Below are positions 1 to 64,000 of a stretch of 64,000 nucleotides of DNA, in pieces. Below the pieces are notes generated by a model. That model was not told where the DNA came from. It did not search any database and saw only the letters and a program-made list of their open reading frames with translations. A program made the position numbers and the translations under genes. This DNA comes from Raillietiella orientalis (Eukaryota): positions 3,534,001 to 3,598,000 of the forward strand of contig JAYWIR010000002.1 in assembly GCA_036172245.1 (NCBI GenBank), read 5' to 3'. The stretch's first letter is position 1. The number at the start of each line of letters is the position of its first letter.

Positions 1-2318
1 ATGACCGCGAAAACTCTGGAAGCCATTCTTGAGGAGGGCACCTTCCTACTGAGCACCTTTCGCGAAACGGAAAGAAGAAGGGCGAAAGCTCGGAAAGTCG
101 GAACTCTGTTCTCAAAGTGCCTTTCTTTGTCTCGTGCTGGACGTCTGAAGATGTCTTGCAGGAGGCAGTGACTCGCAAGCGAGCGCCGGTCGCAACCTTC
201 TTGAGTGAGCACAGGAGGATTTTCCTGTCCGGTCACCAGTCAGACCAGCCTCGTGGCACACAGCGACTCATCATATCCAAAGTCGAACGAAACTTTTGCT
301 CCTTCTTGTCCCGGATCGCGGAATCCGGGAAGAAATCCCGCCTGGTAAGGAGGAAGGTGAAAACCAGAAGCCCTAATCTTTGGCCCACTGGATGCTCCCG
401 CTCGGAAACGGTGACCACTGAAGGCATCCTTTCACATGCTGAGGAATACCCTGAAAGTCATGACCAGCAGGGAGTGGTGATCTTTAAATCCGCAGGCGTT
501 TCCAAAATTAGCCCGATGGAGTGGTGAGAGCCATCGAAACCGATTTGGAAACGAAGGGCTGCGAGCTTGCTCCTCTGTAGGGTAAGGGATCCGCTCTCGG
601 GGGTTTTCGGGAGGGCGAAGGTGGGGGTGGGGGGGGAGAGCTTCTGATTTCAAAATGCACGCTGTGCGGTACACACACGCACACGCCGCCAGTGGTCCAT
701 GAAATGCCGAGTGTTCAAGACCTGTGTGCCTCCATGCTTCACAGCCGAACAAACAAGCATGGCCCTTAATTGCATCCTCAAATTATTCAAAGCCCATTAG
801 CATCGAAGCAACGTCAATCCTTCCTCTCGACAAAGGCAAAAGGAATACACATGCATAAATGCGCGCCGACTTTCTTTGTGAAGGCTAAAGGCTAAGCAGC
901 CAATGGCAATTACCGCGAATGGATATCAAACGAGCTGCTCCGGTGGGGGAGACGTCGGAAGCGTTCTTGGAAGAAAAGCACACACACACACACACACATA
1001 CACGTTCTCCTACTTGTTGTTGGGTAGCGAGAAAACCCTGCCGTGCACGGAAACACGCGGGAACGAAGGGATCGCTGCTGACACTTGGAATGCGAAGAGA
1101 CGCCTGGGACGTCGGAGCCGCTGCGGACGGTAACCGGAATGGTGAGTGAAAACGGAAGAGAACGATTCCTGCTGACGACCCACGAAATGGGCACTTTGTG
1201 GGAAAAAACGGCACTCCAGATGTGAAACACACAGAATCACTTTTCACGTGCCGAGATCGTCATCGCTCAGCAATTCATTGTACTGTACGCCGTGCCTACT
1301 GATCGCATCTTTCCAATTCGTCGCGATACTCACTAAGATTTTTTTTTTTTTTTCTCCCAAGAGTACTTTTTCTAAACAAGGGAAAAGCACCAAAGCCTTC
1401 CGGGTTCATCCCAATTTTCAAAGAGGAGCTGGCGAGTGAAATTCCAATTTCCAACAGAAAATTCGAAAACACACACACACACACGGGCCCCGAAAAGAAA
1501 TTCCAGGAGGAGTGAGGCAGGAAAATCGGAGACGAACATTTCTCCAGAACGTTCTTCCTTTGAGAGTCTTCGCAGTTTTCCTGGGAGCACCGGAGAGCAA
1601 GGGAGGAAAAAAAAAAAAAAAATACCTGGCATGGTCCGAATCTCCGAGATCGGCGATCAAGGGGACTGTCAGCAGAAAATCTCGACCACGTCCACTACGT
1701 GGCAAGCAAAGTAACGAACACTAACACTAGGTATGTTTTTTGGGGGGAATCCCGTCGAACAGTGCATGCTTCAAGAAACAGCCACGTCCATGGCTCCGGT
1801 GGGTCAAGTCGAACACACGCACGCTGTTCACACTGTGGCCAAATTTTTCCGCTTCTTGCAGTGCGAAGGCACGTCGTCGTCGTCGACCAAGTGGGGGCTT
1901 CCACGGATCTTCACTCTTAGCAGAAGGGAGTGTTTCGCTTGAGCTGCAACACTTCGGATTTCTCTTCCAGGAGGTGGTGGCACAAGGCTTTCAAAGGCAC
2001 GTACTGATTCTGGCCAATGTACGAAAGAGCTAAGGCTATTTAAAGGTCGTGACCTTGCGCGACCCAATCCTATGGATAGCTAGCTGTAAAGATACCCATC
2101 GTGCATGCCCACTTATCAGGTGTGGCCTCGCATGGAGATATGGAATGGCGACGAATACGGGTGCTGAATGAAATAATTATTCTTATTCGCAATTATAGAG
2201 TCCGAGAAGCACGGAGCAGCTACAGGCAGTTTTCCAAAAAAGTTCACTGACCTGTCGATCGAATGCGAGTGCCTCATGGTCACGAGTCGATGCTTACGCA
2301 CAAAGAAAGCGATTTATG

Positions 2319-2427
<109 letters not shown>

Positions 2428-2965
2428 ACGAAGGTGGATGCGTGCACCAACAGAATCCGAGGGTGATCCTGGGGGCCCTGGGGCGTTGACGTTTGTCGGC
2501 AGTTTTCGCACAAACGAAAGAGAGCAATCGAATTATTTCGTTTTCAACAGGGTTTTCGTGTCCTCCTCCTGGTGGGCCCCCTCGGGGAAAGCAACGCCAG
2601 TGTGTGATTCCGTGTCCACTGACTCCTTGATGTCCTCTCAAAGATAATTCTATGAGCTCCACGCATCTATGACGTGCGTTTTTTTTCTTTTTTTTTGGGG
2701 GGGGGAGGGGGATTTTTCCTTTCTTGCACGTTTTCGTGCAGATAACGGCTTGGGAAGAAGATGTGAATCGGAAACGCTTAGGTGAAAAGGTGCCCAGCGC
2801 GTTTCCATACGTTAGAATGCATATGGAATTTCGTCCCCGCCGATAGTGTGTTATGCCACACGTGCATGGAGTGCGGTCCCCCGCGTGACTGAGTGCAGCA
2901 CATTCGCAGCGTCAGCCTTGAAAGCCCATTCATAGCTACTACGGATTTTCTTTTCTTTTCTCTTC

Positions 2966-2966
<1 letters not shown>

Positions 2967-2994
<28 letters not shown>
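2967..2994. repeat. (TG)14 microsatellite
   Basis: Direct reading. Confidence 0.95.
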
Positions 2995-2998
<4 letters not shown>

Positions 2999-3973
2999 GC
3001 TGTTGAACGAGATTCGACTACAGCACATCGGCACAACCCGTTATGGGCGTAGTAAAGATTCGACGGGGAGCGCCGGAGCCGTCCGCGGTACGCGCAGGCT
3101 CCGAGAGCCAGGACCCAACTGGAAAGGTTCACTGACCTGAAATCTGCTGGCTCTTCGTCCAGAATCAGTGAATATTACTTTAGACCAAAACGGAGATTCC
3201 AATACAGAAAAAAAAAAAAATTAAGGAAGCAGGTCATACGGGCGTTGACCCAAGTGCGTCAACAAAATTGCCATCCACTTGGGTGTGAGGTGCGTGCATG
3301 GAAAGTATCCCGTGATTATTCCTCTTCGAAACATGATCGTTCAATTAAACAAAACTTTTAATTACGTAAACATGGCCGTGCAACTTTCGAAAGCCTTCAT
3401 AGAGAGGCAGGCAGGCGTGCCTGCCGAATAAGCATTCGAAACCGAGGAAGCATTCGGAAAGCTCCGGGGAGGAGGAAGAAGGAGAAGGAAAAAATGCTCC
3501 CAGCGTTCGGCATTGCGTGTGGGAATTCCGCCCTGCGAGAGAGACATTTGGCCACCGCGAGTGGCCACTCGCCTCCTGAGAAACTCCCCCCCCGGAGAGA
3601 GAACGAACCACTTTCCTCCGCGCTACGTTGGCGCCATGTTGATATATCCGGCTGATATTCCGATGCATGAATTATATAATGATAAAAGTCCCGGAGATAA
3701 GATTCAGCGCGATACGCTGAAAGATTTATGACGTGCGCGCATCACCGAGGTGGCAAAAAAGAAAAGGAAAAAAGAAAAAAGGAACACATTCGAGGGCAAA
3801 CTCCAAAGTGAACGCTTCGACCACATCGATAAAGGAAGCCAAAGAAATGAAGGCAACTGGCCACTGAGTTTCGGCAGGGAGGGAGAGGGGATGAAAGAAA
3901 GAAAAACAAAACAAAAGCATGGGAAGCAGAAGACACACATACCAAAACACGGCACCGCATCACGGGAGCATCC

Positions 3974-4009
<36 letters not shown>

Positions 4010-7000
4010 TTCTCTTTCAAGCTTCGCCGAAAAGTTTCCAACGACTGGTCGTCAGTGGCTTACGCCCTCCTCCCTGTTTGGTCACGTTTTTCGTCGCCTC
4101 TCCTGAGAGGCCGGTCCAGAACAGGACCGTGCAGGCGCGGGACGTGCGTGCCGAACGTGTTCTGCGGACAGATGCACACGGCACGCGTCTACACGGAACA
4201 CACTGCACTTGGGAAGACGTCGGTAGCAGCCGCTCTGCAAGGACGCCGTCGGCATCGGCGGCGTCCCGGGGCCGCCAAGGCAACCACCAGGCGAAGGCAT
4301 TGTTGAGCAAAGTCGCCTTCGCAACGCGCGCCACCGAAAACGCTCGGCCTACAAATCAGTCGGAACAACACGCGCGCGCGCGCATGTGCCGAAGTGTGTG
4401 TGTGTGTGTGTGCCCGGAGCGTGCACATTGCATGCACCTGGAGGCAAATATGCGCTCAAATAAGCTCAAAGGAGAGAGGCCCTTCCCCCCTCGGGTAGCC
4501 GTCTTGGACCTGCCCACTCATCCCTGAGAGGCGTGCGACTCCCATGGCCGCCGCGTGCCATCGAGCAGGAGCATTCCCTGGGGCCTTCGAGCCTACCCCA
4601 ACGTCTGACCGTTCCCAGGGAAGAAAAAAGGGGGCCGTGACCCCTCCCCTCCGTCTTTGCGAGCCACGCGAGCACGTCGCCCTCAGCCCTCTTCCGGGAG
4701 AAGGGAGCAGGGAAGGTGGGGGAAGAAGAAAGGTGAGGGAGGAACCCACTTTTTTTTGTCTTTCCTCCTCGCATCGTCGAGGAGAGCCGGGAATCCTGTA
4801 ATCTCCTTCTCCGCGCTCTCACTCTCTCTCTCCGTGAGAAAGGAAGAGGGGACGCACTTCCCCGGGAACGCGCTGTAGCTCGGCGGAGTTGACCGCGGAA
4901 CTTCTTTCTTCTGGACCCCTGGGGGTTCTCGTGGGGCCCAGTCAACGTTCCAGGGATCCCTCCTCCCCCTCAGAGTCCCACCACGGCTTGCCTTACTCGC
5001 AGGTGCGGTGCTTTCGTCGGAGGCTGTGCTTCCTTTCTGCGGAGAGGTTTTCGCCACTCCGGGTTTCGCGATTTGCGTATCGCCTCACCTCCCCGCGTTG
5101 CTGCTGTCCTTTCCTTGGAGGACGAGGAAAGGAGCGGGAAGAAGGAAGCGAGGGGGGAATAGACGGAGGATGAAGGAGGTCGAATAAGGGGGGAATGGAA
5201 CAGGAGGAGGTAAGAGGGGACGACGACGAAGAGCAGGAGGGTGCAGGGCACCTCGACTCACCAAATTCGCCGAGAGGAAAACGTATGGAACGCAACACGC
5301 CGACGGCGGGAATTGCCGTCCCGCCACCCACCGCTGCTCGCCGCCGCCAGAGGGCCGCGGCTCTGGCTCGGTGCAGGTGGGAAGGAGAAGGAAAGAGACG
5401 CGGGGGTACATACGAGGGGAGAGAAAAAAAAAAAGGGGGAAATGAGGGTCCGTAGAGTCTTTGACCCCCACGGGCTGCTCTTTCCCATCCCCACGGTCGC
5501 GCTCCGAAACTTCCGCCCGGAGGGGTCAGGGCTCCCTTCTCTTTCTGCTCCACGTGCTCCTCCCACGCGGAGAGATCTCTCCACCTCGCTGAAACGCTCG
5601 GCTCGAGGGATTTCCGGAACTCCACTGCTCTTCCAGAGAACGACCGTCGCCCCCACGACCCTTCTTTACCCTTCCTGGGCTCTCGTCCCCTCAGCGGGGC
5701 TTTAGGGATTGGTAAACGGGCACGCTGACATGTGACGCCTGTCCGCAGTTCCTTCGGAGAGGATCTCCTCCGCCCCACCCCCACCCCCGCCCTCAGCCCT
5801 TCTGCGTCTGACCGTCGCCTGCGGCGGCTCCGGTCCGGGTGAGGCTCGCCTTGCACCGCCGCTATGTATCTCTCTCTGCAACTGGGGAAACGCGTGGGTT
5901 GTTGCAGGAGGCGCAAGCCCGCCAAAACGGGAGATTCCGACCGCAGGCAGGAAAAAAGAGAGGGGGAGGGGGAAAGGGGGAGAGAGAAAAAAAATGTCCT
6001 CCTACCCCCCCCCCCTTCATTCCCCCAAGCAAAGACTCTGCACGGAACGGGAGGCACGGTTCGTCGCCACGTTCGGATCCGGGGTCGCGGCTCGTAGGGA
6101 ACACGAGCTGTCCAAACGCCGGGGATCTGCGGTTTCAGTGTGGCTGAACCAGCGCGGAGTTCCTCCCCGAGCCGCTTCCAGAAACCGCGTGGGACGGACG
6201 CAGAGAAATCATCCCCCTGGCCTGGAACGGTCGCCAAATTCCGTCCCGCCGAGGAACCGACTGCAACTGTTTCCGGTTTCTCCGGGAACGAAATTCAAGA
6301 CGACGCTTTGGTCGTTTTCTTCCCCCTCCCCTCTTTCCCCCTTCCCGCTCCGCGTTCGCTTCGGATCGGGCGATTCCCACGTTGCTCCGGAGCGAGTGAA
6401 ACGCGATGATTATGGAAATCGGGCGATCCAGCAGCAGCGGATCGTCAGCAGAGGACCGGCCGTGGAGGCGGAGGGCAGGAAGGCGGGCAATGGAGAACTG
6501 CGGGGGAGCGGCGAAGGCCTTCGGCGACGCGGCGCTTGGGACGGGGGGGAAGAAGCCGTCAGCCCGCGAGCGTCCCGCGCAGAACTCGCTCCCGGCAAGG
6601 CACGCTGGGGCGCCCAGCGCTTCAGGAAAACGGAGAGAAGGCGTGAAGGAGACCCACCCTCCCGATGGGTCATTCGGCAAAGAGCGGATTCCACGACGGC
6701 AGCGACGGCCCGAAGGGAGGATGGGGAGGGGGGTTCCGATTCCCGCAGATCAGCAAGCTCTATGGAGCGCTCATGCATCTAGGGAACTTTCCAAAAAGAA
6801 TTCTTCCCCCCCCCCCCTCCTCCCTTCCTCTTTCCCCCGAGAGGACGACGTGTCGGTCAGCTAGGAGTCTCACCACATTGAAGGGAACCAGAAAGGCCAG
6901 GCGCGATGCGAATGGGGGTGCCGGGGAGCAGCCGTCTTTTCGCTGCTCGAAATAAGACGCAACGTGACGAGGACGAGGGTCAAGCGGCGGCGAACGGCGA

Positions 7001-9241
7001 AACCTCGAGATGGGAACTGGAGGAAGGGGGGAAGGGTTAGGACGCCTGCGTGTGACGGACGGGACGACGGAGCACAGGAGCGACGGATTTTCCTCCCAGT
7101 GGGGGATGCGAGAAGGAGAAAAAGGATTTTCCAGGCTTTTCCTACCGAACATAAGAGAAACCTTCGTGCCCGAGACATCGATGTTCCCCGCTCCCCCCTC
7201 CCCTCCTCCTCCACATACTTCCCCTTCCGGACGCGGCATTCGTTGCGACAGAGCGGAATCCTTCCCGTGGCGTACAAGGAAAGGATGGAACCAGAAACGA
7301 GCCCTCGCATCCCTGAATCCTTTCTCTCCTTTTCCTCTCATCCCTGGAGGAGAGACTTGTTGGTCAAGTAGGATGCTTCCGTCACGGTGCCGCTCCCTCG
7401 CTGGAAAACTCTGCGGAAGAGGCGGTCCGCCTTCTTTCAGCAAAACGCGCAGAAGACTGCTTCCCCCTCCCAAGGGATTCCTCGGCGAGGCCTTTCTTTC
7501 CGCAGGACACGCTGGCGACTAATGAATCATCCCACTTCCCCTTCCCTTCCTTCGAATCCAGGCTGCGAGGAGAGCAGGGTGAAACGATCGTCATGACCGG
7601 GAAAGCCGGTGGGCTCTGGAATTTTTCGGCAAAGGTATCCATGCGCCCTGCTGGAGGTTCGTCTGCCATGACTGCTTGCTGGCTGCTCAGCGGAGAAGGA
7701 GACGAGAACCGGAGGGGACGCCTGATAGAGGTCCGCGACAAGAAAAAAAAAAAAAAGCTCGTCCTTCTCCAGGATTGCAGAGGGATCCATTCCGATCAGA
7801 CGGTCCTGCTCCGGTGATTCCTCCCGGGAAACATGCTGAAACGGTACCGGCTCTTTCCGTCCTTCGTGAGGGAGGGACGGGAGCACGGTCTTTCTTTCTC
7901 CTACATCATCTAGATCGCGTGTGGGTCCTCTCCTCCTAAGCATAGCTCTCGAGTGTTCCCTAGAACTACCTCCCAGAAGCAAAAGTGCTCCCTAGGGGCT
8001 TGCAGCAGACATGTGGAGAAGTAAGGCGGACGGAAGGATAGGGGCGAATGCGTAGGAAACATTACAGAAGCAGAGCTCCGCCGAAGGAACGTCGAGAAGC
8101 ACTGACCATTTCTTGCTCAGAAGCCATTTTCGCCTGTGAGATTTTCCGGACTCTGGAGGAAAGTCACGAGTTGTCTTCCTGTGTTCACAGGGACCTGCAA
8201 CTCCCGTGGTTAAAGGTAGCAAGAGAGTTTCTCTTTTCTCCTCCCATGCATAAGAAGGAAAGAAAGAATCGCTAAGAGTAGCACATCCTCTCTGCTTTCC
8301 GATTCCCACGCGCCCTATGCCCTCCTCTTCTTCAGGAAGAAGTGATTGGGAATGTTTCCGGATCCTGAAAGGGGTAAGGAGAGCTCGCGCGAGCGCGTGC
8401 GCGCGCGCCGGGAGGGCCGTCCATTTTTCCCTTACGACTTGGATCGACTTGCAAACTCGGTCGGCTAGAGAAGGCGGCTCTTTCCCCACCCCCGTCCTTC
8501 TTCCTGCCACCCACGCAGCAAGCGCCCCCTGCTCTCCCGGAGCGTTTGTGCCCGTTCCCTGCGGCGGCGCGGCCAGAGTTCGCATACGTCCTCTCGACCG
8601 CCGGGCGTGTGGGGAAGGCGCGCGCGTCGTGTCCGAGGATCCTCGGGAGCGTCCGTTTCTGATCGGCAAAACCACGCAAGGGTGAAAAAAGTCGCAAGCA
8701 CGCGGTGACCTTGGAAGCGGAGCACTGTGAACGGGATATGCAGGGGCGGGGGGTCCCGTCGTTGGTTCACATTAGGGCCTTGCGTCAAAGGGAAGCCTTT
8801 TTTCCAAGTAGACCTTTCTTCAACGTGGTAGTATGGCTGCGCTCTCCCACGATCACTATCCTTGCTCTCTCTTCTCCCCCTCCTCCTCTCTTGAGCTTGC
8901 ACCAACATCTCACGGCCGAATCCCTGACGCTTCCGCCCTCTTCGACCCGGGACACGACTCTGCTTCCTCGTCCCGGCTTGGGGAGCAGCTCATGTGGGAA
9001 AGCATGCTTCCCACCAAAAAAAAAAAAAAAGAATAAAAAAAGAGGAGAGGGAGGGAGGGAGGGAGGGAGGGAGAGCGAGCGAGAAGAGAGAGAAAGAAGG
9101 GAAGACCGAAATATCTGATTTCCAATTGTCAAGCTCTCCCTTGAGACAAACCATCCCTATAAACGCACTTTCCTTCGCTCCGATGATCCTGTGGTGCACC
9201 GCGACGGAGAAAAAAAAAAGGAGCGAACTTTCGACGTTGAC

Positions 9242-9277
9242 ACAGAAACGGATGTGTGTATACACATCCGTTTCTGT
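9242..9277. repeat. Inverted repeat, perfect 16-bp arms with 4-nt spacer
   Basis: ACAGAAACGGATGTGT-gtat-ACACATCCGTTTCTGT. Confidence 0.95.
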
Positions 9278-11103
9278 ACTTATGTATATATATATATATA
9301 TATTAACATCCCGTGTCCAGGCCGAATTGTTCCGTGCCGCTCAGGACAAGACTCAAAAATCACATGGAAAATGCAACCACCAATCACCGTGGAGAATGGA
9401 AAATTTTCGTATTTGATACTGGCTGATTTATTTCTCATCGCTGTTACCACGACTGCTACTATTATCCTTTATTATCATTAGTAGTAGTAGCTTTTCTTTG
9501 TTTTGCTTCACAACGCCGACGAAAAAAAAAAAAAGGAAAGAAACGCGGTATTACAATGCAGGTGTTCCCTTGAGAGCTTCGCGGAAAGATTACCATTAAC
9601 TGCCCTCCAGCCGGTCGAGGCTAAATTTAGATCGACAATGGTTTGCTGCCATTGTTGCGCCGCGGCCGGCTGGCAGAGTTCCGAACACGAATGATTTCGA
9701 CTTGGGGCGAGCGTGCGGGGGAGAAGCGCAAAACAGGGAAGAGCCCCCCCCCCTCCCCCTCCCCCCGCCCAAAAAAAGAGAAGAAGAAGCGCAAAGTTCC
9801 CTGCGGTGAACGCACGTTGTGCTGCTGACTGCTCCGAAGGCTCCAAAGGATCTCTGGGAGCGTGTAGCACTTTGGTTGCGAAGGAGAGACGCTGGACCAG
9901 AGACGTCCTGGGCGCGGCGCAGTCCGGCCGCTTCGAGGGACTTCTGCGACGAGGTCCGGTCCCAGCGATTCCTGGTGCCTCCCGAGCTTCCAGGTCGCCT
10001 TCAGCCGGAAACGGGATTCTCCGTCGTGGAACGGAACGCAAAGGAGTGCGTTCTGGGGAGACATCGGATGGGCTTATCCTCGTGGGGTTCGCTCTCAGTT
10101 AACCATTCGATCCGTGGAAATCAAAGTTCGTCCATCTATTTAAGTCGAGAAGAACGTCACTTGCACACTTCGGCACAACGTTAGAAGCAGGGGGGGGGGG
10201 GAAGAGGGGAGGGGGGAAGGAGGAAAACTTTAGCCTGGAAAGTGTGAACGCAGGAATGCGCAAAAAGTGCACGTTGGACTTTTCTGTTGGGAGGCTTTCT
10301 ATTGAGAATCGATCCTGAGAACGATCCACCTAACGCAGTCGTGGACTGAAGTGATGGGTGAAACGTGATAAGTGGAGGTTCCGTGTCTGAACTGCAGCAA
10401 GATCGAGCGTGAGTTTTGCACATAGGATTTTCTAGGGAATGGTTCGATCCTTCTGCTTTCTCGAGTGTTCCGATCTGGAAAATTATTCATAAAGAGGGGA
10501 AAGAAGAAGTCGGAGACGCCACGTTTCAATTTCTGACCGAAAGATCTGAACGTTTTCGGATGTGTGTGTGTGTGTGTGTAAGTTATTGCGCGCTTTGGGA
10601 TGCTCCTGCCTTCCCATCGAGCGGCGAGCTCTTCCTTTCTTTTGAGTGTTCGTTATGTGTAAGGCAGAGAGTGAGTGTTAGCAAAGGTGAAGGATTGGAT
10701 TTTTCTCCGAACGAATCGTAGAGTGGCAAACCCATGTACACGACGAGTGTTGCATTTCATCCACTTTTAATCAGCAAACACCAAAAGTGATGCGATGTTT
10801 ACTTTGAGAACAAAGAGAGAGAGAGAGAGAGAGGGAGTTAGGGAGGGAGAAACGTAAAGACTTGGATAGAGGAATATCTGAATAGAGGAACTCGAGCTTG
10901 CCTGTGTCAAAAGCGAGTGGGCTGACAAAAGGACTACTTGGACAGGGCGAACAGGAATTCAGGTTCTTCGATTCCGCTTCCTGAATGCGTTCTTCCTCAT
11001 CGTTTTCTACTGGTACGAAGGAAGCCAAGCCAGCAGCAAGGCTGGAAAAATCAAAAAGAGCTCAAGGCAGGACGATCTCTTTTATTTTTAGGAAACATGC
11101 GTT

Positions 11104-11105
<2 letters not shown>

Positions 11106-11137
<32 letters not shown>

Positions 11138-11176
11138 CTTTCTTCCTTCTTCTTCTTCTTCTTCTTCTTCTTCTTC
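11106..11176. repeat. T30 homopolymer followed by (CTT)n tract
   Basis: Direct reading. Confidence 0.93.
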
Positions 11177-11461
11177 GCTACGCACTTGAAGTACTTTGGT
11201 CTTGTTGTCCTTGTATATATTTCGAAACTTCTGTGCCTCGGGAAGTTATAAAACGGACAGTTAAGAGATAATGGAATGTTTTTATCAGCATACTGGATTG
11301 TAACAGCAGAATCGAACATTCCTGCTGATAATGCACAATCCTATGGAAGATACGTTGTGTGCGTATTGCCACTAATTATCTCCAGAATGAAGAAAAGCAC
11401 CAGTTTCGTGTGGGAAACGTAAAGAAAGCGTACGTGTACGGAGACGCAGAGGCGCGCGCAA

Positions 11462-11530
11462 ACACACACACACACACACGCACGCACGCACGCACGCACG
11501 CACGTACACGTACACTACGACACGTACACT
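11462..11530. repeat. Compound (AC)n(GCAC)n(GTACAC)n alternating purine-pyrimidine repeat
   Basis: Direct reading; boundaries approximate. Confidence 0.9.
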
Positions 11531-11692
11531 CTGCATGCACAGGCCCTCCCGGCAAACACGGCGAGCTTCTCTCGCGTTCGCGCGCCGTCGCTTGGCAACT
11601 TCGATTTTCGATGCAATTAGCGTGAATAAGCACCAAGAACGGGAGGATGTGTGAAGCTGCTGCTTCACGGGAGAAAAAATTCAAGGCTCCGC

Positions 11693-11728
<36 letters not shown>

Positions 11729-11738
11729 GGGAGAGAGA
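11693..11738. repeat. (GA)n tract about 150 nt inside the intron following the 11924-11888 exon
   Basis: Interrupted GA repeat, read directly. Confidence 0.92.
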
Positions 11739-11887
11739 GGAAAAAAAAAAAAAAGGAACGCGGCCTCGCATCTGCTGGTGGCAAAGGCGAACCCCCCGGC
11801 AGCGAAAAGACGCTGGGGCACGCTGATGGAGCTTGCAAGAGGAAAAATCTCCACACGGCGACCGACACAAATTTTTAATCTGCTTAC

Positions 11888-11924
11888 CTAAGGTGATCCT
11901 CAGCGGCGGCATTTTTATTCTCAT
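11888..11924 (-). CDS. Bcl11: Short first coding exon (MRIKMPPLRITL + 1 nt) of a BCL11-family gene, putative gene B; remaining exons not in window
   Basis: Minus strand reads gacaacATG AGA ATA AAA ATG CCG CCG CTG AGG ATC ACC TTA G|gtaagc: arthropod-type CAAC-ATG start context, consensus donor, phase 1. MRIKMP is, from my recollection (not a search), the N-terminus of arthropod BCL11/CG9650 orthologues. Confidence 0.7.
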
Positions 11925-12298
11925 GTTGTCGGATCCACGGCAGGAGAGATCAATGCAACCAACAACACCTTTCATTTTCTGCCTTCAAATCATTCTTAGG
12001 CTTAGAGGCTATAGACTTGATTCTTCAATGTCGGAACGCACCTGAGGGTGTCTAACGAAGTTCTCACCATTCGGTACTGATTTTCAAGGTCATAGGTTTG
12101 GTCAACGGCAATATGCTGCAGGCTTTGCAGCAGCGACTGTCACGCGAACATCACCTTCCCACTTGCCTGACGCGGCGCGTTCTGGCATTCTCCCGAGCCA
12201 ACTAGCCTGGGACTATTGCATGGGGACCACTATCTGATGCGTTCCTCTTTCTGTTAGCTAATCTCTGCCATTGTCTCGGTGTGTTCCTCGCCTCTGCG

Positions 12299-12300
<2 letters not shown>

Positions 12301-12332
<32 letters not shown>
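12301..12332. repeat. (AC)16 microsatellite
   Basis: Direct reading. Confidence 0.95.
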
Positions 12333-12334
<2 letters not shown>

Positions 12335-15300
12335 CTTTGTTGCGTAACGCGTGTTCGGGATGCTCTAATTGAAAGTGCCGTTCTCCTAAGCCTCTCCGAC
12401 ACCGCCACCACCGCCTTTTTTTTTTTTTTTTTTTTTTTCTCTCGTGTTTTCGCTTGTTTTTTTTCTCTTTCTTTCTTTTTTTTTTGGGGGGGGGGGGTCT
12501 GTTTATTTATTTATTTTTTATTTTTGTATTTTTTTTTAGCCTTTCGCGGCGAAAGATAATTTCTGGCAGTAACCTACAATGCTGATCAAAATGGCAGTGC
12601 AGATAGTGTGCACGACGTTTCCCTGCAGACGATGCGTCGTCTTCATAGAGCTGCCGCTGCGCTCGTTACTGAATTGGCCTCCTCCTCCCCCTTCCCTCCC
12701 TCCCTCCCTCCCTTCCTCCACAGTAACGAACGGTTCGAGCAGAGGAGCCGCCGTCGGAACCACCACCGCCGCGGATATCCCAGCCGCTTCTTTCCTCCCG
12801 ACTTTTCGCATCCACTGGAAGGCAGCGGCAAGTGCCCGGAAACGGGATTCCCGCAACCAGGGCACACTCAGGGGACCCCGTGGTCGGGCCAAACGGTTTC
12901 CGACGGGGGAAGGGCGCGAAAGAGCGGCGGCGGGTGCGACCTGCACGTGGCCATCGGGTGGCCGGCGGGGCTGGCGTCCGCGCGCTGCCGCCGCACGTGG
13001 TCCTCGAGGAACGCCGGATCCTCGAAAGGGATCCTTCCTCGTGGCTTCCTCCCCCCCCCCGCCCCCCCTTCCACCCTCCGCGATTGGGGGTATCGAACTC
13101 GGCCGGAAGGTAGGTAGGGATGGGGGGACAGTCTCTCGAGTGGGGAGCAAGGAACCGCATTTGGACTGCTCCTCCCGTTTTTCCTCCTCCTGCTCACCGT
13201 TCCACGCCGGGCGGAGTGACTTTGAGCCACGAGTGGTTCACAAGCAGCAAAGTGGGGTGCGGACACACAGTGATATGCACGCAACACACACACACACACA
13301 GCAAATGTATTTGTTCCAATTGAAAAATGATGGATTGTATATGATATGCGCAACGTACGTTCGTGGCATCCGCATGCTTAGCGCTTTGTAATGGATGAGA
13401 TTTACACATGCATAAGCGCGTAAATGATGCAATGCTGTCATGACGACATGTAACCTTAGCCACCTGCAGTGTGTTATTCGAATATACCGCCACAGTGAAA
13501 TTCCTGGCCTTCACGTATGTACCCAGTGAATACAAAGCACTGCGGCGTACCACACGCACAGTGTACAATGAGCGTTTGCGTCGGTGATGCAGTGCCCTAG
13601 TAAGGGATGCATTATCAGGTTACATACATCACATAATTCCATACCGTAAATAGGTCACGCATGCTACGAAAATACGCAGATGGACCGTCGCCGCGGGTAT
13701 TATTTTATCCATACGCAGTGTACAAAACGCAACGCGCGTGCACATCGTACACGTGCACGCTGTGCTTCCTCATCACGAAAAATGTATTCAATGTACGGCA
13801 CGTTTCGCACGGTGCATCCGTGCGGAGGAGCCTTCGGAACGGGAATCGCGATGACTTTCTGTACACCGCGTAGTATATGTAACTGCAATGCGTATGTTCA
13901 AAACACGTGTGTAATGGATCGTGGATGCACAATCAACACCTAGGGTGCACAGAACGCATACGCAGCAGGCCACATTGCCTATGGTTCGGTGCGGATCGCT
14001 CGCACGTGCCGAGGTGTGTGTACACTGTGTATACACACATTCCCGATTCACACCGGCGTGCACGGACAGGGCATGCGCGGTCGAATTACAAGTTCAAACG
14101 CCGCGCGGATCTACGTCTCATTTACCTGGAGCACGGGAAGGGTGATTTTATTTTTCCCGGCTGAAAACAGATGGGCGATCCCGCACATCCCGTGGGTGGG
14201 ACGGAAGCCCAGAGGGTCGCCGCGAAGCGCGCGTGCCGCGGGCACTCTTTTTTTTCTCTTAGCGACTGGGATGAACCCGGAAGACGTACTCGCAAAGGAA
14301 GGAAGGAAAGCCCTCCTCCCCCCCCCCCCCCCGTCCGTTTGTTCGGACGCGGAACGGCGTGCATCCACGAGCGCCGCTCCAGATCGCAGATTCCGGGGAG
14401 GCCCGACTGTTACCTGACTGACCGCCGCTCAGGAAGTCACATGCGTGGGGAGGTGGCGGAGGAGGAGGAGGAGGAGGCCTTGGGTCCGCGAGAGCAGCAG
14501 CAAATGATGATCTTCCACTCACTCACTCCGGTTGGCTGGCACGCAGTGCTTGGAGAAGTGTCCACAACACTGACATACTTTTACTACAGCAGTTTTATCT
14601 CCCTGCATCACTTGGAGATCCAGCACCTGTGTGTTTACTGCCAGTCACTTGACTTTTTTTTTTTTTTTTATCCGCGCCCACCTTTTTGGTGTGCAAAAGC
14701 GGACACGCGTGCACCAATTTCGAAGCCGGAGATCTCTGTTTGCGGTGTGAGCCGAGAGCGCCGCGCCATTTTGAGCGCGGCCGCTCTCTCGGGCAGAAGA
14801 TGGCAGGTGTCGTTCGTCGCTGATCCTTTAAGAGGCCATCGCGTCCCGGAGTCGGACTAAGACGCCCGAGCGCGCTACCCCAGCCCCATTTGCGACCGGA
14901 GTGGAAAGGAGGCACCCCCCTCCGTGGAGGTGTTCCCACACGTTTCCTCAGGTGCCATCAGGAAGGAGATCCCGCTTCCGACACGGGCGCCATCGCGGAC
15001 GTCTTTTTCGGAGGGAAGAAATGTCGTCCAAAGGATCGGCTTCCGGAGTGCCTGCCGGTGCTCCTCCGCCGCCTTCTCCGCTGCTGTTGGGATAGCACCG
15101 CGCCCACTGGTCATCGGGATGCGTTCCCAAGAGCTTCAGGGGTCGCCGCAGCTGCCTCCCATCCACTCGTAGGCCAAGCGAGGAGGAGGAGGCAGACCCA
15201 GTGCTAAAGAATGGATCGGTTGCGTGACTCGTATCCCCCCCCCCCGCACCCCCAGGTGGTCTTCCACGGCATCTGCTGCCGGCACTCCGTTCCGGGCGTG

Positions 15301-17416
15301 AAGACGCTATCAAGAACCAGCATACACGCCAAGGCTGCCATGTGCAGGAAACACCACTGTGCACCGTTCTGGCGAAGGAGCGCGAAAAGAGGTGAAGGCG
15401 TGGAGGGAGGAGCTAGCCAGCGGCATGCACTCATCGTGTCACCAGTTCCAGAAGGCAGCCATGCGTACCGCGTAAAGAAGTGCCCTCATTATTCGTGTCC
15501 TTTTTTTTGGTGTTAGAAGCAGCCACTCGTCCGGTCATCCGTGTGAAACGCAGGGGTTGGTCACTTTTCCCCAGGAGAGCGGTCGTACGCAGAGACTCCC
15601 TCTGCGGCGAGGAGAGTCAGAGCGAGTGACATCTGTGAAGCCACTCGAGGAACTGACCCAACAGGAGGCAGCTCTCCGGGGGAAGGAGGAAGAGGAGGGG
15701 AGGGGGTAGGAATGCGCATGTGGCCACTCCCATGCCGGGGCAGCGGAGGGAAAAGACGGCGAGCCACGTGCACAGCGCTCGTGGGGATCATCAGCAAGCG
15801 TCCCGCCGGGGCGGATGCGGAAGCGTCCTTAATCTCAATCAGGGAGCGGCCGCTGGAAGCTGGACGATTAGCGGCGACGGGGGAGCGGACGCGGAGCGAG
15901 GGGGGGGGGGAGCTGGGAGCTCGGCGCGGAGACGGGTGCCCGCGAGGGAGGGAGGAGCAGGAACACCGCGTCCAGTTCGAAGGGATCTATAAATAGCGGG
16001 AGCCCCGTTCCAGCCAGGGCGCCGCGACGGAAGAGGAAAAAGCGTCAGAGCGGCCCTGATTAATGGTGGCGGCTCCGTGGCGCTGCTCGCGCGCGCGGGT
16101 CGGACGGAAGCGGAGGGGCTCGGGGGGAGAGCCAGATGAGCGCACGGCTGCGAACGGGGGAGGCTGCCCCTGCCGAGCTCTCCGGGCGGCTGCGGCGGCG
16201 CAGCTGTTGCGCCCCTTCGAGGCCACAGGCAGCGGCAGACGCCCGCCCGCTCTGCCGTTGAAGACTCCTGGCGTCAAAACCCCACGCCCTTCTCTCCTCC
16301 TCCTCCTCCTTCCTCCCCCCCCCCCTTCAAAAAAAAACAAAAAAAGGTGCTTTTGCCCGCATGCTCGGAGGCTGCGCGCCTCCCACGGGATCTCGGAAGG
16401 CGCACACCACCCTACGAGGGAAATGAGGGAGTGCGAAGGCAGGGCGGGGGGGAGTGACTCCCTCGGCAAGCCAGGAGCGAGCGGAGCCTTCGCAAGGGCG
16501 GCGGCAGCTGCTCCGCTGCCACCTCTCCCCTCTCCCCCTGGCCAGGAATCCCCCCGTCCGGAAGGTCGCGCGGCGACAAGGAAACGACGTCCGGTCGGAA
16601 CGGAGGGTCCCGTTCGCCCCTTCCCCCCCTAGAAAACTTTGCGAGATGGGCCGCAGGGCGGAGGCTGAACCCTGCGGCCCTTCCTTTTCACCCTCTACTC
16701 GGCGGCCCTCGTGGGCGTCCGCACGCTCGTCCCCGGACGGGCGAGCATTCCGAGCGTGCCGGGGGACCTCCCGCGGTGTTCCCTCGTGGACGCGTCGGCA
16801 ACTGCCGGGCTCCCCGCACCAGGAAGGACCGCCCGCATCCGTCGCCACCAGCGGTCCGGGAGCGCCTGCGTGGGTGGGTGGGGGTGGGGGTGAAGGAGCT
16901 TCCGATCTGCTTCCGGCCGTTCCGAGTCTGCAGAGGCACCCGCGGAGGAAGCTCCTCGGGGGCGTCCTCTCCCCCCCTCCCCTTCTGGGCTGCCAACGAG
17001 CGTCGCTTCGCGCGATTATCGCCGCTGCTCCTCCACTGTTCCTCCCTCGTTGCGCGCACCTCCGCCTATTCTTACGAAAGCGAGGGCCGCAAACCCTGAC
17101 GGCGCCCCCCTCGAGGTCGCGCGTGCGGCTGGAGAACCATCGTGTCTCCCAATGGAGGGCGACAGGACAGCGGCTCCCGGGCCTACAGGCGTAGGCCTCC
17201 CGTCGAACAATCACTGCCTCGGCACCGCAGCGGTCCCCGGACGCTGGGGCCGGGAGGAGGACCTCCTGGCGCCGGTCCTTGCCCGCGAGAACGACCGGGG
17301 GCAGAGCCGAGAGGCGCTGCGCATCCGCGGCCGCCGCCCCCTGTTCTCCCCCACCCACCCGCGTGAGCGGAGGAGACGGCGCACGCGGGAGCGGTGGGGA
17401 CCGCGACCAGGAACTT

Positions 17417-17460
17417 CGCCGCCGTCGCCGCCGCCGCCGCCGCCGCCGCCGCTGCCACCG
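17417..17460. repeat. Imperfect (CGC)n trinucleotide repeat
   Basis: Direct reading. Confidence 0.9.
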
Positions 17461-18359
17461 CCCCCGGGAATGCGCGCGTTGAGTCTCCTTGCTTCCCGGA
17501 AACGCCCTCATCCAGAAGCGCCGTCCCAGGGCACGAGCGACTTCCGGACTCCCTTCCGGCGCGTCCGGCAGCCTCTGGGGAAACCGGTCTCCAAGAGGAA
17601 GGGGGGGGGGGGCAACGCGAGCGCCAGCAGGTGCTGTGGGCGAGGCGGAGAGAAAGGAGGACGCTGCCGGTGAATCGGCAGGGCCGCGTGCTCAAGGTCG
17701 GTGGGACGTTCCCGGGAGCTCCCTGCCTCCGTGCTCGCAGGACGGGAAGGGGGAGGGAGGGGAACGGATAAGGAGGTAGCGCGCTGCGCTCCCCCAGTCT
17801 TCCCCTCCGTCGCCAGCGTCCTCCCTGGCGGGGACGGGACCTGCCCTCCCTTCTTCCGATGCTGCTGCCAGGTCTCCGCCCACCCGGCCTCGGGTCCGCC
17901 TCGGAGGCACCGACACGGGTTCCTCCTCGCCTGTCCCTTCCCCTTCCTCCTGAAGTCTTCCAGACAGAGGAGAGCGCGCGTTGCCCTCGAGGCGTGCGCG
18001 CGAAGGGCAGGGGGTTTCGACTCTGCCGCCTCCCCTTCTGCTTCCTTCCCTCCCCCTCCTCCCCGCCTTCCATCGCCCCGAGGGCAGCTCTTTTGCCCAC
18101 CTTCCGCGGAGGCGGCCGTCTGGGCCGCCGTCGCGGGGAGCAGCGGCAAGGACGGGCCTCGCAGCGTTCGTCCCCGAGCATGCGCGGGCGCGCGCTCCGC
18201 TCCGTGGGCCGGCGGCGGCGGCGCGGCGCGGCGGTGCGAAACGCCGTCGCGATTGTCGCGACGACGAGCGACCGGCGAGGAACCGCGTGATCGCGCCGCG
18301 CGCTCGGCCTCCGCCATTTGCTGCCGCCGCTCGGGTCCGCGAGTGGCGCGCGTGCGGGT

Positions 18360-18362
<3 letters not shown>

Positions 18363-18395
<33 letters not shown>
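18363..18395. repeat. (TCG)11 trinucleotide repeat
   Basis: Direct reading. Confidence 0.93.
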
Positions 18396-18396
<1 letters not shown>

Positions 18397-19611
18397 GAAA
18401 TCCACCCACCCCCTTCCTTCCTTCCTTTCCTTCTCCGTTGGCTTCCGGCATCCTGCTCCTGCCCCCTCCCTTTCCACCCGCGGTGGTACGCGAATCCCCT
18501 GGGCGAACCCACGCGTTTTGCAGCGAGCGCACGCGGGACGCGAGCAGCACGTGGAGACATTGGGCGCGCAAGCACGCGAGACTCCGCAGAACTTCCTTCG
18601 AGGGTCCCCCCACCCCCGGACTCGTGAATCGGTGGGTCTCGTGCGGTGTGTGCACTCTCGCTCTGGATGGTCCTTCCCACGGAGGGCAAGCGAGATACTC
18701 CGCGGAACAAGCGCGCGCTCGGGGAGTTTCACGACGATGGCAGAAGACACGGAGGGACGGATCCCTCCTCCCCTGCCTTGCCCACAAACGCCGTCGGGAA
18801 CCTTCGCCGCAACCTCAGATCCGGGGGAGATCCCTGCCCTCGACGCTCCCCGCAACCCACGCATCACCCACCGCCCCGATCGGTGCGCGCGCGCACGTCA
18901 CGAGCGCGACACGCCGCCGTTGAGGTAGGGACGGTCGACGTTTCCCTGCTCCGAGAAACGGGCCTACGGATGCTCCCGTGGATACGCCGCCGCCGGCAGC
19001 AATGGCTGCTGCCAACTCATCCTGGCCACGAGCAGCGCCCGAAAAACCAACCACTCGATGTTGATGGGCATGGCTGCACCGCGAGTTACGCACAGTGCCT
19101 GCACACACACAGACACACACTCACACACACGTGTTTACAAAAATGTTCGTAACGCTTTCAAATTCAAAGATCGGAGGCCGCAAGTGCGCCGTTTCACAAG
19201 GAGAGAGGCGTACAGGAATCTGACTGGGAGGGAGAAGGGATAGCTGCTTCGATTTCAGTTTACGTTGGCATGTCCCTATCCTCACACGCGATGCGCAGAA
19301 TCTGTAATTGTCTCAACAACGGAATGTAAATGATGGAGGAAAGATCGCTGTTCGAACCGGAAGTGGAAACTGCGGCAAAGCAGCTCCCGTCGAGCCCCGT
19401 GGCTCGTCGTCGCGCCAGCATGCGGACAGCCCACAGCCGTGCCGACGAGTGGAGTCCTGCGAAGAATCTACGGGTGCGGGATGCCCGCCGGATCGCTTGG
19501 GGCTGCTGCGTCTCCTGTTTTCGCTCTTCTGCTTTTGTTTCCTCCTGTCACCTGAGCTCACACTCGTTACGTGTTTTTTTTCCTAGTAGCTGACTGAGTA
19601 AACGCGAAAAT

Positions 19612-19612
<1 letters not shown>

Positions 19613-19664
<52 letters not shown>
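19613..19664. repeat. (CA)26 microsatellite
   Basis: Direct reading. Confidence 0.95.
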
Positions 19665-19668
<4 letters not shown>

Positions 19669-22600
19669 CTCCTAGGTGACGGGCCGCCGCTCCTGATGGT
19701 TGCGCGCTTACGTCACAATGCGCGCAAGAATGGCAAGCCTAAGCGAGCAAGGAGGGAATGCGCACAGTCGTGCATAACTGCAAGCCAGATGGACGCCGTG
19801 AGAGGCTGCCTCCAGCGAAGATAGCAGCATCAGCTCAAGGCGCGTAAGCCAGGGAGCGGTGCTGCTGCTTCGAGCCGAAGCGAGTGGTGCCGATTCGTTC
19901 GAGCAGCAAAAACGAAGGAGCGGGAGCTATCCGGTGAGGTTTTTCCAGTGGGCGGAATAAAAGATGCGTGAGAGTGCGGGGGGTAGTGAGCCTATGGAAT
20001 AATGTGGGACTCGAGGGTGAAGCCCGTAGACATTTTTATTTTTTCGAAAAACGTGCAATGGATTCTCACCGAGCCCAGCCAGCACGTGTCCCAGAATGCC
20101 ACTCACGTGGCGTTTCGATAGCTCGTGGCTGCCAAAAAAGGCATTCAGTAGAATCGATGTGGTGAGGGCTGCGGCGACGGCGGAGGAACTCTGCAGAGGC
20201 GAAGAGACGTTCGTTGAGTTCGGAGAGAAAGATCTGGTGGTGTTCCTTAATGGGAGCGTGTCCCGGAGGACAATCTGCTGCTCTTTGGGGCGGGATGAAG
20301 GAAAATAAATTCCACGGAGAGTTGCACGCATTTGTGGCCGAGGGAAACACGAAGAAGCAGGCTGCTGCTGCTGTTGCCTCCGCCTGGGGTCGGCTGTGGA
20401 AGCAGCGATCCGTTAGGTGCGGGATTGTAGCCATCAGCCGAGTTCACTGAGTTTATGACTCTGTGACGGGGGGTGGCTGGCGGTCGCATTTGTGGATCGC
20501 AGCACCCCGAGGTGCGCCGCAATGGGTGTTGCGGTGCAAGCAAATGACTGCCCATTCAGAAGGAGAGGGTTGGTCCAGAGTCCCTCTGGCAAAGCCTCTT
20601 CCCGGTGGGTGCCGAGGAAGGGGAGGGCTCACACGGCGGCAATGACACGGGAACCGAGGCGGTGGCGGGATAGCAGGCGGCCATTGGATCAGGTGGGCGG
20701 AAGGAAGGGGAGACGTTGCCCATCCCCAAGGCAGCGCCGCCTCCTTCCGCGCTCCAGGCTCTTCGGCATCTTCTCCCGGCAGTTCTTAAGGTACAGCGGC
20801 GGGATCGTGGGGCGGCGGGGAGGAGTAATTCCTGTCTTCCTCCCCTCCCCTCCCTGCCGAGGTGAGCGCGGCCGATGCCGCCGTGAGAGAGAATGGGGAG
20901 GAGGTACGCGCTCTTCCCACAGCGGGGAACGGGAGGAGCTTGCCCTCCCGAAGGAGGAGGGGGGAGGGGGATTAGCACCTGGCGATCGCCGAGAGGATGC
21001 CCTCTCCCCTCAGCAGGCGCCTGCAGTCCGGCTGGCGCCAGCGGGGGCGCACACTCCGGGGATTTTCGCCGGCAGCGGGGGAGAGGCAATCGTACTGTAC
21101 ACGCGAGAGAGAGCTGCGGGGGAAGAGGAGGCGCCCCTCCCCCGTCTTCCAGGAAAGTCGGCTCGGGGTGGCACCGGCCAGGCCGCGCCTCCTGCATCGG
21201 GCGTGCACGGTGACTCCTGGACGCCTCCTCTCGGATCGGGGACAACCTTCAATGCCCCTCCGCAGATTTGTCGTAGGGAGGGAGCGCTTGAGGACCTCAG
21301 GATGCCCTCCCTCACCCCCTCCCCGTCTAGACAGTTCCTTCCCTGGTTCCACAAAAGGGAGGGGGTGAGAAAGCCTTTCAGAGCGTTTGTGATTTCACGG
21401 AGGACAGCAAACCCCAGGCTCGTGGCCCATGGTTGGCTGCCGTCGCCCCTCAGCAAGCGCATCCCCACTCTCAGTAGGGCTGTGAGAGTGGGACGGGGTG
21501 CAATAGGGGTGCAGCGGATTCTTCCTTCCTCCCTCCCTCCTTCCTGCCTTTGGGCGCCCTCGGAGGGGATGGCTGAGGCGCCCCGCGCTGCCTGACGGAG
21601 CGACCTCTGCGTTTTCTCACCGGAGGGCACTAACGACGCGCAGCGGTGCCTCGCACGTTCGTCCGAGAAAGGGGAGGAGCGAGGGAGGAGGCGTTCTCGC
21701 TGACTCTTGCCCCTGTCCTCTCCTCCCCTGCACCCCGGCCCGCGAGACGAACGCCTCGCGTCCTGAACTCTCCAGGGGGATTTCGGAGGGGCATCGCACT
21801 CCTCCGGCCGGTCGGCGGGGCGGGAGGAGGGAGCCGGGCGGGCGATATCCTGGAGGCGTCCCTCGGCAGCTCCTCCCCGTCCCCACGCACCGCTGCCGCC
21901 GCCGCCGCCGGCCCGAGAGGGGTGACGCTCCCGGGATCTGCGTCTGGTCCCGGAGGGCGCGGCCACCGCCGCCTTCGGCCGCCTTCAGTTCGCGACCTGC
22001 CGCTCCCGGGATCCCCTGAGGGAGCTGGCGAGAAGGAGGACTCGAAGGGCGGAAGCCGGGAGCGGGAGCCAGGAGGGTCCGCCGGCGGCGCCGTTTGCGC
22101 GGTCGCTCGCGCGGCGGCCTCCTCCCGTTCCCGGAACTTCACCCTTTGTTCCTGGATCGAGAGGGAGAGGGGGAGAGGCGAGGAGGAGGAGGATGGGGAG
22201 GGAAGGGGGGGAGGCGGAGGAAGCGCGAAATTGGCTCGCGCGCGCGCGTCCCCCTTGGGTAACGAGGAAGATCCCGGACAAAAAGCGTCTCCTCGGGCAC
22301 TCCGCGGGAAGCATGAAAAAAAAAAAAAAGTAGGTGATTGAAAGGCCGGGAAAAAATGGGGCGATTGGCCGGCCCGGCGCGCCTTTCCTTTCACCTCCTC
22401 CTCTTTTCCTCTTTTTTTTTTTTATTGCACGCCAAGTCCAAGCGGGAAAAAAAAGGAGAGGAGGAAGAGCGAAGGGGGACACGACGTTAATCCCCCCGCT
22501 CGGCTTAACTCGCCCCAAAGGGGAGGGGGAGGGGAACGGGGAGCGCACGCGAGTGAGGCGAGGCGGAGGAAGAGGGGCGCATGTAGCGATGGGCGATGGG

Positions 22601-25600
22601 CAGGGTCTTTTTCCTGAGCACCCTCCCTCTTCCCCCCTCTCCCCGTTATCTGCTCCCCCCCTCTATCCCACTCCCACGCGCTCGCGCGAGTTCCACCGCC
22701 CCCCTCCCCTCCCCTGTTTGTTCCTCGTTGGCACACGCGGCAGCGAAACACCTGGCCGACCGATCGACCGGCGGGTCGACCGGTCGTGAAATCCCCAATG
22801 CAGGTGAGCGAGAGCGTTGCCTCGCAGCGGTACGCGTCGCGTCTCTTTCTTTCCTTCTCTTCCTCCCTCCCCCCCTCCGCGGAAGCCAGCCGAACGTTTC
22901 GGGAATCCTCTCTCCGCCCGCTTCCAGACTCACGCGCACGCGCGCGTGCTCCCTGGACAGTGGCGAGGAGCGTCATCCGCGCGGAAGGCTCAGGAGGATG
23001 ACTTTCCTCCCCCCCCCCTCCTTTTCCTCGTACGAAGAGCGCGCGACGCGCATGTGCCTCGGGATTGGCGGCTCGGAAGCGACCGGGGCGCGGAGCCCCG
23101 CAGGCGGGAGCCAGCTCTGCCATCCTTTCCTCGCTTCTCTTCAGCACGCAAACGGCAGCACGGAGTGGTTCCCCCTGCGAGTCGAGGTCTGCCTCCCTCC
23201 ACCCTCCCCTCCCCTCTCCCCCTGGAGGCTTTCGAACGCTTTCCGGGCCGCCAGAGGGGAGGAGGCGTCCGGTAAGGCGCTGGCACACCCGTCCGTTCTC
23301 CGTCCTGGACGACAACGGCGGGGAGGGAAGGGGCTGCTTCCCACTTCCCCTCGGGGTCGCCGTGGGACGAGGCCGCCCGCTTCCGCCGTCGGGAATGCCG
23401 TGGCTTCCCCCCGAGGCACAACAGTGGCAAAGAGAGAGAGAGGGAAAAAGAAGAGGGGGGGAATTGTGTCTCGGAGGCTCCAAGGCGGTGGGTGCGACGA
23501 CGCGCTGCGGGGGGGGGGAGTCCGAGGTTCTCTCCTAGGATGAGTTGGGCGGGCACAGAGGGTGAAAGTGCTCCTGCCTCGCTGGCGACACCCCCCGGGA
23601 GTGAGCATGTGGGGACTGCCCTGGGTCGAGATGCACACACGTAGTTCCAGCCTCACCGGGGGGCGTTGGTGGATGGTGGAGTGCCGCATGCGGACGGTGC
23701 CCCCGGAATTGGGAAGAGAGAGAGAGAGAGAGCCATGGAAAGGGCTGGCAAGGAGGACAACCCTAAGAGAGAGAGAGAAAAAAAAAACTTTTCCTGTCGC
23801 CTAAAAAGAAAAAAAGGAAGGAAGGATGGAGGCGCGTGGAGCCGTACAACGCCGGATCCATCCTTCCGCGTCGGCGAGAACGCACCCCGAGCGGCGGGGT
23901 CAAGCCGAGGAGCTTTCCGGAGGTGCGTCGCTGCGCGCGACGCGAGAAGTGCGCCAGGTGGAGGTGCAGTTGGGAGACTGAGAAGAGGGAGGAGGGCGGG
24001 CGTTTTTTTTGTTCCTTTTTTTGCCGTTTCTCCTCCCGCGGCGACGCAGCGTGTTTCGCTGGTTGCCCGTCGGGTCCCGGTTCCGCTGCCTTCTCCCGTG
24101 CTCCCGTTTCCCTGAGGGAATCGTCCATCCACGCGCGCGCGCCCCCTCTCTCGGCAGAGATTTCGGCGGGCGGACGCGCGGTCTAAAAATACCAACGGGA
24201 CGAGCGCCGCGCGAGAGGCTCATTGTTGCCGCCGCCGCCCCCTCCCCCCCCGCCTCGCCTCTCCCCCTCCCTCCTCCTGTGCGAGCGCCTTCGCTCGCGC
24301 GGGGATTCCATTCTTCCGATTTTCTGACGGATGCACATCGGAAATGGAATCATGTCCGAGGGGAGGGGGGCAGCAGGGTGGGGTAGACCCTTGCCCCGAT
24401 GGTGCTGACCGCTGAAATCAGCGAGGGGCAGGAAAAAAGCGAAAACAAGAAGGAAAAAGCCAGTTCTTTTGGCAGCGTGCACTCCGCTCTCGTGTACGGG
24501 TGAGTATGTGTACGTACGTGTATTCAGCCACGGCAGCAGCAAAAAAAAAAAAAAAAAAACAAAACAAATGAGATCCCTCCCCCCCCCCCCCCTATTCCCT
24601 CTTTCTTAGAGGGACTGCTTTGATCCAGCATGAAATACGAGCGTGGAAAGTTTGCAGATAGCGAACGCCGAATTTCTGCTGCTGACTCAGATATGGCAGC
24701 TTCCATTATCTGTCTGAGAGGGGGGTGAGCTGCTGTCTGCGTGTTTTCCTCCATCCATCCGTTTCCTTTCGCTTTCGAAACTCTCACTTTTTTTTTTTCC
24801 TCCTCCTTTTCTTTCTTTCCCCGAAGCCGATTTCTGCGGGAGCGCTCGCTCGCTCGCCCGCGTGGTGCTCCGCCGCCTTCCCGCCCGCGAAAACGCGGAA
24901 GAGGAACGGCCCTCCGCCCTTGGCGCCCCCGCCTCATTTTACTTCGTCTCTCAAGGGAGGGAAAACTTTTCCTGCATCCCCGCCATCTTTTCCTGAGCAA
25001 AAGGAGCAGCGTACGAAACCGCAATCCACTGACACTAAAAAGAAAACACACACGCGGGGGGAGGGGGAAAGGGGGGGAGGGGAACACATGATGAGGTGTT
25101 ATTTTCGCATCGTCAAGGAAAAAAAAAAAGAAATCCCTGCGCATGATGCATGGCCTGAGCAGATCGCAAAGAAGAGCTATTGCGTTTGGCTTTCGTTCAA
25201 GATGAGCAGCTTCTCGATGAGTACCAAATGCCGCGGCAATCGGGAGGGAGGAGGGGGTTTATCAAACGGGGTGCTGGAAAGGAAAGTGAAGGAGCGAAGA
25301 TGGAAAACGCGCGCGTTCCCCTCCCCCCCCCCATTCCTGGAGATCCGCCGCGCGCGCACCGAGCGAATCTTCTTCGCCCGGTCAGGGGGTGCGCCCGGGA
25401 ATTCCCCCTCCCCCTCCCTCCCTCTGTCGAACCGGGAAGGCAGTTGGCCGCCGTGCCTTGCTTCTCACGACACGGGGGGGGGGGAGGAAAGGGGAGGGGA
25501 GGGGTGTCGTTCCCGGTGCTGGGAGCGAAGGGCGAGCGCGCGCCCGCCGTCCTGAGATCCGGCGCCGCCTTTTTGACCTCCGGAGCGCTGCGGGCAGTAG

Positions 25601-26559
25601 GGATGCTGCTGCTCCTCCTCCTTGCGTTCCTCCCTGCGGATGCTTCCGGGAGAGGCCACCTCCGTGGTGCGGGCACAGCGGTCGTTGGTCCACGCGGACG
25701 GACGGATCCTCCTGGGTTTATCCGGGACGACAACGCGCGCTCTTTCTGCACTGCGGCAATTAGCGCTGGCTGTGCGTTGGCGTTCCCGGAACGGGAGCGG
25801 AACAATGGATGGCGGGCTACAAAGAGTCAAAGGACGTGGCTTGGCCATCGGGATGAATCAACGTATTCAACCATGGAGGGAACGAACGCTCCGCGGCGAA
25901 AAGCCATAAAGGACTCGAAATCGCCGAACGATTCCAGGGTCCACGAAGCCGGAAGAACGTCCACGTTTAAAAAGCCATCCATTCTTTTTTCTTCTTCTTC
26001 TCTCCCCCCCCCCCTCCCCTCTCTTCTACCTATTCCTTCGCCGGAAAAAGTGACGCAGCGTCGCGCTGTTCACCGAATGCGTGGAGAAGACACGCGGTGG
26101 TGACTCATGTGGGCGCTCGCTGACAGATAATTCGATCAGGTTCCTCCTGGGCTCGGGAGCTTTCCGAAACTGCGCGCTATCCGGGACGCCGCCGCCTTCC
26201 TTGAGAGTCTTCTCCCCCCCCCCCTTCCCCCTTCCCTTCCTTCCTTCCTCCATTCGGACTGTGCGGCCTCCTCCAATTCCTGGCGATCACCACCACCTCC
26301 ACCTGGTCCGACGATGTCCGTTCGATGGTCGGGACCGGGGCGCGCGCCCTCAGACCTGGAGGGCCAAACCCACAAGGATGAAAACAAACAGAAAAAAGAG
26401 GAGGAGGGGGGGGGGAAGAGGGAAGAAACGACCATCTCATCCTCAGAGAGACGGACCTCTGGATCCGGGAATGAACTGCAAATGATGGACATTTTCATCT
26501 CGGGGACGGGTCACGGAGGCGATTTCACGCCTCATTTTCGCCGATCGGCTGGAAGTTCC

Positions 26560-26593
<34 letters not shown>

Positions 26594-29500
26594 GCCCGAA
26601 GCATTCGAATTTATTGGGAAATCGAACTGGGCATGAATTGCCCCCCCGTGCGTGCGACGCCTCCCAGAGGAGTTCCCGAGGACTCATCGCTCCATGATGG
26701 ACGAAACTGCTGGCATCAGTGCTTTATTGCGGGATTGATTTGTTCCCGCAGCTCCCGAACATGCCAAGACGGACAAACCCAGCGATACCCAAGGCGACGG
26801 CGGCGCAAGGCCGGGCCGCGTTTCCGTGGAGACGGCTGCCCCATTGTTGCTGTTTGCATGCGGCTTCTTCGGTTCTGGCCCGACGCCCGCGCGTCAGGCC
26901 AGAAAGCCTTCTCTGAAAGTAAGATAGAGGGGGGGGGGGGAGAAGAGAGGCGAGCGATCACCACGGGGCCCACTGTGCGCTTCCTGGGGCGCCGCGATTC
27001 CCGCCGCCGTCCCTAGGAGGTGGAAGGAGGAGCGGCAGCTCGATGCGACGGCAGTGGGTGCTTTCCCGGACTTCCCTTCCCTTCGTTCGTTCTCGCCTCT
27101 CCTCTTCCCCCTCCCCCCCCCCCCACCTTCGCACGGGAGCTGCTCCCGGCTCCGCACCGGAGTGGATTCACGGCGGGAAACTCTTTGATTCCGTTCGGGT
27201 CACGCACCACTTCGCTTTAAGGTCACGTGAGCTGCTTTAGTGCGTCCAATTGCACTTTTTGTGGCATCCGAACAAACGGGGCCAGAGGGAGGAAGGGAGG
27301 GAAGGGGGGGGGGAGAAGGAGAGGATGCATAGGTAGAGGACAGCTCGCGGTGTTCGTGTCCCGTGTTCCTCCAGCGCGTTTTTTTTTTTTTTTTTTTTTT
27401 CCAGGCAATTTTCCGACGGTGCGCAGCGCGGCCGGTGCCGCGGAACGCTCCCCATGGAAACGGGAACGGAAGCGATCTTTGTTTCGCGCGCTGCGAGCGC
27501 AACAGTGAGACACGTGCCAGTGACAAATTGCACAGCCGAATCTGTTTTTTCCCGCTCGAGTCCTGGTCTCGAACTGGCGAGGCTCACGTGGAGCATCCAT
27601 CCACGGGGGAAGAGGAAGAGGCGGGGGCGTGTACCCGCGCGCGCTCGCGCTCAAGCGGAGGACTTCGAGGCGGGGCTCCGTGCCCGGTCGCGAAAGGGGC
27701 AGCGGCCGAGCCGCTCTTTTTCGTGTTTCGTCGTCGTCAAGCGGAGCGGTCCGCGCCGCGTCCACACGTGTGCGATCGGCAGCGACGGCGCTCGGGACCA
27801 TCCACTCGGTTCGGGGGGCAAAGGTCGCGCGCTCCCCCCCCCCCCCCCCCCCCAACGCCTCGCTGAAACCTCGTGGCGGTGGCGGCGGCGGTCGTGGAAC
27901 GCGCCGTTTCGGACGGTCGTCTCTCGCCTCGCACGGATGAGGGGGAAGGGAGGTCACAGGGGACCTTCCCGCTAGTGCGCTGCTGGGAGGAGTTTCAGCC
28001 CTCTCTGGCGGGGACACGCATGTCCTCCGCGCTGCGGCCCTGAACGCGAGAGCGCGCACGAGAGAGAGCCCTACGTGTCCCGGTGTCAGTCCTGGCCTCT
28101 TCCGCTCCCTCCACAAACGCGGAAGCGTGGCGAGGGTCCAGCCGAGGGAAGACCAGGCCTCATCCCGAAAGATTCCCGGGGACCCTCTGCGCGGAGCTGA
28201 GCCAACGGGTCCTCTCCCCTCCCCCCTCGTAGCGCAGTCTGCGGACGAACATCGCCGCCGCGTGGGGAAGGCGACCCTCCCTTCCCTGAGTGGCGGCGGA
28301 CCCAGAGACGGAGGCGACCGATGGGAAGAGGCTGTTGGCTGTTGCTTCCACCCTCGTTGTTGCCGTGTGACCTTCCGGAGCCGCCGCTGCCCTGCGTCTC
28401 GAACGGCTGCTCCCCTCCCTATCTCTCGCTGGTCCTTCTCGCGGCAGCCGAAGGGATAAACGGGGACGCGGGGTTTTCCGTTTCCAGGGCGTCCGGCGTG
28501 CGAGCGATCCGACCGACCGGCGGACGCGGGGCGAGGGGAGCAGTGAAAAGGCGGCCGGACGCGTCCCTGTCGCGCATACGCTCGCGGGAAAGGCGGTCGT
28601 CGCTTCCGCCGCCGATGCGACGGGAAGGAGGGTGAGGGTGCGAGATCGGGCACTGAGCACTCCAGTCGGATGAAACCTGGAAGAAGGGCGCAGGAACCCC
28701 ATTTTTCCGCCGCTTTCCGTTGGATTCCGGCCGGCGGTGAAACGCGTGGCCGCCCCGCGGCCGGGGTTGACGGCCAGCGGGGAGAACGGACGGACGGGCG
28801 CACCGCTGCGCGCACTCCCCTTTGTCCTCGTCGCTTCCGAGCGCATCCCCCTCAAGGAGCTTCCGGGAAACGGGAGGGCGGCATTCGTTCTCTTCCTGTG
28901 CCTTCGCCTCTCGGAGAGGAGGCGGGGGCGGACGGCGGCCGCCTCTCCCACAGAGGGGAGTCGCCGCGTGCGTTCCAGGAAGCGCGCGGCCGCCGCAGTG
29001 GTCCCCGGGAGTCCTCCGATCCCGGCTGCAGGGTTCGCGGGATGCACTTGCGCCCAGCAGCGAACCGCAGCAAGCCGAACCTGGGCGAGGGGAGGGAGGG
29101 AGGGAGGGGAGCGAGAAAGGAATTCCCGCGTGCGTTCGCCTCGGGTTGCGAGGACGCCGCTGGGCGTGCGAGCTGCACCACGTGGTCCCCGCGAGCGCGG
29201 CCGTCCGAACGGCGGCCGAGCGCGATCCGGGTGGGGTGGAGCGCGCGCGGTGGACGGGAGAAAAGGAGGGGGAGGGAGAGGAAGAAGAGGAGCAGGGAGC
29301 GAAAACTCCCGAGATGGTGCTGGGCTGTACTACGCGCTCTCCGCTGCCTCCCGTTATTTGCGGGTCTGCTGCGCGTCCCGAGGTCCTGCGCGCGGGCACG
29401 GGCGATTGTTCCGGGAACCACCGCTCTCCCGATCGGGGTCTCCGCACGCCCCCGCTGCGCCTCCTCCACCTCCTGCCCCCCCCCCCTCCTCCTCTCCTTT

Positions 29501-32500
29501 TCCTTTCCGCACTCTGCGATCCCCTAACGCGGGAAGATCCTTCATCCTCGTCACGTTTCACTCTCCTTTAATTTATCGACGCAAAAAGCGCAAAGTGCGT
29601 TTAATTGCGTGCGTTTAGCGCGCTCCCCGTGCCGCCATCGCAGCAGCAGCAGCGGCAGCAGCAGCAGCGCGGATCTGTAATGCGAGATGGCTCGTTAGCG
29701 ACGGTGGAGGGAGGGGGGGGGGGAATGGAGGAGGAGGGGAAGAGGGGGGGAAGATGATGAAGTTCCACAGAACAGCGCGCTGAAACGGGGCGCTGTCGCT
29801 TCCGCATCGGCAGCAGTGTCGCCACCAGGCGGCAGCAGCCAGCGGCAGCTTCGCGCACACCTCCCCTCCACCCTCGTTCCCCGGACGTCTTCCCCTCTTC
29901 GTGTGCCTGCTGCTGCTTCCAGCTGCCCCCGGGGCGGGAGTGGTTTAGCTGGGTCTCCCTCGCCGCTGCTCGGCTCCCGCCGCCGCCGCGGGTGCCGAAT
30001 TCCCTTCCCCCCTTCCCCACCGACGGCGACACTTTCGGCTCCCCCCCCCTCGTTCTCCGCTGGCGGGCGGATCGGGGGGGGGGAGCTGGACACGACGATA
30101 TGTCTCCTCGAGACTCCGCGCGCCCGAGCTGGCCCGTTTCCTCTTGCTCTCGGAGAGCTCCACGTTCCCGGAAACACAGGAAAATAAAACTCCTGGGCTT
30201 TTGGGACGCGAGTCCCGCTTCCTTCCTCCCTCCTGTCTCCTCCACTTTGCTTTTTCCTCGCGATTGTTTCCCGGATCTCCAGGGGTGGGGTCTCCCAGTT
30301 GCGCGCACCACGTGGACGCGCGCTTCTTTCCCGACGTCACACAAAGAGGGAAGCCTCCACGTCAGCAGGAATCCTTAACGAACTTTCGCCGGCAACGGAA
30401 CGCAACCGGCGATCTTCTTCAATTCTTCGCTTCCGTCCGTCTCTCTGACCTCTGACCTCTTCATTCTAAAGTCTCCGCGAGTGACCAGGTGCATCGAGAA
30501 CCGTTTGAGAAACCTGATGGCCATTTCTTTTTAATGCACGCGGCAATTCTTTTTCCCTCCGCTCCTGTTTCCCCATCCCTACTTTGAATTTCTCCGCGTC
30601 GCGCTGCCCGCGACACTCCACGGCGCGGCTTGGGGTCACTTGCCGTGACCTCGCGGGAGGAAAAACCGGTACAAAGAGAGCATTTATTTATTATTTTTTC
30701 CATTCCGCATCTGGACTTTTGTGATCGATGCAAATATCGGAGCGTTGGGGCTCCGGAGATGCCAGTCGTCCCGCGATGATGGGGAAATTTGGGGCGCGGA
30801 TGAAAGCGAAAAATTCGGCGCATTCCCTGCGCACGCAGCTTTCGCGCCGCCGCCGCTGCTGCGCGCGCAGAGAAGCGGCGCTGGCAGGCAGCCGGGCGGG
30901 TGAGGTCGGGGAGGCAGAGAAATTGCCCCTGCAGCCAGCGAGATCGGTCAATCGTCGCAGTCCCGACCGTGTGCAAATGAAGAGATAGACACGGTGCGCA
31001 CGGCATCCGTGATAAGATGCAGATGCGCACATCAGATGTTTACGTCCGCATCGCAGCCTCCGTCGCATGCTGCCGAAGCGGACGGCAGCAGTCGTTTTTC
31101 CGAGAACCATCTCCGCATCGAGCGGGCAGCTTTGCCGACGAAGAGAAGCCCTGTCCGGCACAGGCCGGGGGGCTTGCGAGAATTCCCGAGGTGGGGAAAC
31201 CCAGACGCATCTTCTGCTCCTCTGGTGCACGGTTCAGGAGTCGGGAGAGCAGGGGAGCCTTTCTTCTCTGTTTCTTCGCTTCGATTTCGATCGGCGGCAG
31301 TCAGATTGATGCAACGAGAGACTATTTGCATCTTCTGCTTCACTGACGCAGATGGAACGAAACACGGAATTGAAGATTACACACACACACACATCCACAC
31401 ACACACACACACACAAGGGAAAACGTTCATACGGAGTGGCTTCCTTTTTCTGTGAACGTAACCTTACCATGCACCTCATTACGGTTGGCTCCGTCTCTCC
31501 AGGGATGTCGGGACAGCCCTCTGTTCCGTTCGGGAAACGGCGAAATCCGGGATGAGCTGCGCTTGTGCACTTTGTAGTGGTGTGCCCGTTCGAAATACGA
31601 TCGAAGCAGCAAAGCAGCCTTCGTCAACATCCACACCAAAGAAAGAAGACTCCACCAACGCCGCGGAAATCTTCCTCCACCACACCTTCACGAGGGGAAA
31701 AAAAAAAAAAATCTGCCAATTCTCACGCAACTCTCACACACAAGAAACGTGTTTTTTTTTTTTTTTTTTTTTTTTCTATTCGGCGATGATGCCGAACAGG
31801 AGGTGACGTGATCTGCGCCGGAAGAGGCTACTGCATTGTTGAGCGCGTAACCATGGAGAGCGAAGCCGTCGAGCTCGTGAACAGCAACAGGAGCAAACGG
31901 ATGACCCGTTTTTCGAAGCTCGGGGTTCGGAAAAAAAAAAAAAAAAAAGATTGAAAAGAAATGGAATGAAATAAAAGGTATTCGAAGCGGGAAGGTGGCG
32001 CACGAGGGCGCTGACTATTTTTCTGACCTGCACCTCCGAGGGGAGACGAGGAGGAGGCGCTGGCGTTTTCCACGTGATGCCGCCGGACCCATCCGCTTCA
32101 TTATGAAACAACGGTCCCCATTAACGTGCTTATTAAGATCCAGAGCACACGAGCCAAGGGAGAGGCGTGCTGTGTGAGGAAGGGAGAGGAGGAGGAGGGA
32201 GGGAAGGAAAAAGGGAGAGAGAGAAGGGGGGGAGGGGGGCCCAGATATCCGTATCTCTTCTGTTCGTATTTGCTCAGAGCCGGGATGGCGATAAAAGCAC
32301 GATGGCTCCTCGTGATGCTCGGCGTATTCCGGGAAAGCCGCGGACGACGACAGAACTCCCCTCACCTGTTCAGCGTCGGGAACGATGGCAGCAGCGAGAA
32401 GGAAGAATGCCGCTGCCGTCGGGCTGGGGTCACCCTCCTACTCCCCCTTCTCTTCTCACTGCCTTCTTTTCCGGACGGGAGGGAGGACGAGGGGGGAAGT

Positions 32501-35500
32501 GGGGAGGGGACAGGGGGAGGGAAGAGAAGGCCGCTCGAAGCGCCGCGCAGGAAGCTAACGCGTCGTCGACGACGACCCTGCTGCTGCCGTCTCACGCGCA
32601 GGAGAGGGACGGGGGGGAGGTGTTCCACAGAGGCGGAGGCGGCGGCGATGAGGAGGGGCGAAGAGGAAGAGGAGGAGGAGGTCGGCAGCAGCTGGCCGCT
32701 TCCTCTTCCTCCCCTCCCCGGGAGGATCGACGCGGAAAAGCAGAAGTGGTGCCCTGTGCGCCTGCGCGGGAGAGGGGAAGAGAAGGACGCCCAGCGCGAA
32801 GGCTGCGCACGCGCGCTTCTCGAACGTTCCTCGTAGGCGGGCAAGCGGGCGTCGCTTGAGCGACCGCTTCGGGTGGCAGCGTCCGGCCGTCCGAAGCTGC
32901 CGCTGCCGCGCGCGCAGACGAATCGGACGTGTGCCGGGGATGAACGCGGCGGCCAATCAGGAGGCGGCGGCGAACCCGCGCGAGCGGGCGCTCCCTCAAG
33001 AGGGGAAGCGGAGCTGCGGCTGCGGGTTTCCCGGGTGGACGGACGGCGGAGGGGTTACTCCGCTCTGCCGCGCCGCGAGGGCCGCGTATCCCTCGCCTCG
33101 CCGGCCCGCGGACTTGCTCCCCGGGAGGCGGGGTGCTCCTCCCGATCCGCCGGCGACGGCGGTCCAGGAAGGAGGCAGGGAAAGAGGGACTTCCCGCTCC
33201 CTCCTCTGCCTCCCAGGCTGCGCCGAGAGGAACCGGCGGGGTCCGGAAACGCGCGGCTTCCCCCCCCCCCCGTAGGATCCCGGAGCGCTGGACGGGAGGC
33301 GCTGGCGTTTTCCTCCTTCTCCATCCCGGGGAAGGTGCGCGAAACCCGGAATCCCTCTTGGCCGCTTTTAGAGTCGCTCCCCAGTGAGGGGCACTGAAAG
33401 GGGATTGGCCCTCCCGAACCCTACGGAAGAGGATGGGTGGCAGGCTATCAAGCGGCCGTCATCGTTTCCCAGCCGCGTCCCTGATCTGCCTGGAGTCTCC
33501 CCACTTCCGGGAGAACGAGGTGCGAAAATGCCCCCCTCCCCTCCCTCCCCGCAGTCTGGAACGTGCCCTCCTGCTTCCCGGAAGGCGAGAACCCCGTTCC
33601 TACCAGGGGGGGCTCGCTTCCCTTCGTTTCCTCTCGGGCTCCTCCGAGACCGCGCGCGGATGTTCCCGGCCGCCGCCGCCTCGTCGGGCCACCCGCCCGC
33701 AGCACGGAGGACAGGTCGCCGGACGAGGGCGCCGTCGCAGCGGAGCGTGTCGTCGTCGTCGGCACAAAAGGGGGGAGCGTTCGCTCCCGGGAACAATGGC
33801 CGGGAGGACGGAGCGGCGGCGGAGGGAAGCGGCTGCTACCGGGCACACCTAGTAGAGGTGGGGAGGTCCCCGGCTGGCGGGAAGGAAAGGAGGGAGGGAA
33901 GACTGTCCGCGTGCGCGCGGGCGAGCGCGGAACGCCCGTGAAAGCGGGCGGAGAGGCAGAGGTACAAATTGGACGTCCTACTCCCTCGAGTGCTCTTTCA
34001 CGGGCTCCCGTGCAGCCATTGTCCTCCTCCTCCTGTTTTGCCCGAGTTCCTCTCCGATGACCAAGGGATAATGTTCCGAAAATGGGCGCGCGACACAATG
34101 ACGCCTTTCATGCCTCGTGTTGACCCTTCCCGGATCGCCAGTACGAGGCGGCGGCCGAGGGTGATATACGGCTTTCACGGGATGATGGCGTGTAATGAGG
34201 TGTAAGATTACAACGACCTGCTGTTGGTGTGTCCAGTTTTCCCTTCCGCTACAAACCCCAATCTCCTTTTCTCCTATTTATTTATTTATTTTTTCCTCCT
34301 CCTCCTCCTCCCCCCCGTTCCCCTCCCCCTCGCAAATGGGGATCCTAATTTATAGCCTCGGACGATTTTATGATCCCGCCCTCGCGAACACAAAGCAGAA
34401 ACTTTGGGAGAGCACGGAGCGAACAAGATCTTCATTTGGGAGCGTTTTCAGGAGACGGGACAAACAAGCATGATGTGACGACTCTTTTTTCTGGACTGAG
34501 AGCTGCTGCCTTGCAGCTCGCCCACGGGAGAGGCAAAACAAAGCAAAACAAGAGCCCGGAGTGTCCGGGACGGTTTCCAGAGTGCTTGGCAAGGACGAAA
34601 ATAGCAAACAATGAAGGCGAAGGAGGAGGAGGAAAAGCCTACGATGGAGCGTGGCGCTCATTCTCCAACGGAAATGCTTTCTCAAGCGTTTCGGGAGCGA
34701 TGAAGCGCACTGTTGCATCACTGCGCATTGTTGCTCCTTCTCCACGGCAACGGACTGAACTCGCTGGAATCGCGGGCGCTTCGAGTTTCCTCGAGAACGC
34801 TGAAGTCATTTATTTTATTTTGTTCTCGGCATCAAGACCTCTCGAACATCTGCTCTTGTCCAGAACTTGTCTTGTCCAATCCCTGCATGCGTATCCTTGC
34901 ATTAAGGAGGCCTCCTGCGTGAGCATTCAGCCCAGGTAGGCAGGTTTTCCCAAAGGAAAGTGAAAGCACACCCAAGGATTCAAGCTGCCACCACGATCTT
35001 TTTTTCTTATGAGTGTCCACCCACACCCACCCACCCCTTTTTTTTTGTGTGGACTCTCCCCATCTTTCGATTCTGGACGGAAGCAGGCGAAAGAGTTTCC
35101 AAAGCAAAGATGAATATGCACAGTAAGAATCACCACAGTACCGAGGTATCTCTCGAAGGCGTTCCAGGCAAGACTTCGAAAAGAAAAAGACGGGAGGGTC
35201 ACGTATCTTGTAAGTAAGGGAATTTCTCCGATGCGGAATTTCGAGGGGTAGAGGCCAATTTGCTCCTCTTGATGGCGAAGGGCCGGTGGAAAAGATGCCG
35301 AGCGGGCGGGCGGGCGGGTTGAGGACTAATGTCCTCGTCCCAGGGGTCTGACAAGCCGGTCGAGAAACCGACCGTGGTGCATTTCAGGAATTGTCCTCGA
35401 CACCTTCGCCATCGATTGCTCCTGCTCCTCTTTGCCTGCAGGCATTTACCTTCCGATGACGGCCTGCATCCGGTTTGATGAGACGCAGGTCGGCAGCGGG

Positions 35501-37797
35501 GTCAGAGAGGACAGTATATGAAGACAGTCCGAGAATCCAATCCTACACCGGAGAAGCTGTGCTCTAGGCGGGCTCCTCGAGGTGCTGATGGAAGACCATC
35601 GAACTCTACGGTCACCAGGCAATAAATCTTGGTGCTCCGCAGAGGCGTTTAGAAACCACAATATCCAGCATCTCTGGATCGTCGGAATTTCTCCTTACCC
35701 TCCTACCTCGACCCCCCCTCCTCCCTTCCCCCACAATGACCAAAAGCTCCTGCACCCTGAAACGCAGCCGCTCAGTGCCACGGTTGTGGACGCTCGCGAG
35801 ATCCAGTCAGCGCGATCCGGTGCCCGGTGAGCTGCTGGATCCCAGACCTACTTGGCGAGAACTCATGGCTTAGGGAAGGGAGAAACCGACCTTATGCACC
35901 GTCTTGGGATCGAGAGAGCAGGGATAAACTGTCGGGAACATCCGCAGCTATCCTCGGGACTGCCTTCCGCGGCTTCTCCTGGTGGCCTGGAGGTCCCTGC
36001 AGGCGCTAATCCGAGGAACCACTTATGATAAAAGGATGCGAGATTATGACATCCCTGCACACATGCATTGATCTCTTCCCAACAATCGATCGGTCTCCGG
36101 AATGGGCGGGTGCCCATAACAGGAACGATAAATATGCATGAAGATGCCAATGGATCAGGAAAGATGCGTCTCCCGAAATCCCTGCCCTGCCCACAGGATC
36201 ACGTCAGTCATCCCGGGCGAGCAGCGGATCCTGATGGTCGCTCGCTCGGTGGTAATTAATTGAACATCGCGATTGTTCCTTGTTGTCATTTGATCCGGGG
36301 AAACACGAACGGAGAGGGAAGGAGGAAATACATCTTGCCTGTCGAATCGAAGGAGGGACGGCGGGGGAGGGGAAGTGGGGGAAATTCCCCTCTTCCCCCT
36401 CCCTACCGCTCTCGCGCGAGCAGCGGGCGTCCTCCCTGTACCTGGACTTCGCGAGACCTGGTCTCGGAGACGCGGGGGCCGGATGGCTTCCTTCCGCGGC
36501 GAGAGGCGAACCGAGAAAATGCCGGCAGGCGCTGAGGGGAAGGGACAGGAGCAGAGGAGCTCCTACTGCCCCTCTTTCCCCCTTCCTTTCCGAGAAGCTC
36601 TTGAAAGACCTTCGCCGAACTGGCCCAAAGCATGGGTGCACTTCACGAGGCGACGACGACGTCGATCGGCTTCTTTGCGTACGTTCGCACGCTCCTCCCC
36701 CTCCTCCGATTGCTGAACAGCCGGAGGGAGGGCGGAAAGGACCCTCCCGCTGTTGCGGCTTCGCTTCGTGCGCTGGCGGCAGCTTGTCGGCCGATGGCGG
36801 GCGGCAAAGCCGGTCGGGAGGGAAGGCCGGAACGCCCTCGCGATGGTCCCCGCTGGAGGGAGATCGGCGCGACGGCGGCAGGCGAGCGGAGGGACAGGAC
36901 CGGAAAAAAATGTCCCTCCATGGCGATGAGGAGAGAGTCGACCGTCGGCTCGCGCCTTCTGGGGGCTCCAGGACGGTTCCCGAACGGGAGGAAGGAGAAG
37001 CGTCGCCGCTCACCGTGTTCTCTGGCTGCTCCTGGGAGGACGGACGCCGCGCGCCACCTACGCTCAGCGCCCGCGGGGAGGAAGGAGGAAGGGACTCTAT
37101 CTGCGGGGAGAAATGGGGAGTCTCGGAGAACCTTCCCGTCGTCGCCTCCCGGAGATCTGAGGAAGGCGGGGTTAGGCATTTCTCTCGTTCCAGGGACGAT
37201 CTCCGGGAGTACCCGCCACCCCGTTCGTGTGCTCGTTGCGGTGCCAATCCCCGGAGCGGAAGCAGAAGAGCGAAGGGTTCGCCTTCCTCCTGCATCCGCT
37301 TCCTCTGGATCCATGGTCCTCTCACTCGCTCGTGGGAGGGAGGGGCTGGGCCGGGCCACACGTAGGGGCGCGCCGTCGTTCTCGGAAGATGGGAGGGAGG
37401 CAGGGATTCTTTACCCGAGGAGAGAGCTGGGGCAACGGAAGAGGGAAAGCTGCCTTCCTTCCTGCCTTGTCTTGAGCTTCAGCTGCGCGCGGCGCCGCCT
37501 CTGAGGGGGCGAGGACGCTGCCTCCCGGAAAACATCGATCGATCGACCTCTCCCCCCCAAGGCGTGCTTCGACCTCGGCCCACGCGCGGTGCCAGGTGAT
37601 CCACGCCGACACCCCCTACCGATCTCTGCCGGGGAGCGGGAAGGGGGGATGACGCGCTACAGCAGTGTCCAAGGCTGCTGACCACTGCTGATGGATCGCC
37701 CTCCAGTGACCCGCGAGGAGACGCGCGTCGACCCTTCCTCCTCGTCCCCCGCCAGGCACACCGCCACCTCGTTGTGCCGCGGAGTGCGTCGCTCCTT

Positions 37798-37921
<124 letters not shown>

Positions 37922-38894
37922 AGAGAGGAAGGACTGGGGGGACCGATTCCGATGATTAGGTGAGGACGGTGCCCCTCCTTGCCGTGAGGGAAGACGAAGG
38001 TGATGGGGAAGGCACGTCGCGCCCTTGCCTGAGATTCCTCGCCCCTCCTTACCACGGCGAAGGGACGTCCCTGCTAATGATCGCGATGGATTAGTGGGAG
38101 GGAAGGATAAAGGGGCACCTCGGGAAAGCAGGGAAAGTCCTATCTGCAGAGTGCTTCCTCGACTAGCCTTCTTCGCTGTCGGGCAACGTACTGACTGCCA
38201 CGGTTTCAACCAGAACAGACTCCCCCCCCATTGTTTTTTTTTTTTTCTTCTCTCCGCCGATCGTCTCTGGGCGGGCGCACCACCACCACCGAGAGGAACG
38301 CAATACCCTTCTCTCCTTCACTCCATCTCCTCCTTCTCGTGTTGCCGTAAAGATTTCCCGCGGCACTCAGGAAAGACCTCCAGCACCACTTTGTGCAAAC
38401 GGGCGGCGCAAGAGCCAGCTGCCTCTTCCCAAAGATGCATTCCGGAGCGGGGAATCATCTGCACTAGTCGTTGCGGTGGATCAGCCAATCGTTGAGCGGA
38501 CACCGCTGCGTCTGGTGGCCTCTTCGTTTCTCGCCCGCTGAAAGAGGCGCGACCACGGCGGCAACCTCCCGCGCCTGCGGATGTTCCCAAATTCCGCCGA
38601 CTTCCCGATGTCACGGGGCAGCTCTCGAGCGATGCTTCAGCTGCCCATAGGCCACGGTCACTCTTGAAAAAGTGGCACGATTCGATAGGGCTCTTCCCAT
38701 CCGCAGAGTTGCCCCAGTCGGGACGACTCGTTCGTTGCCATCCACCGTGTCTCGCCAAGCGGAGACGGTGCGACGGACGCAGTGCCCTTCCTCCTTTTAT
38801 CTCCCTCTCCCACCTTCCCCCCCTCCACGTTCCCTCCATCTGCAGTCTCTCCTGCGAGCCTCCCCGACGACAGCAGAACGGTCCGGATGCATTC

Positions 38895-38927
38895 CCCGCC
38901 CGCGCGCGCCTGACGCGCGCGGGCGGG
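38895..38927. repeat. All-GC inverted repeat, 14-bp arms, 5-nt loop
   Basis: CCCGCCCGCGCGCG-cctga-CGCGCGCGGGCGGG. Confidence 0.9.
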
Positions 38928-39525
38928 CAGACGGCGGTCCACGTGTTGCATCATCGCAACTCCATCAAAGCGTCTTGCAAGTTAACAAGAGAGTTGAGAG
39001 GATGGGAGAAGGAACGTGCACAAAAAATGGAGCGAGGAGAACACGGGGAGGGGGGAAGAGGAGGGGAGGAGAGAACAATTCTGGTAAGCTGGAGCGGGAA
39101 AAGAGGACACGAGGGTGCCTCTTTCGCAGGCCTGGTGCAAACTCTTTGCCTTCCTGGAGCACACAAGCTACACGTCTTGGGTTGCCTCATTTGTCCCCAA
39201 GGAAGACGGGACTTTTATTATCATCATTTTTTTCTCATCACATCCTTCATCACGTGTTGCTGATTTTCCAGACTGCCTTTGTTCTTCCCAGATTCGACTG
39301 GATGCCGAGGATTTGTCCTTTCAGAAATTCCCGGTTTGCTTGTTCTTACCATACGGTAGAAAACCATGGTGGAAAACCAAGTCTTTACCATCTTCCTTGT
39401 CTCTATTTTCTCATGCGAATGGAAAATGCTGCACCCACAAGCTGACTTAGCAGCTCAGGAAGGAGTGACAGATCATAGCAGCATGAAGAGTAATTGATTT
39501 GGTCATTCGTTCCTTCACGAACTGA

Positions 39526-39535
39526 TTTATTTATT
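39526..39535 (-). terminator. Candidate overlapping AATAAA polyadenylation signals for gene A (would imply about 5.1-kb 3' UTR)
   Basis: Plus strand TTTATTTATT. By eye, the first canonical minus-strand AATAAA downstream of the gene A stop. No transcript evidence. Confidence 0.25.
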
Positions 39536-39611
39536 TTGATGGAGATTCCCCAGGTTTCTCAGGCTGCTGTGAGTGCGGGCGTAGACCGTAGTCTGAGAAT
39601 CTTCATCTTCC

Positions 39612-39690
39612 TTCTGAGGTTCCTTCCTCCCTCCTGAGGCCAGTGACTTCGGCAGCGACTGGCCTCAGGAGAAAGGAGATGACCTCAGAA
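39612..39690 (-). ncRNA. 79-nt pre-miRNA-like hairpin (function unproven)
   Basis: Perfect 14-bp inner arms (39631-39644/39658-39671), 9-bp outer arms (39612-39620/39682-39690), 13-nt loop. The middle segment pairs through G-U on the minus strand. Confidence 0.3.
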
Positions 39691-42600
39691 AACCGCTTCA
39701 TATCAGCTATCGGTCATCTAAAGACCGGTTGTTTCTCAAAGGCTTGATCTCGCATTATCAAGCTGAGGTTCCCACACCTTGGATCCAATCAAAGCAGACG
39801 AGAGAGAGAGAGAGAGAGAAAGAGGAGGGGAGGAATCTCAAAACAAATACGTCTCGCCTACAAAGAAATTCCCAAATCTGGCATCCAGCAGCATCCCAGC
39901 TCGGTGAATGACTTCAAAGAAATACTCCAGTGTTTCTTCCTGCTCCTCCAAATGTGTTTGTTTATGTTTTCCTGAAAGCAGATCGCTAGGGACAAAAACG
40001 CTTGCTGGTTTACCAAACGCAACCCCGCCTCCCCCCCCCCTTTCCCTTCGACGTACGAAGAAACCATCTCTGCAGCTGACCTGGGCATGTTTGATCAAGC
40101 TATTCTTGATCGAAACACCATGCAAAAAATTCTTAGTCAACGACTCTTAATTTAGCGAAAGACCCAACTGTTTCAGCTGGAATAAGCCCATTCTTCGCAC
40201 ACTCCCTTGCGACTGTGCGCATCTCCCTTTGCACGCGGATGCTCTGCGGGAAAGGACAAGCGTTTTTCGTCTAAGCCTAAAGCACCTTGGCGACGGTAAC
40301 CATAAAAAAATCTGGGAGGATGCGGCTCGAAGTTCGCATTGTTGCGTGGTTCTCCATTGTTGCATTTCGCTTGCGTTGCTCCCCCCCCCCCGGGCGGAGT
40401 TCTCTTTCCCGTGTCAAAGCCGATCTTTGGGACTACGCTTTTTCCTAGGATGGGTGAGATCACGATGCGCAGCAGCGCTGACGATGAAAGCGCGAGCGCC
40501 CTCGCGCGTCTTCGGTTCTTTCCATTCCTGATCAATGTACGAACATCAGTAGGGCTTGTCGCTGTGCGCCTCTCCGGTGGCTTGCTACGGGGCTCGGAAG
40601 GCGGGCCACGGCGAACAGCGATTGTGCGGTAACAGGAGGTGGCCAGTGCCTAATTTCCGTGTGCGTTCGACTTGAAAACGGCTGATGAGGTCTCAGGCGG
40701 GAGCGGGGAGATTCGTGCTGGCTGCAGGGGGAGTGCAGGGCAGAAAGCATTTGGACGAAAGCGGGCGTTCCGAGCGGCGCTGCTTCGGGCGCGTGCGGAG
40801 GAGAACGCGGGGTTATTAATTGTTGCGAAAGTGGACATGGAAAACGTCGGCGACGACTTTCCATTAGCGGATGGTGGTGGCTCCGAGGGATAAAGGCTCG
40901 GGACGGGAGGCAGCGCCCGGCCTGTTAATTCGCAGCAGCGAAGTGAACGTTAAAATAAACACGGAGGGGAAGTGTTGGGAATGAGCCGAATTGATTGGTT
41001 CGCCAGGAAGCCACTGCCCGTGCTGACACGCACACGCACACACACAGCTCCTCTCTCTCCCCCTGCGCTTCTTGTTGGGCCAGGAAATTCGAAATGCAAA
41101 CCGACATGTGCGCAGGAAACGACCGGGATGAGGCGATCAAAGAGTGATCCTTTCGGTAGATTCCTGGAGCGGGAGCGTTCGAAGCCACAGACGGCGTTGG
41201 GTTCGGGCAGGATTCGAGAGCCGAAATGCCTTTTTCGTCTTCCCGCGGTGCCCTGGTTGTTCCCCCCTCCCTCCTCCTTTCGCGGCAGTCGGTCGAAAAG
41301 GGGGAGGGGGGCAGCGCTCTGCTCTCCATGGCGACGCCGGAACGATTCGGTAAACGGCAGGCTGCAATGCCGCACTCTCGCCGTTGGCGGTGGGTCTTGC
41401 CCTCGAGGGAGGGGACGTTTCGTGCACGGGAGTGTTCGGCGTCCACGAAGTTGGGTTCGACCTTCCTTGCTTCCTTTTTTTTCAGATTCATGAGCGCCGC
41501 GTGGAAGCCGTGAGAGCTGTTGAAAGGGAAGGTGGCCTCAGGAGAGGAGGCGCGCACGGTTCACCACTTCCTCGCGCGCGCACCCGGGACCGAGGAGCCG
41601 CGCTGCTCTCCTTCCAGGTGGAGTGGAAGAGATGCCGCCATCCCACGCCGCCGTCCTTGCTTCCGGTCTCCGGAGGCTGTTCCCCGCCCCCGACCACGTA
41701 CCCCTCCCTCCCTCCTGGAGAACCGAGCGACCGAAATGGGAAGGGAGCAGCCGGGAGCGCTGACGAAAACGTGAGGGGGAAGGAGCGGTGAGAAAGAGCG
41801 GTCCGTCCCTCCGCGTTTCCTAGCAGCAGCTGGAGGTTCGTCCCGCCCACGCTGCCGCCGCCTCCCGCGAGGGCGATCCGATCCGGCTGTGGGCAGCGTC
41901 GACGGGACGGCTGCGCCGAACCGGCCGGGATCCTCCCTCCCCCCCTATCCCCCTTCCTCGTTCGCTCCCCTCCTCTCTTCCCCCCAGAGGAGCAGTGGCG
42001 ACGTCGTTTCGCACGCCCGCGACCGGAAAGGGGGAAACCGCGCACGTCGGTCGGGAGCAATGCGGGGGTGGGCGGGAGGAGCGGCGAGGGATCCCAGAGA
42101 GCGCAGCGGATCCGGGCTGGATGAGCGCCTCTCTGGTAGCTCCTGCAGGAGCCTTGCATCCCCTGTCCCCTCGCCATCCGGGAGTTCGCCGCCCTTGGGG
42201 GACGCGCGTCCCTGTACCTCCTCGGATCCCTCCTGGAGCGCCTCCCGCGCTTCCTGGTTCCGGGAGAGGGAGCCGCGGCGTAGGAGAGGCACCATCCCTT
42301 GGCTCACCCCTCCTAGCCTCGGGAAGACGGGGTCGCTCGCCCGGAGGGCTCCGCTGAGAGGAACTCTCCTTTCTCTGCTTCTCCGGAAGGGAGGGTCCCC
42401 CTCCTCCGGGTCTCCACCGGTTGGTTGCTCTGTGCGGTGCCGCCGCCGCGCGCATCTGCTGCGCCCGTCTCCCGGGATGACCGATGGGGACGAAGGGGGA
42501 GGAGGCCGGGCCCCATCGATCACCGGCGGCGGCGGCGGCTGAGGGCGCCCGGCCGCCAGGGGTCGCGCGCCGGCGCTTCCTGCCGTCTCTCCCCGTTGCA

Positions 42601-44656
42601 TCCTTTCTGCTACGCTCCCCCGCCTTCCCGCTCGCTCCCTGCGGTCGGGATCCTCCCCTTCCCGCGAGGGAAGAGCTCGCCTCCGCGCCCTTCTCGTCTC
42701 CGGGATCCGGGATCGCGCACCAGGGGCGCGGGAGGCTCTGGCATGCGGGTTTCACAAAAACACCTCCCCCCCCTCCCTCCCTCCCTCGCCTTGCGCACGC
42801 CGCCGCTACCGCGGTCGCCGCTGCACCCAGCGCCTTCCGTTGCAGCCAGCAAGAACTACGCCCGCACTCTTCTGGCTCGCTCGCTCGGCTGCGGGCGGGC
42901 GTGCCGGAGGCGGCGGCGCATCCTGGCGGGGGAGAAGGCGGCGGCGGGCAGGCGGGCGGGCGGGCGAAAGAGGGGGAGGGAGGGGGGGAGGAGCGCACTC
43001 GCGCTGAGGATGCCGCGCGCTTCCCCGGTTCCGGCGGCTCGGTGGCTCCGCCCGCGCCCTTACCGGAGGCGGCAGAGGCGAGCGCATCTGCCGCCTCAGA
43101 AAACCCGTGCGCGGCGAGGGGTGGGGCCTCCGCTCATGCGAGTGCAGGAGAGCAGATCCAAGGAGGAGAGTGGTCCCCCTCCTCCCCTCCCTCGGGAGGG
43201 AGCTTGTCTTCCACCAAGTACCCGGGGCAGGGGGGGAGGGGAGGCGAGCAGAAGCAACGCGCGCGCGCGCCCGTCGTTGCCGCGCTGCCTTTTGACGGGG
43301 CGCCGATCGTTACGCCCGGATTCCCGCCCTTTCAATGGTGTCCCGGCGCGCCGGTCAGTCGTGAATCGCGTGACCCCTCGGGGCCGCCTCTTCCCCGACG
43401 GGAGGGCGGGCGGGGAGCCCACAATGCGGGCCCCTCGCTCCCCGGACATTGTGAGGCGCGCTCTCTCCCCCTCCAGGGACCGTCCGGGCGACACACACGC
43501 GCGCGAGCGGGGCGTAATTGCATTATTGGTCATTTGTTTGACCTTCTCGGGGAACTCGAGGCGGGGGAGAGAAACTGGGAAGCCGGGAGGCGGCGGCGGC
43601 AGCTGCCGGGAGGAAGGCGCGACGAAAGGGAAAGGAAAAAAAAAAAAAAAAAACGGCGGCGGCGGCGCGCGGCCGCCTTGGAAACCCGGCGAGGTCGCGG
43701 AGGCGGCGGGGAGTGCTGGCTGCCCGCCTCCCTCTTCCCCTTCCGTCTTGTCTGGGCGCGTGCCTCGCGGTAAGGCTTCCCCTCCCCCCTTCCCTACCCT
43801 CCTGCTCCCCACCCCGGAGGGGGCAACCTGCCCGACTCAATCCTTGGGAGAGCCGCCGGGGGACAGGGCTGCTCCACTCCCCTTGGGGCTGTCCCGAGCC
43901 AGAGGGACGCATCCAGGGGAGAGCGGCGACAGACCCTCTCCCCACCCCCCGAGGCACCGCCGGTCTCTGCGGGTCGGGCCTTTTCCAGCCGGAAGCATCC
44001 GCCTCCACGCACCCGAAGGCGCCCTGGTACCTCCGCCTCCTCGTCTCTGGAGGGAGGTGCCCCTAGCCCGGCCATCTGCACCCATTCCCTCTTTCTCTCC
44101 CGGAGGGCTTTCTTCCCCCCCTACTACCTCAGGTGTGCGTCCGCATGGACGCGCCACGCCCTTTCCAGGGGTCGCGGCAGCCTCGGCGCTGGGGGCGCTT
44201 CCGGGCGGGGAGGCGACGGCGGTGGCGGTGCCCTCTGTGGGAGGTGCGACCACCGTCCCGTCCTCCCCGTCCCTTCTCCTCCTCCTGCGGGGAGTCCCTT
44301 CGGCCCCGTCCGTCCTGGGATGGGCAGCGGGGAGGAGGGAGGGTGACTTCCCCCCTCTACCTTCCTCCCCCCCGATCCAGGCGCCCGCCGCGTGCACACA
44401 CGTGTATTCTCTGGCGCGTGGCGGGACGCGACAATAAATAGGACCCTGTTGTGGTGGCGGTGGCGCTGGCCGCCGCCGGGCGTAGGCACTGGGTTCGGTG
44501 TCGGTCGTCGGTCGGTCATTCGGCGTGGGGAGGGAGGTGGGGAGAGGGAGTTTGGGGGGGGGGGGCGGCAGACGAGGGGCAGTGGGGCGTGGGGTGGAGG
44601 GATGGGGAGTGTGTGGGAGGTGGGCGAGGAGGGGGGAGGCCTCCCTCGTTCCTTTC

Positions 44657-46135
44657 TCACTGGACCATCTCGTCTTCCTCGGGCGCCGTCGCGCCCCCGT
44701 GGAGCAGTCTGTTGGCCGCGGGCACGGCCACAGTCGCGCCCGCCGCGGCAGCAGCAGCGGCAGCGGCCGCCGCCGCCGCGGCAGCCGCATCCGGTCCGCC
44801 GGCGGCGGCGGCGCCGAGGGCCAGCCCGACCAGCTTCTTCTTCTGGCTGACCACGCACTTGCGCATGTGTTTGTCCAGGGTGGAGGACACCGAGAAGGGC
44901 ATATCACAGTACTGGCAGCGGAAGACGTCCTTGCCGGTGCGGCCGTGGGTCTTCATGTGCCGCGTCAGCTTGGAGCTCTGGGCGCACGCGTAGGAGCACA
45001 GCTGGCACTTGTAGGGCTTCTCGCCGGTGTGCGACCGCCGGTGCACTGTCAGATTGGAGCAGTTCTTGAACACCTTCCCGCAGAACTCGCACGTGTCCTT
45101 GCGCCGCCCTTTCCTCTCCGAGGAGGCGCCCACGACGGCGCCCGGCAGCGAGGGGGGTACCCCCCCGCCGCCCCGGGGGGAGGCGCCGCCTCCGCCCTTG
45201 CGCTCGGCGTCCGCCAGGGCGTCCAGCAGCCCCGGCAGGCGGCTGCTCAGCGCCACCCCGTGCGTCACCGAGCGCAGCCACAGGCGCTTCGACTCCTCCT
45301 TCAGGCGCCCGCCGCCCGCGCCGAAGTAGGGGGGGGGCAGAGACCCCAGGAAGGCCGGGTGAGTGGGGGGCCCGCCGCCGAACCCGAAGGGCGCTGTCCC
45401 TCCTTCTGGGAAGGCGCTTCGGCGGCGACCGCCTCCGCCGCCGCCGCCGCCGCCGCTGCCGTGGTGCTGCTGCTGCTGCTGGTGGTGGTGATTGTTGCTA
45501 TTGTGGTGGTGGTGGTGGTGGTGGTGGTTGCGGCGGCCATGGCTAGGGCGGTCGCGGGCGGCAGCGGCGGCGGCTGCCGCCGTCTCTCCGCAGGTAACTT
45601 CCCCCTCGGCGTCCGAGCCGCCAGCGTCCCTGCTCTTCCCGCTGTCGTCGCAGCTGCTGCTGGCCTGGGTCGAGTCCGGTGCGGACGCAGCCTCGTCCTC
45701 GTTGACCCCGTTGACCTCGGGGCCGTCTTCTACGCGCGCCCGCTTCTCTCCGTCCTCCGCTCCACCACGCCTCCTCTGGCGGCGGCGGCGGCGGCGGCGG
45801 CGGCGCGCCGGCGGACCCGGGCCCTCGTCGTCTTCGTCGGCGTCTTCGTCGGCCTCGCGGTCGGCGTCCGGGTCGTCGTCGTCCGGGTCGTCGTCATCCG
45901 GGTCGTCGTCGTCCAGGTCGTCCTCGTCACCACCACCCTCCAGGTCGTCGTCCTCGTCGGCGTCCGGGCCGCCGCCCCCGGCCAGCTGCCGCAGGCGGCG
46001 CGAGTAGAAGTCCGCCGCCCGGGAGGGCGTCTGCGGCTGCGGCGGCGGCGCTGCCCTCAGGGCGACGGCTGCGGCGGCGGCGGCGGCAGCAGCGGCGGCG
46101 GCTGCGGCGCTCTGGTCGCGGCCGACCTCCTCGAC
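44657..46135 (-). CDS. Bcl11: BCL11-family gene A, last coding exon with C-terminal triple zinc finger
   Basis: Contains [12 protein letters not shown] (46012-45977; human DFSRRLRELAG), an acidic tract, and [81 protein letters not shown] (fingers at about 45091-44855), near-identical to BCL11A ZnF4-6. The last finger ends H-x3-C. TGA stop at 44659-44657. Confidence 0.95.
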
Positions 46136-46209
46136 CTGGAAGGTCGCGGGTGGGTGGGGTGGGAGCGACCGCTGAGTCGCACGGGCGGCGGCGGGCTGGG
46201 GGCACCCAC
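46136..46209 (-). other. Putative 74-nt phase-0 intron that switches reading frame
   Basis: CAG|GTGGGT donor and cccacccgcgaccttccag|GTC acceptor. Removal joins ...[12 protein letters not shown]... exactly in frame. The alternative is a 1-nt deletion in the same interval. Confidence 0.6.
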
Positions 46210-46472
46210 CTGGTGGTGGCCGAAGGCGGCCAGGAACTGCCGCTCCGCCAGAGGGAACCTGTAGACGGCGGAGAAGGGGTTGCCGTCGAAGCAGTGGCTG
46301 GGCGTGTGCGCCGGGGGGGGGGCGAAGGGGTTGGCGCCGCCGCCGCGCGCCCCAGCGGCGTCCACGTACAGGCAGACGCCGTGCTCGTTCTGGGCGTGCT
46401 GCAGTAGGGACCAGGCACTCCGGAAGTGGTGCTGACAGTGGGAGCAGACGAACTGGCGTGGTTCCCGAGCAC
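46210..46472 (-). CDS. Bcl11: BCL11-family gene A, coding exon with C2H2 ZnF1
   Basis: Reads (S)[37 protein letters not shown]...[16 protein letters not shown]...GHHQ, matching human [35 protein letters not shown]...NPFNLLRIP. This is the frame of track ORF 46057..46365, not of the 1027-aa ORF. The 3' boundary depends on the proposed 74-nt intron. Confidence 0.9.
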
Positions 46473-47414
46473 CTACGGAGGAGGGGCGGATTAGTCAGCG
46501 CGCGTCGACCCCCCTCCCACTTCCTTCCCGCTCTCGCTTTCCAGAGGTGAGTACCCGTGAGACCGAGGAGGGGTCGACTCCCTCTCTCGGCTGCGGTGGG
46601 AACCACAGAAGGGCAGACTTGGCGGTCCTCAAGCACGTTCGCTTGGGTGCTGCCACTGCCCTCCTCTCTCTTCCGCCTTCCCCCTCTCTTGGGGAGCCTC
46701 CCTGCCCCCACCAAGCAAAGGGGAGGGGAATGGGGGAGTGGTCGCGATGCCTCCCTAGCAGCGGAGCGCATGCCTGGAGAAACGGCTCGGAGGGCAGAGC
46801 CCGAGGGCATCTGTTCCTCGGTTTCGCCGCGGGCGGTCCCAACCGAACGGGTGGAACAGCTCCTCCCTTGGGCTCCCGGAATTCGGTCCTCCCTAGGCGG
46901 GAGGAGAGGAACTTCCAGTTGCTCTCGCGCTGGTCTTCCCGGTCCACCCGCCCATTCACGGACGGTGTGCGTCGCATCCACCACCTCCCTGGAGCCACGC
47001 CTGAGCGTCCCACGCCCGTCGCGGATCGCCGCGTTTCCACGACGCCCTCGCCGCTCCCAGGCCTCCCTCGGCAGGTGGCGCCTCCTCTGCTCGCTGTCGC
47101 GGGAAGACGCCCGGCTTTCCGGATCCTCCTGCTCCCCCCCCGCTTTCATCTCCCGAGCGCCGTCCCGGGAGAGGAGGAGGGTGCTCCTGGCCCGCTTTCT
47201 CGCCAGCATGGTAGCGGCCGGCGGCCTCACCCTGTTCTTTCCCTTCCCTCCCCCCCTCCCCTTAGGCGTCCCGCTCCTCCTCGCTTCCTGCAGCTCTTGC
47301 GGAGGAGGGTGCTCCGCGAGAGGGGAGGATGGACGCAGATCTCGCGACCGTGAGAAGGGCGAGCTCTCCGTCTCGGTCGAGATGCGAGGGCGAAGGGCAC
47401 GGCACAGGTGGCTA

Positions 47415-47451
47415 TGCGTGCGTGCGTGCGTGCGTGCGTGCGCGCGCGCGC
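47415..47451. repeat. (TGCG)n(CG)n alternating purine-pyrimidine repeat
   Basis: Direct reading. Confidence 0.9.
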
Positions 47452-49885
47452 AAGAGAGAGAGACAGGTGGGGAGCGAGGAAACTCGGGTGCTGCCGCTTC
47501 TTCCGCGCGGCACTGCGGTGGGTGCTTGCTCCAGTCGGTGCTCCACGGGAGAGCCCGCTGAAGGCGCAGCCACCTCTCCTTCGAGCCATCACCCGGGATG
47601 CCCATTGCCGAGGGCAAACGCCCAGGGAAGGGGGAGAGGGAGGCGCCGTCGCGGGAGGCTGTCAAGAGGGACCTCCGGGCTTCCCGAGGCCTGAAGCTCC
47701 GTCGCCCCTGCACCGGGCGTGGCGGGGAAGCGACCCGCATCCATGCTCGCCCGGCGCGTGAACGCGCCGCGGGGTGCTCCTCCGCCCGATACGCGCCCGT
47801 CGCGCCGGCGCGCCTCCTCCGCCCTTTTCCCCGTCACTGCCGCCGTGCTTTCCGCACAAGCGTCCGACCGCTCCGGGCCTGCACGTTTCTTCACCCCGCT
47901 GGGACGGAACGCGCCGGAAGCGAGACGCTTCCTCGTCCCTCCAGAGGGACACGGGAAGGGAGGAGAAGATTCGGGACGCCTCTTTCGCTTCACTCTCCAC
48001 CCCCTTCCCAACCTCTGGACGGTTCCGTTTCGAGGCGCGGCGCTTGCCGCTCTGCGGAAGAGTAAGAGAGGGAGCTCCGGTCCGAGGACGAGGAGAGGCG
48101 CTCGGGTCGCAGGTTTCTGCAGCGGAGAGCTTCACATCCGCGGTGCTGGGGGCGGGCGGACCGGCCGTGATGTCAGCAAGGACCGCGCTCGCATGCCCCC
48201 CCCCCTCCCCCCAACTCGAACCGACCGCTTTCTAGTTCCACCTTCAGAAAAGACCTCCTTTCTTTCTTTCTTTCCTCCCCTGATGAACCACAGGTGCTCG
48301 TGTGCCTTCCCCCCTCCTTTCCGATCGGCGAGGCTCTAGCAAATGTGCTTCGATGTTTATGATTTTCTGACTGCGGCCTTTGGTGTTTATGTCTGCCAAC
48401 AGAGTGCACTAGTGCTCGCCGTTCGGGAGGGGGCATGCGTGCGCGCACGGGGGAATCGACGGAGGGCCCCGCAGGGTCCCGCGTTAGGACTTCGGGGACC
48501 GAAGGAAAGGAGGGAGGGAATGAAAAAAAAAAAAAAAAGGAAAAAGAAAAAAAAAGAAAAGAAAGGAAGAAAGGAAAAGCTCCCCAAAGTCCAGCAGCCA
48601 CCAAGCAATCAATCAGTTCTTTCCGACGTGTGCACTCTTCGCCCTCGGCCTCCAGGGACGCCAAGTCATCACCGCCGCCCGCCGTTCCCCGTTTGACCAG
48701 CGACGAATGCCCCAGCCTCGCAGCCAGCCGGACGGACACTGTTCAGTGTCAATCGCTGCGTCACAACTGGCTTCGCTCCGTCTACTCTGGCAACAAGCGG
48801 GCACGTTTGGAAAGTCTGCTTTGCGTATTCTAAAAAATTCCGATACCGAGCACATTTTTTTTCTTCTTCTTCTTCTTCCTCTCTCTCGCTCTCTCTTCTT
48901 CTTCTCGGTTATCTGTTTAATGTAGGATGTGGCGCAACGCTTGCGCGGTGAAGTTCTGGTGTTCTGAGGACGAGGAGGCGCGCACGGAAATGGTAAAGCC
49001 GCGGCTTTGGGGCAGTACGCAGGACCCGCGCACTCCAGCAATGGTGCGTCCGGCATGCATGCAACAATCTGCTTCGGTGTGTCGCGACGGCAACGGCGCT
49101 CCTCCTAGGCAACACAGCCTACACCAGAAACCGCTGCGTACGCGGGTCGAGGAATAAGGAAGAGAAGCTATGGGGAAGGAATGAGAGAGGGAGGGGGGGG
49201 GGGAGAAAGGCGGCGAAAAGGATCTCCGTAAGGGAGATTCTTAAAGAAATCAGTTTCGCAGGGAAGGAAAGGAGGAGGAGCAGGAAAGAGATGGACTGTT
49301 CCGAGATAAAGCATTTTAAGAATTTCGGTTGATGGAATTTTCCTCCTTTTCATTTTCATGCCAGGGGAGACACTTGGTAATTTCATCAGCAAAGTTCCCA
49401 GAGAAGAGGAGCATCCGCATCATCTGCCACTTCCATCCCGGCAGCTGCTTAACCAGCATCGCGAAACCTGCCGCGTAAGCTCGCGCGCACAAAAATAAAT
49501 TTAAGCACTTTCCAACCACCAGGAGACGAAACGTCCCACAGATTTGTTAATGAAAGTTTAAAGTTCTGGAGAAAACACAGGATTACCAGCTTCTTTTCCT
49601 TTTTTTTTTTTTTTCTTTTTTCTTATGCAGTGATGAAACTTCCCAAAGATAAAAGTTGAGTCTTGACGTCTGTTGCCTGGATAATTAATCACAAGACACG
49701 TGTGTTCTATAAACGCTTTGCGCCGTGCGTAATCATGGAAACATCTGCATGGCATAGATCTTTCCTTTCTCGCATCGAAGGATGCTAGTGATTCCATCCC
49801 CAACTACGTCACGTTGCTCAGCGTACAGACTGGGTTCACCAGACGAAAGGTATAGGCAAAAGGAAGATTCACGAGAAAGCCATCG

Positions 49886-49916
<31 letters not shown>

Positions 49917-50911
49917 TTCTTCTTCTTCTCCTTCTTCCCCCCTCCCCTTCTCCTCCTCTCTCTCTCTCTCCTTTTTCTTAGGAAAGTGGCCTTCTCGTTC
50001 CGAGAGCTGCCGCTTGCAAAGTCCCGACTCCTGTGAAATCCCGCTTGTTCCTTTCCGATGCCGGTGAAAACTTTTTTTTTTCCAGGAATCGGGATCGCCC
50101 GTATTCCCACGATGCGCCGCGGTTTCTGCCCCGCTGGAAATCGCGGACAGGAACGCGCGCCGTTCGAGGTCTCCGCAACAATACCCTGGCGTAATCAACG
50201 CCTGACGTCACCGGACCGTGGATAGATAGGCGTTCGCGGATTCCGACGAGATTACGAGCTTATTAGCATAACAGTTGAAACCAAGATATGTAATTCGTAT
50301 ATTACATTCCCGTGAGCGCGAAAGTCGGATGATAATGGACTTCCTCAAAACTGACTCAGCAGCGGAGGAGCTGCCTGCGGAATCGAACGGGACAGCATGC
50401 AAAAGGCAAAAATCCCCTTTCCCCCCCCCCTCACCCCCCAAGGTCCTCTCTTTCTTCCTCCCTCTCCCTTCCACGAAATACATGCACACTCGCGCATTCT
50501 ATGTACGTATACATCTTCGTACGATTCTCTGTGCTACGGGAGAGATTTCTTCTGATACGCACATGCACGCGTGAACGATACTCCGCAAGCGCACGCACTC
50601 AGCGTGCACTTGACGTGCGGCGGTCCATTAGTCACGCTCCGTCCGGCGAAAAAGGTGATGCAGTTGGGATGTAAAGATACCACCACACTGCAAGTAAATA
50701 TTTATTAACAATGGATTTGCGTATTACCTACGCGCTTGCATTTCTGACCAACCAGGGCGTGGTTTCTTCCGGAGTGCTCTTAGAGTCCTGCGGAAGGATC
50801 ACAAATCCCGAAGAATACATACAGAACCACACGGGTGAGATCTACGTCACGTAGGTTTGCATTCATTTTCAAACTGAGGCCTCCATGAATATTCTAATTT
50901 TCAAATGGCAC

Positions 50912-50956
50912 AAGCAGTGCTGTATATATATATATATATACAGCACTGCTTATAAC

Positions 50957-51017
<61 letters not shown>

Positions 51018-51036
51018 GTTCCCTTACGTAAGGGAA
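50912..51036. repeat. Three abutting palindromes including an (AT)27 microsatellite
   Basis: AAGCAGTGCTG(TA)9CAGCACTGCTT (50912-50951); AACAATT(AT)27AATGTT (50954-51020); TTCCCTTACGTAAGGGAA (51019-51036). Confidence 0.95.
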
Positions 51037-52485
51037 GGAGCACACACAATTTCACACATATGTACACTGCGCTCATTACACACGGTACAGTTCAAGGTAC
51101 GTGAACACATACGTTATTACTCTCGTTCCACACACACACACACCCGCATATATATATGCATATATATATATATATGTGAAATGCACACATATGTAAGTAC
51201 GGGAACGAGAGAAATGACGTGCATTTACGCACCTTGGAGTGGAATGTACCGTGTGTAGTGAGCGCAGTTCTGGATGAAACCCGGAGGGGTCAGAGAAGAA
51301 CGATTCGTTCCGTGTTTCCAAGTTTTCCTCGGGATGGCCCCCGAGGATCTCCGATCGCGGGCCGGACTGGTAGGCCAAAGGAACGGCGGCGGGGCTGAGC
51401 CAGCGGTTGCTCTGCAGTCCGGCAGGCACCTCCCGAACTCCTCGAGGTATTCCGGGAGGTTGTCCCTCCCTTCCTTCCCTGGTCCGTTCTTGTGACGGGA
51501 TCTCAAGTCGAAGGGACCGCGAACGCAGCCTTCGGTTCCGCCGGCGGCTTTTCTCTTCGCCACGGTTCCCTCCCTTCCTCCTCTTTCAGGAGGTGAGAGA
51601 AGGAAAACTCCACGCAGCAGCTCTTCTTCGCGTGGCAGACCTCCAGGCCGAGATCTCCAAGATGGATCTCAGAGTTCCTCCCCATCTGCGAGGAATCAGA
51701 GCGGGACGGAAGGGCATTCTTCCAGAGAAAGAGATGCGCAAGACAGGAGACCCGCTCTGCACTTGTCCCCCGGTCTTTTTAAGGGATTCCCAGAGTCGGA
51801 AGGAGAGCAAAGGGAGCACTACGGAAGAAGGAATCGAGAAGCGAGGCGCCGTTGGCTGCAAGAGGAAAGAGCACCGGAAGCACATTTTTCTCTCCAAAAC
51901 ACCGGGGACAAACCGATGCATGTCACGTGTCACGTGCCCTCGGTCAGTCCCTACGCTCTCGAGCAATGATGGGGAAGCGAGCAGGTTTGGTCAAGGAGCG
52001 AACGGTTCCTCCCTTCGAAAGGGGAGAAGCTGGTTCCTGGTTCCACGTATCCGTCTCCAGGACGGTAGCGACAACAAAGGACAAGCGAATCGGCTGCCTA
52101 GAAACCGGTCCCGCCGGTGGTGGAGAGAAAGGGGAAGGGGAGCGTAAGATTTCCGCTCCGGCTAGAGGTTCCGGGGACTCAGCGCTGCAGACTGCGAAGG
52201 GATGCTGCTTCGGGGGGAAGCATCCCTCCCTCCCGCATCCGGAGGGTCTGTCCTCTTCCCTCCAACAATCCTCTTCCCGCGAAGACTGTTGCATGAAGAG
52301 GCAGCAGATCTTTCACGAGAGATGGGGAAGGGGAGGGGGGCTGAAAGGGAGAGAGGGAAAAAGATGGCTTCGAGTGGGAGCGGGAGGAGGAGGAGGGGAC
52401 CATGGCAACCGCGAGGAAGAGAACTGAGCGTGAAGCGAGAGTGCAACAAGACCAGGTTCTTTTACCCGAGCAGGAGGCTACTTAC

Positions 52486-52773
52486 TGTGAAGATCTCCGC
52501 TCTTGTCGTGCAGGCCTGGTCGCAGAGGCGCGATCTCGTCCTGACCGGTCGCTTCGATGTCCGCGCACTGGTTGCTTTCCCTAGAGCTGAGGTCAAGGCC
52601 CTTCGAGTCATGGTCGTCGTAGCCGTCTGACTGCTTTCCCGTCCACAAGCAGTTTTCCTTGTTGCACTCGCCCGCTTTGTGGCGGATGAAGGAAACGATG
52701 TCGGACAGGAGGTACTCTTTCTGGCACAAGCCGCATATCAGAACATCACAGCCGGAAGAAAAATAGGTCATCT
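52486..52773 (-). CDS. Bcl11: BCL11-family gene A, internal coding exon with N-terminal CCHC zinc finger (ZnF0); equivalent to vertebrate BCL11A exon 2
   Basis: Translation CDVLICGLCQKEYLLSDIVSFIRHKAGECNKENC matches the BCL11 pattern (human [29 protein letters not shown]). Acceptor ttgtatttcag|AG-ATG at 52774/52773 (phase 1). Donor CAC-A|gtaagt at 52486/52485 (phase 1). Confidence 0.9.
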
Positions 52774-54219
52774 CTGAAATACAACGTGATAGTGAGGAAC
52801 GGCGGCTGCTGCTGGGGAGGAGAGGGAAAAAGGGGGGAGGCTCCTTTCCCTCTCTTCGTTCGCATCCTCATTTGCGGCAGAACGCTTCAGCTGCGCACGC
52901 TGATCTCAATTTCTGAGAATGTCATCATCTGCCGAGTTATCCTTGACGGCAGCTCTCGGAGAGGAACGATTTCGTCTCGGTTCCAGAAAGCCACGGAGAC
53001 CGTGAGAGAGGTCTCAGAAATACCTCAAGCTTCTCCTCCTACCATTTCCAACAACGCACCCCGCCTTATTCCGGCATGCTCTAACGGAGACGGTTACCGC
53101 GGCTGCTGAAATGGTGAAGACGGGAAGGGGCAACTCTTGAGATCTTTCTGCGAAACATTCCCCCAAAGGCCTGATGACGCAACTCCTTTTTTGGCAGGTC
53201 AAGGATGCATTTTCTACAGTCAGCAGGAGTCGGCAGGCGAAAATACAAATAAAACAAATACTTGGCTAAGTGTGCGTGGCCTGAGCAGGCAACCTTCGGT
53301 GAACGTCTACAAGAACTGTTGGATCGAAAAGAAGACGGAAAAAAAAAAAAAGCAGACGAAGAGAGAATTCCTGATTCTCCGATGGATGTCAGAAGTTCAT
53401 CCACACATTGTTAAGATGCATTTTTATGTTGTGTATCTGCATATGGACTGTGCGATCAGTGTGCATGATGAGCTGAATCCTCAGCAAAAAAAAAAAAAAA
53501 AAGGCGAAAAAAAGGGGAAAAAAAAGTGCGTTCACGTAGAGCATGCTCCATCGTGCTTTATGCGTGCACAAGCGAATATTCCTCATATTTGCTTCCTCGG
53601 TGAAATAAATCCACAGCAACCACATTCGCGAAAAAGCAGGCGCGAAAAATTTCCGTAATTCACTCGCGCGCGGGCCTCGGAGAGGGAGCCGATCCGCACC
53701 CCGGCAACCGTTCGCGCCGGAATCCTTCCGCCTCCGCCGGTCAATCGATCAAACGCGTTCACCCATTGTTGGCGTCGGTATTTTTAGCTTCCTGGAGGCA
53801 AGAATCGCGCACGCTAATGATCGTGTTTTGCGCGCTTCCCAGTTCCTATCCATCCGTTCGCTGTGTTCCACTTTCGGGACCATCGCAGTCACGATAATTA
53901 TTGATAATTATTAAGTGAATTTGTTGAGTAAACGACCTCGGGGCGTTCAGAGTGCTGGTGTGGCGAGGAAGCCCGTCATGTCGACACCCCTGCGTACGGA
54001 ACGCGCCGTACCAAGGGGGAAGGGGGGGGAGGGAAAAAAGGAAAAAAAGAGGAACCGCGGAGACCATGGCAACGGTTCGTATTCTGCGCTGTGCTCTCTA
54101 TTGTGTGCAACATGTGTAATCGAGGCGTCAGCTGTGAAAGTCGTCGTTTTAAAACGTGTTATACCTGCGTTCCGAAAATGTCCTCCCAAACTGCTTGATT
54201 TATACGTATATCCGCGGAT

Positions 54220-54220
<1 letters not shown>

Positions 54221-54248
<28 letters not shown>
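54221..54248. repeat. (AC)14 microsatellite
   Basis: Direct reading. Confidence 0.93.
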
Positions 54249-54251
<3 letters not shown>

Positions 54252-55441
54252 TATGGTTGAATACGTACGTGTGCTCGGGGGTGGATTCGCATTTTCATGC
54301 TGGAAGATTGAAAAGACCAAGGGGACACGTGTACGTGTACGGGACTGCACTTTCGAGCCAGCGGCCGAAAAACCGACACGCCGGCGACGGTGAAAACGAA
54401 ACTGAGGCGAGGAAAGTGAAATTTCTGGCGCTCAGATTCGAACGAGCGCACGGTGGAGCTCGTCCGGTCTCACCTAAGGCTAGGGCTGGTCACCACTTTC
54501 AAAGGGGGAGGGAGCTGTCGGGAATGGGCCGGAATGTGGGGGGAAGCAGCAGCGCCGGGAACGTAACCGGGTAAACTAACTTTAGCTTAAAATTAAAAAA
54601 AAAAATACGAACAATAACGTGTGTGGTTTCTCCCCCCCCCCTTCCCCCATCGGTGGTGGTAGCCGCACAAAGCGAATGGGAGTGGGCCATGAAAAAGATT
54701 CGGAACGTTCCGCGAGGCAGAAAAGAGGGAGGGAGACTCCATTCTTGCATTTTTTTTTTTTCTTTTTTTTGGCAAATGGGGGGGGGGGGGAGATCCCTAT
54801 GCGTTCCGAGCGCTACATTCACCACAGGGAAAAAGCTTCCTGGATGGGAACGGAAGACCGTCACGCGCTGCTGTGAGGATGTTATTTTTTTTTCCCGTCG
54901 TCGCCTTGCGCGCGGTTGCGGTGCTCCGACGTCGCGGGCACACGAGAGCTGCGTGGCCCGCACGTATCCGGAAAACCAAAAAAAAAAGAAAAAAAAGAGG
55001 AAACCTAAAGAGCACACAAGAAAGCAGGAAGATCCCTCGGCGAGCTCGCTCGGTTCGGGGAGGCGCCGCTGTTTCCGATGTGCTATGACCCGCTCAAAGA
55101 GTAAAACTTCACGTTGAGGAGGACGGGAGGGGGGGGGGCGCGGAGGAGAAAATACACGCGTCACTTGGGCGGAGGCGAAGACCCGGAAACTTGAGGTGAG
55201 GATAACGCGGACGTTCCAAGGGAGGTGTGTGGAGCGGAAGTCCACGAGATCGAACATCCCCCCGCGAGGATGGATGAGGACGAAGCTGTCCTCGTGTGCA
55301 GCTGGCCGTCGCTCCGGCGGCGCGCATATATAAAAATAAACCAAACGGACTGGAGGAGGCGAAAGCAGGAGCAGCTCTCCTTTCCTGAGAGGGACGGGAA
55401 GCAGGAAGTGCAAAGTGCAGGGTTCTTACGGAGACGCGCAA

Positions 55442-55459
55442 GCGCGCGCGCGCGCGCGC
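55442..55459. repeat. (GC)9 run, potential Z-DNA former
   Basis: Direct reading; continues into ACACAC. Confidence 0.88.
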
Positions 55460-58400
55460 ACACACGCGAAGACGCAAGTCGTATCAATCAGCTGCAAGAG
55501 GGAACGCCAGTGCCGCTCGCTTCTCTCTATCCCCGCCCCCTCACGCACACACTCCCGGGATCGGCGCGCGCCAGGAACGGGAAGCACGTGTTTCGGAGCG
55601 GCGAAACGGCGGCGGCGATCAACAGGGGAGGCGCGTGCATTTTCCCTTTGCCCTAGAGGACGGGAAGCACGGACGGATCCATCCTCTTCTCCCGGAGTCA
55701 TCCCACCCTGGGGTCTTCCCTCCTGTTCCCCTACTCCCCTCGTCGATCCTCGGCCCCGATTTTCTTGCGGATTTCTTTTCCCGGGTCTCATCTGGCCATC
55801 TCCGAGCAACAAGGCGATCTCCAGGGTGTGATGGTGGTGGGTGGGTGGGGGAAAACGGGGGGGGAGGAGAAGAAGTCTTTTTTTTTTTTCTTCGCGGTCT
55901 GCTCCCCTTTCTCCCCTCCATCCTCCCGGATCAAGAAACCGACCCTCGTTTAGCTCGGACGGTCCCTGTTCCCTCCTCCTTACCCTCCGCGGTGTTCTGG
56001 TCACACGGGTTTTCCATCCGCGCTCCCCTGTCCTTTTCTTCCCGATACCGCGCTCTTTGTTTCGTGTTCGCGGCGGGACGACCGGGTCCGCCGCGAACGC
56101 GAAACATTCCGTCTTTGTCGATGGGCGAAGACGGTGCACCGGGAGGAAATCCCATGAAGAAAGAACCAGCGTGGAGCGCTCGAATAATGGGAGCCGGAGG
56201 AGAGCGACCTCCGGAGAGGGGGGTGACGCTTCCTTCCTCCCGCTGTCACCTCCACTGCTGCCACTGCACCTCGACAAAGAGCGAAAAGGTGGAACAGGAA
56301 GAGAGGCATCCCTACACCCGCGGACGAAAGCGCGAGCGGCGGCGCGCGCAGCCGCTCCTTTCCTCCTCGCCCAGCTCACGTCTTTGTCCTCCTCCCCACC
56401 GCCGCCACCGCCGCTCTCCGGTCGTGTTTCCCACCCACCGCAGGTTCGTTGTCCCCGAGAGCGCGACAGTTCTTCCCGCGTCTCGGATTTCGCTTTCCGC
56501 CGGGTGGCGAAGGCTTTCCGGCGGAGAACCTGCAGGGAATATCCCAAAGAGACGTCCCGTCTCGCTAGGCGAAGATGCTCGCGGACGTAACACACACCCC
56601 ATCCCCCGCCCTTCCCCCTCTTCTTTCGTCTGAGGAGAATCGAAAGGCGGGGGGCGGGTAGGCAGGACGGACAAGGTTGGAAGCACCTTGTGGGGAGAGG
56701 GAGGGGGGGAGAGGCAGGACCGGAAGGCCACGTCCCGCTGGAGCAACGTCCAAGAACTCTTGGACTCTTGGACCACGCCTCCCTCTTCCCGAGAACCTCT
56801 TCAGCTGAGGATACCACGAGCCCCATCCTCATGCCGTTCGGGAGAACGGACCACGGGAAGCCTTTTTGAGCGCTCGCGGTCCCGGTCCCTGTGCAGTTCG
56901 CGCGAGGAGGCCCTCGAATTCCGAAGGATCCGGGACTGAAGTGCCATCCCGTCCCGAGTTCACGGACCTCGTCTCGCATGTCCGACGGAGGAGCGAAGGG
57001 AGCCGGTTCATCTTGCCATTCCCAGGCAGCTTGCGAGAGCGGCGGACGGAGCGGAAGGGCGGGAAGCCAATCTCTCCCTCTCTCTGCTGCACCGTGAAGA
57101 GCAGCAGCGTTCTGGAGGTGCGGTTGTGCGATGGGTGAGAACGGTTCCCCTCGGAGGGGAGGCGGAAGGAGGGGGAGGAAAGACTTCCCGGACGCGCCCA
57201 CTGGGCTTCAAGCGATGAGGTCACTTCGGTGAGCAGGGACGAGGGCGGAGAGTACCGTGGAGCGCAGCTGGGAGCCCGCGCGGTCGCTTCACTTCTTCCT
57301 AACGGGGAAATCCGAACGGCGAGTTCCCTTCCCTCAGCCTAGGACCCGACAGGCAGAAGGCGTTCCAGGCTCGGCACCGTCAGGGCTCTTTCTAGCCCCG
57401 TCCGCGGGAGGGTGCGTTTCGGGAACCCAGCCGCGGAAAGGTTCCAGCACTCCCCTGCTCGTGTGCCGCCGCGGACGTTCTTGCTGCCACGAACTCCGAG
57501 GGATTCCTCGGGCTCGTCTCAGCCACAACTCCCGAGAACCGTCAGAAAAGTTCTCCCCCCCCCCCTTCCCCCTTCCGGGAACGTAATGCTGGTTGGCGGA
57601 AGGCGGCGAAGGTGACGGGCGAGTCGGTCGGATGTCTCCCGGACAGGAGCAGGCTGGAAGCCTCGTCGCGTAAACACCCACCTCCATGAAGCCCGATAAA
57701 AATAGCTTCTCCAAGCAGAGGGAGGTTCGCTCGTATCGGAAGGCAGAAGAAGGAAGGTCCGGCAAGAGGCGAACGCGTGCCAAGAAAAGATCGGAGCTCT
57801 CGAGGGGGCGGTTCTTCCCATGGGGAGAGAGGAGGAGGAAAGAAATCCCACACTGCTTACGAGCGACGCGGAAAGACACGGGCTGCTGGGAGAACGGCAG
57901 CTCTCCAGAGTGCGGGAAAGGGGAGGGGGGAGGGCTAACAGACGGTCCAGAGGTTATTGGCAACTGCACCGACCGCTTCAGGAGAGGATCTGGCAAACGA
58001 GCTCTCGTTCGGGTCTAGAGGAGAGCGCCGTGGGCATGCATTCTTCCCCTCCTCCTCCTCGCTCCTCGAGGAAACACCCGCGCGCGCGTTCGCATCACGA
58101 AAAGGAGAAGAGGGAGGGGGGAGTCTCGGACGGATTCGCGCTGTGCAGCCGCCACCACCGGTCCCGCGAGACCTTCGGGAAGCTCAGTTGCTCGTCTCCA
58201 GACGAACTGCTGGAACGCCCCTCGCGCCTACCTGCCTGCAGACCCGGATCCTCGTCCTGAAGCCTTGCTGGCAGCCGAATAATGGTCTCTGACAATGGCC
58301 GATCTGTTCCGAGGGGGGCGGTTCCGCTGGGAATCCCGCGCTTCCTCAGAAGAAGTCTGAGAGCGAATAGGAACTTTTCGAGGCGCCCGGACGCGAAGAA

Positions 58401-61400
58401 AAGGAAAAGAAAAAAAGAAAAAAAAAATAATCTCTTTCTTCGGCTTCAGGAGAGAAAGATCGAATGCAAACGAGTGCGAAGCACCGCTGCGCGTCCCTGA
58501 AACCTGACCAAGGGGCGATTCCTCCTTAGAAACGGGAACGACGGGAGCATCTGAATGAGAATTCGGACGGCAGAGTTCTCTCGTTGAACCCACGGTGGGT
58601 GTTGCCGTGTTGGCATCGCTTTGTAGCCTTAACAAACGCCCCTTCACCACGGGTTCGCCTTCCAGAAACACCAGCGTTCTGAACGGTGTGCACCGAGGCG
58701 CAAGCATTCGTTGCTTCGCGCACGTATGGAAGAGCCACACGGCGGAAGCGAAAACCTTCCTGCTGAAAACCCGCACGACTTCCGGTCCGCCCCTTCTTGC
58801 ATCGACCGCGGCATCTTCGCCCCCCCCCGTTCGTCCCCCACTTGCTCTCTTCTTCCAATGTGGTGCTGCTCTTTCCCGTGTTACCGGACAAACGGAAAGA
58901 ATGCGATCTGCGCGCCCGAGACCGTCGCTATCAATGGAAAGCAGCAGCCCACAGGCTTTTATCGTCTCATTTACTGATCGTACAGCACCAGATAAGACGT
59001 GCGAGCGAGGGAAGGAGATGCTTCGCCGATGCTTCGCCACAATCAGAAAATTCTCAGGGCGAGCGAAGCACTCGAGGATGCGGGGTCACGCGAGGATCTC
59101 TGGACTTTGAAGTGAATTTCGGTTCCCAAGTTGAGGGCTTTTAATACATCAAGTCGAAGAGCAGATCCGGCGCCATGTCCGGAACGGAGTTCCTTATCGG
59201 AAACAGCGGCAGTGGGCCTTCCGAATCGCAAGGGCCGTCGTCACGCATCTCTCTCTTTAATTCCGCGGAGGAGCTGCAAGCCCGCGTTTTCGCTTTCGCC
59301 GTCAACGGCGACGAATGTGGGACCGTTCTCCTTTGTGCTTTCCCCGTTTCCGAGAGTACTTCGCCGCCTGTTTTTTTTTTTTTTTTTTTTATCCTGGCGT
59401 CCACCTCTCGAGTGGTTGGAATTTCCCGCATGTCTCTCCCGTTCATTTCGTTTGGCTTCCCCCCCCCCCCTTCCGAAGTTCACGGAGGAGGAGGCACTTC
59501 ACCTGGAAACGAAGGCTGGTTTCCTCCTCTTTCCGCTTCACGCGCGGAGTCCCGGTCGTGCCATCTTCAACGGGAGGTGCAGGGCTTCGGTTGCTTACCC
59601 GCGTGGATTGCGCGACCCTTTCTTCGCGCGCCGCAAGGCCAAAACAAAAAACAAAAAACAAACAGGCACCAAGAGAAGAAGCAAGCGGACGGACTTCTAA
59701 GCGTGGTCTGAGGACTCCCTGAGCGTTCCTTTCAGAAGTGCGGGAGATCCTTTCGGCAACCTCAGCGGAGAGCTGTTGAGTGTCCTCGCCATGAGCTCCC
59801 GACCCCATTGCTGTCTCGGGAGTCTCACCACCACGCTCGTACCCATACGCATTCTCCGTCGTTCAGTATTTGGCAGCTTCACAGCTGCCGACGCAGCGTT
59901 CTTAAAATACAGAAACGGATAAAGGGACGTGGAGCCAGCATTCACCTCGCGGCGCACTGGTCATATCCAGAGGAAATGCGTCGCCGAAATCGAGTCGGGC
60001 ACAGTCGCTCCTTGGGCAGCCGAACAGTCGTCCAACTACCTGCAAGCTAATCACGGCGCCGTTTCCATAGAAACGGTAAAGGCGAGTCCCCAGGGTGAGT
60101 TTCTTGTACGCGAATGGAGGAATTCCCATGTACTGCTTTGTGGCAGCATTCTCTTAGAAGATTAATGGTTCTCTTTCGGCCATCGAGTATTTAGCTTATC
60201 CAGTAGTATGGTCTGAGGCTATAATAGTCCATTGTCCAGCAAACACAAACAGAAATAATTCGAGGAAATCCGTTGTCCTTATGTTTACAGCCAGACGAGG
60301 ATAAAGCGCACGATTTTCCCGCCTCTTTAAAACGCCATAGAAGTCCCATGGTTGTCTCCAGCAGCGAACTATTTACTGACCACAAATGTGATCATCAGGA
60401 ATGACCAGGAAGAACGAAAACAGAAACCTTGCGATTGGTTTCTTTTTAGTATGGTTAACAGATGGAAACAGCGTATGTGCACTGCCTTTTCTTTTCACAT
60501 TAAAAATCGGGAATACGAGGGAAGAATGGGGCTCTCCTTTAAGTTTTCAATGACTTATAGAACCATCATTGCCACATGCATGAAAAGAGCATCGTTCTTC
60601 CCGACCGCTCCCATTCTTTCACGGAACGCGCACTCCTTCCAGATTTTGCATTTCGAACCTGCAGACGAAGACGCATGAGGTCAGGAGGCACGATGCGATT
60701 ACTCGAGCGTCTCCCGTCCGCATCTTCGGGAAACGCCCTCAGAGGACGCGAGCGAGGGATGGAATTCTGGTTGGCTATTAAATTATCTCAGATTAGCGCA
60801 GGCCTGACAACTATTCGCGCAACGCGAATTTGCATGGCGTTCCTGCTCGCCTCTCCGAGCTCCCGGAAGCCGAACGAGGACCTCAAGAGCTTCCCATAAG
60901 AGTTCCCTGACTGTCCTTCGTGGCGCGTTCCGGTCAGTGCCAACGGGGACGCATCGTGACCGAAAGAGTTCGTGCCGCGGTTCCGCGCGAGGAAGGCAAG
61001 AAGAAGTTGACGAGGCTCGTCCTCGATCCCTTTCGCTCCCGTGTGAGCCCCTCAACTACGAGGAGCTGAGGCGCTTGGGAATCCCTCTGGGCTTCGGTAC
61101 CCGCGCGGCGCAGGTGACGAACCACGGGAGGCAGTTTTATTGCAAAGGTCAAGATGGACGCGTCTGGTACACTGCGAAGGATGGAAACTCATCCCCGTGA
61201 GAGCATCGTCAGGGAGAGGTGCCATCGCGGTGGACCTTTCAGCATTTTCGTGGGCGCCGGCTTGTTGGCTCGCGGTGGCAGCTCGGAAAAATCCGCTGGC
61301 TCGGAAGATGGCGGCTGGATCGCAGGCCTCTCCTTGCAAAGGTGGCTAAGGGGCAGCTGAAGGTCCACTAGAGCGTTTCGCACGAACGCTCCAGGTTCGC

Positions 61401-63229
61401 GTGGTCCCGCCTGGAAGGGAGTGTTTCGCGTGGTTCTGTTCAGCCCGCCCCGCCACGACCGGGAATCTGGGGGACCTGGAGTCTCGTAAGGCGCCGCGAA
61501 AGGGGTGGGGCGGTCCTCGCTGCTACTGCTACGGACGCCCCGGGTCGGAGTCGTTCCGGACCGGAAATCCGGCCAAGGAGGATCGGGAGCGAGAGACTGG
61601 AACCAGGGGCGAGAGCAGGCAACCGGAACTCCAGGAACCTGAGGAGCTTGGACTGCTTCTGTGGAAGCCTCCTGGGAGGAGGAAGAATCCCGTGCCGCCC
61701 AGTCCGAGCCGCCCAGCTGACGTGGACGCGCGCTTTCGAAGCGGAAGGTCGCTGCCGAGGGCGGCTCTATAGAGGGAAGGGAAGAAACGGGGAGAGAGGG
61801 GAGGGGGCGAGCAGCAGCGGAAGCCACGAGGAAGCGTAGATAGCAAGAAACCGCGAGGCGGGCGGCTTTTCCGAGGTTCCTCCTCCGCGCGCGCCGCCGG
61901 GACCTCAACGGGAAGACCGCGAGTGGCGGCGGGTTGCTGGCTGCTGCATCGTCGGGAGCGCCGCCGTTTCCACCTGCGTGCGTGGCTAAGTGGCCTCGTT
62001 CCTCTCCCATCGCGGGTGGGGGAGACCTGCGAGGATGGAAGCGGAGCGTCGCGTTGTCAAGGTGACAGACGAAAGTGCGCAGCAGCAACGTATGTGGCAG
62101 GTTTGCTCACGCGACCGCGTGTGTGTGTGTGTGTGTGTTTTTTTTTATTTCCCTCTTTCTTCCATTTTCTATGGAGCAGCATTTTCTTGTTTCTCGTCGT
62201 CGTGTGTCCAGACGAAAGTATTCGGGCAGCGGAGGGGGAGGGAAGCGCAAGCTCCCGAGCAGCCTCTTCTCGCGGGATGGGAGGGAACAGGCGGGGGTCT
62301 GCGTTTTCCACGCCATTGTTCGCTCGAAAAAAAAAAAAAAAAAAGAAGGAAAGAAGAAAGAAAGGGACCTCGAGCAGACGCGCGCGCACGTGGATGTCCC
62401 GGAGCCACATCGGAAGCGGCGGCGCTCCTGACGGGGCACCGGTGGTCCGGGATAGGCGTTCGCGCGTCGCTGGGAGTGGGTCACAGGAAGAGATTTGGGA
62501 AGGGAGGGGGCACGTTTTTTGTCGACGCACCGCCTGTTGGGAACGAAGGGATGCCGATTTTTTCGTCCCCGTTCCCGGACTGGACTGCGCACCGACCTAG
62601 AGGCCGGGGGGGGGGGGGAGGTTCGGGGTCGCCGACGCGCTTGCATTCCTTCCGCGTCCCCAGTCAGCCTCCTGCATCCACTCTGCACATTTGGCACCTA
62701 CGCCACTGGAGCCACCTCGCCGCTTTTCCCGCTTTATTTTTCGTAGGCGAGTCGACGACGGGGATGCCTCGTGGCTCCACTCGGGGGATGAAACGGCCGC
62801 GGGGTCTGTGCTCCAGGAAACCGAGGATGGGAAGGAAGGGGAAGCTCTCCTCTGCGAAGGGGTCATCGGTCGGGGCTCGAAAGTGCACTCGGCAAGGGTC
62901 AGGAGGGGGGAGAAAGGGGAGGGTCGTGTACTGAGGGCGAAAGTGGGAAGGCTGCTCACTGAGTTCGGGACGACGCGGAGCCCGAGGGTGGTCAGCACGC
63001 CTGGGAGCAAACACAGCGACCGACGGCGGCGGGAGGAGATTGGAAGGCGGGGGGGGGGGGGGGAAGGACGACTCCGGCTCGCCGCCGCCGCCGCCGCCCT
63101 AAGAGGGAGGTGCGTCTGCACCCATCCGGTGATCTCGCGAAGTGTTGCCGGCTCCTGCACCGCGGCGGCCGAGAAATCCCTCCGCTCCCCACTCGCCGAG
63201 CAGGGACGAGCGAATTTCCCAGTCCCTCT

Positions 63230-63258
63230 GCCTCCTCCTCCTCCTCCTCCTCCTCCTC
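63230..63258. repeat. (CCT)n trinucleotide repeat
   Basis: Direct reading. Confidence 0.9.
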
Positions 63259-64000
63259 TTCCTTGCCCGTCCTCCCTCCCGATTTTCAATAATGCAAGGA
63301 GAGCGCTTTGGCAGACCAGCCGGGAAGGTGGGCGGAATTTGGCACATCCTCGTGAGTAGAGCGAACGCGGGAGATGGAAATAGAACCCGCTATTTCAGTT
63401 CCTCGATGTTGGGGTTCGCGGGATTTCACGAGGATGAACGGCGTGCCCGACGGAGACACGGATTTCCCTCCCTCACCTCCTTTTTTCCCGCTTTTCGCCT
63501 GCACACACGCGCGCGGCCAGAGTTCTCCAGGGAAAGCGGGGGTGGGGAGTGTCGCGTGTGTGTCGAAAGACGCACACGCGAGAACAACCGGGCGGGGGGG
63601 GGGGGCATCCGGAAATCCCGTTAGCTGCCCGGCCTTTCCTGTTTCGGAGATTTCGCGTCCCGGCAAAAGTTCCGCCCTCGCCAGAGGAAGCGACGAGGCA
63701 AAACGGAGTCTCCGGGAAGCCTCATTGCCTTCCCAACGGGGAGGGAGGGAGGGGGGCGAGGAGGGGGACGCTGTCCTCGCCCCGAAGCTTCGGAAAAGGT
63801 ACGGTCGCAGTCACCGCGGTTCTTCGCGGAGCGCCTGCGACCGCTGGCCTGCGAAGCTGCGATGACGGTCCACGTGGTCGGAGATCACAGTTACGCGGCA
63901 CCCTTCCCCCCACCCCCTCACCCCTGTGGAGGAAGTCCTGAGAGACGAGCCGGGCAGGGTGGTGGACTGCACCTCTAGAACGAGGGTGGGGGCGAGGGGA

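What the first reader, a model, noticed from the sequence alone, without database searches (positions are those of the whole stretch)
11888..11924. Orphan BCL11 first exon lying 33 kb DOWNSTREAM of the BCL11 body it could complete
Seen: a 37-nt minus-strand coding exon, CAAC-ATG...MRIKMPPLRITL-G|GTAAG, hidden inside otherwise meaningless track ORF 11376..11975. Its phase-1 donor fits the phase-1 acceptor at 52773 and would give MRIKMPPLRITL-E-MTYFSSGCDVLICGLC, a well-formed N-terminus, but it lies 3' of gene A's stop codon. I saw no such exon in the 11 kb upstream of 52773 and no ZnF0 exon in 1-11887. Recalled knowledge: arthropod BCL11/CG9650 proteins start MRIKMP. Inference, in order of likelihood: (1) head-to-tail tandem BCL11 paralogues, with gene B continuing left of the window; (2) assembly mis-ordering; (3) trans-splicing as known for Drosophila mod(mdg4) and lola.
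Basis: partly seen in the sequence, partly recalled or inferred. Interest (0 to 1): 0.75.

Follow-up and report, generated by a model that had tools for sequence, protein, structure and literature searches.

The report
Genuine BCL11 first exon, partner unseen
A 37-base stretch is a real first coding exon of a BCL11/Chronophage-type zinc-finger gene, but it sits 33 kb behind the only BCL11 gene body in the window, so it most likely starts a second copy lying outside the window rather than anything exotic.

Summary
On the minus strand, ATG 11924 to G 11888, followed by GTAAGC, encodes MRIKMPPLRITL plus one base. The recalled homology also holds. All 15 MRIKMP-type insect BCL11 proteins I retrieved carry the invariant MRIKMPAVRIAQ, always followed by a residue with a G-initial codon. 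That gives the same length, phase and last base as here. The peptide is the outlier of the six-frame window: score 38, next best 26, and 0 of 300 shuffles reach 38.

The window holds one BCL11 body on the same strand: CCHC exon 52773-52486, ZnF1 exon 46472-46210, last exon 46135-44657. The stop lies 32.7 kb upstream of this exon. No BCL11 exon lies in 1-11887, and no second MRIKMP-like exon lies in 52774-64000. Gene A lacks the central finger pair that 68 of 68 homologues keep.

No flanking sequence, genome or RNA run was available, so the partner exon cannot be shown.

My ranking:
- second BCL11 unit continuing to the left, about 0.45
- assembly artefact, about 0.25
- relic or other use, about 0.15
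- trans-splicing, about 0.04

The finding is real but probably ordinary.

The parts
11888..11924 (-). Coding part of a BCL11-type first exon: ATG plus 11 codons plus G (MRIKMPPLRITL, phase-1 end)
   Evidence: Sequence read. It matches the invariant insect MRIKMPAVRIAQ at 8 of 12 residues, the first six identical. It is the unique outlier of the six-frame scan, with 0 of 300 shuffles reaching its score.
11882..11887 (-). Splice donor GTAAGC directly after the exon
   Evidence: The exon-intron junction TAG|GTAAGC fits the general donor consensus (recalled). Its use in RNA is not shown.
11973..11975 (-). Upstream in-frame ATG (would add MKGVVGCIDLSCRGSDN) with no stop before ATG 11924
   Evidence: ORF 11376..11984. 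Whether it lies inside the transcript is unknown.
52486..52773 (-). Gene A exon with the BCL11 CCHC finger (ZnF0). Phase-1 acceptor at 52773, in-frame ATG at 52771, phase-1 donor A|GTAAGT after 52486
   Evidence: Pfam PF25491 CCHC_BCL-11A scores 45 bits against a cut-off of 27. tblastn and profile hits.
46210..46472 (-). Gene A exon with ZnF1 ([30 protein letters not shown]...). Phase-1 acceptor, phase-0 donor CAG|GTGGGT
44657..46135 (-). Gene A last exon, after a 74-nt intron: [12 protein letters not shown] motif, acidic and His/Gln runs, ZnF4-6, stop at 44659-44657. No ZnF2-3
   Evidence: The acceptor at 46136/46135 is my choice among in-frame AG sites and is not shown by RNA.

Best explanation
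The 37 bases are the coding part of a genuine first exon of a BCL11/Chronophage-family zinc-finger transcription factor gene, homologous to the insect exon that encodes MRIKMPAVRIAQ. It most likely starts a second BCL11 transcription unit (gene B) arranged head-to-tail behind gene A. A promoter above 11924 would drive a minus-strand transcript. The donor at 11888|11887 would be spliced across a first intron of more than 11.9 kb to a phase-1 acceptor of a CCHC-finger exon beyond the left edge of the window. Gene A's own first exon would likewise lie beyond the right edge, more than 11.2 kb upstream of 52773, or gene A starts at its in-frame ATG 52771. Shown: the exon, its homology, its phase, its uniqueness in the window, and the single body in the window. 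Inferred: that it is transcribed and spliced, that a gene B body exists, and that B is a true paralogue.
For: Exon identity:
- 8 of 12 residues match a peptide that is invariant in 15 of 15 MRIKMP-type proteins.
- Those proteins come from at least five insect orders by the names.
- It has the same 12 codons plus 1 base. The residue after the peptide is A, D, V or E in 15 of 15, all with G-initial codons.
- Isoform pairs join the peptide to different exons exactly there: Cinara P0028 against Aphis P0037, and ladybird P0265-P0269.
- The scan score is 38 against 26 for the next best, and 0 of 300 shuffles reach 38.

Arrangement:
- It lies on the same strand as gene A and downstream of its stop, as expected for a tandem head-to-tail copy.
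- ATG, reading frame and donor are intact.
- No BCL11 exon lies in 1-11887, by tblastn with 22 homologues or by a profile of 48 full-length homologues, which finds only gene A's three ORFs.
- The window has no N and no internal duplication.
- No other Pfam family appears in 418 of 448 ORFs of at least 90 aa. This is a gene desert, in which long first introns are plausible.
- Drosophila cph is the only gene in a 46-kb deletion (passages of PMC9482335).

Gene A is derived:
- It has the CCHC finger plus 4 C2H2 fingers and lacks the central pair.
- 68 of 68 homologues that have ZnF1 carry 6 fingers.
- The central pair is reported to give DNA-binding specificity (passages of PMC9482335).
- Losing it is easier to accept if a second copy keeps it.
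Against: - No gene B body was seen, so it rests on sequence I could not read.
- BCL11 is single-copy in Drosophila and Daphnia (passages of PMC9482335 and PMC2889900), so the prior for a paralogue is modest.
- The exon also fits gene A's acceptor at 52773 perfectly (phase 1; 21 residues before DVLICG, as in Halyomorpha P0060). That is what mis-ordering or trans-splicing would predict.
- Loss of ZnF2-3 could equally be a lineage trait of a single-copy gene.
- The libraries held nothing closer than 57-60% identity to the CCHC exon, so no relative's gene count could be checked.
Confidence: 0.45

Rival explanations
1. Assembly artefact. One form is a false tandem duplication, where the second haplotype of one BCL11 locus was placed behind the first, so gene B is gene A again. 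The other is a mis-ordered join, where exon 1 really lies upstream of 52773 and there is one ordinary collinear gene.
For: The exon completes gene A without any adjustment: phase 1 to phase 1, GAG junction codon, normal spacing to the CCHC finger. Gene A has no MRIKMP-like exon in its 11.2 kb of upstream sequence. BCL11 is single-copy in the two arthropods covered by the papers read. The region is rich in microsatellites and 60-73% G+C blocks. Earlier notes on the same genome describe repeat nests on short pieces of 18 and 36 kb, which suggests an assembly with difficult parts.
Against: The window has no N, so no scaffold gap lies between 11.9 and 52.8 kb. No repeated segment in the window could have caused a local mis-join. 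For a random mis-join, same-strand placement is only one of two outcomes. Nothing in the window marks a breakpoint.
Confidence: 0.25
2. A stranded exon. This would be a real but displaced or partially duplicated promoter and first exon that no longer belongs to a complete BCL11 gene. It could be a young relic, or the start of a non-coding or unrelated transcript. Gene A would then begin at ATG 52771 behind a non-coding leader.
For: The first full codon after gene A's acceptor is an in-frame ATG, and the 32 codons of open frame before it hold no other ATG. Gene A can therefore make a protein without this exon. Insect BCL11 genes do use alternative first exons on the same CCHC exon (ladybird isoforms P0265-P0269). 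No exon of any recognisable family follows within 11.9 kb.
Against: Start codon, 12-codon frame, terminal G and a strong donor are all intact. The six N-terminal residues are unchanged relative to insects. That would need a very recent event or continued selection. No duplicated flank is visible in the window.
Confidence: 0.15
3. Trans-splicing or another non-collinear join. The exon is transcribed on its own and joined in trans to gene A's acceptor at 52773, as is known for Drosophila mod(mdg4) and lola (recalled, not checked here).
For: Only the perfect fit of phase and sequence context between donor 11888 and acceptor 52773, and the absence of any other MRIKMP-like exon in the window.
Against: There is no RNA evidence of any kind. 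The fit is equally expected for a paralogue. Protein-coding trans-splicing of this kind is rare. 22 kb of flanks inside the window is too little to call the exon truly missing upstream.
Confidence: 0.04
4. Chance: a short ATG-started frame that happens to resemble the BCL11 N-terminus.
For: A 12-codon frame followed by GT is trivial in itself.
Against: It scores 38 against a background maximum of 34 in 300 shuffles, and 26 for the next best real site. In addition it starts with ATG, ends in phase 1 on a G, carries GTAAG, and lies on the strand of a BCL11 gene in the same window.
Confidence: 0.01

Closest known systems
First coding exon of insect BCL11 / Chronophage (CG9650-family) genes, encoding MRIKMPAVRIAQ
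   Same: Both start with Met and share MRIKMP and R9-I10. Both have 12 codons plus one base, and that last base is G. Both are spliced in phase 1 onto the CCHC-finger exon or, in one aphid isoform, onto the ZnF1 exon.
   Different: Four residues differ (P7, L8, T11, L12) from a peptide that is invariant in all 15 insect sequences retrieved. The only compatible acceptors in the window lie upstream, not downstream, on the strand.
Exon 1 of vertebrate, mollusc and chelicerate BCL11 genes, encoding MSRRKQ...
   Same: It occupies the same position in the protein: a short N-terminal peptide before the CCHC finger, seen in 17 of 135 retrieved proteins with that finger.
   Different: The sequence type differs. 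The MSRRKQ peptide is known as a NuRD/RBBP4-binding motif (recalled, not checked here). Whether the MRIKMP type does the same is unknown.
Alternative first exons of ladybird BCL11 (Coccinella isoforms X1-X4)
   Same: They show that BCL11 loci can carry more than one first coding exon feeding the same CCHC exon (MSSELFTRMELFFKYLN or MRIKMPAVRIAQ).
   Different: Those exons are presumably upstream and collinear. I found no equivalent of the second type in the window.
Trans-spliced loci mod(mdg4) and lola of Drosophila
   Same: Exons that cannot be joined collinearly but fit in phase.
   Different: There the join is shown by RNA and genetics (recalled). Here there is no RNA evidence, and a simpler reading exists.

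Membership tests
BCL11/Chronophage first coding exon, insect (MRIKMP) type | N-terminal peptide beginning Met-Arg-Ile-Lys-Met-Pro | tested here: met
   MRIKMPPLRITL against MRIKMPAVRIAQ: the first 6 residues are identical and 8 of 12 match overall. It is the unique outlier in the window.
BCL11/Chronophage first coding exon, insect (MRIKMP) type | Exon ends after 12 codons plus one base (G), with a phase-1 donor | tested here: met
   The window has G|GTAAGC after codon 12. In insects the boundary is inferred from isoforms that diverge exactly there, and from 15 of 15 following residues having G-initial codons. No insect genomic DNA was read.
BCL11/Chronophage first coding exon, insect (MRIKMP) type | Lies upstream of, and collinear with, the CCHC-finger exon of its gene | tested here: not met
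   Within the window, the only CCHC exon (52773-52486) is upstream of it on the strand, and none lies in 1-11887. Beyond the window this cannot be tested.
BCL11/Chronophage first coding exon, insect (MRIKMP) type | Present in mRNA, spliced to BCL11 body exons | not testable with these tools
   No run holds the stretch. The 0.04 shares are explained by a (GT)n run at about 12300-12332.
BCL11 protein family (gene A) | BCL-11A-like CCHC finger near the N-terminus | tested here: met
   PF25491 scores 45 bits against a cut-off of 27.
BCL11 protein family (gene A) | C-terminal triple finger ZnF4-6 | tested here: met
   67-91% identity to BCL11 proteins over the local alignments of the queried 131 residues, which cover 64-96% of them. 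Profile domain E-value 2.4e-80. Three C2H2/C2HC matches.
BCL11 protein family (gene A) | Central finger pair ZnF2-3 | tested here: not met
   The ZnF2-3 parts of the homologues align only to ZnF4-5 of the window. Gene A has 4 C2H2-type fingers, against 6 in 68 of 68 homologues with ZnF1.
Trans-spliced protein-coding loci (mod(mdg4)/lola type) | mRNA joining exons from separate primary transcripts | not testable with these tools
   No RNA data.

The most novel reading that the evidence does not exclude
The assembly is right and there is only one BCL11 gene. Its conserved first coding exon is encoded 33 kb downstream of its own stop codon and is joined to the CCHC-finger exon by trans-splicing of a separately transcribed mini-exon. 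That would be a non-collinear gene for a conserved developmental transcription factor.
Probability: 0.04. Interest if true: 0.8.

Novelty: new member of a known kind. Interest (0 to 1): 0.3.

Why it matters
If a second BCL11 unit really follows gene A, this animal would have a tandem pair of a transcription factor that is single-copy in Drosophila and Daphnia. One copy would have lost the central DNA-binding finger pair, which would make it a small natural experiment in dividing BCL11 functions. If instead the exon belongs to gene A, the locus marks either an assembly error worth fixing or, much less likely, a trans-spliced developmental gene. As it stands, the practical value is for annotation. 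The exon is real and should not be discarded as a meaningless ORF, and gene A should not be closed at ATG 52771 without checking the flanks.

Tried and rejected
- **Whole genome:** none is held for this window, so the flanks could not be read.
- **Sequencing runs:** no RNA holder is listed. All 24 rows share 0.04 of the words. The queried stretch contains a (GT)n run at about 12300-12332, which I take to be the shared words. I therefore did not lay reads.
- **Protein word searches with the CCHC exon:** lengths 'longer' and 'near' found nothing.
- **Exhaustive representative search:** 144 relatives, the best at 57-60% identity (ticks). No same-species or near-species protein turned up.
- **Earlier scan notes:** nothing near, nothing by sequence, nothing by words.
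- **Self-comparison of the window:** two inverted self-matches only, at 50912-50951 and 51066-51268. There is no duplicated segment.
- **Other first-exon types:** I searched for the ladybird/Tribolium type, the Anabrus and Cloeon starts, the fly MYxKM type and MSRRKQ. All scores were at background, 26 or below, apart from MSRRKQ-type hits of 27-34 in Arg/Lys/Pro-rich runs.
- **A weak look-alike at 53649 (minus):** it has no start Met before it and no phase-1 donor, so I rejected it.
- **ORFs just downstream of the exon (11054-11340, minus):** they gave only low-complexity Lys/Glu matches. AP3D1 scored 20.9 bits, below its cut-off of 28.2, and the profile E-value was 0.37. Rejected as exons.
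- **Rfam and tRNA scans of the window:** nothing found.
- **Papers:** 'MRIKMP' occurs in 0 papers of the library. 'BCL11' + 'tandem duplication' + 'arthropod' gave one general review, seen in the listing only and not relevant.

Full report
**What is there.** On the minus strand the window reads gacaacATGAGAATAAAAATGCCGCCGCTGAGGATCACCTTAG|GTAAGC.
- The ATG is at 11924-11922, the last exon base is G at 11888, and the donor GT is at 11887-11886.
- That makes 37 nt: 12 codons for MRIKMPPLRITL plus one base.
- The frame is part of a stop-to-stop ORF, 11376..11984, whose remainder is simple-repeat translation.
- An in-frame ATG at 11975 could add 17 residues if it lies within the transcript.

**Is it a BCL11 exon?** I searched the large protein collection with the C-terminal finger region of the window's BCL11 gene. 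This returned 1406 proteins, of which the best 120 were listed.
- Several insect proteins in that list begin MRIKMPAVRIAQ.
- After the representative search and one cluster look-up, 15 retrieved proteins carry this peptide, and it is invariant in all 15.
- By their source names they come from aphids and other Hemiptera, a lacewing, ladybirds, a damselfly and a stalk-eyed fly.
- Ticks, a scorpion, a horseshoe crab, molluscs and vertebrates start MSRRKQ instead.
- Two flies start MYxKM. The Drosophila RL-isoform primer in PMC9482335 reads the same way when I translate it (passages).

The exon boundary also agrees.
- The residue after the peptide is A (9), D (3), V (2) or E (1), all with codons that start with G.
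- Isoforms diverge exactly there. One aphid form joins the peptide to the ZnF1 exon. Ladybird isoforms put either this peptide or MSSELFTRMELFFKYLN in front of the same CCHC exon.
- The window's exon therefore has the same length, phase and last base, and matches 8 of 12 residues.
- In a six-frame scan of 127,930 positions it scores 38 and the next best site 26. In 300 locally shuffled windows the highest maximum was 34.
- Chance is excluded for practical purposes.

**The BCL11 gene in the window (gene A).** tblastn with 22 homologues (the middle of that output was cut, but both ends were visible) and a profile built from 48 full-length homologues find only three coding pieces. All three are on the minus strand.
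- **CCHC (ZnF0) exon, 52773-52486.** It has a phase-1 acceptor and a phase-1 donor. Pfam PF25491 scores 45 bits against a cut-off of 27.
- **ZnF1 exon, 46472-46210**.
- **Last exon, 46135-44657,** after a likely 74-nt intron. It carries the [12 protein letters not shown] motif, acidic and His/Gln runs, ZnF4-6 and the stop.
- The lengths add up to an open frame of 675 residues from ATG 52771, or 688 with the 37-nt exon in front. This is my arithmetic.
- Gene A has no ZnF2-3. The homologues' central fingers align only to its ZnF4-5. It has 4 C2H2-type fingers, while 68 of 68 homologues that have ZnF1 have 6.

**The puzzle.** The first exon lies 32,733 bases downstream of gene A's stop, on the same strand.
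- Its donor fits gene A's acceptor at 52773. The junction codon is G+AG, giving Glu, and 21 residues precede DVLICG, as in Halyomorpha P0060.
- No BCL11 exon lies between it and the left edge, a span of 11.9 kb.
- No MRIKMP-like or other known first-exon type lies in the 11.2 kb upstream of 52773.
- The window has no N and no internally repeated segment.
- No Rfam family or tRNA was found.
- No other Pfam family was found in the 418 of 448 ORFs of at least 90 aa that I scanned. The 30 ORFs left out lie at 42.8-47.3 kb around gene A's last exon, plus the CCHC ORF, which one search scanned separately.
- The locus is a gene desert around one developmental transcription factor.

**What I could not do.**
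- No genome is held for this window.
- No sequencing run holds the stretch. The small shares listed are explained by a (GT)n run inside the query, so I laid no reads.
- The protein libraries hold nothing closer than 57-60% identity to the CCHC exon.
- The scan's earlier notes say nothing on this locus.
- The partner of the donor at 11888 is therefore not shown by any data.

**Weighing the readings.** A head-to-tail second BCL11 unit predicts exactly what is seen:
- an intact first exon on the same strand behind gene A;
- a first intron longer than the 11.9 kb available;
- gene A's own first exon beyond the right edge.

Gene A's loss of the central finger pair is easier to understand if another copy keeps it. 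That pair is said to give DNA-binding specificity and is described as highly conserved in the fly protein (passages of PMC9482335). Against this reading, BCL11 is single-copy in Drosophila and Daphnia (passages of PMC9482335 and PMC2889900), and no second body was seen.

An assembly artefact predicts the same picture inside the window and cannot be excluded. It could be a false haplotype duplication or a mis-ordered join. Earlier notes on this genome describe repeat nests on short pieces, which raises that prior a little.

A stranded exon is possible, because gene A has an in-frame ATG as its first full codon and insects use alternative first exons. However, the exon's intactness argues for recent origin or continued use.

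Trans-splicing is supported only by the fit of phases, which every other reading also predicts.

**Verdict.** The exon should be annotated as a BCL11 first exon. The arrangement is most likely ordinary: a second unit running off the window (about 0.45) or an assembly artefact (about 0.25). The exotic reading keeps a few per cent. I could find nothing in print on the MRIKMP-type N-terminus (0 papers in the library searched).

Noticed in passing
window 44657-46472 (minus): Gene A has the CCHC finger, ZnF1 and ZnF4-6 but no central ZnF2-3 pair. All 68 retrieved homologues with ZnF1 have six C2H2-type fingers. The protein would be only about 675-688 residues long.
   Followed up: partly
proteins P0028, P0033, P0037, P0048, P0057, P0060, P0069, P0150, P0188, P0203, P0217, P0221, P0265-P0267: Insect BCL11 proteins carry an invariant N-terminal MRIKMPAVRIAQ where chelicerates, molluscs and vertebrates have MSRRKQ (the NuRD-binding motif, by recall). 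The peptide 'MRIKMP' occurs in no paper of the library searched.
   Followed up: partly
window 52769-52771 (minus): An in-frame ATG is the first full codon after the acceptor at 52773, and the 32 open codons before it hold no other ATG. Gene A could therefore be translated without any coding first exon.
   Followed up: partly
window 11973-11975 (minus): An in-frame ATG lies 17 codons upstream of the MRIKMP start with no stop between them. Without a mapped transcription start, the true initiation codon is open.
   Followed up: no
window 46136-46209 (minus): A likely 74-nt, very G+C-rich intron (CAG|GTGGGT ... ccttccag|) lies between the ZnF1 exon and the rest of gene A. The alternative is a frameshift in the assembly.
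   Followed up: partly
window 1-64000: Apart from BCL11, no Pfam family, Rfam family or tRNA was found. Long blocks of 60-73% G+C (14-34 kb, 42-48 kb) give many long spurious ORFs. Perfect dinucleotide microsatellites lie at 2321-2426, 19613-19665, 37834-37919 and 50960-51015.
   Followed up: partly
window 50912-50951 and 51066-51268: These are the only two self-matches of the window, and both are inverted (palindromic). One is 40 bases at 100% identity and one about 200 bases at 70%. Both lie inside gene A's intron between the CCHC and ZnF1 exons.
   Followed up: no
proteins P0265-P0269 (ladybird isoforms): Isoforms differ by one Val at the exon 1/2 junction (AQ|VDADG against AQ|DADG). This looks like a tandem NAGNAG-type acceptor on the CCHC exon.
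   Followed up: no
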